This document shows, piece after piece, positions 1 to 64,000 of a stretch of DNA of 64,000 nt. A program made the translations under genes and the position numbers. The DNA is taken from assembly GCA_947643415.1 (NCBI GenBank), contig CANRWA010000011.1:19548-83547 (forward strand), read 5' to 3'. Within the stretch, counting starts at the first letter, position 1. The number at the start of each line of letters is the position of its first letter. Under the pieces are notes generated by a model. It was given only the letters and a program-made list of their open reading frames with translations. It was not told where the DNA came from and did not search any database. The DNA comes from an uncultured Clostridia bacterium (lineage in GTDB: Bacteria; Bacillota; Clostridia; Lachnospirales; Lachnospiraceae).

Positions 1-1
1 A

Positions 2-1072
2 GACTTAGAGATAAGAAATCAAAAAATAATCGATGCAATTATAGAAAAAGCAAGTAAAATATGTCCGGAATCACTTGCTCTGATTGGAATCTATGGTTCT
101 TTTGGGACAGGGGATTTTTATGAAAGGTCAGACCTGGATCTTCTTGTTTTGATCAATGAGGAAAAAGGCTGGCAATTAGGCTGTACATTCATACAAGATG
201 ATTTAGAAACTGGTCATGATATTTATTGTACCACCTGGGAAGATTTGCAGAAAGACTCTCTTTATGATAATCCCCATATTTCAAAACTTATGGATTCCAA
301 AATTGTGTATTATACAGATGAGAAATACATAGAGAAATTAGAATCGTTACGGAAGAAAGTAAATGACAATTTGCGGGCTCCTTTATCAAGAGAAGACTAT
401 GGCAAAGCGGAAAATATGATGAGAGAGGCAGAACATTTTTATCTTATGGCAATGCTTACAGATGATATGTCTGATATATGGGTGCAGGCAGGATATGCTA
501 TATATTATGTGGAAAATGCAATTGCAATGCTGAATAAAAAATACTTTCATTATGGGACAAAACGCGTTTATGAAGAACTGGAGCAAATGGAGCACAGGCC
601 TTATAAACTCTGTGAAAGGATAGAGAGTGTGCTGTCAGGAAATTCTGCTGAACAGATAAAAAAATCTTTAACTATGCTTATTCAGGAGACGATGCATGTA
701 TTCGAACAGGTGAAAAAAACTGTTATGGTGCAGAAGAAACCGGTAACGGCAGATTCTATCAGGGGCACTTATGAGGAAATGTTTTCAAATTGGAGAAACA
801 AAATGTATGCTGCCGCTGATATGGATAACAGGCATCTGGCATTTATGAGTATGGTCAGTCTGAATGCAATGATTTCCGGGCTGTGTGACGAAGTAGAAAT
901 TGCCGGTTATGATGTATTTGGCGGATACGATCCACGCAATCTAAGAAAAACAGCACAGGCATTTGATGATTTAATAATGGAATATGTAAAAGAATACCAA
1001 AAGGTAAATTTACAGGTGTCCAGGTATCAGGATATCGATGCATTTGCTGCACATTATTCAGAGGATACCTGA
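2..1072 (+). CDS. Nucleotidyltransferase-domain protein (pol-beta superfamily, KNTase/ANT(4')-like layout); 5' end truncated by the window edge
   Basis: The frame is open from position 2, upstream of the listed ORF start at 149. It reads ...LIGIYGSFGTGDFYERSDLDLLVL..., the hG[GS]x9-13DxD nucleotidyltransferase motif, followed by a helical C-terminal region. Confidence 0.7.
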   Translation, partial: DLEIRNQKIIDAIIEKASKICPESLALIGIYGSFGTGDFYERSDLDLLVLINEEKGWQLGCTFIQDDLETGHDIYCTTWEDLQKDSLYDNPHISKLMDSKIVYYTDEKYIEKLESLRKKVNDNLRAPLSREDYGKAENMMREAEHFYLMAMLTDDMSDIWVQAGYAIYYVENAIAMLNKKYFHYGTKRVYEELEQMEHRPYKLCERIESVLSGNSAEQIKKSLTMLIQETMHVFEQVKKTVMVQKKPVTADSIRGTYEEMFSNWRNKMYAAADMDNRHLAFMSMVSLNAMISGLCDEVEIAGYDVFGGYDPRNLRKTAQAFDDLIMEYVKEYQKVNLQVSRYQDIDAFAAHYSEDT

Positions 1073-2187
1073 AAGGAATCAAATTTCAAATGATACTCTA
1101 AAAAATCAAGACAAACCTCATTTATCTTTTTCAGCGTTTTTTGTGGTGCATCATTCGTTTTGAAACCATCAAATATAAAAGTTAAAAAAGGCGAGGATAG
1201 GGATAAATCTGTCAATGAAAAGTGACCTACACCCGAAAGGTACACATTTTGAATATCATGGGATTCCAGATCCAGTAACCGTGCATTTTCTTCATACTGT
1301 TTCCATTCTCTCAAATGTCCCCAAGATGCGTCGGAATAAACATTTAAGACTGGGACAGGATACTCTGATTGTTCAAAGATAAAATTGCCGTCAACATCTA
1401 CACCCTGAATATCGCAGAGGAATGGAGCTTCCAAGGAAATAACTGCCGTAATATCATCCCGCTGCCTGCCTATGCCAAGGGCTGCTGAGCCGCCCAAAGA
1501 ATGCCCCATGACACAAGTACGTGAACCATCAACCAAACTATATACGGAGAATCCGCTATTTTCCTCAGATGCCTTTTCTATAATCGTGTTCAACACGAAA
1601 TTAATATCTCCTGTACGAATATTCATCCATTTTTTAAAATGCTGTAAAGATTGCTCTGGCTTTTCCTGTGGATTATCAGCCGCAATTTCTTTCATAAAAT
1701 CTCCACTAACCCGTATTGTCTTTCCGTTTGAGAGCTTTGTGGAAAAGCATTGATATGTATGGTCAATAGAACAGACCACATATCCGTGGCTTGCAAGCTC
1801 ACGGTATAGCGTTTCATTGCTGTTTTTCATTCCAAAACTTCCATGGGAAAATACTACCAAGGGGCAGCTCTGGGGTTTCTCGTATTCTACAGGATACCAA
1901 AAGGAAACAGGCAACTCACGATAGCTCCCATCATCAGCATAAGTTTCAAATCTTGAGGTGTCTGTATAAAAGTAATCTTCACGCTCTGTCTGATATTCAC
2001 CCGTAGCTTCAATCGGTGTTACTTTCGGAAACAATAAAAGCCAGCCGGTGCATAATAAAAGAATGAATGACAGTACCGCACAAATATATCCTGCAGGAAC
2101 ATGATTTGATTTTTTAAATAGACAGTAAAAAAGCAGAATTATTTCAACAATCATCGCTGTTAGTAAAATGATATGCCTGGCTTTCAC
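1054..2187 (-). CDS. Membrane-anchored alpha/beta hydrolase (PAF-acetylhydrolase/lipase-like)
   Basis: Two N-terminal hydrophobic helices, VVFSHG oxyanion region, GHSLGG nucleophile elbow, GVGHFS candidate catalytic His. Overlaps the TetR stop, suggesting translational coupling. Confidence 0.8.
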   Translation of the reverse strand: MKARHIILLTAMIVEIILLFYCLFKKSNHVPAGYICAVLSFILLLCTGWLLLFPKVTPIEATGEYQTEREDYFYTDTSRFETYADDGSYRELPVSFWYPVEYEKPQSCPLVVFSHGSFGMKNSNETLYRELASHGYVVCSIDHTYQCFSTKLSNGKTIRVSGDFMKEIAADNPQEKPEQSLQHFKKWMNIRTGDINFVLNTIIEKASEENSGFSVYSLVDGSRTCVMGHSLGGSAALGIGRQRDDITAVISLEAPFLCDIQGVDVDGNFIFEQSEYPVPVLNVYSDASWGHLREWKQYEENARLLDLESHDIQNVYLSGVGHFSLTDLSLSSPFLTFIFDGFKTNDAPQKTLKKINEVCLDFLEYHLKFDSFQVSSE

Positions 2188-2792
2188 TTTTGAGTTTCCT
2201 CCCTGTGTGGTATTTGTTCAGAAATGACACCTTCTTGAACAAGAAAGGCATCAGCCGCGCGATTTACCAATTGCATTATTTCTTTTTCGGATGCATTGAT
2301 AATGCCTGTTGCAGCAAGGGCAGCGATTCCATGTGTATAAATAATGGTGTTTTGCAGGTATCGTCCTGCGTGTTCCTCTGAAAGATCTAAATCCTTTGAG
2401 ATTCTTTTTATTAATGCTGCATTGTTCTTGTCTGTAATTAATGCATCAAAGTTATCTGATGGTGAACCACAATATCCTTCCAGATAGAGGAAACGGAACA
2501 GATTAGGTTTGTTGACGGCAATATGAATAAAAGCTATTCCTACCTGTTCAAAAGCTGCTACTGCACTTTCATGAGAGGGACGCATTTTACAGTTTGCATA
2601 GTTTAAGGCATATTCCGACAAAGCTTTTCGAAGTCCCTCCATATTTTTGAAATGCCATACTAAGGGCTGTGTAGAACAGCCAATCTCTTTTGATAATGTC
2701 TTGATATTGATCGATGAATAACCGTCACGAATAAGCATTTTCAATGCCGCTTCCAAGATGACTTCCTTTGAAATTTGCGTTTTCCTTCCCAT
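2184..2792 (-). CDS. TetR/AcrR family transcriptional regulator
   Basis: N-terminal HTH: ILEAALKMLIRDGYSSINIKTLSKEIGCSTQPLVWHFKNMEGL. RBS GAGGTG upstream. Confidence 0.9.
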   Translation of the reverse strand: MGRKTQISKEVILEAALKMLIRDGYSSINIKTLSKEIGCSTQPLVWHFKNMEGLRKALSEYALNYANCKMRPSHESAVAAFEQVGIAFIHIAVNKPNLFRFLYLEGYCGSPSDNFDALITDKNNAALIKRISKDLDLSEEHAGRYLQNTIIYTHGIAALAATGIINASEKEIMQLVNRAADAFLVQEGVISEQIPHREETQK

Positions 2793-2839
2793 TTCATCAC
2801 CTCAAAATTCCAGAAATGTATTTATATAATTTTGTTTAT

Positions 2840-2868
2840 AGTATAATCAAAGTTATGCTTTCTGTCAA
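2840..2868 (-). promoter_or_regulatory. Sigma-A promoter of the tetR-hydrolase operon
   Basis: The minus strand reads TTGACA-N17-TATACT. Confidence 0.7.
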
Positions 2869-2980
2869 TTCATTTGTTTTTCTTCGTAAGAAAATGAGAA
2901 AGAATGTTGTAATAAGAACGTATGTTGTGGTATTCTGGAAAAAATGGAATTTACTTTGGGGATATCGTGGAGGATATAAA

Positions 2981-3733
2981 TTGAAAGAGAATATAGAAAA
3001 AATATTTGGGAATTGGAATGAAACAATTATATGGTCATGTCTGCAAGGGATAATGGGAGAGATACACACGGATTTGTCTGAGAATGCAGCAATGGCAATA
3101 TTAGGAGATTTTGCATTTTATGCTGGGGATCCGTGTGAAGAATTAATTCGATTGAAACCAGAGAGCTGCAAACAGGACTTTATCATTATGGTTCCGCAGA
3201 ATGCCAGATGGGCTGGTTTGATAGAGAAATGTTACGGAGATAAGGCGAAGAAGGTTACAAGATATGCAATCAAAAAGGAAGCGGATATATTTGACGAAAA
3301 AAAATTACAGCAGGCAGTGCTTCGTCTGCCCAATGAATATAAGCTAAATGTAATTAAGGAAGCGGAATATAATATGTGTCAGGAGAATGGTTGGGCGAAA
3401 GATTTAGTATCCCAATATAAGGATTATCATACATATAAAGAGTTAGGCCTGGGTGTGGCTGTTTTAAAGGATGGAGAATTGGTGGCTGGAGCTTCCTCTT
3501 ATAGTACATATGACAAAGGTATTGAGATAGAAATTGATACAAGAAAAGACCATCGGAGAAAAGGATTGGCATATGCGTGTGGTGCAAAGTTGATTTTAGA
3601 GTGTTTAGAGAAAGGTTTATATCCGAGCTGGGATGCGCAAAATAAATGTTCGGTGTCTTTGGCACAGAAGCTGGGATATCATTTTAGTCACGAATATGCA
3701 GCGTATGAAGTTGTATACTGCACCAGAGTATAG
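2981..3733 (+). CDS. GNAT family N-acetyltransferase
   Basis: GIEIEIDTRKDHRRKGLAYACGAKLILECLEKGLYPSWDAQN (acetyl-CoA-binding RRKGLA motif). TTG start at 2981 follows GGAGG; the listed upstream extension is probably not translated. Confidence 0.85.
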   Translation: MKENIEKIFGNWNETIIWSCLQGIMGEIHTDLSENAAMAILGDFAFYAGDPCEELIRLKPESCKQDFIIMVPQNARWAGLIEKCYGDKAKKVTRYAIKKEADIFDEKKLQQAVLRLPNEYKLNVIKEAEYNMCQENGWAKDLVSQYKDYHTYKELGLGVAVLKDGELVAGASSYSTYDKGIEIEIDTRKDHRRKGLAYACGAKLILECLEKGLYPSWDAQNKCSVSLAQKLGYHFSHEYAAYEVVYCTRV

Positions 3734-3825
3734 AAGACAGGGAATGGCATTACATACATTGGACTTGCAATTGTTCTTCAATGCCATGAAGGAGCCTTCT
3801 TGTCCATTCCGTTGTGAATGTGTTC

Positions 3826-5313
3826 TCAGTGCTTGTTTTTTCTGCCCGTTACCCTCTTTCGGAAATTCTGCGTTATCACTCCTTTCCACAGGCCTGGGTG
3901 GAAGAGGATCAGAAGCGGGAACAGCTCCAGCCTTCCGGCGAGCATATCGAACATCAGGACCCATTTAGAAAATCCTGTCAGGATACCAAAATTACAGGTA
4001 GGGCCTACCTGGGAAAGTCCTGGGCCTATATTATTTAATGTTGCCAGGACGGCAGAAAAATTTGTGGTGAAATCCCGTCCCTCGATGGAGACAAGGAATA
4101 CTGATGTTACCAGTATGAGGATAAAGGTGATAAAGTAGACATTGATGGAGCGGACCACGTCATGTTCTACGGGTTTTCTTTCAAAGTTAATCTTCTTTAT
4201 GCTCTTAGGATGGATATAAGACTGAAATTCCTTGATCACAGTCTTTATCATAATGATGAGACGGGATACTTTGATGCCGCCGCCAGTGCTTCCGGCACAG
4301 GCACCGCAGAACATCAGCAGGAGGAGGGTGGTCTTACATACAGAGGACCAGGCATCAAAGTCAACTGTGGAGAAACCGGTACTGGTCATCAGGGAAGACA
4401 CCTGAAAAGCAGAATCTGTCAGAGCCTTACATATGCTGGAAGAGGTGCTGAGAAGGCTGAAAAAGATGATAGCAGTGGCAGTGAGTGCAATGATCATATA
4501 GTAGCGAACTTCCTCCATCAAAAAAGCTTTTTTGAATTTGCGGTAGATAATGTAGTAGTATGCGTTAAAATTAATGCCAAAAAGAAGCATAAATATTGTT
4601 ACCACCCACTGGAGATAGGGGGAATATCCTGCCATGCTGTCGTTTTTGATTCCAAATCCGCCAGTTCCGGCAGTACCGAAGCTGGTGTTCAGGGCATCAA
4701 AAAGAGGCATTTTCCCACATACGAGAAAAAGGATCTCGAGTAAGGTCATACCAAGATAGATCAGATACAGGATCCGGGCGGTAGCCTTGATCTTCGGGAC
4801 TAGCTTACCGACGGATGGTCCCGGGCTCTCTGCGCGCATCAGGTTCATGTTGGAGCCGCCGCCCATGGGGATGATGGCGAGGATGAAGACAAGGACTCCC
4901 ATGCCGCCGATCCAGTGTGTAAAACTGCGCCAGAAGATCGAGCAGTGGCTCAATGCCTCTACATCGCTTAATATGCTTGCCCCGGTGGTGGTAAACCCGG
5001 AGACAGTTTCAAATAAAGCGTCAGTAAAGGATGGGATCTCACCTGTGAGGATAAATGGCAGACAGCCAGTAAGACTGATGAGAAGCCAGCTCAGAGAGGT
5101 GGCAACACAGCCCTCTTTCAGATAGAATATGTTATTTTTTGGCTTACGGAGTGTCATGATCACGCCGAGAAGTCCACAGATCCCTGCTACCAGAAGGTAG
5201 TAGAACCCTTCCTGTTCCTGATAGATCACAGCAACAAGACAGGGCAGCACAAGCAGGATGGATTCTGTTTTTAAAAGTGTACCCAGTATATATCGTATAA
5301 TTGAACCGTTCAT
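3826..5313 (-). CDS. trkH: TrkH family K+ uptake membrane subunit
   Basis: Pore-loop motifs GFTTTGAS, TAGTGGF, LMTSTGF, TLNNIGPG; also GSTGGGIK and DMLAGRLE. Start MNGSIIRY at 5313. Confidence 0.92.
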   Translation of the reverse strand: MNGSIIRYILGTLLKTESILLVLPCLVAVIYQEQEGFYYLLVAGICGLLGVIMTLRKPKNNIFYLKEGCVATSLSWLLISLTGCLPFILTGEIPSFTDALFETVSGFTTTGASILSDVEALSHCSIFWRSFTHWIGGMGVLVFILAIIPMGGGSNMNLMRAESPGPSVGKLVPKIKATARILYLIYLGMTLLEILFLVCGKMPLFDALNTSFGTAGTGGFGIKNDSMAGYSPYLQWVVTIFMLLFGINFNAYYYIIYRKFKKAFLMEEVRYYMIIALTATAIIFFSLLSTSSSICKALTDSAFQVSSLMTSTGFSTVDFDAWSSVCKTTLLLLMFCGACAGSTGGGIKVSRLIIMIKTVIKEFQSYIHPKSIKKINFERKPVEHDVVRSINVYFITFILILVTSVFLVSIEGRDFTTNFSAVLATLNNIGPGLSQVGPTCNFGILTGFSKWVLMFDMLAGRLELFPLLILFHPGLWKGVITQNFRKRVTGRKNKH

Positions 5314-5332
5314 TTCCCTGTTTTTTTCCTCC

Positions 5333-6724
5333 CTATCCCATGATATCCAGAATATCATTAAATCCAGTATGGGTTGTGACGATGATCACCCGGTCACCGA
5401 TCTGAATAGTATCCTGACCACTTGGGATCAGCACTTTACTTTTGCGGTAAATACAGCAGATCAAAAGGTTTCTCTTTAATTTTAGTTTCATAAGAGGCAC
5501 ATCGGTCACTTCAGAGGGCTCATTGACAAGAAATTCGATCGCCTCTACCCTGTGGTCAAACATATGGTACATGGACTCGATGTTGCTGTCCATAGAATTT
5601 TTCCTGGCGCGCACAAAAGTAATGATTGCTTCAGAGGTGATATATCTGGGGTACACAACACTGCCCAGGTCAAGGCTGTTGATGACACTGATAAAGGAAC
5701 TGCGGTTGATCTTGGTGATGGTTTTGGCAGAAGATATCTGTCTGGCATGGAGGGTCAGCATGATATTTTCTTCGTCAATACCTGTCAGGGGTACAAAAGA
5801 TTCGATATGTTCGATTCCCTCTTCTTTCAAAAGTTCCTGGTCGCTTCCATCTCCATTGATGATGATGGCTTTGGGAAGGAGAATACTGAGTTCCTCACAG
5901 CGTTTCTGGCTCTTCTCAATGATCTTCACATCAATTCCCATCTGAAGAAGCTGGCTTGCCAGATAATAGGCAGCGCGTCCACCGCCGACGATCAGGGTAT
6001 TTTTCACCTGCTTAGTCTTAAATCCAATGTTTTCGAGAAAGGTACGGATGTGTTTGCGGGAGGAGACGATGGAGACAATATCACCTTTTTTGATGCGGAA
6101 GTCACCACCGGGTATCGTTACTTCCCCACCACGTTCCACGGCGCAGATCAGTATATCATTCGTGATATTTTTTCCCAGATTGGCAATGGTCATACCATCC
6201 AATGTATTCTTTTCGGGTATCTTGAACTTAATGATCTCAGCCTGTCCATTAGCAAAAGAAGAAACCTCCAGTGCCGTTGGCAGGAACAGGATACGGGCGA
6301 TCTCACGGGATGCTTCCAATTCTGGGTTGATCACCATGGCGAGTCCCAGCCTGGCACGGAGATAACCTACCTCTTTACTGTAATCTGGTGTGCGGACACG
6401 GGCGATGGCGGCACAGTCATCCCCTACCTGCTTGGCAATGGTACAGCATAGGAGATTCAGCTCATCCGATGCTGTAACAGCAATGATAAGATTGGCTGAT
6501 TCAATGCCGGCATCCATCTGTGTGCTGTAGCTGGCACCATTTCCGGCAACACCCATAATGTCATAAAAATTAGCGATTTCCTGTACTTTGGCGGCATCCT
6601 GGTCGATGATCGTGATATCATGCCCTTCTTTGCTAAGCTGTTCCACAAGTGTGGTGCCGACTTTTCCACATCCTACGATGATTATATGTAAGCCATTTGT
6701 GCTGGATTTTTTTAATAAAGACAT
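5333..6724 (-). CDS. trkA: TrkA K+ uptake regulatory subunit (two RCK_N/RCK_C pairs)
   Basis: IIIVGCGKVG and LIVGGGRAA Rossmann motifs in ~460 aa, directly upstream of trkH. Confidence 0.92.
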   Translation of the reverse strand: MSLLKKSSTNGLHIIIVGCGKVGTTLVEQLSKEGHDITIIDQDAAKVQEIANFYDIMGVAGNGASYSTQMDAGIESANLIIAVTASDELNLLCCTIAKQVGDDCAAIARVRTPDYSKEVGYLRARLGLAMVINPELEASREIARILFLPTALEVSSFANGQAEIIKFKIPEKNTLDGMTIANLGKNITNDILICAVERGGEVTIPGGDFRIKKGDIVSIVSSRKHIRTFLENIGFKTKQVKNTLIVGGGRAAYYLASQLLQMGIDVKIIEKSQKRCEELSILLPKAIIINGDGSDQELLKEEGIEHIESFVPLTGIDEENIMLTLHARQISSAKTITKINRSSFISVINSLDLGSVVYPRYITSEAIITFVRARKNSMDSNIESMYHMFDHRVEAIEFLVNEPSEVTDVPLMKLKLKRNLLICCIYRKSKVLIPSGQDTIQIGDRVIIVTTHTGFNDILDIMG

Positions 6725-6903
6725 ATTCCCCTCCATATTCGTGAACAGTAACTAATGTGGTTATACGTTTTCTGTCTCGTTACTTTAGTTATACCACATT
6801 TTCTCAAGATATGCTATACTATTTAAATGAGTTATCGTATAATAAAGCAACAGTATTGTTAACTAACTGTATAAAAGAGATATGTTTAAGGCAGGGATAT
6901 CAA

Positions 6904-8304
6904 ATGAATATGACAAAAACGATCCAGAGGAAGCTGTCTACCACACAGCTTATCATGCTGGGATTTCTGGCGGCAATCCTAATAGGGGCTTTGTTGCTGA
7001 TGCTGCCATGTTCCTCGGCAAATGGTACCATGACACCGTTTGTGGACAGTTTATTTACCTCTACTACTTCGGTCTGTGTAACCGGGCTGGTGGTGGTCAA
7101 TACGGCGTCACATTGGAGTTTTTTCGGAAAGCTTGTCATACTGGTGCTGATTCAGTTGGGAGGACTGGGAATCATATCATTTACCACGGGTATGATGATG
7201 GTGTTAAGGAAAAAGATCACATTGCGGGACAGGGTGCTTTTGGAGGATTCACTGAATCTAAATACATTAAAGGGGCTTGTAAGGTTTCTCAAGCGAATTT
7301 TTAAGGGAACTTTTCTGGTAGAGGGTGTGGGGGCACTGTGCTACTCATTTCTATTTATTCCCATGTTTGTGCAGCAGTCAGGCATCATACATGGGATACT
7401 GAAGGGGATATGGTATTCTGTCTTTCATGCGGTATCTGCCTTCTGTAATGCGGGGATCGATCTCTTTGGGGATGCCGGGGTAACACAGTTTGCCACAAAT
7501 CCCTGGTTCAATGTTGTGACTATGCTGCTGATCATCTTTGGCGGTCTTGGGTTTATCGTGTGGTGGGATATTGTTGAGAATGTGAAGAAAGCGGTGCAGG
7601 GGGGCTATTCTCTGCGGCAGGTATTCCGGCGCCTGCGTATTCATTCAAAGATCACGCTGGTTACGACGGCTTCACTTATTGTGGTGGGCGCACTCTTTTT
7701 CTTCTGTCTGGAGTTTACCAATCCGGATACCATTGGGGAATTTTCTCTTCCGCAGAAAGTTATGGCAGGTTTTTTTCAGTCTGTGACTTTGCGGACGGCG
7801 GGTTTTTCAACATTTTCCCAGAGTGGTCTCCGCATCGGCAGTGTGCTGGTCTGCCTGTTTCTTATGTTGATCGGTGGTTCTTCCATATCTACCGCAGGAG
7901 GTATCAAGACTACTACATTTGCGGCATTGGTGCTGAGTACAAGGATGACGATACAGGGAAAGGACCATTTGGTTGTATTTCACAGGCACATTCCCCATAA
8001 GACAGTACAAAAGGCGCTGGCTGTATCGATGGTGAGCCTGCTTGTCTTTGTGGCGGCCGTGTTCACCCTGTATATGGTAGAAGGCGGCAGTATGGCAGAT
8101 GCTGCTTTTGAGACGGCAAGCGCTATCGCTACGGTGGGATTATCCAGGGACTATACGGCGAAGCTGCATCTGGCGGGGAAACTTATTATTACATTATGTA
8201 TGTATCTGGGACGTATCGGTCCGATCTCACTTGCTATCTTCTTTGAGAGGAAGAAGAGACCGGCGGCGTTTCGGTATGCACAGGAGGATATCACAGTTGG
8301 CTGA
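6904..8304 (+). CDS. ktrB: KtrB/TrkH family K+ (Na+) transporter membrane subunit
   Basis: TSVCVTGL, SAFCNAG, TLRTAGF, AIATVGLS pore loops; STAGGIKTTT and MYLGRIGP motifs. Likely start ATG at 6904. Confidence 0.85.
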   Translation: MNMTKTIQRKLSTTQLIMLGFLAAILIGALLLMLPCSSANGTMTPFVDSLFTSTTSVCVTGLVVVNTASHWSFFGKLVILVLIQLGGLGIISFTTGMMMVLRKKITLRDRVLLEDSLNLNTLKGLVRFLKRIFKGTFLVEGVGALCYSFLFIPMFVQQSGIIHGILKGIWYSVFHAVSAFCNAGIDLFGDAGVTQFATNPWFNVVTMLLIIFGGLGFIVWWDIVENVKKAVQGGYSLRQVFRRLRIHSKITLVTTASLIVVGALFFFCLEFTNPDTIGEFSLPQKVMAGFFQSVTLRTAGFSTFSQSGLRIGSVLVCLFLMLIGGSSISTAGGIKTTTFAALVLSTRMTIQGKDHLVVFHRHIPHKTVQKALAVSMVSLLVFVAAVFTLYMVEGGSMADAAFETASAIATVGLSRDYTAKLHLAGKLIITLCMYLGRIGPISLAIFFERKKRPAAFRYAQEDITVG

Positions 8305-8333
8305 GACCATGGAAAGAGAGGATTGTATTTCAT

Positions 8334-8984
8334 ATGAATAAATCGTTTGCAGTACTGGGGATGGGGAAATTTGGTTTGAGTGTGGCACATGAGCTGTATG
8401 AAGCCGGTGCAGATGTGCTGGCGGTAGACCGCAATAAAGAACGGCTGCAGTCGGTGGCGCAGTATGCGACCTATGCGGTGGCGGCAGATATTGAGGACGC
8501 AGAAGCAGTGGATTCGCTTGGGCTGTCTAATATGGACGGGGTTGTGATTGCAGTGACAGAGAACCTCAATGCCAGCATACTTGCCACGATTTATGCGAAG
8601 GAGGCGGGTGTGCCATATGTGATCGCCAAGGCAAAGGATGAAACCCATATTAAGATATTAAAGAAGCTGGGAGCGGATATGACTGTTCTTCCGGAGTACG
8701 AGTCCGGTATCCGTATTGCAAGGCATCTTGTCACAGGAAATATTTTGAATTTCGTGGAACTTTCAGCGGATATCCGCATGGTGGAGATCTCTATCCGGGA
8801 GGAATGGGCAGGACATTCGCTGAAAGAACTGGATCTTCGCAAGAGAGAACACATCAATGTGATCGCCATAAGAAAGAGAGGGGAAATCTCGACGGATTTA
8901 GATCCGGATCAGCCTCTGGAGAGGGAGAGTTCCATGCTGATCACGGTGGATAAGAAGGTTTTGAACAGGCTGATGAGGGAATAG
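8334..8984 (+). CDS. ktrA: KtrA/TrkA family RCK gating subunit
   Basis: FAVLGMGKFG Rossmann motif, single RCK_N+RCK_C in 216 aa, follows the KtrB-like gene. Confidence 0.85.
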   Translation: MNKSFAVLGMGKFGLSVAHELYEAGADVLAVDRNKERLQSVAQYATYAVAADIEDAEAVDSLGLSNMDGVVIAVTENLNASILATIYAKEAGVPYVIAKAKDETHIKILKKLGADMTVLPEYESGIRIARHLVTGNILNFVELSADIRMVEISIREEWAGHSLKELDLRKREHINVIAIRKRGEISTDLDPDQPLERESSMLITVDKKVLNRLMRE

Positions 8985-9012
8985 GGAACATGTGATGGGT
9001 CTTGCCTGATTG

Positions 9013-9792
9013 CTATATGCCACAGTTTTTCCGGTACCTGGCTGGGGTAATGCCATTCTTTTTCCTGAACTGCCGGACGAAATGTTCTGTGTTGTGGTAG
9101 CCGCATATTTCTGCTACTTCTTCAATGGATTTTCTGGTAGAAGTCAGAAGCTCACTGGCAGCCTGGATGCGGCTGTCGATCACATCCGATATACAGGTTG
9201 TTTTAAAATAGTGTTTGTAGACAGAGTGGAAATACCCTTCGCTTATGTGCAGGGATGCTGCTATATCAGGGATGTTCCATTCGTTTTTGGGATACTGGTA
9301 TATGGATTCCCTCAAAGCGGCAAGATGGTAATAGATCTCCGGATATTCCTCCGTGTTGCTTTCGTCCTCGATTTTATTCAGCAGGGCTGTGGTAAGGTGG
9401 TCAATGATTCTGTTCTTATGGAGAGAGGCACCATAGAATTCTGTGTGGATCAGATGAAATAAAGAATAGAATTCTTCCGCATGATGCAGTGGCACTGGCT
9501 TCCCAAAGGGAAAATGTTCGGACAGAACAGGGACAGGAGGTTCGATATGCATCCAGTCGTCGGTGTAAGCAGGGAAATCCGGACTGCCATCAGCAGGCCC
9601 ATAGAGATGCTGCTGCCCCTCACGGAAGATCACAGCGATACCTGAAGGCGTTTCCACCCATTCCGAATCTACATAAAACTTTGCAGGTGTTTTTACAAGG
9701 ATCAGAAGAAGAACCGGATGCCCATGTGGACGGTCCACCAGGAATTGCCGGTCATGTTCTGTATTTTCTCCGATTTTTGTGATGTGGAGCAT
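9013..9792 (-). CDS. AraC family transcriptional regulator (cupin-like sensor + HTH)
   Basis: C-terminal SRIQAASELLTSTRKSIEEVAEICGYHNTEHFVRQFRKKNGITPARYR signature. Confidence 0.92.
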   Translation of the reverse strand: MLHITKIGENTEHDRQFLVDRPHGHPVLLLILVKTPAKFYVDSEWVETPSGIAVIFREGQQHLYGPADGSPDFPAYTDDWMHIEPPVPVLSEHFPFGKPVPLHHAEEFYSLFHLIHTEFYGASLHKNRIIDHLTTALLNKIEDESNTEEYPEIYYHLAALRESIYQYPKNEWNIPDIAASLHISEGYFHSVYKHYFKTTCISDVIDSRIQAASELLTSTRKSIEEVAEICGYHNTEHFVRQFRKKNGITPARYRKNCGI

Positions 9793-9833
9793 GAGATTTC
9801 GCCTCCGATATGAGAATATGTCAATTTTGTCTT

Positions 9834-9872
9834 AGTATACCCCGTTGAAAGAAATTCGTCAAGGTGTATAAT
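9834..9872. promoter_or_regulatory. Overlapping divergent sigma-A promoters (araC on -, membrane protein/GH2 on +)
   Basis: Plus strand TTGAAA-N16-TATAAT (9845-9872); minus strand TTGACG-N17-TATACT (9862-9834). Confidence 0.55.
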
Positions 9873-9891
9873 TCTGGTGTGAAGTGAAAAG

Positions 9892-9926
9892 CAGCTCAAT
9901 GGCGCCAATTTGAACCCATTGAGCTG
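9892..9926. repeat. REP/MITE-end-like hairpin, family copy 1
   Basis: CAGCTCAATGG-cgccaatttgaac-CCATTGAGCTG; 22/24 identical to 61463-61486. Confidence 0.75.
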
Positions 9927-9944
9927 ACAGAAGGAGAAAAGACA

Positions 9945-10799
9945 ATGGTTTGTGTTCTGCTCACAGTAGCCTGTTATACGATATCGTCTCTGGGAGATAA
10001 ACACATCTCTTCCAGATTACAATGTTCCCCTGCTGAATTTGCCTTTATCGTATCTTTTGCGACAATGATATGGATCGGCATCACGATTCCCTTTATGGGC
10101 TGGGGATTCCGGTTTAATGTGACAAATATCCTGCTCTTACTGTCTCTGACAATATGGAAAGTGGCGGAATTCTATACATCTGCCCTTCTGCTGAAGACGG
10201 TGTCCGCCTATGAATTAAAAGCATGGCTGGGGATCAACATTGTAGGTTCATATTTTTACAATGTATTCTGTGGCATCTACCAGGCGGATATGTGGATCAT
10301 CTGCTGTTCCGTGATTCTTCTGGCAGGAATCCTTATGATTATGAAAGGACGGAGAATATCAGATTCATCAGAAAGCAGCAGTCTGGGAAGATTATGTTTT
10401 CTCTTTCTCTTATTTATAGTTTCGAAGTATTTATACGGGCTTACCCTTGGACAGATGACACAGGGATGCAGGACTACATCTGTATTGCTGCTGGTAATGC
10501 TTCTGACAGCATTGCTGCAGCTTCCGCGGATTCAGATCAGTGAACTTGCCAGGCGGAAAGGAATGGCTGGTGCGGCATTCACAAGGCTTCCCAATGCAGC
10601 AGGACTGATTCTGGAGGCATTTGTTGCCATGGAAAATATATTCTTATATGCTATGATACAACCGGTGCAGCTTGCCCTTCTTTTTGCGGCAAGCTTGGTT
10701 AAGAAAGAATCTATGGGGAAAATGAAGCTGGCGGGAAGCCTGCTCTGCATTTTCTCTGTTTGTGCCATTACTGTATTGATTTACTGTAAAAAAATTTGA
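9945..10799 (+). CDS. Multi-pass membrane protein, DMT/EamA-like
   Basis: About 10 hydrophobic segments in 284 aa. The N-terminal YTISSLGDKHIS pattern resembles EamA repeats. AAGGAG RBS. Confidence 0.6.
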   Translation: MVCVLLTVACYTISSLGDKHISSRLQCSPAEFAFIVSFATMIWIGITIPFMGWGFRFNVTNILLLLSLTIWKVAEFYTSALLLKTVSAYELKAWLGINIVGSYFYNVFCGIYQADMWIICCSVILLAGILMIMKGRRISDSSESSSLGRLCFLFLLFIVSKYLYGLTLGQMTQGCRTTSVLLLVMLLTALLQLPRIQISELARRKGMAGAAFTRLPNAAGLILEAFVAMENIFLYAMIQPVQLALLFAASLVKKESMGKMKLAGSLLCIFSVCAITVLIYCKKI

Positions 10800-10820
10800 C
10801 TCAGGAAAGGAGATCATAAA

Positions 10821-12482
10821 ATGATACGGACATTTCAAACACATAAGATCAGGAAACAGAGGGAACTGACAGGTTCTTTATGGGAGTTCACACCCTGTCA
10901 GGGGGAATATAAAGGTGAAAAATATCAGATTGCCACACCATGCTGCTGGGAAAGCCATCCTAAGTTTTCCGGTTACCGTGGTGAGGGAGAATACACGACG
11001 TCATTTGAAGCAGGGGGGGCAGTCCGGCTGGAATTCAAGGGGGTCAGCCATACTGCCTCTGTATTTCTTGATGGGGAGGAAATCGCATCACACTATAATG
11101 CCTATACAGCTTTTGACTGTGTTGTAAAAGATCTGGTTCCGGGAAAGCATACACTGACGGTCCGGGCAGATAACCGGTTCAGTGAGAACAGTGCCCTTCA
11201 TATCCCCAATGATTATATGTCATATGGCGGTGTGAGCCGCCCGGTGGTCTTAGAAGAGATCCACAGGCTCTATATCCAGTGGATCCATGTAACGCCATTT
11301 CAGGAAGAGGGACAGTGGAAAGCAAAGGTGAAGGTCAGCCTGAAAAATATTTCGGAAGAGGAAATCTGCACTGCGGTGAGGGCAGAACTTGCAGGAAAAA
11401 CATTGACCTGGGAGAATGCAGATGTTCCGGCAGGTGGGAGCCTGGCAGTAGAAGCTACAGAAACGTTCAAAGATGTAAAAGCATGGACACCTGAGCATCC
11501 TGTATTATATCCTGTTCATACTGTGCTGATGCAGGAGGGGAGACAGACAGATGACCTGATTGACCGTTTTGGGTTCAGGGAAATTACTGTCCGGGGAAAA
11601 GATATTTTGTTAAATGGAGAAAAATTGAGGATACGGGGAGTATGCCGGCATGAGGATCATCCTCAATTTGGATGTGCACTGCCTTATGAGGCAATGGCGG
11701 CAGATCTTGAGCAGATCAAAGATCTGGGAGCGAACTCGGTCCGGACATCACATTATCCCAATGATGAAAGATTTCTGGATCTCTGTGATGAACAGGGGAT
11801 ACTGATATGGGAAGAAAACCATGCCAGGGGTCTCTCAGAAGAGGATATGCGGAACAAGAACTTTGAGTGGCAGGCAGAACAGGTGATCCGTGAGATGATC
11901 CAGGCGCACTACAATCATCCATGTATCTACATATGGGGAATCCTGAATGAATGTGCCAGCGACAGTGAATACGGAAAGGAGTGTTATCAGATGCAATTCA
12001 GCCTGATACGCAATATGGATGTTTCCAGGCCGTGTTCTTTTGCAAGCTGTAAGTTTAAGACAGACCTCTGTTTTGGGCTTCCCGATGTGGTGTCATACAA
12101 TATTTATCCGCTCTGGTACCATGATACACCAGTGGATGAATATCTGGATGATCTCTATCAGTGGATACAGAATGAGACAGAAGGGCGGGGAAAACCATTT
12201 CTTGTGACCGAGGTTGGTGCAGGAGGGATATATGGTTACCGTAACCCATATCATTCCAAATGGACAGAGGAATATCAGGCAGAGGCATTGGAAAAGCAAC
12301 TGACAGCCGTGTTGGATTATGAGGATTGCAGCGGTGTTTATATCTGGCAGTTCTGTGATATCCGTGTCAGTGATGAGTGGTTTGGCGTCAGGCCCCGAAC
12401 TATGAATAACAAAGGGATCGTGGATGAATACCGGAGACCGAAACTCTGCTATGAGGTGGTGAAAGAGGCGTTTAACGGATAG
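10821..12482 (+). CDS. Cytoplasmic GH2 beta-hexuronidase (beta-galacturonidase/beta-glucuronidase type)
   Basis: GH2 motifs RGVCRHEDHP, RTSHYP, WGILNE (acid/base), VTEVG (nucleophile). C-terminal NNKG carboxylate-binding motif. No signal peptide. Confidence 0.88.
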   Translation: MIRTFQTHKIRKQRELTGSLWEFTPCQGEYKGEKYQIATPCCWESHPKFSGYRGEGEYTTSFEAGGAVRLEFKGVSHTASVFLDGEEIASHYNAYTAFDCVVKDLVPGKHTLTVRADNRFSENSALHIPNDYMSYGGVSRPVVLEEIHRLYIQWIHVTPFQEEGQWKAKVKVSLKNISEEEICTAVRAELAGKTLTWENADVPAGGSLAVEATETFKDVKAWTPEHPVLYPVHTVLMQEGRQTDDLIDRFGFREITVRGKDILLNGEKLRIRGVCRHEDHPQFGCALPYEAMAADLEQIKDLGANSVRTSHYPNDERFLDLCDEQGILIWEENHARGLSEEDMRNKNFEWQAEQVIREMIQAHYNHPCIYIWGILNECASDSEYGKECYQMQFSLIRNMDVSRPCSFASCKFKTDLCFGLPDVVSYNIYPLWYHDTPVDEYLDDLYQWIQNETEGRGKPFLVTEVGAGGIYGYRNPYHSKWTEEYQAEALEKQLTAVLDYEDCSGVYIWQFCDIRVSDEWFGVRPRTMNNKGIVDEYRRPKLCYEVVKEAFNG

Positions 12483-12537
12483 ACTTTGCAGCATGGATGT
12501 GTTATACTAAAACCAATATAGATTGGGAGGTGATTAT

Positions 12538-12720
12538 ATGACAGAAAAGGAAATGATAAAAGTTTCGATTGAAGAATTCTCCAGACTGCAGAGTTATATG
12601 CTTGTATCTGAAAAGGATTCCGAAAGTTATAGACTTATGAAAGACCGTTATATTGAATTAAAAGTTATTTTAAACTCTTTTGGTATCAATCTTACAGAAA
12701 TAGATAAGATAAAGGAATAG
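12538..12720 (+). CDS. Small (60 aa) hypothetical protein
   Basis: GGAGGTG RBS 5 nt upstream of ATG 12538, helical amphipathic sequence, followed by its own terminator. Confidence 0.7.
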   Translation: MTEKEMIKVSIEEFSRLQSYMLVSEKDSESYRLMKDRYIELKVILNSFGINLTEIDKIKE

Positions 12721-12753
12721 AATGAAAGGCAGGGTGTGGATCATTTATGCCTG

Positions 12754-12787
12754 AACAGGGGCTGGTGTTATACCAGCCCCTGTTTTT
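12754..12787 (+). terminator. Rho-independent terminator
   Basis: AACAGGGGCTGGT-gttat-ACCAGCCCCTGTT followed by a T-tract. Confidence 0.8.
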
Positions 12788-12789
12788 AT

Positions 12790-12884
12790 CTTATAGGAAA
12801 GCACGCTTTGTGCGGAGCAAGAATCGCTATAGCGAATTTATTCGCTTTGCGATTCTTGGAGGGCTGCGGTTCTCAGCCAGCCCT
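12790..12884 (+). repeat. Modular intergenic repeat (family 2), also at 39642-39720
   Basis: CTTATAGGAAAG-N9-TGCGGAGCAAGAA-[variable hairpin]-TTCTTGG-AGGGCTGCGGTTCTCAGCCAGCCCT; the fixed blocks are identical in both copies. Confidence 0.8.
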
Positions 12885-13032
12885 TTTTTATGAGAATATA
12901 TCAATTTCTCCTTAGAATACTGCATGTTATTTATTTGTGTAAAATGATATAATCCAAACAAATAAATTTAAGAAGGAAAATTCTTTGCCCATCCAGGGCG
13001 CACGTTTTCCTTTTGAAAAGGAGGATATGGGA

Positions 13033-16000
13033 ATGGTAAAACGAACGAAACGATTTGTAGCAGTAGTTTTGGCCGTGATCATGGTAGTTGCGGGAATTCC
13101 TTTTACCCCTTCTGTGAAAGCAGCAGGGGAGACGGAAGGAAAAACCAATCTGGCATTGAATAAGACGGTTTATTACAGCAGTGAGGAAGGAACATCGACC
13201 AGTGGGGCAGATACTCATGCTGCAAATGCAGTGGATGGAGATGAAAAAACAGTATGGTCTGCTAATGGAAAACCGGACGGTACTAACTGGGATGCAAAGT
13301 ATCCGGAATGGCTGTGCGTGGATCTGGGAAAAGAATATGATTTAAGTGATGTGAGGATTAAGTTTGAAAGTAAAAATGGTGCCCGTTATTACGGCTATAA
13401 TATCTACACTTCCAACACGGCACCAGAAAACGGGATGGCATCTGTTCCAACTTCATTTACCAAAGTGGTAAGCAAGGAAGATAATACAGTGTCAACAAAT
13501 ACGGATTATACAAAGGATTCAATTTCTGTAAAAGCACGTTATGTGTTGGTAGAAGTAACTTCTTGTAATCAGTTAGACAGCAACAAATGGCAGGTGGCTT
13601 CCATCTATGAACTGCAGGTTTACGGATCAGCGACAGAGGGATCTGGCAGTGAGGCAACTCCAACACCAGACACAGGCGATCAGGAAGAAAAAGACTATGG
13701 GATTCAGACTGCCAGTGGAAGAGATGGTACATATGCACAGGAATTGGATGGAACATGGAAATTTGGCGGGGAAAATCTGAGTGAGGATGCCGCTCTTAAA
13801 GCAGATTATTCCAATTGGGCAAATGTGACGATTCCCCACACATGGAATGCTGCAGATGGTGAAGATGGCGGCGGTAACTATAAAAGAACCAAATACTGGT
13901 ATCACAGGGATATGGATATCACAGAAGCCATGCTGGCAAAAAGGGTCTATATAGAGTTTCCGGGTTCTAATACAAAGACTGCTGTATATGTAAATGGACA
14001 GAAAGCAGGAGATCCCCATAAGGGGGGGGATACTACCTTCCGTTATGATATTACGGATAAGGTAAAAAAGGGAAACAACACATTGGATGTCTGTGTGGAC
14101 AATACCTATGATCAGGAAATTGCACCGATCTCTGGCGACTTTAATATGTATGGAGGTATTTTCCGCCGGGTTTATCTGGTGACAGTAGATGATGTGCATG
14201 TGGATCTGAATCATAATGGTTCTTCTGGTCTGTTTTTAGAGACTGGCAATATGAGAAGCCAGACTGCACCGGCAGACCTGGGAGAACTGGATGTAAAGGC
14301 AGATATTGTAAATGATTCTGATGCTGCGAAAGAAGTGACAGTTGTTGCAGCGATCAAAGGTGACAATGCACCTGCTCCCGTGGAGAAAAAGATCACTGTC
14401 CCGGCAAAAGGCAAGGTGAATTTCAAAGAGCACTGCAAAGTGACAGATCCTACTTTATGGGAAGGAATATGCTATGACAAGGATGCTGACAACAGTAAGG
14501 CAGGTTATCAGTATACGGTTTCCCTGGAGGTGAAGGATGGCACTAATGTGATCGACAAAGTAGAGGACAAGATTGGTTTCCGTTATTTCTGGATCGACAC
14601 GAAAGATAACGGAGAGAGCGGCGAAGGATTCTTCTTAAATGGTAAGAAATTCCCTCTTCGCGGCGTCAACCGCCACTCTTTTCTGGCAAAGGTTGGAAGT
14701 GCCATGACAGAGAGCCAGCATGAGAAGGATATCGATATCATAAAAGAGATGGGTGTAAATACCATCCGTCTGTGCCATTATCCGCAGACAGATTTCTTCT
14801 ATGACTTGTGTGATGCCAATGGAATCGTGGTGTGGACTGAGATTCCGGTAGTCAATGAGGTACGTGCCGCTGAAGGGTTCAAAAACGTAACAAAACAGCA
14901 GCTCACAGAATTGATCTCTCAGCAGTACAACAGGCCATCTGTTGTTTTCTGGGGTCTGGAGAATGAGATCGGCAATGGGCAGAGCCTGACGAATGCAACA
15001 GCCAATGATAATCTGGCATCGGCAAAGAAATTACTGCATGAACTGGATGCACTGGCAAAGGAACTGGATCAGACAGGACGTTATACCACTCAGGCGCTAA
15101 ACCGTGATTATGGAATGGATCAGAACAAACCAGATTCTGTGAACACAGATTTTGCATCAAATGTTGGATGGAAATCCGATGTGGTAGCATGGAATATCTA
15201 TCCAGGCTGGTATCCGGATGCAAACTTCTACGGAACTTTCGAGGATGTTATGAAGAGGAAGGGAGCTCTTGACAGCCGTTCCATGGGAATTTCAGAATAT
15301 GGCTGGGGCTCCAATGTGAAGCAGCATGAGGCAGAGCCGGAACTGGGTAAAAATAACCTCACGGCAGGAGGAACCTGGCATCCGGAGGAATACCAGAACC
15401 TCATGAATGAGGAGGCCATCGATTATATCAACCAACATGATGAACTGTGGGGTACTTTTTACTGGGCCATGTTTGACTTTGCAGTGGACAGCCGGAATGA
15501 AGGTTCCCAGCCGGCGCTGAATGATAAGGGGCTGGTAACGGCAGACCGGGGAACAAAGAAGGACAGTTTCTATCTGTATAAGGCAAACTGGAATAAGAAA
15601 GATTCCTTTACCTATATTACCAGCCGGAGATGGACAAAGAGAGAATCTGCCCAGACGGATATCAAAGTGTATTCCAACTGTGATGAGGTAGAATTGTTTG
15701 TCAAAGGTGCCAGCAAAGGGAAAATGACTGCCAAAGGAAACGGTGTATTTTTACTGGAAAATGTGGATCTTGGTGTCGGAGAGGTAGAGATCAGGGCAGT
15801 TGGTAAAGGTACGGAAGGCAATGTGGAAGATACCTGCACCTGGACAAGAGAGATCTCAAAGAAAGCAGATCTGGAGTCGAAAGAATTTGCAGTTGACACG
15901 TCAGAGAAGACCATTGTCGTAGAGAATAATGTGACATTTGCCATGTTTAAAGAAAAGGTAAAAGGTGTAAACAATGCTGTCTATACCATATATGATGGGG

Positions 16001-18216
16001 AGACAGAAGTAACAGAGGATGACACCATCATTGTGCCAGGCATGAAGATCCATGTGATAGCAGAAGATAAAAAGATAGAGGCTGATTACACCGTTGTTTC
16101 CTCTAACCTGTGCCTGAACAAAGAGGTTACAGTTAGCAGCTTTGAGACAGGAAATGAAGGAAAAAATGCAGTAGATGGAAACAGTACTACAAAATGGACG
16201 GCTGCAAATGGAACTTATCCGCAGAGTATCGTTGTTGATCTGGGGAAGGTTTATAATCTTGGCGATCTGACGCTGGACTGGGATATCCGTGAGGGCGCCC
16301 GCTATTACCGTTATGCAGTACTGGCAAGTGAGGACGGAAAAGAGTATATTGAAGTGATCAACCGGCGAGATAATACAGAAAGCAAAAGAATGGTAGAATC
16401 CATGCTGATGATTCCGGCACGTTATATCAAGATTGAAGTTGTGGGCTGCAACCAGGCGGGTTGGGCGACCTTATTTGAGATCAAGGCGGATGGATACCGG
16501 CTGACTTCAGATACATATCAGATTGACGATGCACACCGTCTGATCCTGGTTGATGAGATACCTACGACAGGACTGGCTGACAGCACATTTAGCAGCCATC
16601 TGATGCTGGAAGGAAACTACGATATGAAGATGAATTACAGCAGCGGCTGGATTCATGAGGGGAATACCGTAGAGATTCTGGACAGAGAGAAGGAGACAAA
16701 GGCTGTCTACACAATCTGTACAGAAGCAGCGAAAGACCAATATATCAAAGAGGTAGCAGCAACAAATATTCTGTTGAATACAACGTCTCAGACGATGGGA
16801 GCCGGTGAGACGAAGCAGTTAAAGGCAACAGTGCTTCCTGTGACAGCAACAGATAAAACCGTATCTTATACAAGCAGTGACGACAGTGTGGCATCTGTAT
16901 CCGAAGATGGTATTGTGACAGCAAAGAAAGCAGGGACAGCAACCATCACAGCATCCACTGCCAATGGCATTACTGCCACATGCAGCATTAAAGTAAATGA
17001 TTACAGCAATGTATCACCAGTGGTTTATCTTCCCTTTGACAAGGAAGATGAAGTGACATTGTATGGAAAAGCAGCCATCACACAAGATCCGGATAATAAC
17101 AGCAATAAGGCCCTGCTGGTGGACTCCACGGGCGGTGGAAAGAATGGCAATTATGCCATTGCCAATAGTGATATCAGTAAATATGATTTTTCGGACGGTG
17201 TGACAGTATCCCTGAATGTAAGGCCGAATGCAAACTCAAGTGACTGGAATTACCTTTTCGCCCTTGGACAGACAAAGAGCAGCGGATCATTTAAATACTG
17301 TGATGGTACCATAGGATTTATCGCAAGGCATGGTGATCCTTATGAAGCCCATTTTCCAGGAGGGGGATGGGTAGACGGCAATCCGGTAAACAGTGATTAT
17401 AATTTCTTTGGCAATACTGCCAACGCTGGCAAATGGTACCGTATGACTTATGTGTATTCAAATTCTGAGATATGCCTTTATGTCAATGGCATTCTTACCT
17501 GTAAATGGGGGGAAGGTACGATCGGAGATGTATTGAAGGTTTTAAATACAGGACATTTGGTGATCGGTGCCGGATCTTCAGAAGGTGAGCTGGAAAATTT
17601 CGGTGGTTATATTGATGATGTGTATGTGTATAACATGGCTCTGGATGCCACTGCAGTGAAGGATATTGGTAAGAAAAAACCGACACAGGAGGATCCGGGG
17701 GCAGAAAAGCCATCGAATCCAACACCATCATCATCGCCAGATCCTAACCCTGGTAACCAGCAGACAGAAAAACCAGGAACACAGGAGAAGAAAAATACGA
17801 AAAAGACATATAAAGTGAAAGGTGTTTCCTATGAGATGGTGTCAAAAAGCAGTGTTTCCTTCAAGGCACCAAAGAAAAATGCTTCTAAGGTTACGGTTCC
17901 GGATACTGTGAAGCTGAAAGGAAAGACTTATAAGGTTACAGCCATTAAAGCAAACGCATTTAAGAATAACAAAAAGCTCACTAAAGTGACAATTGGAAAG
18001 AATGTCAGCAAAATAGGTTCCAAGGCATTTTACAATTGTAAGAAACTGAAGTCAGTTACCATCCGGTCGAAGAAGCTGACTGCTAAGAATGTTGGCTCAA
18101 AGGCTTTCAAAGGCATCAGTTCGAAAGCAACGATAAAAGTACCGAAGGCAAAGAAAAAGGCTTATAAGAAGATGCTTAAGAAGAAAGGCATTGGTAAAAA
18201 AGTCAAAGTGAAATAA
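13033..18216 (+). CDS. Secreted multimodular GH2 (probable beta-glucuronidase): signal peptide, F5/8C (CBM32), GH2, second F5/8C, Big_2, LamG/ConA-like, Lys-rich LRR_5-type C-terminal module
   Basis: Signal peptide MVKRTKRFVAVVLAVIMVVAG...VKA. GH2 motifs RGVNRH, RLCHYPQ, WGLENE, SEYG and RNEG..ALNDKGLVT (NxK). NLALNK/NAVDG/WLCVDLG discoidin motifs twice. Start placed 8 nt after AAGGAGG. Confidence 0.88.
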   Translation: MVKRTKRFVAVVLAVIMVVAGIPFTPSVKAAGETEGKTNLALNKTVYYSSEEGTSTSGADTHAANAVDGDEKTVWSANGKPDGTNWDAKYPEWLCVDLGKEYDLSDVRIKFESKNGARYYGYNIYTSNTAPENGMASVPTSFTKVVSKEDNTVSTNTDYTKDSISVKARYVLVEVTSCNQLDSNKWQVASIYELQVYGSATEGSGSEATPTPDTGDQEEKDYGIQTASGRDGTYAQELDGTWKFGGENLSEDAALKADYSNWANVTIPHTWNAADGEDGGGNYKRTKYWYHRDMDITEAMLAKRVYIEFPGSNTKTAVYVNGQKAGDPHKGGDTTFRYDITDKVKKGNNTLDVCVDNTYDQEIAPISGDFNMYGGIFRRVYLVTVDDVHVDLNHNGSSGLFLETGNMRSQTAPADLGELDVKADIVNDSDAAKEVTVVAAIKGDNAPAPVEKKITVPAKGKVNFKEHCKVTDPTLWEGICYDKDADNSKAGYQYTVSLEVKDGTNVIDKVEDKIGFRYFWIDTKDNGESGEGFFLNGKKFPLRGVNRHSFLAKVGSAMTESQHEKDIDIIKEMGVNTIRLCHYPQTDFFYDLCDANGIVVWTEIPVVNEVRAAEGFKNVTKQQLTELISQQYNRPSVVFWGLENEIGNGQSLTNATANDNLASAKKLLHELDALAKELDQTGRYTTQALNRDYGMDQNKPDSVNTDFASNVGWKSDVVAWNIYPGWYPDANFYGTFEDVMKRKGALDSRSMGISEYGWGSNVKQHEAEPELGKNNLTAGGTWHPEEYQNLMNEEAIDYINQHDELWGTFYWAMFDFAVDSRNEGSQPALNDKGLVTADRGTKKDSFYLYKANWNKKDSFTYITSRRWTKRESAQTDIKVYSNCDEVELFVKGASKGKMTAKGNGVFLLENVDLGVGEVEIRAVGKGTEGNVEDTCTWTREISKKADLESKEFAVDTSEKTIVVENNVTFAMFKEKVKGVNNAVYTIYDGETEVTEDDTIIVPGMKIHVIAEDKKIEADYTVVSSNLCLNKEVTVSSFETGNEGKNAVDGNSTTKWTAANGTYPQSIVVDLGKVYNLGDLTLDWDIREGARYYRYAVLASEDGKEYIEVINRRDNTESKRMVESMLMIPARYIKIEVVGCNQAGWATLFEIKADGYRLTSDTYQIDDAHRLILVDEIPTTGLADSTFSSHLMLEGNYDMKMNYSSGWIHEGNTVEILDREKETKAVYTICTEAAKDQYIKEVAATNILLNTTSQTMGAGETKQLKATVLPVTATDKTVSYTSSDDSVASVSEDGIVTAKKAGTATITASTANGITATCSIKVNDYSNVSPVVYLPFDKEDEVTLYGKAAITQDPDNNSNKALLVDSTGGGKNGNYAIANSDISKYDFSDGVTVSLNVRPNANSSDWNYLFALGQTKSSGSFKYCDGTIGFIARHGDPYEAHFPGGGWVDGNPVNSDYNFFGNTANAGKWYRMTYVYSNSEICLYVNGILTCKWGEGTIGDVLKVLNTGHLVIGAGSSEGELENFGGYIDDVYVYNMALDATAVKDIGKKKPTQEDPGAEKPSNPTPSSSPDPNPGNQQTEKPGTQEKKNTKKTYKVKGVSYEMVSKSSVSFKAPKKNASKVTVPDTVKLKGKTYKVTAIKANAFKNNKKLTKVTIGKNVSKIGSKAFYNCKKLKSVTIRSKKLTAKNVGSKAFKGISSKATIKVPKAKKKAYKKMLKKKGIGKKVKVK

Positions 18217-18262
18217 TATGGCCGGATAAAACAGGCTGTCAGACAATAAGAATGCATGATAG

Positions 18263-18308
18263 AAGGGGTCTAAAGCTCAATATGGGTTTTAGGCCCCTGT
18301 TGTTTTTT
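18263..18308 (+). terminator. Rho-independent terminator after the large GH2
   Basis: AGGGGTCTAAA...TTTAGGCCCCT stem followed by GTTGTTTTTT. Confidence 0.65.
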
Positions 18309-18395
18309 ACTCCCCAGCCAGGGCAGTGGATCTTGTACTGTCTGCTGGCGTAAACCTCTTTGTGCCTTAAGATATGGGTGTCAGGAGAGGGTAAT

Positions 18396-18491
18396 ATGCA
18401 GATCGTGGAATTAAGGACACAGAATCTTTCTAATCCCATAAGAATCCAGACGGAGAGACCAGTATTTAGCTGGAAACTGGAAGAAATATAA
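18396..18491 (+). pseudogene. 31-codon remnant resembling the N-terminus of a GH78 alpha-L-rhamnosidase
   Basis: After a GGAG RBS it reads MQIVELRTQNLSNPIRIQTERPVFSWKLEEI*, matching the recalled L.T..L.NP..I....P.FSWKL start of GH78 enzymes; the ORF then stops. Confidence 0.55.
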
Positions 18492-18831
18492 AAAAAGTTT
18501 TTAATTTTTGTCCCAGTTCAGTCTTTTCAATCGTTATTATATATAGAGATAGAAATGTGGGGAGGTGAAAGAATGTGTGAGAGAGTACAATGGTATGATG
18601 GCATACAGAGGAAAAGACATAAAAAAGCGTTCTTTTCATATGGTTGTGATAGACCGAAAAAAGGTAGTTGCAAACCATAGTTCACTTACAAAAAGTAAAC
18701 TCCGTCTGACAGCGGGGGCAAGTAAAGCGACAGGTACAGGAATACTAACGAATGAGTTTTAGTAGTTTCGTTTTACAGGGAAATATTTTAAGGATATTTC
18801 CCTGTAAATAAAAATGTGTAGGAGGAGAAAT

Positions 18832-20595
18832 ATGTTTTTTCTGAAATGTAAGCAGTTTTTCAAATCCCCAGCCCTGGTTCTGGCAATTCTTCTCTATTTT
18901 ACCTGGATCATACAAAAACTATTACCTGGCATGATCTCCGAAAAGGGTGATGTCGCAAATTCAATGACATACCCTCTTGTTTTTATTCCTGTGTCTTTTG
19001 TGTTTTTTATATTTCTTTCATATGCATTTTTTTCTGGTGAGGAAAAAAGTAAGGTGGATGAAGTTATCTTGACATGTAGAAATGGTAAATTAAGAAGTTG
19101 TTTTTGCAATCTTTGCCTGATCTTTTCCTTCAATGTCTTTTTGCTGTTGTTATTCGTTTTGTATTTGGGACTGCAGTGTGCCAAGGCATTAGGATCTGTT
19201 CCGATGGATGTGATCTGGTTTGGGGTACGCTGTTATCTGATCCATATTATTTTGGTAAATATATTTGCTGCACTGGCCGGGATGGCAGTTTCTTTCATCA
19301 AAAACGAGATAAAGGCATTTGTCGTTATGATCGTTGTCTGCTGTTTTTTTAGCCAGTTTTTTCTGGAATCTCTATATAAGCTGTCAGGAAATAATCTGGA
19401 GCTGTGGCATATGATGGATCTTTTTGGGCTGACCACAAGAATGTATCATGCTGCAGCGGATTATGATTATATTTTTTCCATCGAAAGCGTTGACTTGCAG
19501 CGCATCCTGTTCTGGATTTTTGCGACAGCCACAATTCTGATCTGTTACTTAGCACCAGGAAGAAAGCGGTTTTTTACTATCTGCAGTGGAGTGATCATGG
19601 TGATACTTTTTGTGTTGTATATGCAGCCCAATGGTGCCAGCTATCTGAATGTGAATATGGTGTCGGATGCAAATGATGAAGAATATAACTATTATAATGC
19701 GCATACGGAGCAGATTGGCACGCTGGAACATTGCGAATCGGAGGAAAACTTTAAGATCACGAAATATGTGGCGGACATTCATGTAAACCGGATTTTAAGT
19801 GCTGATGTGGAAGTTTATATAGATCAGCAGGAACTGGATGCTTATGTGTTTTCCCTGCGCCATGAGTATGAAGTTATTTCTGTGGAAGACGAATATGGGA
19901 AAAAGGTTAGCTGTCGACAGGAGGGGGACTGGATTACGCTTCACCCAGAGGATTCCATGAAACACTCAAAATTTATTTTTCATTATCAGGGAGCTTCAAA
20001 GACATTTTATTCAACTTCTCAGGCGATCCGTCTGCCTGCCTATTTTGCGTATCTTCCCTTTTCCGGGAAAAGATATTTGTATCTGGAATTGGAACAAAAT
20101 TATGGAGAACAAGATACTTCTCTGATGTTGTATAACGGATCTGTACAGGAGGGACCTGGTTATAAGGCAGAATATGATATAGTGATTGACAGCAGTCTGA
20201 AAGTGTACAGTAATCTTAAGGAAACAGAAGCCAATCATTTTCATGGTATCAGTGATGGTGCTACCTTGATGGCGAATACTTTTTTAGAGGAAGAAGAGAT
20301 ATCCGGAGTAAGAGTGGTGCATTCAAAAGCAGATCCGGGATATTTCCCAAAAGTAGAACCGGATTACGATGCCAGAGAGGAGTGGAGAAGCTTTATCGCT
20401 GAAAATGGCCTGCAGGGAAAGACGATTTTTGCATTGGGGGTGGTACATGGACGGGAGGATAACTATAGATATTTTGGAGAAGATCATCTTGTGCTGATAT
20501 CCCCCTGTACAGAAAAGTACCAGACATATCTAAAAACCGGGAAGTATCCATATTTTGAGGATTTAACGGAGGAAAAGATGCTTCTGGGATTATGA
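18832..20595 (+). CDS. ABC exporter membrane component with extracellular C-terminal beta-rich domain (M1-aminopeptidase N-domain-like, no HExxH)
   Basis: About 7-8 N-terminal TM segments, then a soluble domain (ITKYVADIHVNRILSADVEVYI...FIFHYQG). Upstream of an ABC ATPase. GGAGG RBS for ATG 18832. Confidence 0.6.
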   Translation: MFFLKCKQFFKSPALVLAILLYFTWIIQKLLPGMISEKGDVANSMTYPLVFIPVSFVFFIFLSYAFFSGEEKSKVDEVILTCRNGKLRSCFCNLCLIFSFNVFLLLLFVLYLGLQCAKALGSVPMDVIWFGVRCYLIHIILVNIFAALAGMAVSFIKNEIKAFVVMIVVCCFFSQFFLESLYKLSGNNLELWHMMDLFGLTTRMYHAAADYDYIFSIESVDLQRILFWIFATATILICYLAPGRKRFFTICSGVIMVILFVLYMQPNGASYLNVNMVSDANDEEYNYYNAHTEQIGTLEHCESEENFKITKYVADIHVNRILSADVEVYIDQQELDAYVFSLRHEYEVISVEDEYGKKVSCRQEGDWITLHPEDSMKHSKFIFHYQGASKTFYSTSQAIRLPAYFAYLPFSGKRYLYLELEQNYGEQDTSLMLYNGSVQEGPGYKAEYDIVIDSSLKVYSNLKETEANHFHGISDGATLMANTFLEEEEISGVRVVHSKADPGYFPKVEPDYDAREEWRSFIAENGLQGKTIFALGVVHGREDNYRYFGEDHLVLISPCTEKYQTYLKTGKYPYFEDLTEEKMLLGL

Positions 20596-21476
20596 CAGCA
20601 ACGCAGAGCAGACAGAAAAGGAGATTAGTGATTGTGATAGAAATCAAACATTTATGTAAAAATTTTGGAAGAAAAAAGGTTTTAAAAGATATTGATTGTG
20701 AGCTAAGCCAGGGAGTTTATGGTCTCCTGGGGCCGAATGGCTCCGGAAAGACGACGCTGATGAGGTGTCTGACGAATTTGTATCCTCTGACATCCGGTGA
20801 GATCAGGATCAATGGGATTTCCTCTAAGAGAGGGAATAAGCTCCGCATAGGTTATCTCCCACAGTTTTTTGGATTGTACAGAGAATTAACGGTAAAGGAT
20901 TCCATGCGGCTCTTTTGTGAATTGAAGAAGGTAAAAGGTTCTGATGAGGAAGAAATCATTGAGAAATGTTTGAGGGCAGTAAATATGAATCAGTACCAGA
21001 ATATCCCTGGAAGGAAATTATCTGGTGGAATGATCCGCCGGGTAGGGATCGCCCAGGCGCTGATCCGTGATCCAGAGCTGATCTTGTTTGATGAGCCTAC
21101 TGCCGGATTGGATCCGGAGGAACGGATGAATTTTAAAAAGGTGATATCCCATCTGGGGAAAGAAGAAACGGTGCTTATCTCCACCCATATCGTAGAGGAT
21201 ATCGAGGCGAGCTGTGACTACGTAATCATTATGAACCATGGGGAGATCTGCTGCGTACATAGCTGCAAAGAGCTTGTCCGCATCGCAGAAGGAAAAGTCT
21301 ATGTGTGCAGAAAGGGAGACGAGCAGCAGATTGAAGGCAGGTATTTTATAGAGAAACAATATGAAGAAGATGGTGAAATTTATTACCGCATCCTGACGAA
21401 TGAGGGCTGCAGAGTGTTGACGTCAGTATCACCGGTCCTTGAGGATGGTTATATGTGTATCATAAAGGAGATATAG
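20592..21476 (+). CDS. ABC transporter ATP-binding protein (exporter type)
   Basis: Walker A GPNGSGKT, signature LSGGM, Walker B LFDEPT, H-loop ISTH. Start may be a GTG at 20628 or 20634. Confidence 0.93.
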   Translation: MTATQSRQKRRLVIVIEIKHLCKNFGRKKVLKDIDCELSQGVYGLLGPNGSGKTTLMRCLTNLYPLTSGEIRINGISSKRGNKLRIGYLPQFFGLYRELTVKDSMRLFCELKKVKGSDEEEIIEKCLRAVNMNQYQNIPGRKLSGGMIRRVGIAQALIRDPELILFDEPTAGLDPEERMNFKKVISHLGKEETVLISTHIVEDIEASCDYVIIMNHGEICCVHSCKELVRIAEGKVYVCRKGDEQQIEGRYFIEKQYEEDGEIYYRILTNEGCRVLTSVSPVLEDGYMCIIKEI

Positions 21477-21482
21477 GAGAAG

Positions 21483-22130
21483 ATGAAACGGTTCTGGATA
21501 CAGTCAAAAGGAATGGGAATTATGTTTTTTCTGCCATTACTTGGTTATATTTTTTTTATTCCATTGTGTGTTATGCTCATAAACAAAGATGTGGAAGAAG
21601 CAGAACAGAGATTCATTACGGCACAACAGATGTGTTATCAGTTTATCCCCATTTTATCGACAGTCTGGATGTATATGTTCCAAAGGGAGTATGTGGAAGG
21701 GGAGGGCCGGGAAATCCTTATTCTTGGGGGAAAGATTCCCATGTTCAGTTTTATATACTGGATCTTAAATCTGCCTTTTATCTGGGTTGCCATATATATA
21801 CAAAAAGATACAGAAGGATATCGAGAGGATCTCTTTTACGAAATGCTGATTGCCAGTTTTATGATCTGTGGTCTTGTATTCTTTTTAAATTTTGCGGTAA
21901 ACAGCATTGCGCAGTCGCTCCTTCTTGTTGTCCTCTACATTTGGTTATCGAATGTAGATATTGAGAACATACTTGTTTTTCGTAACGGCCTGCAGGATGT
22001 CCAGCGGATTTCCTCATATTTTTATGTGGTTTTGAAGGGCGGAGGCATGTTCAGCGAACAGGCAGCGGTATATATAGTGATGGGAATGCTGTTCTGGCTT
22101 GGCGGCCTGTTTAAAGCAAGAAGGCTGTAG
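21483..22130 (+). CDS. ABC-2-type permease-like membrane protein
   Basis: About 6 TM segments, EYVEGEGREIL resembles an EAA-like loop, directly follows the ATPase. Confidence 0.65.
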   Translation: MKRFWIQSKGMGIMFFLPLLGYIFFIPLCVMLINKDVEEAEQRFITAQQMCYQFIPILSTVWMYMFQREYVEGEGREILILGGKIPMFSFIYWILNLPFIWVAIYIQKDTEGYREDLFYEMLIASFMICGLVFFLNFAVNSIAQSLLLVVLYIWLSNVDIENILVFRNGLQDVQRISSYFYVVLKGGGMFSEQAAVYIVMGMLFWLGGLFKARRL

Positions 22131-22336
22131 GGGGACCAGAGAGGCAGCAGAAGATTAGAGCTAACACCGTGGGAATCGTATATGGATATCTAATATTTTC
22201 CGGTCGGGACAGTACAGTTCATAAAGCCGGATATATAAAATGACAAATGTCATATATGAAAAGTGAGTTTATTCACTATAAGAAAGGCGGTTCATTCTAT
22301 ATGATAGAGTATGAGGAAATGACTCTGTTACGTTGA

Positions 22337-22366
22337 CTGATCCTGCCCTCTGGAGGGCAGGATCAG
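22337..22366. other. Perfect 14-bp inverted repeat immediately 5' of the RBS of the 1515-aa gene
   Basis: CTGATCCTGCCCTC-tg-GAGGGCAGGATCAG; no T-tract follows. Confidence 0.75.
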
Positions 22367-22373
22367 AGAAAGG

Positions 22374-25300
22374 ATGGACTGCATGAAAATGAGAAAAAGT
22401 GGATTTCAGGCAGTATTTCTTGCCCTGGTGCTTGTTCTTGGCGCCATTCCCCTGGTTCCGGCAAAAGAGGCAGAGGCGGCAAAGAAGATGAAACTGTCTA
22501 AGACAAAGCTCTCACTTAAGGTGGGCAAGACAAAGAGGCTTACAGTAAAGAACAAAAAAAAGAAAGCAAAGGTGACATGGTCTACATCGAAAAAGAAGGT
22601 AGCCACTGTCTCGAAAAAAGGTGTTGTGAAGGCAAAGAAAGCCGGGAAGGCAACCATCACGGCAAAAGTAAAGTACAAGAAGACAATAAAAAAATTAAAG
22701 TGCAGGGTGACAGTGACAAAGGCAAAGAAAAAACAGGCGGAGAAGAAACCAGATACCAGATCTACTGTGAAGCCGACAGCACAGGCAACAGCAGGCACAG
22801 TTAACAAGCCGGCAGCACAGCAAACAGAAAAACCGGTTCCGACACCTGTTTCACAGATACCGGAACCGTCGAAAGCGAAGGATTGGGATACAGAGAAGAT
22901 GGGTTCATTTACTGTGTCAGGAATCCGTTTTGAGGATAATTCCCTTACTTATCAGTTGGGCAGAAATGCAGTCTATCTGGATATAGGAAGCCGGTATTTT
23001 GATGTAAAAGAGGCGGTCCCGGATTTTACAAAATGTACCTTTGAAGTCTATGCAGGAGAAAAAAGATATAATGATGTTGTGGTGGGGGATATCAAGTGGA
23101 ATAATAAAAGTTACAGTGATGAAGAACTGGAAATATATACAGATGGCGGACATTATGAATTTAAACTATACATAAATATGGATGGCACGACATATAGAAG
23201 CTCCTGGGTGATGGCGGAATATATGGGCGAGATCAGTGACAGCGGAAAGGATTTCCTGATTTCTTCCATTCAGACAGGACAGAAGACCCTTACACCACAG
23301 AAGGATATGCGTTCTACTGCCAATCATTATATGATTGATCCTGCTGGTGCCAGTGTAAAGGCGGATCTGCCTGACCTGGAGAGGGCAGAATTTACAGCAG
23401 TATATATGGGAAAGAATGTTGAGGTCGAAACGATCAGTAAGATCCGTTGGTATGGCCAGTCTTATTATGAAACCTATGAAGAAGGCACAGGATACTATAC
23501 ATTTATATTGAGTGTCCGAAACGGGGCACAGAGAATCCGTGTTCCGGTCATTCTCAGTGACTATAAGGATCAGTTGGATATCTACCGGTATTCCTGGAAG
23601 ATGGAGGGAAAGGAAAATGAAGAACCGATACAGGAATACAATACGGTACTGTCCATGGAGATTCCAGGGAATAATTCCCTGAAAGAGGTATTTCCGGATC
23701 TTTCCCAGTCTTTTACCTTTTCCTGTATCTATCGGGATAAGGTATATGAGAATGTGAAGCCCGGCAGTGTAAGATGGGTAAATGAGCCATTTCATGATAA
23801 TAAATGTGACAGAGGGTATTATACGTTCACACTTTCTGTCACCGTAAATGGAAAAGAGAGATCAAGGGAGTTTTTTCTCACAGAGGAATACAAAGGGATT
23901 ACTTATGAAGTCAGCGGAAAACTCTATAGTGGTACCAATGAGACGCCATCCGGTCAGGAACTTCGGTTCCGGTCTTTAGATAGTGGTGATTTTTATAAGG
24001 TGACTACCGGAGAGGGAGGAACATATAAAGTTCAGCTTCCGGAGGGGGGCTTCCATGTTTATTGGAACGGATGCCGTTTGAATCATAATATAAAAGTAGA
24101 GAAAAAGGATATGACGCAGGATATCAGGACCAGCATGTATAAGGTATCTGGTGTTATTACGAGACTTGGTAAGCCGATGGCAGATTGTGATATCAGATTT
24201 GTTCTGGATAGTGAAAATGGTTCTGTTCTGTGCCGCACAGGGAAAGAGGGGGCGTATTCCGTCTGGCTTCCTAGAGACTGTGGAATATATTTGGAGTTAA
24301 ATGATCAAAGACTGACACCGGTTGATCTCGATATGCTTAGTGGTATAAGTGAAAATATTTCCAGAAATATTGAGATAAACAGGGTAAAAGTTTCAGGGGT
24401 TTTTTACCAGAAAGAAAACATTCCCCTGGTGTCTGGCAGATGTTATTTTGTGAAGGGGGACCAGGAGTTATACAGTGCATATAGTGTTGTGTCAGATGAT
24501 GAAGGGCAGTACGAAGCTTATCTTGAGCCGGATACCGCCTATACACTGGTGTATGGTGAAGGGATTCCGGCAGGGATGGTTCAGACAGAAAAGACCGATA
24601 TGGGAAAGGATGTTACGATAGGTGTTACAAAGATCAGGGGAACCCTGAAGACGAAGAGTGGAGGTATTATGTCAGACGGCCGGATAGTGAATTTTTACAC
24701 GGAGGATGGAACATTGGCTGCGGCAGCATATTCTGCGGGGGGAACGTATTCCGTTGATCTGAAGCCGGGTACTTATACGGTAAAGATAGAGACAGAACTG
24801 TATGATGAAGAATTGGAACGGGTCGAACTGGTGCTGGATCAGAAGCTCACAGTGGGTTCTGGCAACCAGATCACTGACATCATCACGCCATTTTATAAAG
24901 TAAGTGGAGTTATCTGCAATAATTCTGAAATATGGTGTGATAAAGTGGATATATACAATAGCGAAAATCACAATATGACAATATGGACAGAAGATGGCAG
25001 TTATGAAACGTATCTTCCGGCAGGGACATATTTCTTCAATATTCAGGAGAATGATGCGAAGAAGAAAACGATTGTTATAACGGACAGTGATATCCAACAG
25101 GATCTGGATTATAGTTATCCCATGGTGAAGGGGAATATTTACCGGGCGAAGCAGGGACAGCAGTTTGAACAGGATCTGAATATGGAAAATCCTGTATACC
25201 TGCAGATCGTGGATGAAAAGGATAATTATATAGAAACGATATATCCGGAAGATGGCACATATGAGTGTTATGTGCCGGGCTCTGGTACATATAAGGTAAA

Positions 25301-26921
25301 GTATGGAAATATGGTTGTGGATACCATTACTGTGGACAGCGATAGAGATCCCGTAACATCATATGATATTGTCTGTGAACTTTATCTAGTGTCCGGAGTG
25401 GTAACGGGAGTCCGTGACATGAAATATGTTTATAATAATCTGTATTTTTGTTCAGAAGGGGAAATTTATATCGGGACAGAAAAGGGGAAGCCTGATTTTT
25501 CGAAGAAAGAACAGCGGTTTTTTGTGTTCCTGACAAAGGGAACATACCGATATGAGGCATCCTTTAATGGTGATACGAAAGAGGGAGAACTGACCATATC
25601 AGGGGATAAGACAGATGTGGTCATAGATATGCCGGTAATAGCCCAAATAAACGGTGTACTGACTGACTCAGAAGGTAATCCGTGCCGGAACGAAGATATT
25701 GAAGTGGCAGCAGAAGATGGCCTTACAAACTATTTTTCCACAGACATGACAGGCGGGTATCAGTTCTATCTGCATCCTGGTTCATATACTGTGTACTGTA
25801 AGGTACAGAAAGATGGTATGGATTTGCATTATAAACATGGGACGCTTACTGTGGGAGTGGAAGATATGACATATAACATACAGAAGAAAGCGGCAGGAGA
25901 TATTGACAGCAGTGATATTGGGGGACCAGGACCTGTTAATCCTCCTGATATGCCAAAATACAGGATTTCTGGTACGCTTTCCGGCAGATCCGGTGTCTGG
26001 GCAGATACAGAAATACAGATTGGCACGGAGACTGTGACAACGGATGAGAATGGGCGGTATGAACTTGAGGTCTATCCGGGGGAACATCCTGTCTGTATTC
26101 AAGGGATTGCAGATCAAAAGATGGAAACGGTCTCTGTGACGGACAGAGATGTTGAGAAGGATATCATCCTGGATTATGTAAGGATATGCGGCAGGCTGCT
26201 TCATGGAGGGAAACCGGTGGGAGAGGGTAATCTGTCACTATGGACTGGGCTGGATGAGGCCCGGACATGTGTGGCGCATACCCAGACAAAAGAAGATGGA
26301 AGTTATACTTTGTATGCGGCATCAGATGCAGAATATGTCATACTCTTTGATACTGCCGGCATTGAGTTTGACCCGGTGGCAGTACAGCAGCAGGACATCA
26401 TGAATCAAGATCTTATTCTGACACAGACAAAGGTCAGTGGTACAATTCTGGCGGCAGATAAGACCCCTGTGCAGGGAGCAGAGATCTGTTTTGTTACAGC
26501 AGAAGAACATAATATACTTTCATCGGCGGTCTGTAAAGAAGACGGAAGTTATTGTGTATATCTGCAGCCGGGAACTTATAATGTATTGTGCCAGAATAAC
26601 AGGGTGATCAAAGAATCTGTTGTTGTGGGAGATACGGATATGCTATGCGATATAGATACTCCCCTTTATCGTGTTGATGTAACAGCACCGCCTAATATCG
26701 GAATCGTATTGTTTGATGCGGCGGGTACCAGAGAGGATTTTTGGTGTGATTGGAACGGGAATTATTGCGTCTATCTGGAAAATGGTACATATACGATGGT
26801 GAAGGCGGATGATGCAATCGATCCTGAAACAAAGGAGGCTATACCGCTGGAGAATATTGCTGAGGATAAGAAAATAATTTTAGAATTGGATGGCGCCAAT
26901 GAGAAAGTAGAAATCAAATAA
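22374..26921 (+). CDS. Large secreted/surface protein: signal peptide, Lys-rich Big_2, P/T linker, three ~110-aa unassigned repeats, then many carboxypeptidase-regulatory-like (transthyretin-fold) repeats
   Basis: Signal peptide ending AEAEA; KVTWSTSKKKVATVSKKGVVKAKKAGKATITA (Big_2); recurring VSG...G.Y.V.L.PG.Y units from about 23900 to the end. True start may be 22383. Confidence 0.75.
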   Translation: MDCMKMRKSGFQAVFLALVLVLGAIPLVPAKEAEAAKKMKLSKTKLSLKVGKTKRLTVKNKKKKAKVTWSTSKKKVATVSKKGVVKAKKAGKATITAKVKYKKTIKKLKCRVTVTKAKKKQAEKKPDTRSTVKPTAQATAGTVNKPAAQQTEKPVPTPVSQIPEPSKAKDWDTEKMGSFTVSGIRFEDNSLTYQLGRNAVYLDIGSRYFDVKEAVPDFTKCTFEVYAGEKRYNDVVVGDIKWNNKSYSDEELEIYTDGGHYEFKLYINMDGTTYRSSWVMAEYMGEISDSGKDFLISSIQTGQKTLTPQKDMRSTANHYMIDPAGASVKADLPDLERAEFTAVYMGKNVEVETISKIRWYGQSYYETYEEGTGYYTFILSVRNGAQRIRVPVILSDYKDQLDIYRYSWKMEGKENEEPIQEYNTVLSMEIPGNNSLKEVFPDLSQSFTFSCIYRDKVYENVKPGSVRWVNEPFHDNKCDRGYYTFTLSVTVNGKERSREFFLTEEYKGITYEVSGKLYSGTNETPSGQELRFRSLDSGDFYKVTTGEGGTYKVQLPEGGFHVYWNGCRLNHNIKVEKKDMTQDIRTSMYKVSGVITRLGKPMADCDIRFVLDSENGSVLCRTGKEGAYSVWLPRDCGIYLELNDQRLTPVDLDMLSGISENISRNIEINRVKVSGVFYQKENIPLVSGRCYFVKGDQELYSAYSVVSDDEGQYEAYLEPDTAYTLVYGEGIPAGMVQTEKTDMGKDVTIGVTKIRGTLKTKSGGIMSDGRIVNFYTEDGTLAAAAYSAGGTYSVDLKPGTYTVKIETELYDEELERVELVLDQKLTVGSGNQITDIITPFYKVSGVICNNSEIWCDKVDIYNSENHNMTIWTEDGSYETYLPAGTYFFNIQENDAKKKTIVITDSDIQQDLDYSYPMVKGNIYRAKQGQQFEQDLNMENPVYLQIVDEKDNYIETIYPEDGTYECYVPGSGTYKVKYGNMVVDTITVDSDRDPVTSYDIVCELYLVSGVVTGVRDMKYVYNNLYFCSEGEIYIGTEKGKPDFSKKEQRFFVFLTKGTYRYEASFNGDTKEGELTISGDKTDVVIDMPVIAQINGVLTDSEGNPCRNEDIEVAAEDGLTNYFSTDMTGGYQFYLHPGSYTVYCKVQKDGMDLHYKHGTLTVGVEDMTYNIQKKAAGDIDSSDIGGPGPVNPPDMPKYRISGTLSGRSGVWADTEIQIGTETVTTDENGRYELEVYPGEHPVCIQGIADQKMETVSVTDRDVEKDIILDYVRICGRLLHGGKPVGEGNLSLWTGLDEARTCVAHTQTKEDGSYTLYAASDAEYVILFDTAGIEFDPVAVQQQDIMNQDLILTQTKVSGTILAADKTPVQGAEICFVTAEEHNILSSAVCKEDGSYCVYLQPGTYNVLCQNNRVIKESVVVGDTDMLCDIDTPLYRVDVTAPPNIGIVLFDAAGTREDFWCDWNGNYCVYLENGTYTMVKADDAIDPETKEAIPLENIAEDKKIILELDGANEKVEIK

Positions 26922-26965
26922 GGCAGTACAGTACAGCATGTAAATAATGAGATGGAGGGTATGTA

Positions 26966-29290
26966 ATGAACAAAAGGAATAAATGGAAATGCCTGATTGC
27001 AATAGCAATGAGTACAGTGATGCTGATTCCCGCACAGATGGGATATGCAGCGGAGACGAGCGCAACAAAATCAGGCATAGAGGTCCGTGCAGAGAACCGG
27101 GGAGCAGATGCAAATGGATTTGATATTGATGAGAATGGTGTGCTGATAAAGTATACCGGGACGGCTGAGGATGTGGTGGTTCCCGATCATGTGACGAGTA
27201 TAGAGAATGCTGCCTTTTCTGGCTGTAGTAGTCTGAGAAGCGTAATTATTCCCTCCAGTGTGACAAGTATTGGGGATAGTGCATTTTCCCGCTGCTACGA
27301 CCTGACAAGTATAACGATCCCCTCTGGAGTGACGAGTATAGGGGATGAGGCATTTTTTTGCTGCGAAAGCTTAACAGGCATAACGATCCCTTCTGGAGTG
27401 ACAAGCATAGGGTATGAGACATTTTGGGGTTGCGACAGCTTGACAAGTATAACGATCCCCTCTGGAGTGACAAGCATAGGAGAGCTTGCATTCTGGGGCT
27501 GTAGCGGTCTGACAAGTATAACAATCCCCTCCAGCCTGACAAGTATAGATAGAGGTGCATTTGAGGTCTGCAGCGGCCTGACAAGTATAACGATCCCCTC
27601 TGGTGTGACAAGCATAGGGGAAGATGCATTTAGTGGCTGCAGCGGTCTTGCAAGCATAAATGTGGAAGAAGGGAATGAGAGGTATGACAGCCGTGGAAAT
27701 TGTAATGCAATCATAGAAAAAGAAAGTCATACACTTATGTTTGGCTGTAAGAATACAACAATCCCATCTGGCGTGATAAACATAGGAGATAATGCGTTTC
27801 AGTATTGCAGCGGTCTGACAAATATAACAATTCCCTCCAGTGTGACAAGCATAGGAGATAGTGCATTTCAGTATTGCAGCGGTCTGACAAATATCACGAT
27901 CCCCTCTGGAGTGACGCGCATAGGCGAGCAAATATTTCAGTACTGCAGCGGTCTGACAAGTATCACAATCCCATCCGGCGTGACGGACATAGGGGCATTT
28001 GCGTTTCAGGGCTGCAGCGGTCTGACAAGCATCACAATCCCATCTGGCGTGACAAGCATCGGGCATTATGCATTTTGTGGCTGCAGCGGGCTTTCAAGTA
28101 TGTCGATTCCCTCTAGCGTGGCAAGCATAGGGCAGGATGCATTCACTAGCTGCAGTGGACTTGCAGGCATAAATGTGGAAGAGGGGAATAAGACATATGA
28201 CAGCCGGGAAAATTGTAATGCGATCATAGAAAAAGAAAGCAGTACGCTCCTAGTTGGCTGTAAGAATACAACAATCCCCTCTGGAGTGACAAGCATAGGG
28301 GCTGCAGCATTTTATGACTGCAGCAGCCTTACGGAAATAACAATTCCGCCTAGTGTGACAAGTATCGGGGCGTGTGCATTTTGGGGCTGCAGCGGTCTGA
28401 CAGGAATCACAATTCCCTCCAGCGTGACAAGTATCGGGGGGTGGGCATTTCGGCAATGCAGTGAACAGTTGACAATTTATGGGGAATCCGGTTCTAATGC
28501 AGAAACCTATGCAAAAACAAATAATATTTTATTCTCTCCTATAGAAAAAAGACCACAAATTACAGTAGAAAAAATAATTTCTGATAAGGATGTAACTATA
28601 AGCCAGACAGTCTATGGCTATGATGGAAAAGCTAAGACACCAGAAGTTACTGTCAAAGATGGGGACAGAATCCTGACAGAAAATACAGATTACATCATTG
28701 TTTATAGTGACAATGTCAATGCAGGGACAGCTAAAGTATCCGTCACAGGAAAGGGAAATTATAAAGGAACAGTGACAAAAGATTTCACCATCATGATAAA
28801 GAAAGACACCGTGCATAAAGCAGGTTCTTTCCGGCATAAGGTTACAGGTGCATCATCCGTATCAGTGGCTGCTGTGAATAGCAGAAAAACCAAAAAAGTA
28901 AAGATTCCGGGGACAGTGGAGATTGGAGGGAAAACATTTAAGGTTACGTCCATCGCCAAAAATGCCTTTAAGAAGAATACAGATATCGTTAGCGTTGAGG
29001 TTGGGGACAATGTAAAGGACATCGGCGCATCAGCCTTTGAAGGCTGCACAAAGCTTAAGAAGGTTACAGTTGGAAAAGGTGTCACAAAGATTGGCAGCGG
29101 TGCATTCAGGAAATGCAGGAAACTCGGAACGATAACGATTAAGTCTGTCAATCTGAAAAAAGTCGGTAAGAATGCCCTGAAGGGAATTAAGGCTGTGGCA
29201 AAAGTGAAAGTCCCTTCAAAGAAATTATCCAGATACAAGAAACTGTTTAAGAATAAAGGGCAGGGAAAAAAGGTAAAAGTCGCGAAATGA
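26966..29290 (+). CDS. BspA-like leucine-rich-repeat (TpLRR/LRR_5) surface protein with Ig-like domain and Lys-rich C-terminal LRR module
   Basis: Signal peptide; 16 repeats of ITIPSGVTSIGxxAFxxCSGLTS; YSDNVNAGTAKVSVTGKGNYKG Ig-like unit; basic C-terminal module shared with the large GH2. Confidence 0.9.
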   Translation: MNKRNKWKCLIAIAMSTVMLIPAQMGYAAETSATKSGIEVRAENRGADANGFDIDENGVLIKYTGTAEDVVVPDHVTSIENAAFSGCSSLRSVIIPSSVTSIGDSAFSRCYDLTSITIPSGVTSIGDEAFFCCESLTGITIPSGVTSIGYETFWGCDSLTSITIPSGVTSIGELAFWGCSGLTSITIPSSLTSIDRGAFEVCSGLTSITIPSGVTSIGEDAFSGCSGLASINVEEGNERYDSRGNCNAIIEKESHTLMFGCKNTTIPSGVINIGDNAFQYCSGLTNITIPSSVTSIGDSAFQYCSGLTNITIPSGVTRIGEQIFQYCSGLTSITIPSGVTDIGAFAFQGCSGLTSITIPSGVTSIGHYAFCGCSGLSSMSIPSSVASIGQDAFTSCSGLAGINVEEGNKTYDSRENCNAIIEKESSTLLVGCKNTTIPSGVTSIGAAAFYDCSSLTEITIPPSVTSIGACAFWGCSGLTGITIPSSVTSIGGWAFRQCSEQLTIYGESGSNAETYAKTNNILFSPIEKRPQITVEKIISDKDVTISQTVYGYDGKAKTPEVTVKDGDRILTENTDYIIVYSDNVNAGTAKVSVTGKGNYKGTVTKDFTIMIKKDTVHKAGSFRHKVTGASSVSVAAVNSRKTKKVKIPGTVEIGGKTFKVTSIAKNAFKKNTDIVSVEVGDNVKDIGASAFEGCTKLKKVTVGKGVTKIGSGAFRKCRKLGTITIKSVNLKKVGKNALKGIKAVAKVKVPSKKLSRYKKLFKNKGQGKKVKVAK
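27173..28470 (+). repeat. Coding tandem repeat: 16 x 69-bp LRR units in blocks of 7, 6 and 3, separated by two copies of a ~34-aa insert
   Basis: ATCCCCTCTGGAGTGACAAGCATAGG-like units recur every 69 bp. The insert INVEEGN..YDSR.NCNAIIEKES.TL..GCKN occurs twice. Confidence 0.88.
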
Positions 29291-29308
29291 TAATATAGCT
29301 AAAGCAGG

Positions 29309-29350
29309 GGAACAGCACCAATTTGAACGTGTTCAAATTGGTGCTGTTCC
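29309..29350. terminator. Perfect 20-bp inverted repeat between convergent genes, built from two inverted copies of the REP-like unit; probable bidirectional terminator
   Basis: GGAACAGCACCAATTTGAAC-gt-GTTCAAATTGGTGCTGTTCC. The arm matches the family consensus at 16 of its first 18 nt. Confidence 0.7.
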
Positions 29351-29375
29351 GTTAGGCAGATGAAATTTTTTCCTG

Positions 29376-30299
29376 TCAAGGCTTAATGACCGTTCCCATT
29401 CGTTCCTTAATTCCCTGATAGGCATTTTCAAGCTTTGTGATAATGGCTGTCCGTCCCTCACCAGAGGACACAAAAGAAACGCCAGCGTCCATCTTGGGCA
29501 GGGTGGTCAGGGGGTCAAAGTGTCCCTCGTCAATGAGACAGATGGCATCTGCCACGCTGATGTTTCCAATGGCCTGCTGTCCATCCTCTGTGGTGAGCTG
29601 TTCTTTTGAGGTGAGAATCAGGAGATGGGAGGCATCAATCATATCAGCAAGTTTCGCGGCAGTATAATCCTTTTCGATCACAGCGCTGGCGCCTTTTAGT
29701 TTTGTTCCCTGTTCCATCACCGGGATACCGCCGCCTCCTGCTGCGATGACGAGCTGTCCGGCATCCAGCAGCGCTGTGATGGCATCTACCTCATAGATAT
29801 CTACCGGACGGGGGGAGGCGATGATACGGCGGTAGCCCTCTCCTTCTTTGACAACATAGTTTCCTTTTTCTTCCTCTGTGTCTGCCTCTTCTTTTGACAT
29901 AACGCGGCCGATCACTTTTGTGGGATGTTGGAATGCCTTGTCAAAAGGGTCTACACGGACTTGTGTGATAATAGTGGACACAGTCTTAAAGATTCCCCTG
30001 TCCAGAAGTTCGGTACGGATGGCATTCTGCAGGTCGTAGCCGATATAACCCTGGCTCATGGCGCCGCAGAGTGACATTGGTGCTACTGTATAATGATTGT
30101 CCAGACGGGCGAACTCTGTCATGGCAGTCTGGATCATGCCAACCTGGGGACCATTGCTGTGGGTGATGACGATCTGGAATTTCTGCTCCACCAGATCGGC
30201 GATGGCTTCTGCTGCTTTCTTGACATTTTTCTGCTGCTCCGGGAAAGTTTCGCCAAAGGCATTGCGTCCCAGGGCAACCACGATTCGTTTATTTTTCAT
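29376..30299 (-). CDS. arcC: Carbamate kinase
   Basis: IVVALGRNA, ITHSNGPQVG, SQGYIGY, GYRRIIASPRP, GGGGIPV, AVIEKD motifs. Confidence 0.9.
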   Translation of the reverse strand: MKNKRIVVALGRNAFGETFPEQQKNVKKAAEAIADLVEQKFQIVITHSNGPQVGMIQTAMTEFARLDNHYTVAPMSLCGAMSQGYIGYDLQNAIRTELLDRGIFKTVSTIITQVRVDPFDKAFQHPTKVIGRVMSKEEADTEEEKGNYVVKEGEGYRRIIASPRPVDIYEVDAITALLDAGQLVIAAGGGGIPVMEQGTKLKGASAVIEKDYTAAKLADMIDASHLLILTSKEQLTTEDGQQAIGNISVADAICLIDEGHFDPLTTLPKMDAGVSFVSSGEGRTAIITKLENAYQGIKERMGTVIKP

Positions 30300-30385
30300 G
30301 GTATCTGTGTCACTCCTTTATTTGCAGCCTGGCAGCATTTGTTTGAATTGCAGTCGGGCTGGATCCATTTATAGAAATATTCTAT

Positions 30386-30511
30386 ATTATAACAAATAAG
30401 AGCCTATGGTTCAATGCATTCTTGTCATATTCCAGACAATCCTATGATAGTTAGTTTGCCAAGAAAGTTAGTTCAATGCATTCTTGCCAAATTATGAGAA
30501 ATAAAGTATAA
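30386..30511. promoter_or_regulatory. Divergent promoter region with a 16-bp direct repeat
   Basis: Minus strand TTGAAC-N17-TATAAT (30414-30386); plus strand TTGCCA-N17-TATAAT (30483-30511). GTTCAATGCATTCTTG occurs at 30409 and 30471. Confidence 0.55.
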
Positions 30512-30607
30512 TGAAACTAAGAATGGCTCACAGTTGTGTTGGGAAACAGTGCCGGGAATCATATGGGGAAAGGTGTTCCCTGGTACAGAAGATGAGGAGG
30601 GGTGCGT

Positions 30608-32212
30608 ATGGAACTGGAATTTATAGGGGCGGATCATGAGGTGACGGGAAGCTGTCACTTTATGTCAGTGGGAGACAAAAAGTTCTGTATAGATATTGGT
30701 ATGGAGCAAGGGCAGGATATATTTGAAAATCAGGAGATCCCGGTGAATCCATCGGAGTTGGATTTCGTATTCCTGACGCATGCCCACATTGATCATACGG
30801 GTCTTCTGCCGATGCTATATGCAAGAGGATTCCGGGGACAGGTCTATGCCACGAAAGCGACTGTGGATCTGAGCCGCATCATGTTGAGGGATAGTGCGCA
30901 TATCCAGCAGTTTGAGGCAGAGTGGAGGAACCGTAAGGCGCAGCGTTCCGGCGGTGCGTCCTATGAGCCTTTATATACGATGGAAGATGCTGTAGGGGCG
31001 ATCCGTCTGTTGATACCCTGTGCCTATGACAGTATGATACATATTTGTGATGAGGTAACCATCCGGTTTACGGATGTGGGGCATCTGCTTGGTTCTGCTT
31101 CCATTGAGGTTTTTGCCAGGGAGAACGGACAGGAGAGGGTTGTCGTTTTTTCAGGAGATCTGGGAAATATGAACAAACCGATTCTCCGTAATCCGATTTA
31201 CACAAAAGCAGCAGACTATGTAGTGATGGAGTCCACCTATGGTGACCGTATCCATGGGGAGGACACACCGGATTACACAGGGGAGCTTGCCAGTATCATC
31301 CAGGATACCTTTGAGCGTGGAGGCAATGTAGTGATTCCCTCCTTTGCGGTGGGAAGGACACAGGAACTTCTGTATTTCCTGAGACAGATCAAAGAACAGA
31401 AGCTTGTGACGAAGAATCCGGATTTTGAAGTTTATGTAGACAGCCCTCTCGCTGTGGAGGCAACAAATATATTTGGAAAGAATGTAAATGAATGTTTTGA
31501 TGAGAAGGCCAGGGGATTGGTGGCAAAGGGGATCAACCCCATTGGTTTTCCGGGGTTGAAGCTGTCCATCACCAGTGATGACAGTAAAGCCATTAACTTT
31601 GATATGCAGCCGAAGGTAATCCTGTCAGCGTCAGGAATGTGTGAGGCCGGGCGTATCCGCCACCATCTGAAACACAATCTCTGGCGGGCGGACAGTACCA
31701 TTGTTTTTGCCGGATACCAGACAAGGGGGACACTGGGGCGTGCGATCCTGGAAGGGGCAGACTCTGTGAAACTGTTTGGTGAAACGGTTGAGGTTAAGGC
31801 GAAGATTGTAAGGCTGGCAGGAATCAGCGGCCATGCAGATAAGAACGGGCTGCTGAAATGGGTGAATAGCTTTACAGAGAGGCCGCCGAAGCATGTGTTT
31901 GTTGTACATGGGGAAGACAGGGTGTGTACCGAATTTACGAAGACACTGGAAGATTCCGGATATATTGCCTCAGCGCCATACAGTGGGACGGTCTTCGACC
32001 TGGTGAGCGGTGAGTTTGTGAAGGTGGCAGAACCGGTAATGATGAAGAAGAAGTCGGCAGCGACAAAACGTGCCGGCGACCTGTTCCAGAGGCTCCTGAC
32101 AGCTGGACAGAGGCTGCTTTCCATTATTCGCAAGAATGAGGGACTTAGCAATAAGGATACAGCCAAATTTACGGATCAGATTAATGCTTTGTGTGATAAA
32201 TGGGAAAGATAA
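30608..32212 (+). CDS. MBL-fold beta-CASP ribonuclease (YSH1/RNase J-like family)
   Basis: THAHIDH, GHLLGSAS, VFSGDLG, MESTYG, FAVGRTQE, SGHAD and VHGE motifs. Confidence 0.92.
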   Translation: MELEFIGADHEVTGSCHFMSVGDKKFCIDIGMEQGQDIFENQEIPVNPSELDFVFLTHAHIDHTGLLPMLYARGFRGQVYATKATVDLSRIMLRDSAHIQQFEAEWRNRKAQRSGGASYEPLYTMEDAVGAIRLLIPCAYDSMIHICDEVTIRFTDVGHLLGSASIEVFARENGQERVVVFSGDLGNMNKPILRNPIYTKAADYVVMESTYGDRIHGEDTPDYTGELASIIQDTFERGGNVVIPSFAVGRTQELLYFLRQIKEQKLVTKNPDFEVYVDSPLAVEATNIFGKNVNECFDEKARGLVAKGINPIGFPGLKLSITSDDSKAINFDMQPKVILSASGMCEAGRIRHHLKHNLWRADSTIVFAGYQTRGTLGRAILEGADSVKLFGETVEVKAKIVRLAGISGHADKNGLLKWVNSFTERPPKHVFVVHGEDRVCTEFTKTLEDSGYIASAPYSGTVFDLVSGEFVKVAEPVMMKKKSAATKRAGDLFQRLLTAGQRLLSIIRKNEGLSNKDTAKFTDQINALCDKWER

Positions 32213-32254
32213 TAGTTCCTAAGAGGAAGAAAGACGGATAAAGGAGGTAACGTT

Positions 32255-34036
32255 GTGGTAGGAGAAGTAAATATAATGGCAGAGGCTGATCAGAACAGGA
32301 TAAAAGATGAGTTAAGAGAGCTGGTTCTCAGTCATTTTTATTCTTTCTATGCCCGTCAGAATATGGAAGAAACTTTAAAGCATGTGAGCCAGGATGTGAA
32401 TTGGATCGGTTCCAGGGAACATTTTTATGCACATGATAGAGACGAATACGAGAGACTTCTCCGAAAGGAACTGGAAACAATCCCGGAGGATTGTGTGGTA
32501 AAGACAGAAAAGATCGAGATTGTGATTATAAATCCGGAGTGCTATGAGGTTAGCGGCAGACTGGAGCTGAAACTTCCTTTTTTAAGCCAGATTGCCTATT
32601 CAAAATTGCGTTTTTCTATGGTTATCATACGAAGAGATGGCGATTATGAGATTACTATGATCCATACATCAGGCTGTAGTGAGAGCTGGGTTTCAGGCGG
32701 GGAGACAAGAGAGGTGCCAGACAGGTTTTCTCCCAGAGAACAGAGCAGGCGGAGCCAGAAGGATTCTCTTACTGGATTGTATCTGTTGGAACATTTTAAG
32801 GATAAAGCAAAACAGATTCTGGACGGATCGGCAGAGGATGAGAAATATGTTATGCTCTGTACGGATGTGACGAATTTTGAACGGGTTAATAATCTATACG
32901 GATTGAAGCAGGCAGATCAGATCCTTCTGGAACTTGCCAATCTGTTCCGCATGTCAGAGAATAGGATGAAATGTGCCTGCCGTAGTATAGCAGACCATAT
33001 TCTTGTGCTCACAACATATGAAGATAAGAAAGAACTGAAGAAACGGCTGCAGAATCTCTGTGATTCGTTTGGTAAGATCGTGAAAGACAGATATCAGGAG
33101 GCGTCGCCAAGGCTCGGGGTCGGCGTATATGAGATCAAGAACAAAAAAGAAGAGATCGAGGATATCGTAGAACATGCCAATGTAGCACGCAAAGGGCTTC
33201 GGCTGAGCGCCAGCAGCACGATCGTTTTTTATGATGATCATTTGACACAGGGCATCGACAGGACGAGAGAGATAGAAAGCAGGATGGAGAATGCACTGGT
33301 CAATGGTGAATTCAAAGTATACCTCCAGCCCAAATACAATCTGGAAAGTGGCAGGATCGCCGGGGCGGAGGCATTGTGCCGCTGGATACCGGATGATGGC
33401 ATGGCGATCTATCCGGATGAATTTATCCCTGTCTTTGAGGAAAACGGTTTTATCAGCAAATTGGACTATTATATGCTGAACCGGGTCTGTGAGATGATCC
33501 AGAAAAGGCAGTCAGAGGGAAAGGGAAATGTCCGGGTATCGGTGAACCAGTCCCGTGTTCTGCTGAGCGATGAACAGTATCAGGACAAGGTGGCAGAAGT
33601 GCTGGAGCGGTATGGAAGCCTGGGGCAGTATATCGAGTTGGAGCTGACAGAGAGGATCTTCCAGGATGATCTGTCAGAGTTTGCCAGGATCATGGATGAG
33701 GTGAGACAGCTTGGCATCCAGTGGTCGATCGATGATTTTGGAACGGGATATTCTTCCCTTAACCTGCTGAAGGAGCTGCCGGTGGATATCATTAAGATCG
33801 ATAAATCTTTTCTGGATGAGGCAGAAACATCGGAGGCTAGTAAGATCATTATAAGAAAAACGGTGGAATTGACACAGGCACTGGATAAATATGTGGTCTG
33901 TGAGGGAGTTGAGACAGAATCTCAGGCGGATTATCTGCGGGAGATCAGTTGTGATATGGCACAGGGATATCTGTATGCCAGACCTATGCCCATGGATCAG
34001 TTTGAGAATATGCTGGATAAGGAGATGACATTGTGA
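32255..34036 (+). CDS. SnoaL/NTF2-like sensor + degenerate GGDEF + EAL c-di-GMP phosphodiesterase
   Basis: AEALCRW, IELELTE, DDFGTGYSSL, IKID and EGVET are intact. The GGDEF position reads SIADH (degenerate). The N-terminal domain has a SnoaL-like pattern (VNWIGS). Confidence 0.85.
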   Translation: MVGEVNIMAEADQNRIKDELRELVLSHFYSFYARQNMEETLKHVSQDVNWIGSREHFYAHDRDEYERLLRKELETIPEDCVVKTEKIEIVIINPECYEVSGRLELKLPFLSQIAYSKLRFSMVIIRRDGDYEITMIHTSGCSESWVSGGETREVPDRFSPREQSRRSQKDSLTGLYLLEHFKDKAKQILDGSAEDEKYVMLCTDVTNFERVNNLYGLKQADQILLELANLFRMSENRMKCACRSIADHILVLTTYEDKKELKKRLQNLCDSFGKIVKDRYQEASPRLGVGVYEIKNKKEEIEDIVEHANVARKGLRLSASSTIVFYDDHLTQGIDRTREIESRMENALVNGEFKVYLQPKYNLESGRIAGAEALCRWIPDDGMAIYPDEFIPVFEENGFISKLDYYMLNRVCEMIQKRQSEGKGNVRVSVNQSRVLLSDEQYQDKVAEVLERYGSLGQYIELELTERIFQDDLSEFARIMDEVRQLGIQWSIDDFGTGYSSLNLLKELPVDIIKIDKSFLDEAETSEASKIIIRKTVELTQALDKYVVCEGVETESQADYLREISCDMAQGYLYARPMPMDQFENMLDKEMTL

Positions 34037-35595
34037 AAAAAGTGCGTAAGACAATTATTATAACATTTATTATAATGGTTGCGCTGACAGCAGGAATCAT
34101 TTTTCTGATGACCAGATCAAAGCCGGTATCGGATGATTTTGCTGGCCAGATCATGCAGGATCAGAGCGATCAGACAGAGAAACGTGCTTATCTCACTGAG
34201 ATGGAACAGAATGCGAAGCCGCTGCAAATGTCCGGAGATAATAAAAATGTTCTGAATTTTGACAGTAAAGATGTATATAATGTGGCAGAATCCACAGCGG
34301 CAAGAGAACGTCTTGACCGTGTGATCAAGAGGATCACGCCAACCTTTGAGGATCCTGTCATTGCGGCGAATCCATTTGGCACCAATCTGAATTCATTTTA
34401 TTTTTATTTCACAACGGATCTTCCGTATATTGTGCGGTATACGATTACGGTGGCAGACAGGTCTATACCAGATTTTATCCGATATGTGAATAACGGACAG
34501 GAAAACAACTTATCAAAAAAACATGAATTCACACTGAGCGGGCTTGTTCCGGGTATGACAAATTTTATTATATTAGATGTACTGGACCACAGCGGCAATG
34601 TGAGGAAGACCCAGACATACAAGTATGATGCACAGGGTGTGCCAGTGGGGGTAAGGTTGTCTGTACAGAAGGGAAATTCCAAGGACAGTGCGCACAATGG
34701 GCTGTATTTTGTCCTTCCGGCAGGCGATAAGGGGATTTATGCCTATGACAATTCAGGCATTCTCCGGAATGCGACGCTGACAGAGACTGGTCATGGAGGC
34801 CGGATCTACCAGTCAGGGGAGTGTATTCTGTATCAGGTGTCGGATACCAAAGCAGCGAAAGTGTCTGCTACAGGACAGGTGCTTGGCACAGCAGAAATCA
34901 AGGGGTATGGAAAGATACGGGATTTTGCCTATGATGGTTATGACAATATTTATTCCCTTGTCAGGAAGAAGAAAAGGGATTATCTGCTGGCAACTTCATT
35001 CCAGACAGGGAAAACAAGGGTTGCCTATACACTTCCAAAGAAGGTTAAGGCGGTCTCCATTGCCATGCAGGGAGGCGGGACTGTCTATATTGCCTGTGAA
35101 GCCCCCAATGCAATACTGAAGGTGGAGGCGCTGACCAGCCAGGCGCCAAGAGTGGCGCTGATCCTTGGGAAAAAGGATGACTGGAAGAAGATTCCGTCAA
35201 AGAAAAACTCATGGAAGAAGAAAGTGACAGAGGATAAAGACCCGGCAAACTGGAACATGAAGACCGCAGTCCTGAATTTGGTCCAGGACAGGTCTGACGG
35301 CATCACAGACAGGATGTCAGCCTATCTGATGAACCAGGGAAAGGGAACCGGTGTTGTATTTACTGTGGACGGAAAGGGCAAGAGCACGGCGGTCAACCAT
35401 TCATTCCCTACAGGACAGGCTGGCAGGTGCGGCTGTGAAGTATATGAGGACCATTTCCTTATTTCAAATTTCGATCAGGGGGTTTTTGCGGAATATGACG
35501 AAAGAGGGAAAGTCACGAAGGAATTTTCAGCAGGTGGGGCAGTTTCCTATGTCACGAAACTTTCGCTGAATGGGATGTGTTTCTATAATGGGTAA
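34033..35595 (+). CDS. Membrane-anchored protein with arylsulfotransferase N-terminal Ig-like domain and beta-propeller-like C-terminus
   Basis: N-terminal TM; ANPFGTNLNSFYFYFTT...KHEFTLSGLVPGMTNFI resembles the ASST N-domain. Start overlaps the upstream stop (GTGA). Confidence 0.6.
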   Translation: MKKVRKTIIITFIIMVALTAGIIFLMTRSKPVSDDFAGQIMQDQSDQTEKRAYLTEMEQNAKPLQMSGDNKNVLNFDSKDVYNVAESTAARERLDRVIKRITPTFEDPVIAANPFGTNLNSFYFYFTTDLPYIVRYTITVADRSIPDFIRYVNNGQENNLSKKHEFTLSGLVPGMTNFIILDVLDHSGNVRKTQTYKYDAQGVPVGVRLSVQKGNSKDSAHNGLYFVLPAGDKGIYAYDNSGILRNATLTETGHGGRIYQSGECILYQVSDTKAAKVSATGQVLGTAEIKGYGKIRDFAYDGYDNIYSLVRKKKRDYLLATSFQTGKTRVAYTLPKKVKAVSIAMQGGGTVYIACEAPNAILKVEALTSQAPRVALILGKKDDWKKIPSKKNSWKKKVTEDKDPANWNMKTAVLNLVQDRSDGITDRMSAYLMNQGKGTGVVFTVDGKGKSTAVNHSFPTGQAGRCGCEVYEDHFLISNFDQGVFAEYDERGKVTKEFSAGGAVSYVTKLSLNGMCFYNG

Positions 35596-35691
35596 ATTTT
35601 GTTAAAAAAGTGTAAAAAACAGTTGAGATTATGTGCTTATCAGTTGTATAATAAGCATATGATATAAAATTACTTTTAGGAGGGTAAAGCA

Positions 35692-36345
35692 ATGAGATTT
35701 TTTATTGACACTGCAAATGTGGAAGACATTAAAAAGGCAAATGATATGGGGGTTATCTGTGGTGTAACAACGAATCCATCTTTGATCGCAAAAGAGGGGC
35801 GTGATTTCAATCAGGTGATCGCTGAGATCGCATCCATTGTAGACGGTCCGATCAGCGGAGAAGTAAAGGCTACTACAACAGATGCAGAAGGTATGATCGC
35901 AGAAGGACGTGAGATTGCCAAGATCCATGAGAACATGGTTGTTAAGATCCCTATGACAGCAGAGGGGCTGAAAGCAACAAAGGCTCTTACCAGCGAGGGG
36001 ATCAAAGTAAATGTGACGTTGATCTTCAGCGCGAACCAGGCACTTCTTGCTGCCAGGGCAGGAGCTACTTATGTTTCTCCATTCTTGGGACGTCTGGATG
36101 ATATCTCTCAGGCAGGTATTGACCTGATCCGTGATATCGCTGAGATCTTTGCGATTCATGATCTGGATACACAGATCATCGCTGCCAGCGTTCGTAATCC
36201 GATCCATGTGACAGACTGTGCCCTGGCTGGTGCAGATATTGCTACGGTACCTTATGGTGTTATCGACCAGATGACAAAGCATCCATTGACGGATGCGGGT
36301 ATTGATAAGTTCCAGAAAGACTACATCGCTGTATTTGGTGAATAA
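35692..36345 (+). CDS. fsa: Fructose-6-phosphate aldolase / transaldolase (family 3B)
   Basis: [21 protein letters not shown] (Schiff-base Lys), [25 protein letters not shown]. Confidence 0.93.
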
Positions 36346-36364
36346 TTTAAGAAGGAGACTGATT

Positions 36365-37201
36365 ATGAATAAGTTAGAGCTTCAGAAGATGGCTGTTGAA
36401 GTTCGCAAGGGTATCGTGACTGCTGTTCACAGTGCTAAGTCAGGGCATCCGGGTGGTTCTTTATCAGCGGCTGATATTTATACCTATCTTTTCTTTGAAG
36501 AGTTGAATATTGATCCTGAGAATCCGGACAAGCCGGACCGTGACCGTTTTGTACTGAGTAAAGGACATACTGCTCCAGGATATTATTCTACTCTTGCCAA
36601 CAGGGGATTTTTCCCAGTTGAGGATCTGCCGACTCTGCGCCATGTAGGTTCCTATCTTCAGGGACATCCGGATAAGAAACATATCCCAGGCGTAGATATG
36701 TCAAGTGGTTCTTTGGGACAGGGGATCTCTGCTGCTGTCGGTATGGCGTTATCTGCTAAACTCAGTGGTGATGATTACCGTGTATACACCCTGCTTGGTG
36801 ATGGCGAGATTCAGGAAGGACAGGTCTGGGAAGCATCTATGTTTGCAGCACACAGAAAGCTGGACAACTTTGTTGCTATCGTAGATAACAATGGATTACA
36901 GATTGATGGAAAAGTAGATGAAGTATGCTCTCCATATCCCATCGATGAGAAGTTTAAAGCCTTTGGATTCCATGTGATCAATGTGGATGGACATGATTTT
37001 GATGCTCTGAAAGCTGCCTTTGATGAAGCAAAGGCAACAAAGGGACAGCCTACTGCGATTATCGCAAAGACCATCAAAGGAAAAGATATATCCTTTATGG
37101 AAAATCAGGCAAGCTGGCATGGCACAGCACCAAATGATGAGCAGTATGCACAGGCTATGGAAGATTTGAAGAAAGTAGGTGAGTCCTTATGTCAGAAGTA
37201 A
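36365..37201 (+). CDS. tkt: Transketolase, N-terminal (ThDP-binding) subunit
   Basis: SGHPGG, DRFVLSKGH, LQGHP, GSLGQG, GDGE...EA...N ThDP motif. Confidence 0.93.
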   Translation: MNKLELQKMAVEVRKGIVTAVHSAKSGHPGGSLSAADIYTYLFFEELNIDPENPDKPDRDRFVLSKGHTAPGYYSTLANRGFFPVEDLPTLRHVGSYLQGHPDKKHIPGVDMSSGSLGQGISAAVGMALSAKLSGDDYRVYTLLGDGEIQEGQVWEASMFAAHRKLDNFVAIVDNNGLQIDGKVDEVCSPYPIDEKFKAFGFHVINVDGHDFDALKAAFDEAKATKGQPTAIIAKTIKGKDISFMENQASWHGTAPNDEQYAQAMEDLKKVGESLCQK

Positions 37202-38130
37202 AGAAGATTGCAACCCGTGAGAGTTATGGTAACGCGCTGGCAGAGCTTGGCGCAGAATTTGATAACCTTGTTGTACTGGATGCTGACCTTGCTGCTGCTA
37301 CAAAGACCGGTACTTTCAAGAAAGCCTTTCCAGACAGGCATATTGACTGTGGTATCGCAGAGTGTAATATGATGGGCATCGCAGCAGGAATTGCAACGAC
37401 AGGTAAAGTTCCATTTGCCAGTTCCTTCGCAATGTTTGCAGCAGGACGTGCTTTTGAGCAGGTACGGAACTCCATCGCATATCCCCAGTTGAATGTGAAG
37501 ATCGGGGCAACCCATGCAGGAATCTCCGTTGGAGAAGACGGTGCGACACACCAGTGTAATGAGGATGTGGCATTGATGCGCACGATTCCAGGAATGACAG
37601 TCGTTGTGCCTTCTGATGATGTGGAGGCAAAAGCTGCTGTACGCGCTGCTTATCTTCATGAGGGACCGGTATATCTCCGTTTTGGAAGACTGGCAGTGCC
37701 AGTGATCAATGATAAGCCAGATTACAAATTCGAACTTGGTAAGGGCGTTGTTCTCCGCGAAGGAAAAGATGTTACTATCGTGGCATCCGGACTTCCGGTG
37801 GCAAATTGTCTGGAGGCAGCCGAGAAATTGGCAGCTGATGGCATTGATGCAAAGGTAATCAATATCCATACCATCAAACCTCTGGATGAGGATCTGATCG
37901 TAGCATCAGCAAAGGAGACTGGAAAGATCGTTACCGTAGAAGAACATTCTGTGATCGGTGGTCTTGGAAGTGCAGTATGTGATGCACTGGCAGCGAAAGC
38001 GCCTACCCCTGTATGTAAGATTGGTGTCAATGATGTGTTTGGCGAGTCTGGTCCGGCAGTAGAACTGGTTAAGAAATATGGTCTGGACGCAGACAGCATT
38101 TATGCAAAAGTGAAAGAGTTCTGTAAATAA
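37189..38130 (+). CDS. tkt: Transketolase, C-terminal subunit
   Basis: ATRESYG, DCGIAECNM, GEDGATHQ, PVYLRFGR, VEEHSVIGGLGSAV. Confidence 0.93.
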   Translation: MSEVKKIATRESYGNALAELGAEFDNLVVLDADLAAATKTGTFKKAFPDRHIDCGIAECNMMGIAAGIATTGKVPFASSFAMFAAGRAFEQVRNSIAYPQLNVKIGATHAGISVGEDGATHQCNEDVALMRTIPGMTVVVPSDDVEAKAAVRAAYLHEGPVYLRFGRLAVPVINDKPDYKFELGKGVVLREGKDVTIVASGLPVANCLEAAEKLAADGIDAKVINIHTIKPLDEDLIVASAKETGKIVTVEEHSVIGGLGSAVCDALAAKAPTPVCKIGVNDVFGESGPAVELVKKYGLDADSIYAKVKEFCK

Positions 38131-38152
38131 GAGAAATAGGGGTTCATAGTAT

Positions 38153-38199
38153 GAAAACCCCGCCAACTGGCTCGTATGTGTCAGGTGGTGGGGTTTTTC
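38153..38199 (+). terminator. Rho-independent terminator after the fsa-tkt operon
   Basis: GAAAACCCCGCCA...TGGTGGGGTTTTTC stem-loop ending in a T-run. Confidence 0.65.
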
Positions 38200-38357
38200 G
38201 CTGTATGATTGAGAGAGCCAGTGCATCACAGGAAAGCAGCATTCGGTGACACAGAAAAGGCAACCATAAAAGATATTATTGTTATTAATGCGGATAATCC
38301 GGAATATGGTACAGAAGGTGGAGCAGATACAAAAGTTAAGAAATAAAAAGATTCCAG

Positions 38358-38423
38358 AGGGTCGTTTCACGCCCAAATAAGCGTGAAACGACCCTTGATT
38401 TATCACAGGACAGAGCGTATAAT
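38358..38423 (+). promoter_or_regulatory. 15-bp perfect inverted repeat abutting the Rpn promoter
   Basis: AGGGTCGTTTCACGC-N8-GCGTGAAACGACCCT, then TTGATT-N17-TATAAT (38395-38423). Confidence 0.6.
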
Positions 38424-38489
38424 GAAAGAAAAGCAGTACATTAAAATTTGAAAGGAAAGTGAGTATAAAAAGGGATTGGGGGAAATAAT

Positions 38490-39377
38490 GTGGCAGAGAA
38501 AGATATTACAGAGAAGGTGCTGGAGTCATACAATGATGTATTTTCTGATATAGTAAATGTCCTTCTTTTTGAAGGAAAGGAAGTACTGGAACCGGATGGA
38601 CTGGAAGAGCAGGCACCACGTTCGTATTATAAGGCAGATGGCAGGGTGCATGAGATGGAGCGGGATGTGGTCAAGTGTTGGAGGTTGGGAAATATCCGGA
38701 TTGCATGTGTTGGAATAGAAAACCAGACCGGGGCTGACTTGGACATGACACTTCGTGTGATTGGTTATGACGGGGCAGAGTACAGAGCGCAGCTTTTGCC
38801 TGACAGCACAGCTAAGGCAAGATATCCTGTGATAACACTTGTTCTGTATTTTGGCTATGAACAGCACTGGAACAGACCAGTCCGGCTGCTGGAACGGCTG
38901 GAAGTACCAGAGATACTTATGCCATTTGTGAGTGATTACAGGATAAACCTCTTTGAGATTGCATATATGAGGGAAGAACAGGTGGAATTGTTTAAAAGTG
39001 ATTTTAGGATCGTTGCAGATTATTTTGTGCAGAAACGTAACTATGGAGATTATGATCCAGAACCGATGGAATTTACACATGTACAGGAGACGCTGCAGCT
39101 GCTCAGTGTAATGACTGGTGACCATAGATTTGAAGAGGCCTGTAATGATAACAGGGAAGGAGGTCCGCATAATATGTGTGAAGTATTGGACAGAATTGAG
39201 AATAGGGGAATTCAGCAGGGGATTGAACAAGGGATCCAGCAGGGAGAAAATGATTTTGCAGAACTGATGAGCAGCTTGTTTGCCCAGGGGAGGATTGAAG
39301 ACGCAAAGCGTGCCGCAGAAGACCGGGAATATCGGCATATACTTGCTGAGCAACTGTTTCAGACAAGGAAGATGTGA
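38490..39377 (+). CDS. Rpn family (recombination-promoting nuclease / putative transposase) PD-(D/E)XK protein
   Basis: D...VLES..DVFSDIVN start, ERDV...GIENQ catalytic pattern, RVIGYDGAEY, PVITLVLYFG, C-terminal QQGIEQGIQQG repeats. Confidence 0.88.
   Translation: MAEKDITEKVLESYNDVFSDIVNVLLFEGKEVLEPDGLEEQAPRSYYKADGRVHEMERDVVKCWRLGNIRIACVGIENQTGADLDMTLRVIGYDGAEYRAQLLPDSTAKARYPVITLVLYFGYEQHWNRPVRLLERLEVPEILMPFVSDYRINLFEIAYMREEQVELFKSDFRIVADYFVQKRNYGDYDPEPMEFTHVQETLQLLSVMTGDHRFEEACNDNREGGPHNMCEVLDRIENRGIQQGIEQGIQQGENDFAELMSSLFAQGRIEDAKRAAEDREYRHILAEQLFQTRKM
39174..39377 (+). CDS. Putative internally initiated small Rpn C-terminal protein (67 aa, RpnS-like)
   Basis: AAGGAGGT at 39157-39164 lies 9 nt before the in-frame ATG 39174 (MCEVLDRIENRGIQQG...). 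Confidence 0.55.
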   Translation: MCEVLDRIENRGIQQGIEQGIQQGENDFAELMSSLFAQGRIEDAKRAAEDREYRHILAEQLFQTRKM

Positions 39378-39387
39378 AGAACAAGTT

Positions 39388-39575
39388 AAACACCCCACAG
39401 CAAGCTGACGGGGCGTGAAGTTTGTCTTTCGCAGCAGAGCTGCGGGGTATTCGGTCTGTGCTCCGTTTCGGTCGTTGCTAAACAAACATCCGCTGGATGT
39501 TCAGCAACCCTTGCGGGCACGCTCGGATGGCGCAAGCAGGCTTGCCCATCCTCACTTTACCTACGCACAAATAAA
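39388..39575 (-). repeat. Structured non-coding element, copy A (125-bp core at 39442-39566, preceded by GC-rich hairpins)
   Basis: Core aligns without gaps to 53346-53470 (110/125). Multiple hairpins with compensatory changes. Lies between convergent genes. Confidence 0.85.
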
Positions 39576-39610
39576 TATGAAATTAATAAGACTGCAAAGG
39601 TGTCGAAAAA

Positions 39611-39720
39611 AGGGCTGCGGTTCTCAGCCAGCCCTTATTCTCTTATAGGAAAGTTCAGCATATGCGGAGCAAGAACGGCCAAAGGCCGTTCTTGGAGGGC
39701 TGCGGTTCTCAGCCAGCCCT
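39611..39720 (+). repeat. Modular intergenic repeat (family 2), 1.5 units
   Basis: AGGGCTGCGGTTCTCAGCCAGCCCT at 39611-39635 and 39696-39720; shared blocks are identical to 12790-12884. Confidence 0.82.
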
Positions 39721-40595
39721 TATTTCCAAGTCACGCTTTTCAGTAATGCTTCATACTCAGGAGACTCATATTGTCCAAAACCAAACTTAGACTGCCACTG
39801 GATAAAGTATGCTGTTTTCTTATATGTAATTATTGTTATCATGTTTTCAGATAGTTTTGAGTCTGATGTATATGAAAATTTCCATTGTTTTGCCTCTTTT
39901 CCTCCCACTTTAAGAGAGGACTGCATCTGGAGTTTGTAATCATCAAATAATTTGGAATAGATACTCCAGAGAAAATCCGTGGATTCATTTTGAATTTTTT
40001 GTGTATAGACAGAGATGGAATACAAGCTTTTCTTGTCATGGAAAATGCAAGGGATATTTTTTGTTTTACCATGTGTCCAGTCAGATGAAAATTGAAATTT
40101 CATCTTTTTCACCTGATAAGAATCTTTGGAATGTATCTTATGCTTTAGTTTGTCTGTGTTATAATCATACAGATCTATGCTTGATTCGAGCTCATCTGGA
40201 ACATAGTAGGGGATTTTTTTCTTATAATCATTTATGAGATAGACATCCCATTTCTGATTATCTGTATCATATTTTGCTGATATGTTAAGGAGCTTTCCGT
40301 CATTCATTTTTGTTCTGATTTCAATGTAAGTGCCATCCGATTCCTGCTTCATATTTTCATAGGTTGAGGATGCTATGGAACTGTTTGTCAGATCAGCAAG
40401 AGCATCTGTATAACATTGGATCAATTGTGGCTCGTTTGGAATGCTGCCAGTATGGACAGCATCAGGGGATGTAGTAATAATAGGATATGAGACAGGGGCG
40501 AAGGCAGGATCTGATTTGACATATTTTAGAATAAAGACTGCTGTGATGATACCTACTAGGACAGAAATTAAATCTATTTTCTTGCGAAAGTCCAT
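39720..40595 (-). CDS. Hypothetical membrane-anchored protein with a PsbP/DcrB-like C-terminal domain
   Basis: N-terminal TM helix. C-terminal LKVGGKEAKQWKFSY...AYFIQW...YEALLKSVTWK pattern. Visibly AT-rich; AGGAG RBS. Confidence 0.55.
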   Translation of the reverse strand: MDFRKKIDLISVLVGIITAVFILKYVKSDPAFAPVSYPIITTSPDAVHTGSIPNEPQLIQCYTDALADLTNSSIASSTYENMKQESDGTYIEIRTKMNDGKLLNISAKYDTDNQKWDVYLINDYKKKIPYYVPDELESSIDLYDYNTDKLKHKIHSKDSYQVKKMKFQFSSDWTHGKTKNIPCIFHDKKSLYSISVYTQKIQNESTDFLWSIYSKLFDDYKLQMQSSLKVGGKEAKQWKFSYTSDSKLSENMITIITYKKTAYFIQWQSKFGFGQYESPEYEALLKSVTWK

Positions 40596-40688
40596 AAAAA
40601 CTCCTTTCTAAAACAAAGCAGCGTTAAATTATCTGCTTGTTGTGGATACTTGCCTATAGTATAGACCATATACAAATAAATGTCAAAA

Positions 40689-40706
40689 AATGGCGCCGTT
40701 GGGCTA
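40689..40706 (+). repeat. Partial REP/MITE-end-like unit upstream of aroA
   Basis: AATGGCGCCGTTGGGCTA, 16/18 to ATTGGCGCCGTTGAGCTA. Confidence 0.5.
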
Positions 40707-40862
40707 TGAGAGCAACAGTACCTTGGGAATGTACGAAATAGTGTTATATCTGTCTGAGATGTCTGCTTGATAAAAGCAATTTCCTGTGATAAGATGAAAA
40801 TACAGTTTTTAAGCTTGATGGCGGGATTAAGTTGTCGCCGTCGGACTGGAAAGAGGTGAACT

Positions 40863-42218
40863 ATGAAGGAATTCCACATGAAACCATTTGCTGGCAGACC
40901 GGATATTCATGTCTGTGTGCCAGGATCTAAGAGTATTACGAACAGGGCACTGCTGATGGCAGCACTGGCAGAGGGAACCAGTGTACTGAGAGGGATTCTC
41001 TTCAGTGATGATTCTAGAGTGTTTATCGAGGCGCTTCAATCAATCGGATATGAGATCTCAGTGGATGAAGGGCGTGCGGAGGTGGTGATCCATGGCTGTG
41101 GCAGGAAAATCCCGAAAGACAAAGTATCTGTCTATGTGGGAAGTGCTGGGACAGCGGCACGTTTTCTGACGGCGATGCTTGCTCTGTCAGGGGGGGAGTA
41201 CGAACTGGCTTCATCAGAGCAGATGAAGACCCGCCCCATGCGTCCCTTGCTGGAAGCGTTGGAACAGATGGGAGTATTGTTTGAATACAAAGAAAAGCTA
41301 TACTCATTTCCCTTTCGGATTCTTGGCAGGGATATCCAGAAAAAAAATATTTACAATCAAGACCATCAGGCAGGTGCTCTCCAGAAAATTTATCTGAATA
41401 TAGATGAGAGCAGCCAGTTTCTCAGCGCACTTCTTTTATCTGGTGTGCTGTGTGAAAAAGGGTTTATTGTGGAACTGACAGGAAAGAGGGATGCCAGGGC
41501 ATATGTGAAGATCTCTATGAAGATGATGGAGGAGTTTGGCTGCCATATGGAGCAGGCGGGCGAGAATGAATATCATATTCTGCCAGGGCAGTCTTATCAG
41601 GGAAGGGAATACCAGATCGAACCCGATGTGTCGGCGGCATGTTATTTTTATGCCATGGCGGCGGTGAATCATGGTACTGCGCTGGTAGAGCATGTCCATT
41701 TTGACAGTACACAGGGGGATATCCGGTTTCTGCATATACTGGAAAAGATGGGATGCCGGCTGGAGGACACAAAAGAAGGGATCCGCCTGATGGCATCGGA
41801 AGCAGAAGGACTTCAGGGTGTTGATGTGGTAATGAGTGATTTCTCAGACCAGACCATGACACTGGCAGCGGTGAGCATCTTTGCAGAAGGAATGACGACG
41901 ATACGGGGAGTGGGACATATACGGAAGCAGGAGTCCGACCGGATTCATGCCATTGTGACGGAGCTGCGCCGTCTCGGTATTGCCTGTGAGGAGCATGAGG
42001 ATGGGCTGGTGATCCATCCGGGACAGGTCAAGTCCTCTTTTCAGGCACCCGTGATGATCCATACCTATGAAGACCACCGGATGGCGATGGCATTCGCTGT
42101 GGTTGGGACAAGGCAGGAGGGTATTGTGATCTGCGATCCTCTGTGCTGTCGCAAAACCTATGAAGACTATTTTCAGGTATTGACAAATCTGGGGTTACGT
42201 TTACAATTAGAAGAGTGA
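40863..42218 (+). CDS. aroA: 3-phosphoshikimate 1-carboxyvinyltransferase (EPSP synthase)
   Basis: PGSKSITNRALL, GSAGTAARF, RPMRPL, SSQFLSALL, KQESDRI, YEDHRMAMAF. Confidence 0.95.
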   Translation: MKEFHMKPFAGRPDIHVCVPGSKSITNRALLMAALAEGTSVLRGILFSDDSRVFIEALQSIGYEISVDEGRAEVVIHGCGRKIPKDKVSVYVGSAGTAARFLTAMLALSGGEYELASSEQMKTRPMRPLLEALEQMGVLFEYKEKLYSFPFRILGRDIQKKNIYNQDHQAGALQKIYLNIDESSQFLSALLLSGVLCEKGFIVELTGKRDARAYVKISMKMMEEFGCHMEQAGENEYHILPGQSYQGREYQIEPDVSAACYFYAMAAVNHGTALVEHVHFDSTQGDIRFLHILEKMGCRLEDTKEGIRLMASEAEGLQGVDVVMSDFSDQTMTLAAVSIFAEGMTTIRGVGHIRKQESDRIHAIVTELRRLGIACEEHEDGLVIHPGQVKSSFQAPVMIHTYEDHRMAMAFAVVGTRQEGIVICDPLCCRKTYEDYFQVLTNLGLRLQLEE

Positions 42219-42265
42219 AAGGCGAATAGAAACAGCATGATATTTCGTAATGGACGGAGGTTAGT

Positions 42266-44035
42266 ATGAAGAAGATCATAGATATACTGAAGGAAAAGGT
42301 GACAGAGGGATTTGTGAAAGCGGACTATGATGCAAAATACGGTTTTATCACCAACAGCAACCGCCCTGACCTGTGTCAGTACCAGTGCAATGGGGCTATG
42401 GCAGCGGCGAAGGAGTACAAGAAAGCGCCCATTGCGATCGCTGGCGATGTTGTTGCCGGATTGGCAGGGGATGGCCTGTTTGAAAAGATTGAGGCAGTGA
42501 ACCCTGGCTTTATCAATATTACAGTGAGTGGGGCGTTTCTTGCCACACAGGCAGAAAAAATGTGTACGGAGGAGTATTTTGGACTGGAACTGCCTGAGAC
42601 ACCAAAGACGATCGTTATTGATTATGGTGGTGCCAATGTGGCAAAGCCTCTTCATGTGGGACACTTGCGCTCGGCTGTTATCGGTGAGAGTATAAAGAGG
42701 ATCTGCCGTTATATGGGAAATCATGTGCTGGGGGATGTCCATCTTGGTGACTGGGGGCTGCAGATCGGGCTTATCATCACAGAGGTGAAGAAACGTCAGC
42801 CGGCACTTCCTTATTTTGATGACAGCTATGATGGTGAATACCCGTCAGAAGCACCATTTACCATCAGTGACCTGGAAGAGATCTATCCCTGTGCCAGCAG
42901 CTATTCTAAAGAGCATGAGGAGTATTTGGAAGAGGCACAGGAAGCTACTGCAAAGCTGCAGGAGGGGCATCGGGGATACCGTGCTCTGTGGCAGCATATA
43001 TTGAATGTGTCCATTGCTGATCTGAAGATGAATTATGGAAGGCTGAATGTGGAGTTTGACCTGTGGAAGAAGGAAAGTGATGCTGAGCCATATATCCCGG
43101 ATATGGTGAAGAAGCTGAAAGAGGATGGGTTTGCCTATATGAGTGAAGGGGCCCTGGTAGTCGATGTGACAGAAGAGAGTGATAAAAAGGAATTGCCGCC
43201 ATGTCTTATCGTCAAGTCCAATGGTGCCACCCTTTATGCCACAACGGATCTTGCTACCATTGTAGAAAGAGAGAAACTTTATCAGCCAGACCATATTATT
43301 TATCTGGCCGATAAGCGTCAGAGTATGCATTTTACCCAGGTATTCCGTACCGCAAAAAAGGCGGGGATCGCCAGAGAAGATGTCCGGCTTGATTTCATTG
43401 GTTTCGGTACCATGAATGGTAAGGACGGAAAACCTTTTAAGACAAGGGATGGCGGTGTACTGCGTCTGCAGGAACTGTGCCGGATGATCAATGAAGAGGT
43501 CTATCAGAAGATTAAGGATAACCGGGATTATAAAGAAGAAGAGGCACGGGAGATCGCAGAGAAAGTGGGGATTGCAGCACTTAAATACGGTGATCTGTCC
43601 AATCAGGCGTCGAAAGACTATATTTTTGATATTGAGAGATTTGCCTCTTTCGAGGGAAATACCGGGCCATATATTTTGTATACCATTGTGAGGATCAAGT
43701 CCCTGCTCAGTAAATATAAGGAAAATGGCGGTATTCCGGAGGAGACAGCAGAACTGCTGGCACCAGCCAGTGAGAGCGAGACAGATCTGTATCTTACATT
43801 GAATAAATATGCGGACACCATAGAAGGTGCCTATGCAGAACTGGCACCACACCGGATCTGCCAGTATGTCTATGAATTGTCAGAGGCATTTAACCATTTT
43901 TACCATGAGACGAGGATCCTGGCAGAAGAGGATGAGAAAAGAAGGGCTTCTTACCTGAAGCTGATCGGACTGGTTCAGCGTGTGCTGGAGCAATGCATTG
44001 ACCTGCTGGGATTTGAGGCACCAGAGAAGATGTGA
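42266..44035 (+). CDS. argS: Arginine--tRNA ligase
   Basis: NVAKPLHVGHLRS (HIGH), GDWGLQ, FEGNTGPYILY, C-terminal APEKM. Confidence 0.96.
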   Translation: MKKIIDILKEKVTEGFVKADYDAKYGFITNSNRPDLCQYQCNGAMAAAKEYKKAPIAIAGDVVAGLAGDGLFEKIEAVNPGFINITVSGAFLATQAEKMCTEEYFGLELPETPKTIVIDYGGANVAKPLHVGHLRSAVIGESIKRICRYMGNHVLGDVHLGDWGLQIGLIITEVKKRQPALPYFDDSYDGEYPSEAPFTISDLEEIYPCASSYSKEHEEYLEEAQEATAKLQEGHRGYRALWQHILNVSIADLKMNYGRLNVEFDLWKKESDAEPYIPDMVKKLKEDGFAYMSEGALVVDVTEESDKKELPPCLIVKSNGATLYATTDLATIVEREKLYQPDHIIYLADKRQSMHFTQVFRTAKKAGIAREDVRLDFIGFGTMNGKDGKPFKTRDGGVLRLQELCRMINEEVYQKIKDNRDYKEEEAREIAEKVGIAALKYGDLSNQASKDYIFDIERFASFEGNTGPYILYTIVRIKSLLSKYKENGGIPEETAELLAPASESETDLYLTLNKYADTIEGAYAELAPHRICQYVYELSEAFNHFYHETRILAEEDEKRRASYLKLIGLVQRVLEQCIDLLGFEAPEKM

Positions 44036-44083
44036 GGCAGCGGCAGTCCGTGTTTTAGCTAATATTGGAAAGGATGAGAGAAT

Positions 44084-45394
44084 ATGTATCGTGAAACAGC
44101 ACGTCTGATCATGTACAGCAGACTGGGAGAGGATAATATTTTGTTGAAACTGAGTGAGATCTTCGAGAGGACACAGAAATGTGAGGCCGTCAGCAGGGAA
44201 CCATTGGTGCGGGATGTGTATGACCAGGTTTACCGCATTCTTGACCTGTCTACCCGGTATGGTTTTGATGAGAATTTGTGGCAGTGTTACATTGCCTATC
44301 TGCTGGCGACCAATGAGAATCCTTTCAGTATCATATGTGAGACAGTGGGGGCATCGGCAGATGCCACAGTGAATACCATCGTAAAACAGGATATGGATTG
44401 TTTTTATCGGTTGTTTCACTATGATTTTTCAGAGGTACAGGGTTCCCTTGGCGTGGACTGCTTTGATATCCTGACCCATTATCATTCCATGGCAAAGGCA
44501 GAAAATACCTACAATAGGAGTGTCAGTGAGAAAGTGCGTGCATTGGCGGGAAAGCTCCGTGAGGCAGAAGATGGCGCTGGCTTTTTTGATATTGTGACAG
44601 CGTTTTATAAACAGTATGGTGTTGGCAAATTTGGGCTGAATAAGGCATTTCGTGTGATACATAAGGGAGAGGATGCCATCCTCTCACCCATCACCCACAC
44701 AAGCGATGTCACACTGGACCATCTCATTGGCTACGAACTGCAGAAAAAGCAGCTGATTGAAAATACAGAGGCATTTGTGGAGGGGAGAAAGGCGAATAAC
44801 TGCCTCCTTTACGGAGACAGTGGAACCGGTAAATCCACCTGCATCAAGGCAATACTGAATCAATATTATGACAGGGGGCTGCGTCTGATCGAGATCTATA
44901 AGCATCAGTTCAAAGACCTGTCGAATATAATAGAACAGGTAAAGAACCGGAACTATAGATTTATCATATATATGGATGACCTTTCTTTTGAGGAATTTGA
45001 GATAGAATATAAATATCTGAAAGCGGTCATCGAAGGCGGTATGGAGGTGAGACCGGACAATGTGCTGATCTATGCCACATCAAACCGGCGCCATCTGATC
45101 CGGGAGACATGGAGTGACCGCTCAGATATGTCGCAGGATGAACTGCACCGCTCAGATACGATGCAGGAAAAACTGTCATTGGTGGCACGCTTTGGCGTGA
45201 GTATCAATTTCAGCCGGCCACAGAAAAAGGGATTTGATGAGATCGTTCTGGGACTGGCAGAGAATGAGCCAGAGATCACACTGGGGGCTGAGGAACTTCT
45301 TATGAAAGCAAATGCCTGGAGCCTTCGGAATGGAGGGTATTCCGGACGGGTGGCAGAGCAATTTATCACATATCTGAAATCCATAGCAAAATAG
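44084..45394 (+). CDS. DUF815-type AAA+ ATPase
   Basis: ANNCLLYGDSGTGKST, FIIYMDDLSFE, YKYLKAVIEGG, YATSNRRHLI, SGRVAEQF. Confidence 0.85.
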   Translation: MYRETARLIMYSRLGEDNILLKLSEIFERTQKCEAVSREPLVRDVYDQVYRILDLSTRYGFDENLWQCYIAYLLATNENPFSIICETVGASADATVNTIVKQDMDCFYRLFHYDFSEVQGSLGVDCFDILTHYHSMAKAENTYNRSVSEKVRALAGKLREAEDGAGFFDIVTAFYKQYGVGKFGLNKAFRVIHKGEDAILSPITHTSDVTLDHLIGYELQKKQLIENTEAFVEGRKANNCLLYGDSGTGKSTCIKAILNQYYDRGLRLIEIYKHQFKDLSNIIEQVKNRNYRFIIYMDDLSFEEFEIEYKYLKAVIEGGMEVRPDNVLIYATSNRRHLIRETWSDRSDMSQDELHRSDTMQEKLSLVARFGVSINFSRPQKKGFDEIVLGLAENEPEITLGAEELLMKANAWSLRNGGYSGRVAEQFITYLKSIAK

Positions 45395-45409
45395 TGAATG
45401 GAGATTTTT

Positions 45410-45970
45410 ATGTTTGAACGTTTTTTTCCGGATCATACAGTATCCTCTACTTATGAGATTGATTATGAAAAGCTATACCAGCAGGGATACCGGGGAGTGC
45501 TCTTCGATATTGACAATACACTGGTGGAACATGGAAACGCAGCAGATGCGCGAGCGAAGAAATTATTTGCCCGGTTGAGGGAAATTGGGTTTGAGTGCTG
45601 CCTGATCTCCAACAATAAGATGAAACGAGTTTACCGGTTCAATGAGAACATCGGGGTCCATATGGTCTTTAATGCACATAAACCAGGGAAAAAGGGGTAT
45701 TATTATGCCATGGACCTGATGAATACAAGACCAGAAAATACGGTATTTGTGGGCGATCAGCTTTTTACAGATATTTTTGGAGCGAAGCGGATCGGGCTGA
45801 AAAATTATCTTGTCAAGCCCATCAATGCCCGCGAAGAGTTTCAGATCATATTGAAACGCCAGTTGGAACGGGTTGTTCTCAGGGAATACCGGCTGAAAAA
45901 GAGGGTAGAGAAGAGGAAGAGAAGATGGAAAAGGGAATTGCAGAAAAGATACTCCAGGATGCGCCAGTAG
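45410..45970 (+). CDS. yqeG: YqeG family HAD IIIA phosphatase
   Basis: FDIDNTL, ISNN, HKP, VGDQLFTDIFGA. Confidence 0.9.
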   Translation: MFERFFPDHTVSSTYEIDYEKLYQQGYRGVLFDIDNTLVEHGNAADARAKKLFARLREIGFECCLISNNKMKRVYRFNENIGVHMVFNAHKPGKKGYYYAMDLMNTRPENTVFVGDQLFTDIFGAKRIGLKNYLVKPINAREEFQIILKRQLERVVLREYRLKKRVEKRKRRWKRELQKRYSRMRQ

Positions 45971-47004
45971 AGGGCATTTTGCTGACAGATCCGGCAAATA
46001 TGCGTTATGTTGCCGGATTTACAGGGGAGGGTTATGTATATCTGTCCGGGAACCATATGCTGGTAGTGACAGATTCCCGCTACACGGTGGCCGCCGCATC
46101 AGAATGTCCGGGGTATCAGGTGGTAAAATGGAGTCAGGATGGTTATTATGAACCATTGATAAAAGCGTTGAAAAAGGATGGCATACGGACTCTGGGAATT
46201 GAGGATGAGGAGATGACCGTTGCCGGATTAGACAGATTGTGCGGGGAGATCAAAGAGGCGGGTGTGAAAGAACTGGAGACAGAGCCATTAAAGGATTATG
46301 TGACAGCGTACCGCGCCGTGAAAACCACCGCAGAGATTGCACGGATTAAGGAAGCGGAGGCTATTGGTGACCGTGCTTTTGCCAGGATTCTTCCTAAACT
46401 TGGTACTGGCATGTCAGAGAAACAGGTCGCTGCATGGCTTGAATTCCTGATGAAGGAAGAGGGGGCAGAGGGATTCAGTTTTGATACCATTGCCGCATCT
46501 GGCATCCATTCGGCGATGCCTCATGCAGTTCCCACAGACAGAAAGCTGACAGAGGGAGATTTTCTCACTATGGATTTTGGCTGCAGGTATCGGGGATATT
46601 GTTCTGATATGACGCGTACCGTCGTTATAGGGCAGGCATCCGAACGGCAGAGGGAGATCTATCACACGGTTCTCCGTGCGCAGCAGGCAGCACTGGAGGG
46701 GATGCGTCCGGGCATGACAGGGAAAGAGATTGATGCCCTGGCGAGGGATGTGATCAGGGAGGCAGGATATGGCGACTATTTTGGACATTCGTTGGGACAT
46801 TCAGTAGGGCTTGAGATTCATGAAAGGCCTGTCTTTTCAACAAAGGAGGAGACTGTGATCCGGCCGGGAATGGTGATCACGGTTGAACCGGGAATCTATA
46901 TTGAAGATTTCGGCGGCGTGAGGATCGAGGATGTTGTGGTGATAACAGAGGATGGCTGTGAGAATATCACGTATTCACCGAAAGAATTGAATGAGATCAT
47001 TTAG
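45925..47004 (+). CDS. Xaa-Pro aminopeptidase (M24B)
   Basis: SAMPH, MDFG...YCSDMTRT, FGHSLGHSVGLEIHE, EPGIY...GGVRIED. Confidence 0.92.
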   Translation: MEKGIAEKILQDAPVEGILLTDPANMRYVAGFTGEGYVYLSGNHMLVVTDSRYTVAAASECPGYQVVKWSQDGYYEPLIKALKKDGIRTLGIEDEEMTVAGLDRLCGEIKEAGVKELETEPLKDYVTAYRAVKTTAEIARIKEAEAIGDRAFARILPKLGTGMSEKQVAAWLEFLMKEEGAEGFSFDTIAASGIHSAMPHAVPTDRKLTEGDFLTMDFGCRYRGYCSDMTRTVVIGQASERQREIYHTVLRAQQAALEGMRPGMTGKEIDALARDVIREAGYGDYFGHSLGHSVGLEIHERPVFSTKEETVIRPGMVITVEPGIYIEDFGGVRIEDVVVITEDGCENITYSPKELNEII

Positions 47005-47020
47005 GAGGAACGGGAGAAGT

Positions 47021-48232
47021 ATGAGACCAAAGATATGTGTGCCGATTGTGGCGTCTTTGCGGGACCAGATCGTGAGAGAGGCAAGAGAGGTATCCCGGCT
47101 GCCAGTACAGATGGCAGAGTGGCGCGTTGATTATTATGCTGGTTATGAAAGAGAGCTGCCTGGCATAGTAGAAGAATTAAAGAATGTGCTGGGTGATAAG
47201 GAACTGATCGTGACTCTGCGCACGGAACAGGAGGGAGGCGAACCGAACGGCTCCCGTTTTGATTATTTTGGTATGTTGGAGGAAGTGCTGGGACAGGGCA
47301 GGGCAGATTATATTGATGCCGAGATCAGCCGGGATCCGGAACGATTGACAGCACTATGCCGGAAATACAAAGAAAACCCCACGGGGATCATCGGATCATA
47401 CCATGATTTTCATAAGACCCCCTCTAAGGAATTCATTGTACAGATGGTGGAAAAGGCAAAACAGTGCGGCTGTGCCATCGGTAAATTTGCCTGTATGCCT
47501 TTGGTGCCCGAAGATGTAGATACGCTCCTGGCGGCAACATCGGAGTGTAAGGAGAGAGAACCGGAGTTTCCTGTTATCACTATGTCTATGGGGGAAATGG
47601 GAGTGGATTCGCGTCTTTATGGCGGGCTGTATGGCTCAGAGGTTTCTTTTGGATGTGCAGGACAGGCATCGGCGCCGGGACAGGTTTCCTATGAAAGAAT
47701 GACAGAAGTCTTTGACAAGATCTATGTAAATGGGAAGCATATCTTTCTCATTGGGTTTATGGGGACTGGCAAATCTACTGTTTCCAAAGAGCTGCAGTAC
47801 CGTTCCGGTAAACCGGAGATTGATACCGATGCCTGGATCGAGGAACAGGAGGGGCGCAGCATAAAGGAGATCTTTGAGACAGAAGGGGAAGGATATTTTC
47901 GCCAGAGGGAGACTGCCATGCTGGATGAACTTGGTGTGATGAGGCCGTCTGTAATTTCCTGCGGAGGAGGCATGGCGCTGCGTGGCCTGAATGTCAGGAA
48001 GATGAAAGCGCTGGGAAAGGTGGTTCTTCTGACGGCGGCGCCAGAGACGGTCTATGAACGGGTAAAGGCAAGCGACAACCGGCCCCTTTTGCGGAATCAC
48101 ATGAATGTGGATTACATAAAGGGGCTGATGGAGAAACGCATGCCTTTTTATGAACGGGCAGCGGATATAAGTATTGTGACAGATAACAGGATGATATGTG
48201 ATATCGCAAAGGAGATATTGGAAAGGGTATAG
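47021..48232 (+). CDS. aroD: Fusion: type I 3-dehydroquinate dehydratase + shikimate kinase
   Basis: N-terminal half: EWRVD, TLRTEQEGG, SYHDF, GKFACMP, ITMSMG, APGQ. C-terminal half: IGFMGTGKST, FRQRE, ISCGGG, RPLL (AroK). Confidence 0.9.
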   Translation: MRPKICVPIVASLRDQIVREAREVSRLPVQMAEWRVDYYAGYERELPGIVEELKNVLGDKELIVTLRTEQEGGEPNGSRFDYFGMLEEVLGQGRADYIDAEISRDPERLTALCRKYKENPTGIIGSYHDFHKTPSKEFIVQMVEKAKQCGCAIGKFACMPLVPEDVDTLLAATSECKEREPEFPVITMSMGEMGVDSRLYGGLYGSEVSFGCAGQASAPGQVSYERMTEVFDKIYVNGKHIFLIGFMGTGKSTVSKELQYRSGKPEIDTDAWIEEQEGRSIKEIFETEGEGYFRQRETAMLDELGVMRPSVISCGGGMALRGLNVRKMKALGKVVLLTAAPETVYERVKASDNRPLLRNHMNVDYIKGLMEKRMPFYERAADISIVTDNRMICDIAKEILERV

Positions 48233-48239
48233 GGAATTT

Positions 48240-49799
48240 ATGGGTTTTGAAAGTATATTATATGCTGATACAGGGCAGGAGACGGTTAAGTCAGAGCCTG
48301 TTTATTTTCAGGATCTCCGGCTGGATTATCTGATGGGGATACTGGAGCGTCCAGTGAAGGAGTATGCAGTGCAGCAGCATTACTATACACTACCGGCGAC
48401 AGCAGGTCTGATCCATTACCGCCATGAGGTTTTCAAGGACTTGTCTGTGCCGGCATTATATGAGGGGATAAAGCGGTTTTGCCTGAAGATGCAGAGGGCC
48501 CGCCGTGCCAGTGGTCTTGCCAGTGAGAGCCAGGAGGCAGTTCAGGCAGCAAGTTATCATCTGGAGGCTGCTGCTTTTTATTGGGAAGGGCTGCTTGCGT
48601 TTTGTCAGGAGCTATCCGATTGTGAGTTGGTATCTCAGGGAATGCGTTCTCTGAGAGAGTATCTGGAGAAGCACATGTCGAAGCTTCAGCAGGAGGGATT
48701 TGAAGAGGCGCTGAATCGTGCCCGTGAATTTTTCTCAAAGATCCGTTTCCGGCTTATTGTAGGGGATGAGCATATAACCGTGGAGGAGCTGACAGAGGAG
48801 CCGGACTGGACAGAAACGGAAGGAGAATCGGTCTGGGAGAGGAATTATATGAAGGAGCTGGCAGAGCTTCTGAAATTGGAGACAGATGGGGAAAAGGACT
48901 ATATGGAGGGCATTTTTCCCAATGTTCTGGAACCCTCATATCTGGAACTGACCATGATCCAGATCCTGCGGAAGAACAATCCGGAGATTTTCAGGGAGAT
49001 CCGGGAATTTCATCAGAGATTTCCGGAATTCTATTCCGATAAAATATTGAGATTTGAAGAGGAAGTACAATTCTATATCAGCTTTATGGAATTTAAGAAA
49101 AATACAGAGAAACTGGGGTATTCCCTGCAGGAACCATGCTTGTCACAGGATGGCCGGTTTTCTGGTACAGGGGTGTATGACCTCGCTCTTGTATGGGTAA
49201 ATGCAGGCAGGGATTATATGGTAGTCGCCAATGACTTCTGTTTTCCTGAGAAACCTTCTTTCTTTGTGGTCACAGGACCAAACCAGGGTGGTAAGACTAC
49301 ATTTGCCCGTTCTGTGGCACAGGCATTGTATTTTGCCATGATGGGACTGTATGTCAATGCGGATACTTTTCTTTTTCCATGGTTTGATGGGATATCTACC
49401 CACTTTGAGATGGAAGAGAAGCTGCAGTCGAATTCAGGTAAATTAAAGGATGAGATAGACCGTCTGGCGCCTATGATGCACCAGAATAAGAAACGCCACT
49501 TTATTGTACTGAATGAGCTGTTTACCACAGCAACAACCCATGATGCCCTGATTATGGGCAAGAAGGTGATGAAGTATTTTCTCATGAGGGAGTGTTATGG
49601 AATCTATGTCACACATATACAGGAACTGGCTGAAGAGACAGATACTATCATCAGCCTGGTGGCACAGATCGAGCAAGGGGAAGAGGACAGGCGGACGTAC
49701 CGTATGCTGCCTATGGCAGCCCAGGGATATGGGTATTCGGATTCCCTGGTAAAGCGGTTTGAGCTGCGTTATGAAGATCTGATAAGGAGGCTGACATAA
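48240..49799 (+). CDS. MutS-related protein (ATPase domain V, lacks mismatch-binding domain), paralog A
   Basis: VTGPNQGGKTT, THFEMEE...G.LKDE, IVLNELFTTAT, YVTH. Confidence 0.85.
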   Translation: MGFESILYADTGQETVKSEPVYFQDLRLDYLMGILERPVKEYAVQQHYYTLPATAGLIHYRHEVFKDLSVPALYEGIKRFCLKMQRARRASGLASESQEAVQAASYHLEAAAFYWEGLLAFCQELSDCELVSQGMRSLREYLEKHMSKLQQEGFEEALNRAREFFSKIRFRLIVGDEHITVEELTEEPDWTETEGESVWERNYMKELAELLKLETDGEKDYMEGIFPNVLEPSYLELTMIQILRKNNPEIFREIREFHQRFPEFYSDKILRFEEEVQFYISFMEFKKNTEKLGYSLQEPCLSQDGRFSGTGVYDLALVWVNAGRDYMVVANDFCFPEKPSFFVVTGPNQGGKTTFARSVAQALYFAMMGLYVNADTFLFPWFDGISTHFEMEEKLQSNSGKLKDEIDRLAPMMHQNKKRHFIVLNELFTTATTHDALIMGKKVMKYFLMRECYGIYVTHIQELAEETDTIISLVAQIEQGEEDRRTYRMLPMAAQGYGYSDSLVKRFELRYEDLIRRLT

Positions 49800-51349
49800 T
49801 GGATTCTTGTTTGCTGTATCGTGATTCCTCGACCGATGGGAGGAAAGGGTATTATTCAAGACGTGATATTACCAAGGACTTTAATCTGGATATCCTGTTT
49901 CGGACTATGGCAAGAGAAGATGTCCTTATATTGGAGAAAGTCCGCAAGGTTGTTATGATCCCGCTTACAGAACCAGAGGAAATTCTGTATCGGCAGGAAA
50001 TCCTGCAGGAACTGTATCATTTCGGTTATCTGGCAAAGGGAATGTACGAATGTGCGCTGCGCCAGGAGAAGGCACTGCAGAAGTACAAAGAAGAGAAGGA
50101 ACGTTTTTACAGCCGGTCCACAAGGAAGATCGGGGAGGTTCTGGAGACGCTTGCCTATCTGACACAGGGACAGGAGGAACTTATTGGCCTGCAGAAGATG
50201 TTGGAAGAATATGCTGACAGGATGCAGTCAGAGGGATTGAAAAATCTTCTGGCGAGGTTAAGGGCACAGCCATTGGAGGAGATTGGAACAAAGCTGAAAG
50301 AAATGGAGTTCTTTGTATCAGGTGGCGAGATCGGGTGTACAGTGCAGTTCGGTGGTGGTATGAAGATGGACCAGGTTCGGGTGAACTACTGTGACAGTAA
50401 AAAAAGGCGGGGAGCGCAGTCTACAGTGCGGGGCCTGCAGAAGTTTTATAATAAATTTGTCAAAAAGAATACGATTCCCATTAATTCCAATGTCGTTTTG
50501 CGGGAAGAGGTGGAGCATCTGAAAGAATTTTCAGTGGAACATATGCTGAAGATGTTCCGCCCTTATCTGGGAAGGATGCTGGCCTTCTTTGAACACTTTA
50601 TTGAAGAAATTGCATTTTATATGGGCGTGATCCAGTTTATGAAGCGTATGAAAGAGATTGGAATACCTCTGACAATGCCTGTTCCGGGTCCGGCTGGTTC
50701 AAGGGATACTGCTTTTGAGAATCTCTTCGAGTTGTCTATGGCGGTCTATATGCAGTATATGCCAGTGGGAAATGACCTTGTGATGCATGACAATATTCTG
50801 ACTCTGGTCACTGGGGCAAATCAGGGCGGTAAGTCAACATTCCTGCGAAGTTATGGAATTGCCCAGTTATTGATGCAATGTGGGATGCCGGTTCCGGCAG
50901 CGAGCTTCCGTGCCCCGGTCTACGGGCAGATATTTACTCATTTCACAAGGCGGGAGAGTGAGAAGATGGACAGCGGCCGCCTTCAGGAAGAACTGAAGCG
51001 AATGAGTGATATGGTCAGTGCTGCAGGGCCAGACAGCCTTTTTCTTCTGAATGAATCTTTTGCCAGTACAACAGAGAAAGAGGGGGCACGTATCGCAGAG
51101 GCGATTCTCCGTGCTTTTTATGAGAAAGGGATCACTACGATGATGGTTACACATCTGTATCAGCTTGCCAGTGAATTGTATGGGAAGAGGCTGTCAGGTA
51201 CTACATTTCTGGCAGCAGAGAGACAGGAGGATGGCACCAGAACCTATAAGATGGTACCAGGTGCGCCGAGTCATACAAGTTATGGGACAGATCTGTTTCA
51301 GGTGCTGGAGGACGAGCTGACAGACAGTACAAAACCGCAGTTCAGCTAG
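49799..51349 (+). CDS. MutS-related protein, paralog B
   Basis: VTGANQGGKST, QLLMQCG, SGRLQEEL, LLNESFAST, MVTH. Start overlaps the stop of paralog A (TAATG). Confidence 0.85.
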   Translation: MDSCLLYRDSSTDGRKGYYSRRDITKDFNLDILFRTMAREDVLILEKVRKVVMIPLTEPEEILYRQEILQELYHFGYLAKGMYECALRQEKALQKYKEEKERFYSRSTRKIGEVLETLAYLTQGQEELIGLQKMLEEYADRMQSEGLKNLLARLRAQPLEEIGTKLKEMEFFVSGGEIGCTVQFGGGMKMDQVRVNYCDSKKRRGAQSTVRGLQKFYNKFVKKNTIPINSNVVLREEVEHLKEFSVEHMLKMFRPYLGRMLAFFEHFIEEIAFYMGVIQFMKRMKEIGIPLTMPVPGPAGSRDTAFENLFELSMAVYMQYMPVGNDLVMHDNILTLVTGANQGGKSTFLRSYGIAQLLMQCGMPVPAASFRAPVYGQIFTHFTRRESEKMDSGRLQEELKRMSDMVSAAGPDSLFLLNESFASTTEKEGARIAEAILRAFYEKGITTMMVTHLYQLASELYGKRLSGTTFLAAERQEDGTRTYKMVPGAPSHTSYGTDLFQVLEDELTDSTKPQFS

Positions 51350-51377
51350 AATAACGGCACAGTTAAAAAATTTTTAC

Positions 51378-51406
51378 TTGAAATATGCCAGTAAATATAA
51401 TAAAAT
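51378..51406 (+). promoter_or_regulatory. Sigma-A promoter of efp
   Basis: TTGAAA-N17-TAAAAT. Confidence 0.55.
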
Positions 51407-51464
51407 AGAAAAAGATATGTACATGAACCCATTATATGGGAAACATAAGGAGGAACAGTAGAAA

Positions 51465-52022
51465 ATGGTATCAGCAGGAGAGTTTAGAAACGGTCTTACC
51501 GTGGAGATTGATGGAACCGTTTATCAGATTGTAGAGTTTCAGCATGTAAAACCGGGAAAAGGTGCAGCTTTTGTGCGTACTAAGCTGAAAAATGTTGTGG
51601 ATGGCGGCGTGGTAGAGACGACATTCCGGCCTAATGAGAAATATCCACAGGCACATATTGATAAAAAAGAAATGCAGTATCTGTACAATGATGGTGAGAT
51701 GTACAATTTCATGGATAACGAGACATATGAGCAGATTGCCCTGACTCAGGAGGCAGTGGGAGATGCCATGAAGTTTGTAAAGGAAAATGACAATGTAAAG
51801 ATGGTTTCCTATAAGGGCAATATCTTTGCCATTGAACCACCTATGTTTGCAGAGCTTGAGGTGATTGAGACAGAACCAGGCGTGAAAGGTGATACAGCTA
51901 CGAATGTGACAAAGCCGGCTACTGTAGAGACAGGTGCACAGGTTGCAGTACCGATCTTTGTAAATCAGGGAGACCGGATTCAGATCGATACCCGTACTGG
52001 TGACTATCTGAAGAGACTGTAA
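51465..52022 (+). CDS. efp: Elongation factor P
   Basis: [44 protein letters not shown]. Confidence 0.97.
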
Positions 52023-52043
52023 TATAGAATTAGGAGTTGACGG

Positions 52044-52080
52044 ACGGCACTGCCTTCTATGATGGCAGTGCCGTTTCTTT
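52044..52080 (+). terminator. Rho-independent terminator after efp
   Basis: ACGGCACTGCC-N9-GGCAGTGCCGT then TTCTTT. Confidence 0.85.
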
Positions 52081-52121
52081 AAGAAACTGGCAATTAATTT
52101 AAGTTAAGGAGAAAATGCAGA

Positions 52122-52817
52122 ATGCCTCTGACACAGAAAATGGACATAATTGCCCATGTGCACAGTGATTTTCGTGATAAATTCGGTATTCCAAGGCAGA
52201 GCAGCCTGGTGCCGGAGTTGGAGTCTGTCCTTATCTTTGAACCAGAATACCGAAATATGGATGCTCTGAGGGGACTGGATCAGTTTTCCCATATTTGGCT
52301 GATATGGCAGTTTTCAGAGAGTGTCAGGGAAGGGTGGTCACCAACAGTGCGGCCGCCGCGGCTTGGGGGAAATGAGCGGCTTGGTGTGTTTGCTACCCGT
52401 TCGCCTTTTCGTCCTAATGAGATCGGATTATCTTCCGTGCAGTTGCGATATATTGAAGATACGAAGAATATGGGTCCTGTCATTCATGTGGCAGGTGCAG
52501 ACCTGATGGATGGGACGCCTGTCTTTGATATTAAACCATATCTTCCTTATGTGGACAGCCATCCAGAGGCAGATGGCGGATTTACAGAGAATTACAGGGA
52601 ATATCATCTGCAGGTTGATTTTCCGGAAGAGTTGATGGAAAGAGTTCCAGACAGCAAGAGAAAGGCATTGTGTGGCGTGTTGGCAGGAGATCCAAGACCA
52701 GCGTACCAGCAGGATCCAGATCGGATCTATGGCATGAATTTTGCAGGGTATGAGGTAAAATTCAGGGTAATGGCAGATGTATTGATAGTATTGGATGTGC
52801 AGACAGGAGAAAGATGA
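52122..52817 (+). CDS. tsaA: tRNA-Thr(GGU) m6t6A37 methyltransferase TsaA/TrmO
   Basis: KFGIPRQS, TVRPPRLGGN...GVFATRSPFRPN.IGLS, DLMDGTPVFDIKPY, DPRPAYQ. Confidence 0.92.
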   Translation: MPLTQKMDIIAHVHSDFRDKFGIPRQSSLVPELESVLIFEPEYRNMDALRGLDQFSHIWLIWQFSESVREGWSPTVRPPRLGGNERLGVFATRSPFRPNEIGLSSVQLRYIEDTKNMGPVIHVAGADLMDGTPVFDIKPYLPYVDSHPEADGGFTENYREYHLQVDFPEELMERVPDSKRKALCGVLAGDPRPAYQQDPDRIYGMNFAGYEVKFRVMADVLIVLDVQTGER

Positions 52818-53317
52818 GTATGGAGTATGAGAATCTGCAGCATGAGTTTCCGCCTGTGTGGGATGAGAGTTCGGAGATATTGATATTGGGCAGTTTTCCT
52901 TCTGTAAAGTCCAGAGAGGATGGTTTTTTCTACGGACATCCAAGAAACCGGTTCTGGGATGTGCTCTCTGCCATAACGGGATCCTTAAGGCCAGTTACCA
53001 TAGAGGAGAAAAAGGATATGTTGATTTCTGCCCATATTGCAATATGGGATGTGATCGCCCGCTGCCAGATCAGGGGATCCAGTGACAGCAGCATCCGGAA
53101 TGTGGTTCCCAATGATATTTCGGGGATTCTTGCGAATGCTCCTATCCAGAAGATATTTGCGAATGGAAGGACGGCGGGAAAGTTGTATGAAAAATATATT
53201 TATCCGGATACTCAGATACCAATCACAGTATTGCCTTCTACCAGTCCGGCAAATGCTGCATGGACAAGAGAAAGGCTTATTGAGATTTACAGGGAAAATA
53301 TTATTATTCCTGCTTAG
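52814..53317 (+). CDS. DNA-deoxyinosine (hypoxanthine) glycosylase, UDG family 6
   Basis: LILGSFPSVKS...FYGHPRNRFW, WDVI..C...GSSDS, LPSTSPANA. Confidence 0.88.
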   Translation: MSMEYENLQHEFPPVWDESSEILILGSFPSVKSREDGFFYGHPRNRFWDVLSAITGSLRPVTIEEKKDMLISAHIAIWDVIARCQIRGSSDSSIRNVVPNDISGILANAPIQKIFANGRTAGKLYEKYIYPDTQIPITVLPSTSPANAAWTRERLIEIYRENIIIPA

Positions 53318-53321
53318 CTAA

Positions 53322-53480
53322 AGTCAAATACCCCGCCCCAGAGGGGCGGGGTATTTGGTCTACGCTCCGCTTCGGTCGTTGCTAAACGAACATCCGCTGG
53401 ATGTTCAGCAACCCTTGCGGGCGTGCTCGGATGATGCAAGCTTGCCTGCACATCCTCACTTTGCCTTCGCGGGAATAAAA
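53322..53480 (-). repeat. Structured non-coding element, copy B (14-bp GC hairpin + 125-bp core at 53346-53470)
   Basis: AAATACCCCGCCCC-aga-GGGGCGGGGTATTT, then a core 110/125 identical to 39442-39566. Lies between convergent genes. Confidence 0.85.
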
Positions 53481-53530
53481 ATGGATAACAGTGATCTGTT
53501 ATCCATTTTTTATGTAAGCAATAATTATAG

Positions 53531-54307
53531 TTAGAATAAATTGGAAAGAGAGGAGAAAGCTTCTGTGATCTCTTCCACAGAATTTTCGATATCTTTGTAG
53601 ATATCATCTGACTGGGAAGAAAGATCCTGCATACTCTTTGCCACAACAGCAAAACCGGCGCCTGCCTCTCCGCTTCTTGCTGCCTCAATACTGGCATTCA
53701 GGGCCAGGATGCGCTGTCTGCTCGATATTTTCTTTAAGTGGCTGGTATATCCATTGATCTGGGTAACTGTCTCTGTAGACTGTGCAATACCTTTCTGCAC
53801 AGCTTCCAGATGAGTGCTGTTCATCGACTTAAAATATTCAAGATTGACCAATTGGTTTGTGATCGTCTCAAGAAGACCTGCTGCAGCGCGGATCCTTTTC
53901 TCTGTGCTTCGAGGCACATCTTTCAGGGCAGCGATGTATTCATCGGGGTCAATACCGAGTTCTCTTGCTGTGGAACGGAACTGTTCCTCGTCTGGTTCCA
54001 TGGGAAGTACCTGGCCACCGATGATCGATCCGACTTTTTCGCCGTTTATAGTGAGGTCGAAAGCGAAATCCATCAGCCCGGCATGGCAAAAATAGGTACC
54101 AGAACACTCGTTATCACATTTTACACAACGTCTGTTGCCTTCCTCGGAACCGCGGGTATACTTCATACAGAAATCAGTAAAATTGCTGCCTTCTGTAATG
54201 TATTCTCCATTGATGCCTACAGCAATTGCCGCAAGTCCGGTGGCGTTGGAAAAATCGTCCTGAATCTTTTGTAGTTTTGATAAATCCATAAAATCTTTTA
54301 ATTCCAT
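53531..54307 (-). CDS. Soluble chemoreceptor: PocR ligand-binding domain + short MCP signalling domain
   Basis: PocR pattern LQKIQD.FS.ATGLA...SNFTDFC...C..CD...Y.CHAGL.DFA..L...G...GGQV. MCP hairpin ILALNASIEAARSGEAGAGFAVVA. No TM segment. Confidence 0.88.
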   Translation of the reverse strand: MELKDFMDLSKLQKIQDDFSNATGLAAIAVGINGEYITEGSNFTDFCMKYTRGSEEGNRRCVKCDNECSGTYFCHAGLMDFAFDLTINGEKVGSIIGGQVLPMEPDEEQFRSTARELGIDPDEYIAALKDVPRSTEKRIRAAAGLLETITNQLVNLEYFKSMNSTHLEAVQKGIAQSTETVTQINGYTSHLKKISSRQRILALNASIEAARSGEAGAGFAVVAKSMQDLSSQSDDIYKDIENSVEEITEAFSSLSNLF

Positions 54308-54465
54308 ATGTTCTACCCCTTTTATTGTTTAATGTTTACTTTAGTAACCGTACACAAATTAATAACTATATATTATCACAATAGTAAGAGAAATGCAATT
54401 ATGAATTTCCTGTTGGTTTTTATTGTTTCGTTCTTATTTAAAATTGTCAGAATCATCCATAAAAT

Positions 54466-55182
54466 TTACAGATTGTTTTGTATGCAGGCTACAGCGATGA
54501 CTGCGAGGATGCCGCCAATGGATGAACCGACGAGGTTTACCGTCAACTGGTATCCCCAGTCTGGTTTCTCTCCGTTTTTATTGGGGATTGGCAGGATGGC
54601 AAACCAGATACTGCTGAAAACGGAACGCATGGCATTCATACTGAAACCAGTGCTGTTCAGGCTGAGGGAGAGGAGGGCAACAGCGGCAAATCCTACGGCG
54701 CCAATGACCAGTGCATTTCCTCCGCTATATGTAATACAAAGCAGTACGAGGAAAAGGAACAGAAAGGTTGCCAGAACTTCCTGTACAAAATTTAGTGGTA
54801 CATTTTTTTCTACAGGATAAGCAGAAAAGATGCCTCGTTTAGAGCCATCAGATGCCTTGAAAGAATCCCAGAAAAAGACCATACAGGTTATAACGGCTGT
54901 GCCAGCAGCGAGGAATTCCATAAGGAGATATAAAACTGCATCTGTAAAGGAAAGATGATTCCAGATAACATTTCCCAGTACGGCACCAGGATTCAGGTAA
55001 GCGGGACCGCCCATTGTTACGGCAGTGGCAAGGCCAAGTCCCACGGCAAGCCCCCAGGCAACTACCAGTTCCACATAGTTGAGACTGGAGACCAGTGTTT
55101 TCTTGAGGGAAATGTTGCACATGTAGGCATATCCTCCAAGAAGAAATACAAGACTTCCAGCATACTCAGCAAGGAATTTCAT
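54466..55182 (-). CDS. Divergent MIP/aquaglyceroporin (GlpF/PduF-like)
   Basis: About 6 TM. Loop B reads AYLNPG, loop E reads GFSMNAMRS. Gram-positive GlpF-like ILPIPNK...DWGY...VG..IGG. Confidence 0.72.
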   Translation of the reverse strand: MKFLAEYAGSLVFLLGGYAYMCNISLKKTLVSSLNYVELVVAWGLAVGLGLATAVTMGGPAYLNPGAVLGNVIWNHLSFTDAVLYLLMEFLAAGTAVITCMVFFWDSFKASDGSKRGIFSAYPVEKNVPLNFVQEVLATFLFLFLVLLCITYSGGNALVIGAVGFAAVALLSLSLNSTGFSMNAMRSVFSSIWFAILPIPNKNGEKPDWGYQLTVNLVGSSIGGILAVIAVACIQNNL

Positions 55183-55290
55183 AGTAACACCGCATTTCAT
55201 TTGTTTTTTTGAGTTATTGTGTCGATTTATGTAATTTTAACAAATTAAAGACATTTTGTCACCTGTTTTTCGACATTATAGCAAAAAATA

Positions 55291-55319
55291 TTGCATTATA
55301 CCTCATGGGGGTATATAAT
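55291..55319 (+). promoter_or_regulatory. csoR-copA promoter with a CsoR-type operator
   Basis: TTGCAT-N17-TATAAT overlaps TATACCTCATGGGGGTATA, an ATACC-N-GGGGTAT pseudo-palindrome like Firmicute CsoR operators. Confidence 0.75.
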
Positions 55320-55356
55320 GAAGATGTTTCAGGTTATCAGACAGGAGGATTTCTAT

Positions 55357-55662
55357 ATGGAAAAAGAAAATAAATGCTGTTGTGAGAGAAAGAAGGAACG
55401 GGACGATAAGGAATACCGTGATCTAATCCACAGGCTGAACCGGATAGAAGGACAGATCCGGGGGATCCGGGGGATGGTGGAACGAGATGTTTATTGTACC
55501 GATATCCTTGTCCAGGTGTCAGCAGTAAATGCTGCATTGAACAGTTTTAATAAAGTTTTGCTTTCCAACCACATAAAAACATGCGTGACAAGGGATATTA
55601 AGGAAGGAAAGGAAGAGACAGTGGATGAGCTTGTGCATCTACTACAGAAGCTTATGAGATAG
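55357..55662 (+). CDS. csoR: CsoR family copper-sensing repressor
   Basis: RLNRIEGQIRGI..MVE....CTDIL.QVSAV...L......LL.NHIKTCV (C-H-C ligands). Confidence 0.92.
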   Translation: MEKENKCCCERKKERDDKEYRDLIHRLNRIEGQIRGIRGMVERDVYCTDILVQVSAVNAALNSFNKVLLSNHIKTCVTRDIKEGKEETVDELVHLLQKLMR

Positions 55663-55722
55663 ATTCAGTATAAGAATGGAGGATAGTGTGGAAAATAAGC
55701 TTGATAACTTATTTTTCACACC

Positions 55723-55816
55723 ACTATTTGTGCCGAAGCGTCACAAATAGTATTGATGCACAGAGCAAAAACAGCTATGCTGTTTTTTGCTCGTGCTTCC
55801 TTCGCTGACGCTTCGG
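55723..55816 (+). other. Palindrome cluster between csoR and copA with mutually exclusive pairings
   Basis: ACTATTTGTG/CACAAATAGT, GAGCAAAA..CAGC/GCTG..TTTTGCTC, and CCGAAGCGTCA (55733-43)/TGACGCTTCGG (55806-16). Confidence 0.6.
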
Positions 55817-55829
55817 AATGGAGGATATT

Positions 55830-58379
55830 ATGGAACAGTATACTATTACAGGTATGAGCTGTGCTGCCTGCAGTTCCCGTGTGGAGAAGGCTGTGAGTAA
55901 GGTAGAAGGCGTGACTTCCTGTTCTGTCAGCCTGCTGACGAATTCAATGGGTGTGGAGGGCACGGCGGCAAAAGAGGATATTATCCATGCGGTGGAGGAG
56001 GCAGGATATGGTGCCAGCCAGAAAGGAAGCAGAGAACAGGGAACAGATTCTGTTGATATGGATGAGGCACTGGCAGACCATGAGACACCCCTGCTGAAGA
56101 AACGGCTTTGCGCATCGGTTGTATTCCTGCTTCTGCTTATGTATCTTTCTATGGGAAATATGATGTGGGGCTGGCCGCTGCCTTCTGGGATGGAAGATAA
56201 CCATGTGGCCATGGGGATCCTGCAGATGCTTCTCACGATCGTGATCATGGTGATTAACCAGCGGTTTTTTATTAGTGGATTTAAGAGCCTGTGGCACAGA
56301 TCCCCCAATATGGATACACTGGTGGCTCTGGGGGCAGGGGCAGCATTCCTTTACAGTACTTATGCGCTTTTTGCCATGACAGATGCCATGCACAGGATGG
56401 ACATGGCATCTGTCATGTATTATATGGATGAGTTCTACTTTGAGTCGGCGGCGATGATCCTCACTCTGATCACGGTGGGGAAGATGTTGGAGGCAAGGTC
56501 AAAGGGGCGGACGACGGATGCCTTGAAAGGGCTGATGAAGCTTGCTCCCAAGACAGTTACTATCTTACAGAATGGAACAGAGAGGACAGTCCCTGTAGAA
56601 CAGGTAAATAAAGGAGACGTCTTTGTCGTCCGTCCCGGAGAGAGCATCCCCGTGGATGGCGTGATCCTCCAGGGGAACAGTGCTGTGGATGAATCTGCAT
56701 TGACAGGGGAGAGCATCCCTGTGGATAAGGAAACCGGGGATATGGTCTCTGCGGCGACGATGAATCAGTCCGGTTTTATCCGGTGCGAGGCGGTCCGTGT
56801 CGGTGAGGATACGACATTGTCCCAGATCATACAGATGGTCAGCGATGCGGCAGCCACCAAGGCACCTATTGCCAAAGTGGCAGACCGGGTATCCGGGGTA
56901 TTTGTGCCAGTGGTGATCGCAATTGCAGTGGTTACTTTTCTTGTGTGGATACTGTGCGGACAGACTTTTGGGTATGCACTGGCAAGGGCGATCTCTGTCC
57001 TTGTTATCAGTTGTCCCTGTGCACTGGGGCTTGCGACGCCAGTGGCCATCATGGTGGGCAGCGGTGTGGGTGCCAGAAACGGTATAATGTTTAAGACAGC
57101 GGCATCGCTGGAAGAAGCTGGCAAAGTACAGATCGTGGCATTGGATAAGACGGGTACCATCACCAGAGGTGAACCAGAGGTCACGGATATCGTTCCGGTG
57201 GATGGTATCGCAGAGGAAGAACTTCTTTCTGCAGCATTTTCCCTGGAGAAAAACAGTGAACATCCGCTGGCGAGGGCGGTTCTCGCCTATGGAGAGAAGA
57301 TGGGGTACCAGGCAGATGAGGTGACAGATTTTCAGGTGCTTCCTGGAAATGGACTGACTGCCGTGAGAAAGGGAACTGTCTTATATGGCGGTAATTGGGA
57401 ATTTATCTCTGATAAAGTTACGGTACCAGAGGAGGTTAGAAGAAAAGCAGATTCTTTGTCTTCTCAGGGAAAGACGCCATTGTATTTTGCTATTGGAGGG
57501 GATCTTGCCGGGATCATTGCAGTGGCAGATGTGATCAAAGAGGACAGCCCGCAGGCGGTTCAGGAACTACAGAATATGGGGATTCATGTTGTAATGCTGA
57601 CAGGCGACAATGAGCGGACGGCAAAAGCTATTGGTTCTCAGGCAGGGGTAGATGATGTGATCGCAGGAGTCCTTCCTGACGGGAAGGAAAGTGTGATCCG
57701 TACATTAAAGGAAAAGGGAAGGACGGCAATGGTCGGTGATGGCATCAATGATGCCCCGGCGCTGACAAGGGCGGACACAGGAATCGCCATTGGGGCAGGG
57801 ACAGACATTGCCATTGATGCAGCGGATGTGGTGCTAATGAAGAGCAGGCTCAGAGATGTGCCGGCAGCCATCCGGCTGAGCCGGGCGGCATTGAGAAATA
57901 TCCACGAAAACCTTTTCTGGGCTTTTATCTATAATGTCATCGGCATTCCGCTGGCAGCGGGTGTGTGGATCCCTGTATTTGGCTGGCAGCTCAATCCCAT
58001 GTTTGGGGCGGCAGCCATGAGCCTGTCGAGTTTCTGTGTGGTGACAAATGCATTGAGGCTCAATTTTAAAAAGGTACATGATGCGCGCCATGACTGGAAG
58101 CGGTCAGGCAGGCGTGGTGTAATAGATCATATCGATCAGAATGAAGTAGAAGAAATGGAGGATGGTGTAATGAAGAAGACACTGGAAGTAGAAGGAATGA
58201 TGTGCGAACACTGTGAGGGAAGAGTGCAGAAGGCACTGGAGGGCATGAACCAGGTGGAGCAGGCAAAGGTCAGCCACAAGAAGGGAACAGCAGTTGTAAA
58301 ACTAAATGAAGAAGTGGCAGAAGATGCACTGAGAAAGGCTGTGGAGGATCAGGGATATCGAGTGGTCTCCATAAAATAA
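55830..58379 (+). CDS. copA: Cu(I)-translocating P1B-type ATPase with N- and C-terminal HMA domains
   Basis: [40 protein letters not shown] and PM motifs, C-terminal GMMCEHC. Confidence 0.95.
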
Positions 58380-58417
58380 GAATGAGAGTCATTGAGCTAT
58401 GTCTGGTAAAGCGCATG

Positions 58418-58459
58418 AGAGCTGGTTATAAGAAATACCTATAACCAGCTCTTTGCTTT
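58418..58459 (+). terminator. Rho-independent terminator after copA
   Basis: AGAGCTGGTTATA-N9-TATAACCAGCTCT then TTGCTTTT. Confidence 0.8.
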
Positions 58460-58541
58460 TCATATTTTACAATAACAGATACCTATGGTATGATGGGTTC
58501 ATGAAGAAAATCAATGTGAAAAGAAAAGGGAGGAAAAATAA

Positions 58542-59852
58542 ATGAGTAAGAAAACAAGAGAACAGAGGAATCTGAGATTTGAAACATTACAATTACATGT
58601 AGGACAGGAAAAACCGGATGCTGTGACGGATGCCAGGGCAGTGCCGATCTACCAGACCTCTTCGTATGTATTTCGCAATAGTGAACATGCCGCAGCCAGA
58701 TTTGGATTGTCAGATCCTGGCAATATATATGGACGGCTCACGAATCCGACAGAAGATGTATTTGAGCAGCGTATTGCAGCGCTGGAGGGAGGTGTTGCCG
58801 CCCTGGCGGTTGCCTCTGGTGCAGCGGCGCTCTCTTATACATTCCAGAATTTGGCACAGAATGGTGATCATATTGTGGCAGCAAAGAACATTTATGGCGG
58901 GACATACAACCTGCTCGCCCATACACTTCCGGATTATGGCATCACTACAACATTTGTAAATCCGTCAGATTTTGATGAGATCCGGAGTGCTATACAGGAG
59001 AATACCAAAGCAGTATTTATCGAGACATTAGGTAATCCAAATTCAGATGTGGTGGATATTGAAGAAATTGCAAAGATCGCCCATGAAAATAAGATCCCGC
59101 TGGTGATTGATAATACATTTGCCACTCCGTATCTTGTTCGCCCGATTGAGTTTGGCGCGGATATTGTGGTTCATTCCGCAACGAAATTTATCGGAGGGCA
59201 TGGCACTACTATCGGTGGCGTGATTATAGACAGCGGTAAATTTGACTGGGAGGCAAGTGGGAAGTTTGCTTCTCTGACAGAGCCGAATCCGAGTTACCAT
59301 GGTATCAGTTTCACCAAGGCAGTGGGGGCTGCTGCATTTGTCACAAAGATCCGTGCCATCCTTCTGCGTGATACCGGAGCCACACTTTCTCCATTCCATG
59401 CATTTATCTTCCTGCAGGGGCTGGAAACGTTGTCTCTCCGGGTGGAGCGTCATGTGGAAAATGCACTGAAAGTGGCAGAATATTTGAAGAACCATCCACA
59501 GGTAGAGAAAGTGAATCATCCATCTCTTTCAGATGATCCGGGGCAGCAGTCTCTGTATCAGAAATATTTCCCCAAGGGCGGTGGTTCTATTTTCACCTTT
59601 GAGATCAAGGGGGATGCACAGAAGGCAAAGGATTTCATAGATAATCTGGAGCTGTTCTCGCTGCTTGCCAATGTAGCAGATGTGAAATCCCTTGTGATCC
59701 ATCCGGCATCCACGACTCATTCCCAGCTCAGTGAAGAGGAACTTTTGGAACAGGGGATTAAACCTAATACGGTCCGCCTCTCCATTGGAACAGAAAATAT
59801 TGATGATATCATTGAAGATCTGGAAGAGGCATTTAAAGCAGTGGGACAGTAG
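58542..59852 (+). CDS. metY: O-acetylhomoserine aminocarboxypropyltransferase (sulfhydrylase)
   Basis: AVPIYQTSSY, YGRLTNPT, VIDNTFATP, HSATKFIGGHG (PLP Lys), LANVADVKSLVIHPASTTHSQL. Confidence 0.92.
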   Translation: MSKKTREQRNLRFETLQLHVGQEKPDAVTDARAVPIYQTSSYVFRNSEHAAARFGLSDPGNIYGRLTNPTEDVFEQRIAALEGGVAALAVASGAAALSYTFQNLAQNGDHIVAAKNIYGGTYNLLAHTLPDYGITTTFVNPSDFDEIRSAIQENTKAVFIETLGNPNSDVVDIEEIAKIAHENKIPLVIDNTFATPYLVRPIEFGADIVVHSATKFIGGHGTTIGGVIIDSGKFDWEASGKFASLTEPNPSYHGISFTKAVGAAAFVTKIRAILLRDTGATLSPFHAFIFLQGLETLSLRVERHVENALKVAEYLKNHPQVEKVNHPSLSDDPGQQSLYQKYFPKGGGSIFTFEIKGDAQKAKDFIDNLELFSLLANVADVKSLVIHPASTTHSQLSEEELLEQGIKPNTVRLSIGTENIDDIIEDLEEAFKAVGQ

Positions 59853-59877
59853 CATGAAAGACACAAAGGAGGAAGAT

Positions 59878-60678
59878 ATGGACTTTTCCAAAGATCAGAG
59901 AGAGCGTTATTCCAGGCATATTATATTAGATGGGGTTGGGGAGTCAGGGCAGAAGAAACTGCTTTCTTCTAAAGTACTTATCATAGGGGCTGGTGGTCTG
60001 GGGGCGCCAGTTCTTATGTATCTGGCAGCATCGGGCGTGGGTACTATCGGTATTGTGGATGATGATGCAGTAGAACTGTCGAACCTGCAGCGCCAGGTGA
60101 TCCATGGCACACCGGATGTAGGGATTCCAAAGGCAGAGTCGGCAGAGAACACGGTAAAGAGACTAAATCCAGATGTCAAGACAATTGTTTATAAAGAGAG
60201 GGTGACAGCCGGAAATATCTGCGATATAATAAAAGAATATGATTTCATTATTGATGCTGTGGATAATTTTTCGACGAAATTCCTTATCAATGATGCCTGT
60301 GTACTGGGGAAAAAGCCATTCTGCCATGCAGGGGTGAAGGGCTTTCAGGGACAGATCATGACTTATGTGCCGGGACAGGGTCCCTGTTACCGATGTCTCT
60401 TTGAAGAAATCCCGGAAGAGGGTGAGGAGGATGGCATTTCGCAGAAAGGGATATTGGGGACCATACCTGGGATTCTGGGAAGTCTGCAGGCTCTGGAGGC
60501 ACAGAAGTATCTCATAGGGAGTGGGAAGCTTCTGACAGGAAGAATGCTGGTCTTTGATGGTCTGGGTATGAGGTTCCGGACTGTGGGCATACCAGAGAAT
60601 TCAGAACATTGCAGGGTGTGTGGCACAACAGCAGATATCACATCATTGCAGGAAGAGAATTATCTGTCAGTACATTAG
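59878..60678 (+). CDS. ThiF/MoeB/HesA family E1-like adenylyltransferase
   Basis: RYSRHI, IIGAGGLG, VELSNLQRQ, DAVDNF..KFLINDAC, CYRC and CRVC Zn pairs. Confidence 0.9.
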   Translation: MDFSKDQRERYSRHIILDGVGESGQKKLLSSKVLIIGAGGLGAPVLMYLAASGVGTIGIVDDDAVELSNLQRQVIHGTPDVGIPKAESAENTVKRLNPDVKTIVYKERVTAGNICDIIKEYDFIIDAVDNFSTKFLINDACVLGKKPFCHAGVKGFQGQIMTYVPGQGPCYRCLFEEIPEEGEEDGISQKGILGTIPGILGSLQALEAQKYLIGSGKLLTGRMLVFDGLGMRFRTVGIPENSEHCRVCGTTADITSLQEENYLSVH

Positions 60679-60691
60679 CGCCGTTGAGCTA
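60674..60691 (+). repeat. Partial REP/MITE-end-like unit overlapping the thiF-like stop codon
   Basis: ATTAGCGCCGTTGAGCTA, 17/18 to the family consensus end. Confidence 0.6.
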
Positions 60692-60717
60692 GGTTGAAAG
60701 AAGAGGAGGTATTCAGT

Positions 60718-61509
60718 TTGGAGACGGATAATCTGTTTTCAAGGACAGAACTTTTACTGGGCAGGGAGTCCATGGAGCGGCTTGCTCGCGCCAGAGTGGC
60801 AGTTTTCGGCATTGGAGGGGTGGGAGGGCATACCGTGGAAGCACTGGTGAGGAGTGGAGTGGGAGCTATCGACTTGATTGACAGCGACACCGTGGAACTG
60901 TCCAATCTGAACCGTCAGATCGTTGCCCTGCATAGCACCATTGGGAAATATAAGACAGAGGTGATGAGGGACCGTATACTGGATATCAATCCGCATTGCA
61001 GGGTGGAGGTACATAACTGTTTCTATCTGCCAGAGACAAAGGACGAGTTTGATTTTACGCAGTATTCTTACATCGTAGACGCTGTGGATACTGTGACGGC
61101 GAAGATACAGCTTGTGATGGAGGCACAGGAGAAAAGGATTCCGGTGATATGCTGCATGGGTGCGGGGAATAAACGGAACCCGGTAGAATTTCAAGTGGCA
61201 GACCTATATGATACAAGTATGTGCCCCCTTGCGAAAGTTATGCGCCGGGAGTTAAAAAAAAGAGGAGTCGAGAAGTTGAAGGTAGTATATTCAAAAGAGG
61301 GACCAGCCCATACAGGGAACCGGGAATGTCCTGGTTCTTTGGCGTTTGTTCCCTCAGTGGCAGGACTGATCCTTGCTTCTGAAGTTGTGAAAGATCTCAC
61401 AAGAAATGATAATACAGATAGGAATAGATGTTGTAGAATGGATTTATCAACTCGAAAGGAGGTAGCTCAACGGCGCCAATTTGAACCCGCCGTTGAGCTA
61501 AATAAATGA
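60718..61509 (+). CDS. tcdA: tRNA threonylcarbamoyladenosine dehydratase (TcdA/CsdL family)
   Basis: FSRTELLLG, VFGIGGVGG...EALVRSG, SNLNRQ, DAVDTVTAK, CMGAGNK, DLYDTSMCPLAKVMR, GSLAFVPSVAGL. TTG start after GGAGG. Confidence 0.88.
   Translation: METDNLFSRTELLLGRESMERLARARVAVFGIGGVGGHTVEALVRSGVGAIDLIDSDTVELSNLNRQIVALHSTIGKYKTEVMRDRILDINPHCRVEVHNCFYLPETKDEFDFTQYSYIVDAVDTVTAKIQLVMEAQEKRIPVICCMGAGNKRNPVEFQVADLYDTSMCPLAKVMRRELKKRGVEKLKVVYSKEGPAHTGNRECPGSLAFVPSVAGLILASEVVKDLTRNDNTDRNRCCRMDLSTRKEVAQRRQFEPAVELNK
61463..61500. repeat. REP/MITE-like hairpin between the SD and start codon of the AraC-GyrI gene
   Basis: TA-GCTCAACGGCG-ccaatttgaacc-CGCCGTTGAGC-TA; GGAGG lies immediately 5' and the ATG 5 nt 3'. 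Confidence 0.8.
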
Positions 61510-62393
61510 ATAATCTACAACTAATAGAAAAGGTACTATATTATATTGATGAGCATATATGTGAGGAACTCACTTATGAACGTTTGGCAGAGGAGTTCGG
61601 TTACTCATCCTTTCATTTCCACAAGATTTTTTCATCAGTGACAGAATTAAGTATAACAGAGTATATTCGAAAGCGCCGTCTTACCCTGGCACATAAAATA
61701 TTATGTGAGACAACAGAGAGCGTTGCAGATATTTGTTACAGAGTCGGTTTTAATAGTATTCAGACTTTTAACCGAGCGTTTAAGGATACTTTCAGAATGC
61801 AGCCACTCGTTGCAAGAGAAAGACAAGCAAAGATTACATATCGGAGTGTAGAAGAAATCGTTACAGGATACTTAAAACGTGTTGCGGTAGAGGGTGTATT
61901 TTCCATAGAACCACGTTTTGAAGAACGGGAAGAATTTGCAATTGCCGGATATCGAAAACATACCAGAGATGGCTTTCATGTCATAGGAGAGTCGTGGTTC
62001 GAGCTAAAGGGCAACTTAAATGCCATTCAAAGAAAAAATGAACATACTATGTACGGCTTTGAAGATTATTCGGAAGAATTCTGCCCTGAACCATTATCAT
62101 TTTATTATATGGCAGGAGTAGAAGTGGAAAAGGATACACCCCTTCGGGAAGGGATGTACCGCAAAGTAGTACAAAAGGCAAAGTATGCTGTGTTTACGGT
62201 GAATGGCAATAATACTAACGGGGAAATTGGTGAGGCATTCAAATACATTTATTTTGTATGGCTGCCAAACTCAGAATACTGTATTGATGAAAATGCGTTA
62301 TTTGATTATGAATTTTATGATGAACGTTGGGATTGCCAGTTTGGAGCAGCACAGATGGACATTTATGTCCCAGTTAGAAGAATGGAGGATTAG
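61506..62393 (+). CDS. AraC family regulator with C-terminal GyrI-like/Cass2 small-molecule-binding domain (Rob/RamA-like)
   Basis: N-terminal AraC HTH (YIDEHI...GYSSFHFHKIFS...EYIRKRRL...GFNSIQTFNRAFK); C-terminal YMAGVEV...KYAVFT...YIYFVWLPNS...YEFYDER. Confidence 0.9.
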   Translation: MNNLQLIEKVLYYIDEHICEELTYERLAEEFGYSSFHFHKIFSSVTELSITEYIRKRRLTLAHKILCETTESVADICYRVGFNSIQTFNRAFKDTFRMQPLVARERQAKITYRSVEEIVTGYLKRVAVEGVFSIEPRFEEREEFAIAGYRKHTRDGFHVIGESWFELKGNLNAIQRKNEHTMYGFEDYSEEFCPEPLSFYYMAGVEVEKDTPLREGMYRKVVQKAKYAVFTVNGNNTNGEIGEAFKYIYFVWLPNSEYCIDENALFDYEFYDERWDCQFGAAQMDIYVPVRRMED

Positions 62394-62395
62394 TT

Positions 62396-62968
62396 ATGGC
62401 ATTTTGCGGCATATTTAAAGAGTTCATCCCAATTCGGGTGGATGAGGATATTTATCTTCGGCAGCATGAACCGGAAAAGGATGCCAGGCCATTTTGGGAA
62501 ATATATTATGATGAAGAGAATTTTACATATTTCGGAGGCTACAAAAGACCTCACGATTGGAATGAGGAGAGAGAAATTCGGGCTGAAGCAAGCCGTGTAA
62601 AGGGGTTTAATGGTAAGCGGGAATATCCCTGGGTTGTGACATATCAGGGGGAAGTGATTGGTCAGATACAGTTGTTTAATTTTTTTAATCATAATACTTG
62701 TGCAGAGGTTGGTTATTTTATCAAGAAAACTTATTGGAATCACGGGATCAACACAAAGGTATTAAAAGCAGTGTGCAGATTTGGGATAGAAACTATGGGC
62801 TTGGAAAGAATTGAAGCATTTGCCCATGTGGATAATATCGGTTCAAACAGAACATTACAAAAAGCAGGTTTTGTCAAGGAGGGAACGCTGCGAAAAAGAT
62901 TTGAAGTAAAAGGGGAATTGTATGACTGTAATGTGTATTCATTTGTGAAGGAGAATTTGGAAAAGTAA
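62396..62968 (+). CDS. RimJ/RimL-type GNAT N-acetyltransferase
   Basis: AEVGYFIKKTYWNHGI, RIEA...NIGSNRTLQKAGFVKEG.LR. Confidence 0.88.
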   Translation: MAFCGIFKEFIPIRVDEDIYLRQHEPEKDARPFWEIYYDEENFTYFGGYKRPHDWNEEREIRAEASRVKGFNGKREYPWVVTYQGEVIGQIQLFNFFNHNTCAEVGYFIKKTYWNHGINTKVLKAVCRFGIETMGLERIEAFAHVDNIGSNRTLQKAGFVKEGTLRKRFEVKGELYDCNVYSFVKENLEK

Positions 62969-63088
62969 ATAAATCGGACAAGAAAGCGGTTATTCGGGTG
63001 AATGGATAGAACAGTTTTTCAAATAACGTAAAGGAATGGTTATTGATCTGAAAGATATTATAGCAAGGTATAGAGGAAGTATTAGAGG

Positions 63089-63238
63089 GTCCTCGTCCCG
63101 GTCATAGCCGAGGAATCTTCCAAACGGCATCGTGACTTTGCCGTCTGCGAACCGTTTCCTCATGTCCCATGTGCAGTTCCCCGAAATGCTCCGGATTCCC
63201 TCATGCGCCAGCGGGGACATGATGGTAAACAGCAAATT
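63089..63238 (-). pseudogene. Internal fragment of a large serine (resolvase-family) site-specific recombinase
   Basis: LLFTIMSPLAHEGIRSISGNCTWDMRKRFADGKVTMPFGRFLGYDRDED matches the recalled LTIMSSLAQEESRSISEN.TWG.RKRF.DG......LGY segment; no catalytic N-terminus or C-terminus. Confidence 0.8.
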
Positions 63239-63331
63239 GCTAATCGAATTTAATCAAATCAGATCAGATATACCTGCTTTGCGAAAAACCATATTGTCTT
63301 TCCCACTTCTTTGTTATCTAAATACTCTAAA

Positions 63332-63790
63332 TTATTGCGGAAGCTGCTCTGTTTCTTCTAATACTCCTATTTTCTCAAATAAACGGACCGTATCAATGAT
63401 CGGAACCAGATTATGATCTGATACAATCACATTCTGCATATACCGTTGATTTGTGTCATTAAATATTGACGGAATTTCATAAATATTTTCAGGCGATACA
63501 TCAACAACGCAATCTACGCTTTCCGCAGAAAATGCCAGCATTTTTTCATTAATCGTAAGAATAATGACCATTTTACTCACAGAAACTGGTTCAATATTAA
63601 ATAATTTATATATGTCAAATACAGATATACCCCCATAGCGGCACTTCATAATCCCACATATATAAACAGATTGCTTATCAGGAACATTTATTATCTCCGT
63701 GTTTGGAAGTATTTCTTTCACTTCATTTATTTTTATTCCATAATGTTCCCTGCCAATTTTTATAATCATAAATCGTTCTTCTTGTTTCAA
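63332..63790 (-). CDS. cheW: Chemotaxis coupling protein CheW
   Basis: FMIIKIGREHYGIKINEVKEI, VP....YICGIM..RY..I.VFD, AFSAESVD.V, LVPIID. TTG start after AAGGAGG. Confidence 0.85.
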   Translation of the reverse strand: MKQEERFMIIKIGREHYGIKINEVKEILPNTEIINVPDKQSVYICGIMKCRYGGISVFDIYKLFNIEPVSVSKMVIILTINEKMLAFSAESVDCVVDVSPENIYEIPSIFNDTNQRYMQNVIVSDHNLVPIIDTVRLFEKIGVLEETEQLPQ

Positions 63791-64000
63791 AATAGTTACG
63801 CCTCCTTACAAAATTCTGATTTTACTGCATCCATTTCTGCCTCTCCGGTATCGTTCAAAACACAAATTTATGAAATCTGTAGAATATGTCTGATCCCCTA
63901 TTTCCCAAGCATGATAGACTGTTGTTTCAGCATTCTGTCCATCCATTTTTCAATCCATCCTCTTTAATTCAACATGCAGAGAGCGGTTCATAACAACATT

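Follow-up and report, generated by a model that had tools for sequence, protein, structure and literature searches.

A 295-aa ORF in a 64,000-nucleotide stretch of DNA from an uncultured Lachnospiraceae bacterium (the whole stretch is called the window here) resembles the genes of Rpn nucleases and carries a second translation start within its coding sequence. Does this one gene encode both a nuclease and the small protein that neutralizes it? Such a design was described by Zhong et al. 2023 in PNAS, where the short protein RpnS was reported to keep RpnL from inhibiting growth, inducing SOS and cleaving DNA (PMC10400941). RpnS is a three-helix bundle that forms a dimer through its long first helix, and its 4-aa repeats start 8-20 residues past the initiating Met; the number of these repeats varies among strains, and inhibition is lost when the two forms are mismatched by a single repeat (PMC10400941). 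The small gene may also exist separately, and a C. difficile rpn gene yields RpnS in E. coli in a manner that depends on the predicted RBS and iTIS; the authors state that co-expression is broadly conserved (PMC10400941).

An earlier note on this DNA, made from the letters alone, proposed that the same architecture operates in this Lachnospiraceae family. It overrated the novelty of the case, since both the C. difficile RpnS and the conservation of co-expression had already been reported (PMC10400941); because the principle was published in 2023 with a Clostridia example, a specialist would not be surprised. As judged by comparison of homologous sequences, the evidence supports the ORF as a new and divergent member of the RpnL/RpnS gene-within-a-gene kind, and the interpretation is upheld for its architecture.

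An internal Shine-Dalgarno site and start codon

The earlier note had placed AAGGAGGT 9 nt before an in-frame ATG that opens a 67-aa ORF, and direct reading of the sequence confirmed this (Table 1). The spacer between the two elements reads TCCGCATAA T. Because (39174-38490)/3 = 228, the ATG at 39174 is in frame with the GTG start and corresponds to M229 of the full-length protein, and the predicted 67-aa product begins MCEVLDRIENRGIQQGIEQGIQQGEND. Both products end at the stop codon at 39375-39377. As had been claimed, the internal Shine-Dalgarno (SD) site is predicted to be stronger than that of the gene itself: the calculated pairing with the 3' tail of 16S rRNA is -13.5 kcal/mol at the internal site, as compared to -8.4 kcal/mol ahead of the GTG start. 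By the same predicted pairing it is the strongest site among all start codons of the ORF, and a value of -13.5 kcal/mol is reached by just 0.1% of sampled window positions.

Table 1. Features of the rpn-like locus, in window coordinates.
Feature	Position	Strand	Details
14-bp inverted repeat, GGGTCGTTTCACGC / GCGTGAAACGACCC	38359..38394	+	Directly upstream of the promoter
Sigma-70-like promoter of the full-length gene: TTGATT, 17 nt, TATAAT	38395..38423	+	Promoter scan, 10/12 matches
Full-length Rpn-like ORF (RpnL candidate)	38490..39377	+	295 aa; GTG start; weak SD GGGGGAA
PD-(D/E)XK core motif, D59 ... E77-N-Q79 ... R89	38664..38756	+	Conserved in 35 relatives; RpnA-like spacing
Interdomain linker, residues 219-228	39144..39173	+	Predicted coil (AlphaFold2); hosts the internal RBS
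Internal Shine-Dalgarno, AAGGAGGT	39157..39164	+	Read directly; nucleotide-level conservation in homologs
Internal in-frame ORF (RpnS candidate)	39174..39377	+	67 aa; ATG 39174-39176 to stop
Three 12-nt (4-aa) repeats, GIQQ GIEQ GIQQ	39207..39242	+	Begin at residue 12 of the short protein (11 past Met)

We compared this site with all occurrences of AGGAGG-N5-10-ATG in the window, of which there are 12, as against 5.9 expected from shuffles. Only the site at 39174 lies deep inside a long ORF, with 235 open codons upstream; 7 of the 11 others start long ORFs themselves and have just 4-60 open codons upstream. A single occurrence of AAGGAGGT and an ATG is, on its own, not beyond chance, and it is conservation that decides. 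Glu-Gly-Gly or Lys-Gly-Gly codons in a linker might simply spell an SD ahead of an ordinary internal Met: about 6 AGGAGG-N5-10-ATG sites are expected in the window in any case, and the EGG tripeptide yields GGAGG fairly often, with a null mean of -10.9 kcal/mol for the sequence of this ORF. This explanation is taken up with the homologs below.

A promoter scan near 39174 found no convincing internal promoter in a usable position. One promoter-like match, at 39145-39173, was rejected as an internal promoter, as transcription from it would begin past the ATG. The synonymous entropy profile of 105 ORFs exhibited no constraint upstream of the internal SD. Because no internal promoter was found, the short form may come from the full-length mRNA, or else from a promoter that is not conserved. 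The rpn genes of E. coli differ in this respect, having an internal promoter with a short transcript.

The internal start is conserved at the nucleotide level

The earlier note had asked for GGAGG-N-ATG ahead of the MCE motif in homologs, and here the answer was strongly positive, with the signs of selection at the level of nucleotides. The homologous ORFs compared number more than 100 and come from Lachnospiraceae, Oscillospiraceae and their relatives; essentially all of them encode the internal Met by ATG, and one has GTG. Within the same-family set of 34 homologous ORFs, which includes paralogs from the same genome, an ATG is found at the aligned column or at most 2 residues from it in 34/34, most have a GGAGG-type site 7-10 nt before it, and this site is the strongest SD-like site of the ORF in 19. 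A second set comprised 71 loci from other genomes that were located by motif pattern in a species-level genome collection. These have ATG in 71/71 and GGAGG in 46/71, and the internal site is the strongest of the ORF in 45 and among the top 5% in 62. The C-terminal part could be read in five of nine loci that fall outside the motif pattern: four (L109, L114, L116 and L123) retain the Met and an SD-like site, and the fifth (L120) has GTG in place of ATG, preceded by AAGGAGGTG, with no other Val codon used. Spacing from GGAGG to ATG is mostly 8-10 nt among homologs, which is within the optimum for initiation.

Several observations separate selection on the nucleotides from selection on the peptide. 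In the 34 same-family ORFs the GGAGG falls in three codon phases (11, 6 and 2 cases), and the peptides encoded at the site differ (EGG, KGG, ERR, EKE, EEV and GRK). When the seven codons that precede the Met were replaced by synonymous ones drawn from the genes' own codon usage, the observed pairing was stronger than the null at p<0.05 in 13/34, with means of -11.2 kcal/mol observed and -8.1 kcal/mol under the null; because homologs share phylogeny, these p-values overstate independence. The two Gly codons of x-G-G-x-x-x-M provide an internal control for shared ancestry, as the second one varies freely. Of 37 non-redundant sequences, 34 use GGA for the first Gly, against a GGA background of 28%, whereas the second Gly codon, which contributes no third base to GGAGG, is GGT in 13, GGC in 10, GGG in 9 and GGA in 5 of the same 37. 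Across 105 non-identical ORFs the relative synonymous entropy has a gene mean of 0.91, and its sole deep dip covers codons 221-229 and falls on the SD and on the codon that precedes the ATG, with values of 0.33 at E223, 0.37 at G224, 1.01 at G225 and 0.39 at N228. We conclude that, by these comparative measures, the SD and ATG are under purifying selection as nucleotides. Codon usage of Glu-Gly-Gly without conservation is excluded by the phase, resampling, Gly-codon and entropy tests, and a chance origin of the site, given GGA in 34/37 against 28%, the three codon phases and the unique synonymous dip, is refuted for practical purposes.

The internal start also compares well with the main start. 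In the 87 ORFs in which both could be placed, the internal start is ATG in 87/87, while 45 ORFs have ATG, 26 GTG and 16 TTG as their main start, and in 57 the internal SD beats that of the best main-start candidate. This comparison suggests that the short form is built to be initiated no less well than the long form, a balance that would be as expected for an antitoxin made in excess.

Could the SD-like sequence be kept for a reason other than initiation? It might pause ribosomes at a domain boundary and so help folding, or it might be the slowly decaying relic of an ancient fusion between a nuclease gene and a downstream small gene, with the Met serving as a structural residue that caps the MCEVLD helix. 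Ribosome pausing at internal SD-like sequences has been proposed in the literature, and the claim is disputed. The SD does lie within the predicted interdomain linker, and the residues M229, C230 and L233 do not vary among 35 relatives, so that constraint on the Met as a residue and as a start codon are inseparable. Against such explanations stand a GGAGG-ATG spacing that stays in the initiation optimum, synonymous constraint on the codon directly before the ATG, the use of the start codon GTG and no other Val codon in the sole non-ATG homolog, and the same SD and ATG driving stand-alone genes (see below); a relic would not persist across lineages in which synonymous sites are otherwise saturated. 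We regard an explanation of this kind as very improbable, and take the site to be, in all likelihood, a selected internal start.

The pattern is in effect the signature of a hidden internal start: a dip in synonymous variability, an SD that is kept whichever codon phase it falls in, and a free codon beside a constrained one. Searches for further genes within genes could make use of it.

A divergent Rpn nuclease with a putatively intact catalytic centre

Membership in an Rpn-like family, as the earlier note had it, held up in the profile search. Pfam Transposase_31 (PF04754, YhgA-like) matches residues 76-166 of the 295-aa protein with 23.6 bits (cut-off 21) and also matches 29 of 35 close relatives. 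Because the match is weak, we place the protein in a divergent Rpn subfamily. In an alignment of the 35 relatives (60-85% identity), D59, E77 and R89 are invariant and Q79 is almost so. The E-x-Q-x9-R spacing is the same as that of E82, Q84 and R94 in RpnA, and the distance from D to E is 18 residues as compared to 19 in RpnA; this equivalence of catalytic residues is drawn from motif and spacing rather than from a direct alignment with RpnA. In RpnA, D63, E82 and Q84 are required and R94 also matters, as mutants lose or change their in vivo phenotypes (PMC5350276). Because the E-x-Q-x9-R spacing matches RpnA, the nuclease centre looks intact. Profile and motif together identify the 295-aa product as a divergent Rpn of the YhgA-like (Transposase_31) type that has the D...E-x-Q...R catalytic pattern.

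A relative encoded on a Selenomonas plasmid (28% identity) carries the annotation 'Rpn family recombination-promoting nuclease/putative transposase', in further support of the family assignment. No NCBIfam family was matched at E<=1, including the models of the Rpn / TIGR01784-type putative transposases, and a sequence search of the PDB with the full protein gave no match. Foldseek with the full model against the PDB returned XisH, restriction enzymes and Shedu, which are of the PD-(D/E)XK type, all of them non-significant (E>0.1).

At E<=1e-10 the subfamily comprises 5,716 clustered proteins, a large number, and its range includes Lachnospiraceae, Oscillospiraceae/Faecalibacterium, Oribacterium and others. 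Its distribution is patchy and multi-copy: of 301 genomes from the taxonomic family, 35 carry it, some in as many as 7 copies, and it was not found in the one genome of the same genus that was searched. Searches of phage and plasmid collections found almost no members. No close plasmid copies were seen, and the phage match was one unannotated faecal 'Bacteriophage sp.' contig with 64% identity. In the genome studied here, the profile search found at least four Transposase_31 genes above the cut-off. The paralog on contig C1 has 87% protein identity to the 295-aa ORF. The GTG start at 38490 becomes ATG in the paralog, at an unchanged position. The ORF is flanked by transketolase (tkt) and aroA, with no recognizable defence island around it.

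Repeats and predicted structure of the C-terminal domain

The predicted short protein contains 4-aa repeats whose number is highly variable (Table 1). The C1 paralog has exactly one additional 12-nt unit (4 versus 3) with the stretch from SD to ATG unchanged, and 2, 3 and 7 units are found inside the 90%-identity cluster of the 295-aa protein. Relatives with at least 57% identity have 1-8 units, which yields a length series with four-residue steps. In five other multi-copy genomes the repeat number also differs among close paralogs, and one tandem pair of paralogs elsewhere has 2 and 5 GIEK units.

AlphaFold2 models of moderate confidence (pLDDT 74-77) suggest that the internal start coincides with a domain boundary. 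The full model (pLDDT 74) has a coil at 219-228 between a helix at 213-218 and a helix at 229-265, such that the long helix begins exactly at M229; it is followed by short helices at 269-277 and 279-294. The short form modelled alone has helices at 3-37, 41-49 and 51-66. A PDB search with the tail profile gave noise (E>0.5), and Foldseek with the tail model against the PDB returned UvrB helices at E>4 without a significant match to the RpnA-S crystal structure. DUF4351 (PF14261) did not match the 67-aa part at E<=1, and a genome-wide search with PF14261 misses the ORF. Because solved structures and DUF4351 gave no match, the predicted structural equivalence to RpnS is a qualitative one. The 67-aa tail does match the PADLOC model PDLC01084, 'C3a178 putative invertase', with E 3.5e-5.

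Stand-alone and duplicated small genes

We searched for small proteins related to the 67-aa part that begin with the same initial Met (MCEVLD). One candidate (P0007) is a 62-aa stand-alone gene that lies behind an unrelated gene for a Wzy_C membrane protein in at least 24 contigs. It retains ATGGAAAGGAGG...ATG, and its own SD is AAAGGAGG. In 3 of the 4 contigs displayed it adjoins an IS21-like element. At a second locus (L044), another copy of the small gene begins 16 nt past the complete 3' end of an rpn gene; two small proteins (P0007 and P0012) were upheld. The downstream copy at L044 has 8 repeats versus 5 in the rpn gene, and the arrangement is as described for E. coli rpnC-Ss and rpnE-Ss/ypaA. 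Three further candidates (P0001, P0009 and P0137) were rejected as stand-alone genes, being artefacts of contigs that break off inside a multi-copy gene.

A proposed toxin-antitoxin unit and its relation to known systems

The proposal of an RpnL/RpnS-type architecture in this Lachnospiraceae family is supported by the conserved internal start, the repeats, the predicted long helix and the stand-alone copies. We propose that the ORF at 38490-39377 is an rpn gene-within-a-gene toxin-antitoxin unit, and put the probability of this reading at roughly 0.72. Initiation at the GTG, with its weak SD, would give a 295-aa RpnL composed of a YhgA-like PD-(D/E)XK DNA endonuclease, a linker and a helical C-terminal domain. 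[quoted passage not shown] The long first helix of RpnS, with the 4-aa repeats, would pair with the same helix of RpnL and leave the nuclease inactive. Repeat number would decide the fit between RpnS and RpnL, such that the paralogs of one genome would not cross-inhibit. Release of RpnL, for example upon phage infection, would damage DNA or lead to abortive infection. That the long form is toxic, that the short form is translated and binds and inhibits it, and that the pair serves in defence are inferred from the systems of Zhong et al. 2023.

The 67-aa protein might instead be made internally as a partner that the long form needs, either a stoichiometric subunit or a factor for specificity or oligomerization, as is Cas11d. 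The sequence evidence points to a selected internal start and does not indicate the role of the product; a structural subunit needed in excess would suit the better predicted initiation of the short form, and the precedent of Cas10d/Cas11d is cited in PMC10400941. In the type I-D Cascade of Synechocystis, as here, an in-frame internal start yields a separate C-terminal part that binds the complex of the long form, but the short form there is a required subunit rather than an inhibitor, the proteins are unrelated, and hypervariable repeats are absent. The short forms of E. coli RpnA, B, C and P2, on the other hand, block toxicity, SOS induction and DNA cleavage. Orphan small genes without an adjacent nuclease partner suit an inhibitor better, and the differences in repeat number among paralogs suit a lock-and-key inhibitor better than an obligatory subunit. 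A needed partner is thus an unlikely role for the 67-aa protein, and we favor the toxin-antitoxin unit.

The unit proposed here shares a number of features with RpnA-E and RpnP2 of E. coli. Both have an N-terminal YhgA-like PD-(D/E)XK domain with the D...E-x-Q...R pattern, an in-frame internal RBS and ATG before a small helical C-terminal domain, and 4-aa repeats, each made up of a single hydrophobic residue and otherwise of polar residues or Gly, that begin 8-20 residues past the Met. In both, repeat number varies between close relatives and between paralogs, additional stand-alone small genes occur, and the distribution is patchy and multi-copy. They differ in that similarity is very low, with no match to NCBIfam, DUF4351 or PDB by sequence or fold; in addition, the short protein of the subfamily described here has a strictly conserved MC(E/D)VLD start, and the gene occupies a chromosomal site between housekeeping genes. 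The Rpn of Clostridioides difficile is alike in its Gram-positive Clostridia host, its architecture and the variation of 4-aa repeats between strains; this likeness is one of described architecture, and for C. difficile it is expression of the short form that was tested, in a heterologous host.

The comparative evidence extends the RpnL/RpnS design to a large subfamily that is common in Lachnospiraceae, Oscillospiraceae and Faecalibacterium of the human and animal gut, the tail of which is overlooked by the DUF4351 and NCBIfam models. Genes of this subfamily should be annotated with two CDS features.

The promoter and a shared cassette

The promoter of the full-length gene is nearly identical at three rpn paralogs of the same genome and upstream of two other genes. 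The 14-bp inverted repeat is conserved at the C1 paralog, and its right arm alone is kept at the C16 paralog; this arm is part of a promoter cassette common to the rpn paralogs. The cassette, which is 43 nt long, was not found in the homolog loci examined from other genomes, and it could be either an operator that these genes share or a promoter of a portable kind.

Beyond plain membership in the RpnL/RpnS kind, one could imagine that orphan RpnS-type genes are kept as neutralizers of RpnL in trans, acting as immunity or anti-defence decoys, and that the rpn paralogs are co-regulated. We hold this extension to be doubtful. An example of such an orphan would be the 62-aa stand-alone gene, which is left with an SD and a small ORF only, and co-regulation, if true, would point to an operator shared among defence-type genes.

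The promoter region at 38359-38423 belongs to the near-identical 43-nt cassette, of which there are five copies in the genome. Three of them are upstream of rpn paralogs, one of these paralogs being just 34% identical in protein. One is upstream of a Schlafen/AlbA_2-HATPase_c_4-wHTH gene, and one is upstream of an SF1 UvrD-like helicase of defence-associated type that matches a PADLOC helicase model with E 8e-31.

Constraint at the internal start of rpn

The candidate short protein begins with MC(E/D)VLD, which is nearly invariant across the window gene (39174-39191) and all homologs, and in 35 relatives the Cys that immediately follows the internal Met is invariant. Removal of this Met would give the short form an N-terminal Cys, which the long form would lack. 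The only homolog without an ATG at the internal start, in an Oscillospiraceae MAG from sheep rumen (L120), has a GTG there with AAGGAGGTG upstream at the usual distance. Immediately 5' of the internal ATG, the N228 codon (window 39171-39173) exhibits a strong bias to AAT, with a relative synonymous entropy of 0.39. It is a second constrained synonymous site, in addition to the SD.

Small genes and repeat number

A stand-alone 62-aa RpnS-like gene that retains its own SD AAAGGAGG and ATG (L039 2980-3189; also contigs L036, L037, and L038) was found in at least 24 metagenome contigs. It directly follows a gene for a Wzy_C membrane protein that is unrelated to it; the stop codon of that gene is positioned between the SD and the ATG, and an IS21-like element occurs downstream in 3 of the 4 contigs shown. 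In contig L044 (3-735), a duplicated small gene starts at the same MCEVLD Met 16 nt past the rpn stop and encodes eight four-residue repeats, as compared to five in the preceding rpn gene; this layout is identical to that of E. coli rpnE-ypaA. Repeat number also differs between two rpn paralogs arranged in tandem in genome G120 (C6:91579-93810; L142 and L144). Their tails are almost identical, the sole difference being 2 versus 5 GIEK units, which fits a duplication followed by a change of repeats.

Public protein collections also contain "small proteins" that begin with MCEVLD (P0001, P0009, and P0137; loci L040-L043 and L130-L134). We rejected these as artefacts located at contig edges: assemblies break within this multi-copy gene, and gene callers then choose the strong internal SD and ATG at the contig edge.

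Promoter cassette and genomic context

A near-identical 43-nt promoter cassette, composed of GCGTGAAACGACCC and TTGATT-17-TATAAT, occurs five times in the genome that carries the window. Three of the five copies precede rpn paralogs, one of which is just 34% identical in protein. Another precedes a Schlafen/AlbA_2+HATPase_c_4+wHTH gene, and the remaining copy precedes an SF1 UvrD-like helicase gene whose product matches PADLOC "Helicase" (E 8e-31). At the examined loci of rpn homologs outside this genome, the cassette was not found. Its role may be that of a shared operator or of a portable promoter.

Positions of the promoter cassette copies in the genome of the window (G000)
Copy	Coordinates	Position relative to gene
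1	window 38359-38423	upstream of window rpn
2	C1:124334-124376	
3	C16:26643-26685	
4	C3:85014-85056	
5	C30:35067-35109	

Downstream of rpn, the window (39378-40862) contains a repeat-rich spacer and a minus-strand gene (39720-40595), both absent from close relatives (L131-L134), in which ~200 nt separate the rpn stop from the EPSP-synthase gene (aroA). What lies between rpn and aroA therefore varies.

Follow-up and report, generated by a model that had tools for sequence, protein, structure and literature searches.

The two related intergenic sequences, copies A and B, which share one orientation and are separated by 13,904 bp in the window (the whole 64,000-nt stretch of Lachnospiraceae DNA analysed here) are probably members of a small, patchwork, non-autonomous family of interspersed repeats that carries a terminator and occurs in some gut Lachnospiraceae. 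They are best read as something other than a conserved RNA gene, and the family appears, on our best reading, to be a new one of a kind already known elsewhere (SPRITE, bcr1 and BOX).

A repeat search of the window returned A (39430-39579) and B (53334-53483) as a gap-free, two-copy direct repeat with 85% identity, and it reported no inverted repeat pair; a 24-mer from the core is present exactly twice in the window, against an expectation of zero. The initial annotation had described two ungapped 125-nt copies (39442-39566 and 53346-53470) with 15 differences, and a direct count confirms this, 11 of the differences being transitions and four transversions. The repeat is real, and 125 nt is too short for it. 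The nhmmer family-profile match of copy A spans 39383-39577 and includes a degenerate upstream hairpin; that of copy B spans 53332-53481, and since its left end, AAGTCAAAT, can be read in the sequence at 53321, we take copy B as approximately 53321-53476/53481 (Table 1). Both copies sit between convergent genes, as had been stated, and the GC-rich hairpin of copy B is indeed perfect, at 15 rather than 14 bp. Copy A is present in all 10 same-species strain contigs. Both copies are non-coding: a 5-nt indel separates alleles and a module of about 107 nt separates forms, and a coding reading of the element was rejected because the indels are not multiples of three and the strand that holds the ORFs is not the same in A as in B.

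Table 1. Parts of copies A and B and their immediate surroundings, in window coordinates.
Feature	Position	Strand	Basis or remark
Copy A, full extent	39383-39577	-	nhmmer family profile and sequence reading
Copy A left flank, YhgA/Rpn-like gene stop codon	39375-39377		element begins 6 nt later
Copy A right flank, terminator of 291-aa minus-strand gene			~30 nt beyond element end
Copy A hp1, degenerate hairpin ACACCCC ... GGGGCGT	39390-39416	-	by-eye comparison with L015 hp1
Copy A hp2, CGCAGC-AGA-GCTGCG	39430-39444	-	sequence and fold
Copy A core, long imperfect palindrome: GTGC/GCAC (compensated pairs), GTTGCT/AGCAAC, inner hairpin	39458-39520	-	
Copy A inner hairpin AACATCC-GCT-GGATGTT	39485-39501	-	kept in all relatives
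Copy A right hairpin GGATGG..CCATCC	39525-39551	-	pairing retained
Copy A right end CCTACGCACAAATAAATA	39560-39577	-	Rend profile match 39532-39579
Copy B, full extent (AAGTCAAAT ... CGCGGGAAT)	53321-53476	-	sequence and family profile
Copy B insertion point, UDG stop codon on one side	53315-53317		older terminator on the other side
Copy B terminal hairpin, 15 perfect bp (hp1 and hp2 fused), then UAUUUGACUUU on minus	53325-53357	-	
Copy B core imperfect palindrome: ACGC/GCGT, GTTGCT/AGCAAC, inner hairpin 53389-53405	53362-53424	-	
Copy B right hairpin GGATG..CATCC	53429-53455	-	11 bp on minus, including one G.U
Copy B right end CCTTCGCGGGAAT	53464-53476	-	conserved family end
Older bidirectional terminator (A-run, GGATAACAG..CTGTTATCC, T-run)	53477-53511	.	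outside element; marks insertion point

The differences between the copies support the view that both are structured and that their hairpins are maintained by compensatory change. Reading the two sequences side by side bears out the double compensatory swap reported earlier: at positions 17-18, A has GT where B has AC, and at 78-79, A has AC where B has GT. The right hairpin, GGATG..CATCC, had been called rewired but still paired, and this too is correct, since, despite holding six of the 15 differences, it pairs over about 11 bp on the minus strand of each copy. In hp2 two adjacent pairs are altered on both sides (CGCAGC-AGA-GCTGCG in A, CGCCCC-AGA-GGGGCG in B). Hp1 of copy A reads ATACCCC..GGGGCAT in other strains, where one pair is T-A rather than the C-G of the window, a within-species compensatory change; among the relatives, hp1 has T-A in L018a and C-G in L015, and L016b carries a compensated variant of the inner hairpin. 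Random mutants of either copy (n=300, with transition and transversion numbers matched) had a fold energy of -39 +/- 5 kcal/mol, compared with -49 to -52 kcal/mol for the observed copies, which only 3-7 of the 300 equalled. In addition, on the plus strand the MFE structure of A lies a base-pair distance of 7 from that of B, and none of 300 mutants came that close. Thus, the 15 differences spare folding far better than random mutation does. A candidate long-range helix between TCTCCGC in the left core and GCGGGAA at the right end was rejected, as it performed no better than shuffled controls.

Metagenome contigs of other Lachnospiraceae contain eight further relatives of copies A and B; the metagenome scan yielded seven true loci, and extra copies came from strain look-ups. 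Family members are 115-240 nt long with 51-56% GC. They have in common a left end made of AAGTCAAAT, one or two GC hairpins and then TATTnGGTCTCCGCT(CCG)CTTCGGTCGTTGC, and a right end of about 20 nt (..TTGCCTACGCGGGAATAAA) of the form TTGC(C/T)T(A)CGCGGGAATAAA, of which the right end of copy A is a diverged version. When the copies are aligned, the middle between these conserved ends consists of interchangeable hairpin modules that differ from copy to copy. The short allele equals the long allele minus the block of about 107 nt, which is flanked by a TCGTTGC direct repeat, and long forms have a similar AAGGAAC..GTTCCTT hairpin in both halves. By eye, hp1 of copy A is the homologue of the relatives' AAGTCAAATnCCCC..GGGGCATGACTT hairpin, and a match of the Lend profile at 39383-39455 supports this. 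The intergenic settings of the copies are unrelated (four convergent, three tandem and one divergent), and a single R-part fragment sits immediately upstream of a gene. Copy numbers are known from fragments, with two in the 64 kb of the window and four in 21 kb at L029; the two window copies share one orientation, as do all four at L029. Copies are absent from about 160 kb of the closest relatives and from the surroundings of homologues of the Rpn-like gene, and nhmmer profiles and a covariance model found no extra or remote copies in all the sequence collected. Scans of viral contigs and blastn searches of plasmids and phages gave none either. A scan of a genome collection with TGTTCAGCAACCCTTGCGGG returned just four chance matches of 21-24 nt; this 20-mer contains a hairpin that the window copies alone possess, which made it a poor probe.

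Evidence from wobble pairs, from folding energies and from a terminator-like hairpin tilts mildly towards the minus strand. Within local hairpins, ten mismatches are A.C on the plus strand (and hence G.U on the minus strand), compared with two that are G.T on plus. MFE is lower on the minus strand in five of six copies, and the z-score is more negative there in seven of nine. The terminal hairpin of copy B is predicted to be terminator-like on both strands, and L029 hp1 receives a terminator call in the minus orientation only. The earlier designation of minus as the likely functional strand therefore stands as a modest preference, and some hairpins point the opposite way, with plus-strand wobble pairs in Ha of L014 and L015 and in hp1 of allele b37.

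The initial annotation had offered mobility as one option, and this fits the filled and empty orthologous sites seen in three comparisons. Copy B is missing from the UDG/MCP spacer in L019, L022 and L028, where the spacer is 51-73 nt long and holds the terminator alone; in L022, AAAAAACGGATAACAG..CTGCTATCCGTTTTT adjoins the UDG stop codon, and no element intervenes. The long copy at L029 8343-8581 is missing in strain L034, and the short copy is missing in the sister species L036. The empty site of L034 reads TAAAT-TATT-AAAGC where the filled strain has TAAAT(element)AAAGC; the two strains differ locally over some 100 nt to either side of the site, so the difference could stem from recombination instead of transposition. 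Like MITEs, then, these sequences are small, non-coding and present or absent among related genomes. There are no terminal inverted repeats, the left end AAGTCAAATnCCCC being unrelated to the reverse complement of the right end TTTATTCCCGCG. Target flanks are A-rich, with a 7-nt AAAATAC on both sides in L014 and just AAA or TAAA shared at other copies. No parent IS was found, as the end profiles match neither beside the DDE transposase of L029 nor elsewhere in 675 kb. A link to the YhgA/Rpn-like 'Transposase_31' gene next to copy A was rejected, since its homologues (69-70% identity) occur elsewhere without the element and other copies of the element have no such gene nearby. A TnpB or transposase beside the L016 relatives was likewise rejected, the neighbours being an LD-carboxypeptidase-like gene and other ordinary genes.

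A rather unlikely alternative is a non-autonomous single-stranded DNA transposon of the IS200/IS605 type (PATE- or REPIN-like), which would insert by T-runs or by hairpins such as terminators and whose subterminal hairpins would be recognised, on one strand, by a Y1 transposase encoded elsewhere in the genome. The lack of terminal inverted repeats and of a clear duplication is what such a transposon would show, and so are hairpins near the left end (with AAGGAAC..GTTCCTT in both halves of long forms), strand-asymmetric tolerance of G.T, the single orientation of the L029 copies and of the window copies, and two insertions (copy B and L018a) immediately past a terminator TTTTT. Against this, neither a Y1 transposase nor TnpB is among the Pfam listings of the fetched loci, where the only transposases are a DDE_Tnp_1 gene and a weak match to Transposase_31, short forms and the window copies do not have the same hairpin at both ends, and no fixed tetra- or pentanucleotide target is definable from the flanks. 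We give a similarly small chance to a strand-specific mobile element that targets terminators, with the conserved minus-strand hairpins serving as the substrate of an enzyme so far unconnected with such elements, and that delivers a terminator or insulator module to gene 3' ends; if true, it would be a mobile regulatory cassette, not a passive parasite.

Also improbable is an independent minus-strand gene for a structured sRNA that would work as a ribozyme or in trans, with its multi-stem fold as the functional unit. Such a gene could account for hairpins conserved by compensatory change, for the G.U asymmetry and lower energy of the minus strand, for the predicted terminator-like hairpin at the minus-strand 3' end, and for a GCAA (GNRA) loop that, as first noted and as read from the window copies, forms on minus alone. 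Several findings nevertheless speak against an RNA gene in its own right. No sigma-70-like promoter lies upstream of A or B on either strand, and in copy B and L018a the minus-strand 5' edge abuts the TTTTT T-run of the preceding gene's intrinsic terminator, which leaves no room for one. The element is missing from syntenic sites in close relatives. The four-way junction proposed as its fold was rejected, being 8-14 kcal/mol less stable than the MFE, a single long, rod-like imperfect hairpin with the same compensated pairs, and not being conserved: its CCC-GCAA-GGG hairpin and the 3' strand of its closing helix are confined to the two window copies, whereas in relatives this stretch is either replaced by different sequence or missing altogether. 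Finally, Rfam 15 gave no match in the window at the gathering threshold and noise alone at E<=10 for copies A and B (noise alone at E<=1 for the L029 relatives), in agreement with the earlier statement that no named RNA family could be assigned, and no ribozyme or sRNA family emerged.

A DNA recombination site or segmental-duplication remnant, such as att-like repeats bracketing a 13.9-kb block, is highly improbable. It would fit A and B as direct repeats that point the same way with 13,904 bp between them. However, the intervening block (aroA, argS, DUF815, HAD, M24 peptidase, aroD/K, two MutS2, efp, trmO and UDG) is syntenic in relatives without the element and there is neither an integrase nor a recombinase. 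Moreover, A and B have diverged by 12-15%, with compensatory changes among the substitutions, and relatives of the element are single and in unrelated contexts. The conserved synteny in element-free relatives also led us to drop a genomic-island reading. The TR/VR pair of a diversity-generating retroelement was rejected, because C>T, G>A and T>C changes are among the 15 differences and the flanks hold no RT gene.

An interspersed repeat family, the reading we prefer, has several counterparts. SPRITE of pneumococci is about 105 nt long with 28% GC and is essentially one hairpin, a long duplex of about 18 bp followed by a U-rich tract; it is strongly enriched between convergent genes and near gene 3' ends, has no matching IS element and no established target duplication, and is restricted by lineage (PMC3049150). 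The Lachnospiraceae family too is a small non-coding repeat with a long GC duplex and U-rich tract near gene 3' ends or between convergent genes, with no matching IS or established target duplication and a restricted lineage, but, compared by description, it has 51-56% GC, 115-240 nt, several hairpins and swappable modules. The bcr1 element of the Bacillus cereus group (Okstad 2004, Klevan 2007) is about 155 bp long, transcribed and flanked by a 5-bp direct repeat (PMC3184786). It is likewise a Firmicutes repeat of similar size whose positions are not conserved between related strains, whose multi-stem structure is kept by compensatory changes and which has no classical long inverted repeats or known transposase. 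In contrast to bcr1 with its 5-bp flanking repeat and many copies per genome, the flanks here are merely A-rich and copy number is apparently low, as judged from fragments only. BOX of S. pneumoniae has terminal inverted repeats, target duplications and tandem modules and is co-transcribed with its neighbours (PMC3049150). Conserved end modules and predicted stem-loops are common to both families, and the middle module of BOX may be absent or multiplied; the modules of BOX are tandem copies, whereas those of the Lachnospiraceae family are different hairpins, and the latter lacks the terminal inverted repeats of BOX. REP/REPIN and PATE elements, mobilised by RAYT or IS200/IS605 Y1 enzymes, are similarly hairpin-based, strand-specific, often found by terminators and free of long inverted repeats; the present family differs in having no GTAG/CGTC-type tag, no RAYT or TnpA seen nearby and a far lower apparent copy number.

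Taken as such a repeat, the element may spread as DNA, either by an enzyme supplied in trans or by recombination, and would survive downstream of genes, where it does little harm. It would be passively transcribed from the upstream gene as the window minus strand. Its terminal hairpin, a GC stem followed by AUUUGACUU, could then act as an extra Rho-independent terminator, and the remaining hairpins would become 3'-UTR structure. Pairing may be preserved because a single-stranded form matters, whether this is the RNA or a transposition strand.

Pneumococci, the B. cereus group, Neisseria and enterobacteria are known to carry small interspersed repeats; for the Lachnospiraceae of the gut, which are abundant and mostly uncultured, our literature search turned up no such report. 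The family offers a compact test case for the movement of repeats that have no inverted ends or known transposase: its ends are defined, its modules can be swapped, and strains differ in whether a site is filled or empty. Since selection keeps its hairpins, such a repeat can pass for a structured RNA gene in comparative screens. A repeat that sits beside terminators and has a terminator-like hairpin of its own can alter the 3'-UTR structure and the transcriptional read-through of neighbouring genes. It can also break short-read assemblies, and three strain contigs end inside copy B.

A repeat search and alignment both identify 39430-39579 and 53334-53483 of the window as a direct repeat pair, 85% identical without gaps, and a 24-nt core word occurs exactly twice in the window against an expectation of 0. 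The initial annotation had counted 15 differences between copies A and B over a 125-nt stretch; we find exactly that number (11 transitions and 4 transversions), including the double compensatory swap described there (positions 17-18 are GT in A and AC in B, and positions 78-79 are AC in A and GT in B) and 6 differences inside the GGATG..CATCC hairpin, which indeed stays paired over about 11 bp in both copies. We compared the copies with random mutants of either one, with substitutions matched in number and type (n = 300). The mutants fold at -39 +/- 5 kcal/mol, as against -49 to -52 kcal/mol observed, a loss of about 10 kcal/mol, and only 3-7 of 300 are as stable as the observed copies. The plus-strand minimum free energy (MFE) folds of A and B are separated by a base-pair distance of 7, and none of the 300 mutants is equally near its parent. 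Thus, the two-copy structural observation is real and not a product of chance.

The 125-nt stretch is homologous between the copies but is only part of an element that, from profile searches and alignment to relatives, is longer (table). Copy A starts 6 nt past the upstream gene's stop codon, and in copy B two hairpins are merged into a single perfect 15-bp stem. The four-way junction first proposed for the core did not survive, as it needs C39508 and G39517 each to lie in two helices simultaneously and explicit evaluation puts it 8-14 kcal/mol above the MFE fold. In the MFE fold the sequence forms one long imperfect hairpin, in which the compensated GTGC/GCAC pairs are retained and CCGY is paired with GCGG. 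Among the members compared, only the window copies carry the small hairpin CCC-GCAA-GGG and the proposed closing helix's 3' strand. Every relative keeps the inner hairpin, which in the degenerate relative L016b is a compensated variant; hp1, one of the two GC hairpins of the left end, is compensated between members L018a and L015 (T-A vs C-G), and in copy A it varies between C-G and T-A among strains of the window species. The conserved unit is a set of hairpins. Pairing of the left core with the right end in a candidate long-range helix was no better than in shuffled controls.

Rfam 15 gave no match at gathering score across the window and only noise at E<=10 on copies A and B, as it did at E<=1 on the relatives in L029. 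A metagenome scan with the core word found at least 7 true loci plus 1 chance match, and look-ups of neighbouring proteins added extra strains of the organisms already found. Like the mouse-gut host of the L018/L029 copies, the window organism belongs to the Lachnospiraceae, going by how homologues of its UDG are named. No further copies were present in about 160 kb of the window organism's closest relatives or in an additional 116 kb around homologues of copy A's neighbouring gene, and a covariance model run over 309 kb gave no new ones. The members share a left end (AAGTCAAAT, hp1, the linker AGCTTCTCT, hp2, then TATTnGGTCTCCGCT(CCG)CTTCGGTCGTTGC) and a right end of about 20 nt (TTGC(C/T)T(A)CGCGGGAATAAA), with a patchwork middle in between. 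Copies A and B and the L014 type have the hairpin TAAACGAACATCC-nnn-GGATGTTCAGCAAC in common, beyond which their sequences diverge; the core hairpin is wholly absent from the third type. In the short allele ...GGTCGTTGC is fused straight to TTACGCGAGAATAAA, and the long forms therefore correspond to the short form with about 107 nt added, bounded by a direct repeat of TCGTTGC. Three short-read contigs of the window strain that carry the UDG gene (L005-L007) end 29-40 nt inside copy B, as is expected where a repeat breaks assembly.

Members of the repeat family and neighbouring features
Feature	Sequence	Position (strand)	Remark
Copy A (winA), full extent	window	~39383-39577	distinct member
Degenerate first hairpin of copy A	window	39390-39416	within full extent
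Copy B (winB), full extent	window	~53321-53476	distinct member
L014 and L015 copies	L014, L015		distinct members
Long copy	L018/L029	8343-8581 in L029	mouse-gut Lachnospiraceae MAG
Short copy	L018/L029		same host; 1.2 kb from long copy
Third type	L029	17589-17759
Right-end fragment	L029	18930-19002 (-)
Core-only relative	L016
L016b	L016		degenerate relative
DUF5050 gene	L029	17885-18907 (-)
295-aa gene	window	38490-39377 (+)	between transketolase genes and copy A
Second repeat family	window	12757-12890 and 39606-39725 (+)
85-nt unit of second family	window	39612-39696
69-nt tandem repeats	window	27166-28461

Orthologous sites with and without the element were found at both the species and strain levels. 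The gene order around copy B (trmO-UDG facing PocR/MCP) is kept in relatives whose UDG proteins are 74-81% identical, and their UDG/MCP spacers lack copy B, being 51-73 nt of A-run, hairpin and T-run only. The spacer hairpin of one of these (L022; GGATAACAG..CTGCTATCC) closely resembles GGATAACAG..CTGTTATCC to the right of copy B (within 53477-53511); therefore copy B sits between the stop codon of UDG and a bidirectional terminator of older origin, bordering that terminator's A-run. Similarly, a sister species with an 87% identical ADH lacks the short copy and has nothing but a terminator in the spacer. In minus orientation, the L029 short copy and copy B both start right after the TTTTT of the upstream gene's terminator. 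Finally, strain L034 shares 100% identity in its ADH protein with L029 and lacks the long copy; its site reads TAAAT-TATT-AAAGC, where L029 has TAAAT[element]AAAGC. Since the flanks of this strain-level empty site are locally diverged, recombination instead of transposition could account for this case: L029 8100-8800 and L034 8300-8800 show many differences for about 100 nt on each side of the site and are near-identical beyond, which suggests an imported recombination tract.

The initial preference for the minus strand is borne out modestly. In well-defined local hairpins, 10 single mismatches (some non-independent) are A.C on the plus strand and so G.U on the minus strand, compared with 2 that are G.T on plus; other hairpins add three more plus-strand wobbles. 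MFE is lower on the minus strand in 5 of 6 copies and the z-score more negative in 7 of 9, hp1 scores as an intrinsic terminator on both strands of copy B and, in L029, solely in the minus orientation, and tandem flanking genes (L014, the L018/L029 short copy, L016) run in the element's minus orientation. These several weak lines of evidence modestly favor the minus strand and do not amount to proof.

The family copies compared have no terminal inverted repeats, no transposase consistently nearby and no clear target duplication; their flanks are A-rich, and only L014 has a 7-nt match on both sides. The 295-aa protein encoded beside copy A has a weak YhgA/Rpn-like 'Transposase_31' match (E 4e-5) and thousands of homologues in gut metagenomes; we rejected it as a partner, since the homologues examined lack the element and other copies lack such a gene. 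In L029 the DUF5050 gene has family sequence on both sides: the right-end fragment is immediately upstream, no more than about 15 nt from the ribosome-binding site (RBS), and a complete element follows just downstream; a DDE_Tnp_1 transposase gene lies about 550 nt beyond. No sigma-70-like promoter precedes copy A or B on either strand.

This family, with its conserved ends and modular middle, filled and empty sites, terminator adjacency and conserved hairpins, is probably a non-autonomous small interspersed repeat. It would move or be exchanged as DNA, presumably by a mobilising enzyme, and persist downstream of genes, where it may be transcribed by read-through; its minus-strand end hairpin is predicted to serve as an extra Rho-independent terminator. 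By described properties, not sequence, it matches SPRITE, BOX and RUP of pneumococci and bcr1 of the B. cereus group. SPRITE is a long duplex plus U-tract, most enriched between convergent genes, and lacks both a matching IS element and an established duplication; BOX combines conserved modules at its ends with a middle that can be missing (PMC3049150); bcr1 (~155 bp) is transcribed, is not conserved in position from strain to strain and keeps its structure by compensatory changes (PMC3184786). Going by these descriptions, the Lachnospiraceae repeat appears to be an additional family within an already known type of element, set apart by its host, sequence, GC content (51-56%), several hairpins and swappable modules.

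A second small repeat family, with no Rfam match, also occurs in the window. In its layout a GC hairpin leads to a T-rich stretch and CTTATAGGAAAG; about 14 nt on comes GCGGAGCAAGAA-hairpin-TTCTTGGA, followed by GGGCTGCGGTTCTCAGCCAGCCC and a T-run. Strains L047 and L052 lack the 85-nt unit of this family and have a single hairpin; the other 5 strain contigs that span the site carry the unit. In the strain contig L049 (~11230-11254) the second GGGCTGCGGTTCTCAGCCAGCCC hairpin is followed directly by thiC (RBS and ATG about 20 nt on) and not by the 291-aa gene, so that either a further copy of this repeat precedes thiC or the repeat has given rise to a chimeric contig. The 69-nt tandem repeats form at least 13 units in three blocks at 60-80% identity, presumably a 23-residue repeat in the gene of a large surface or LRR-type protein.
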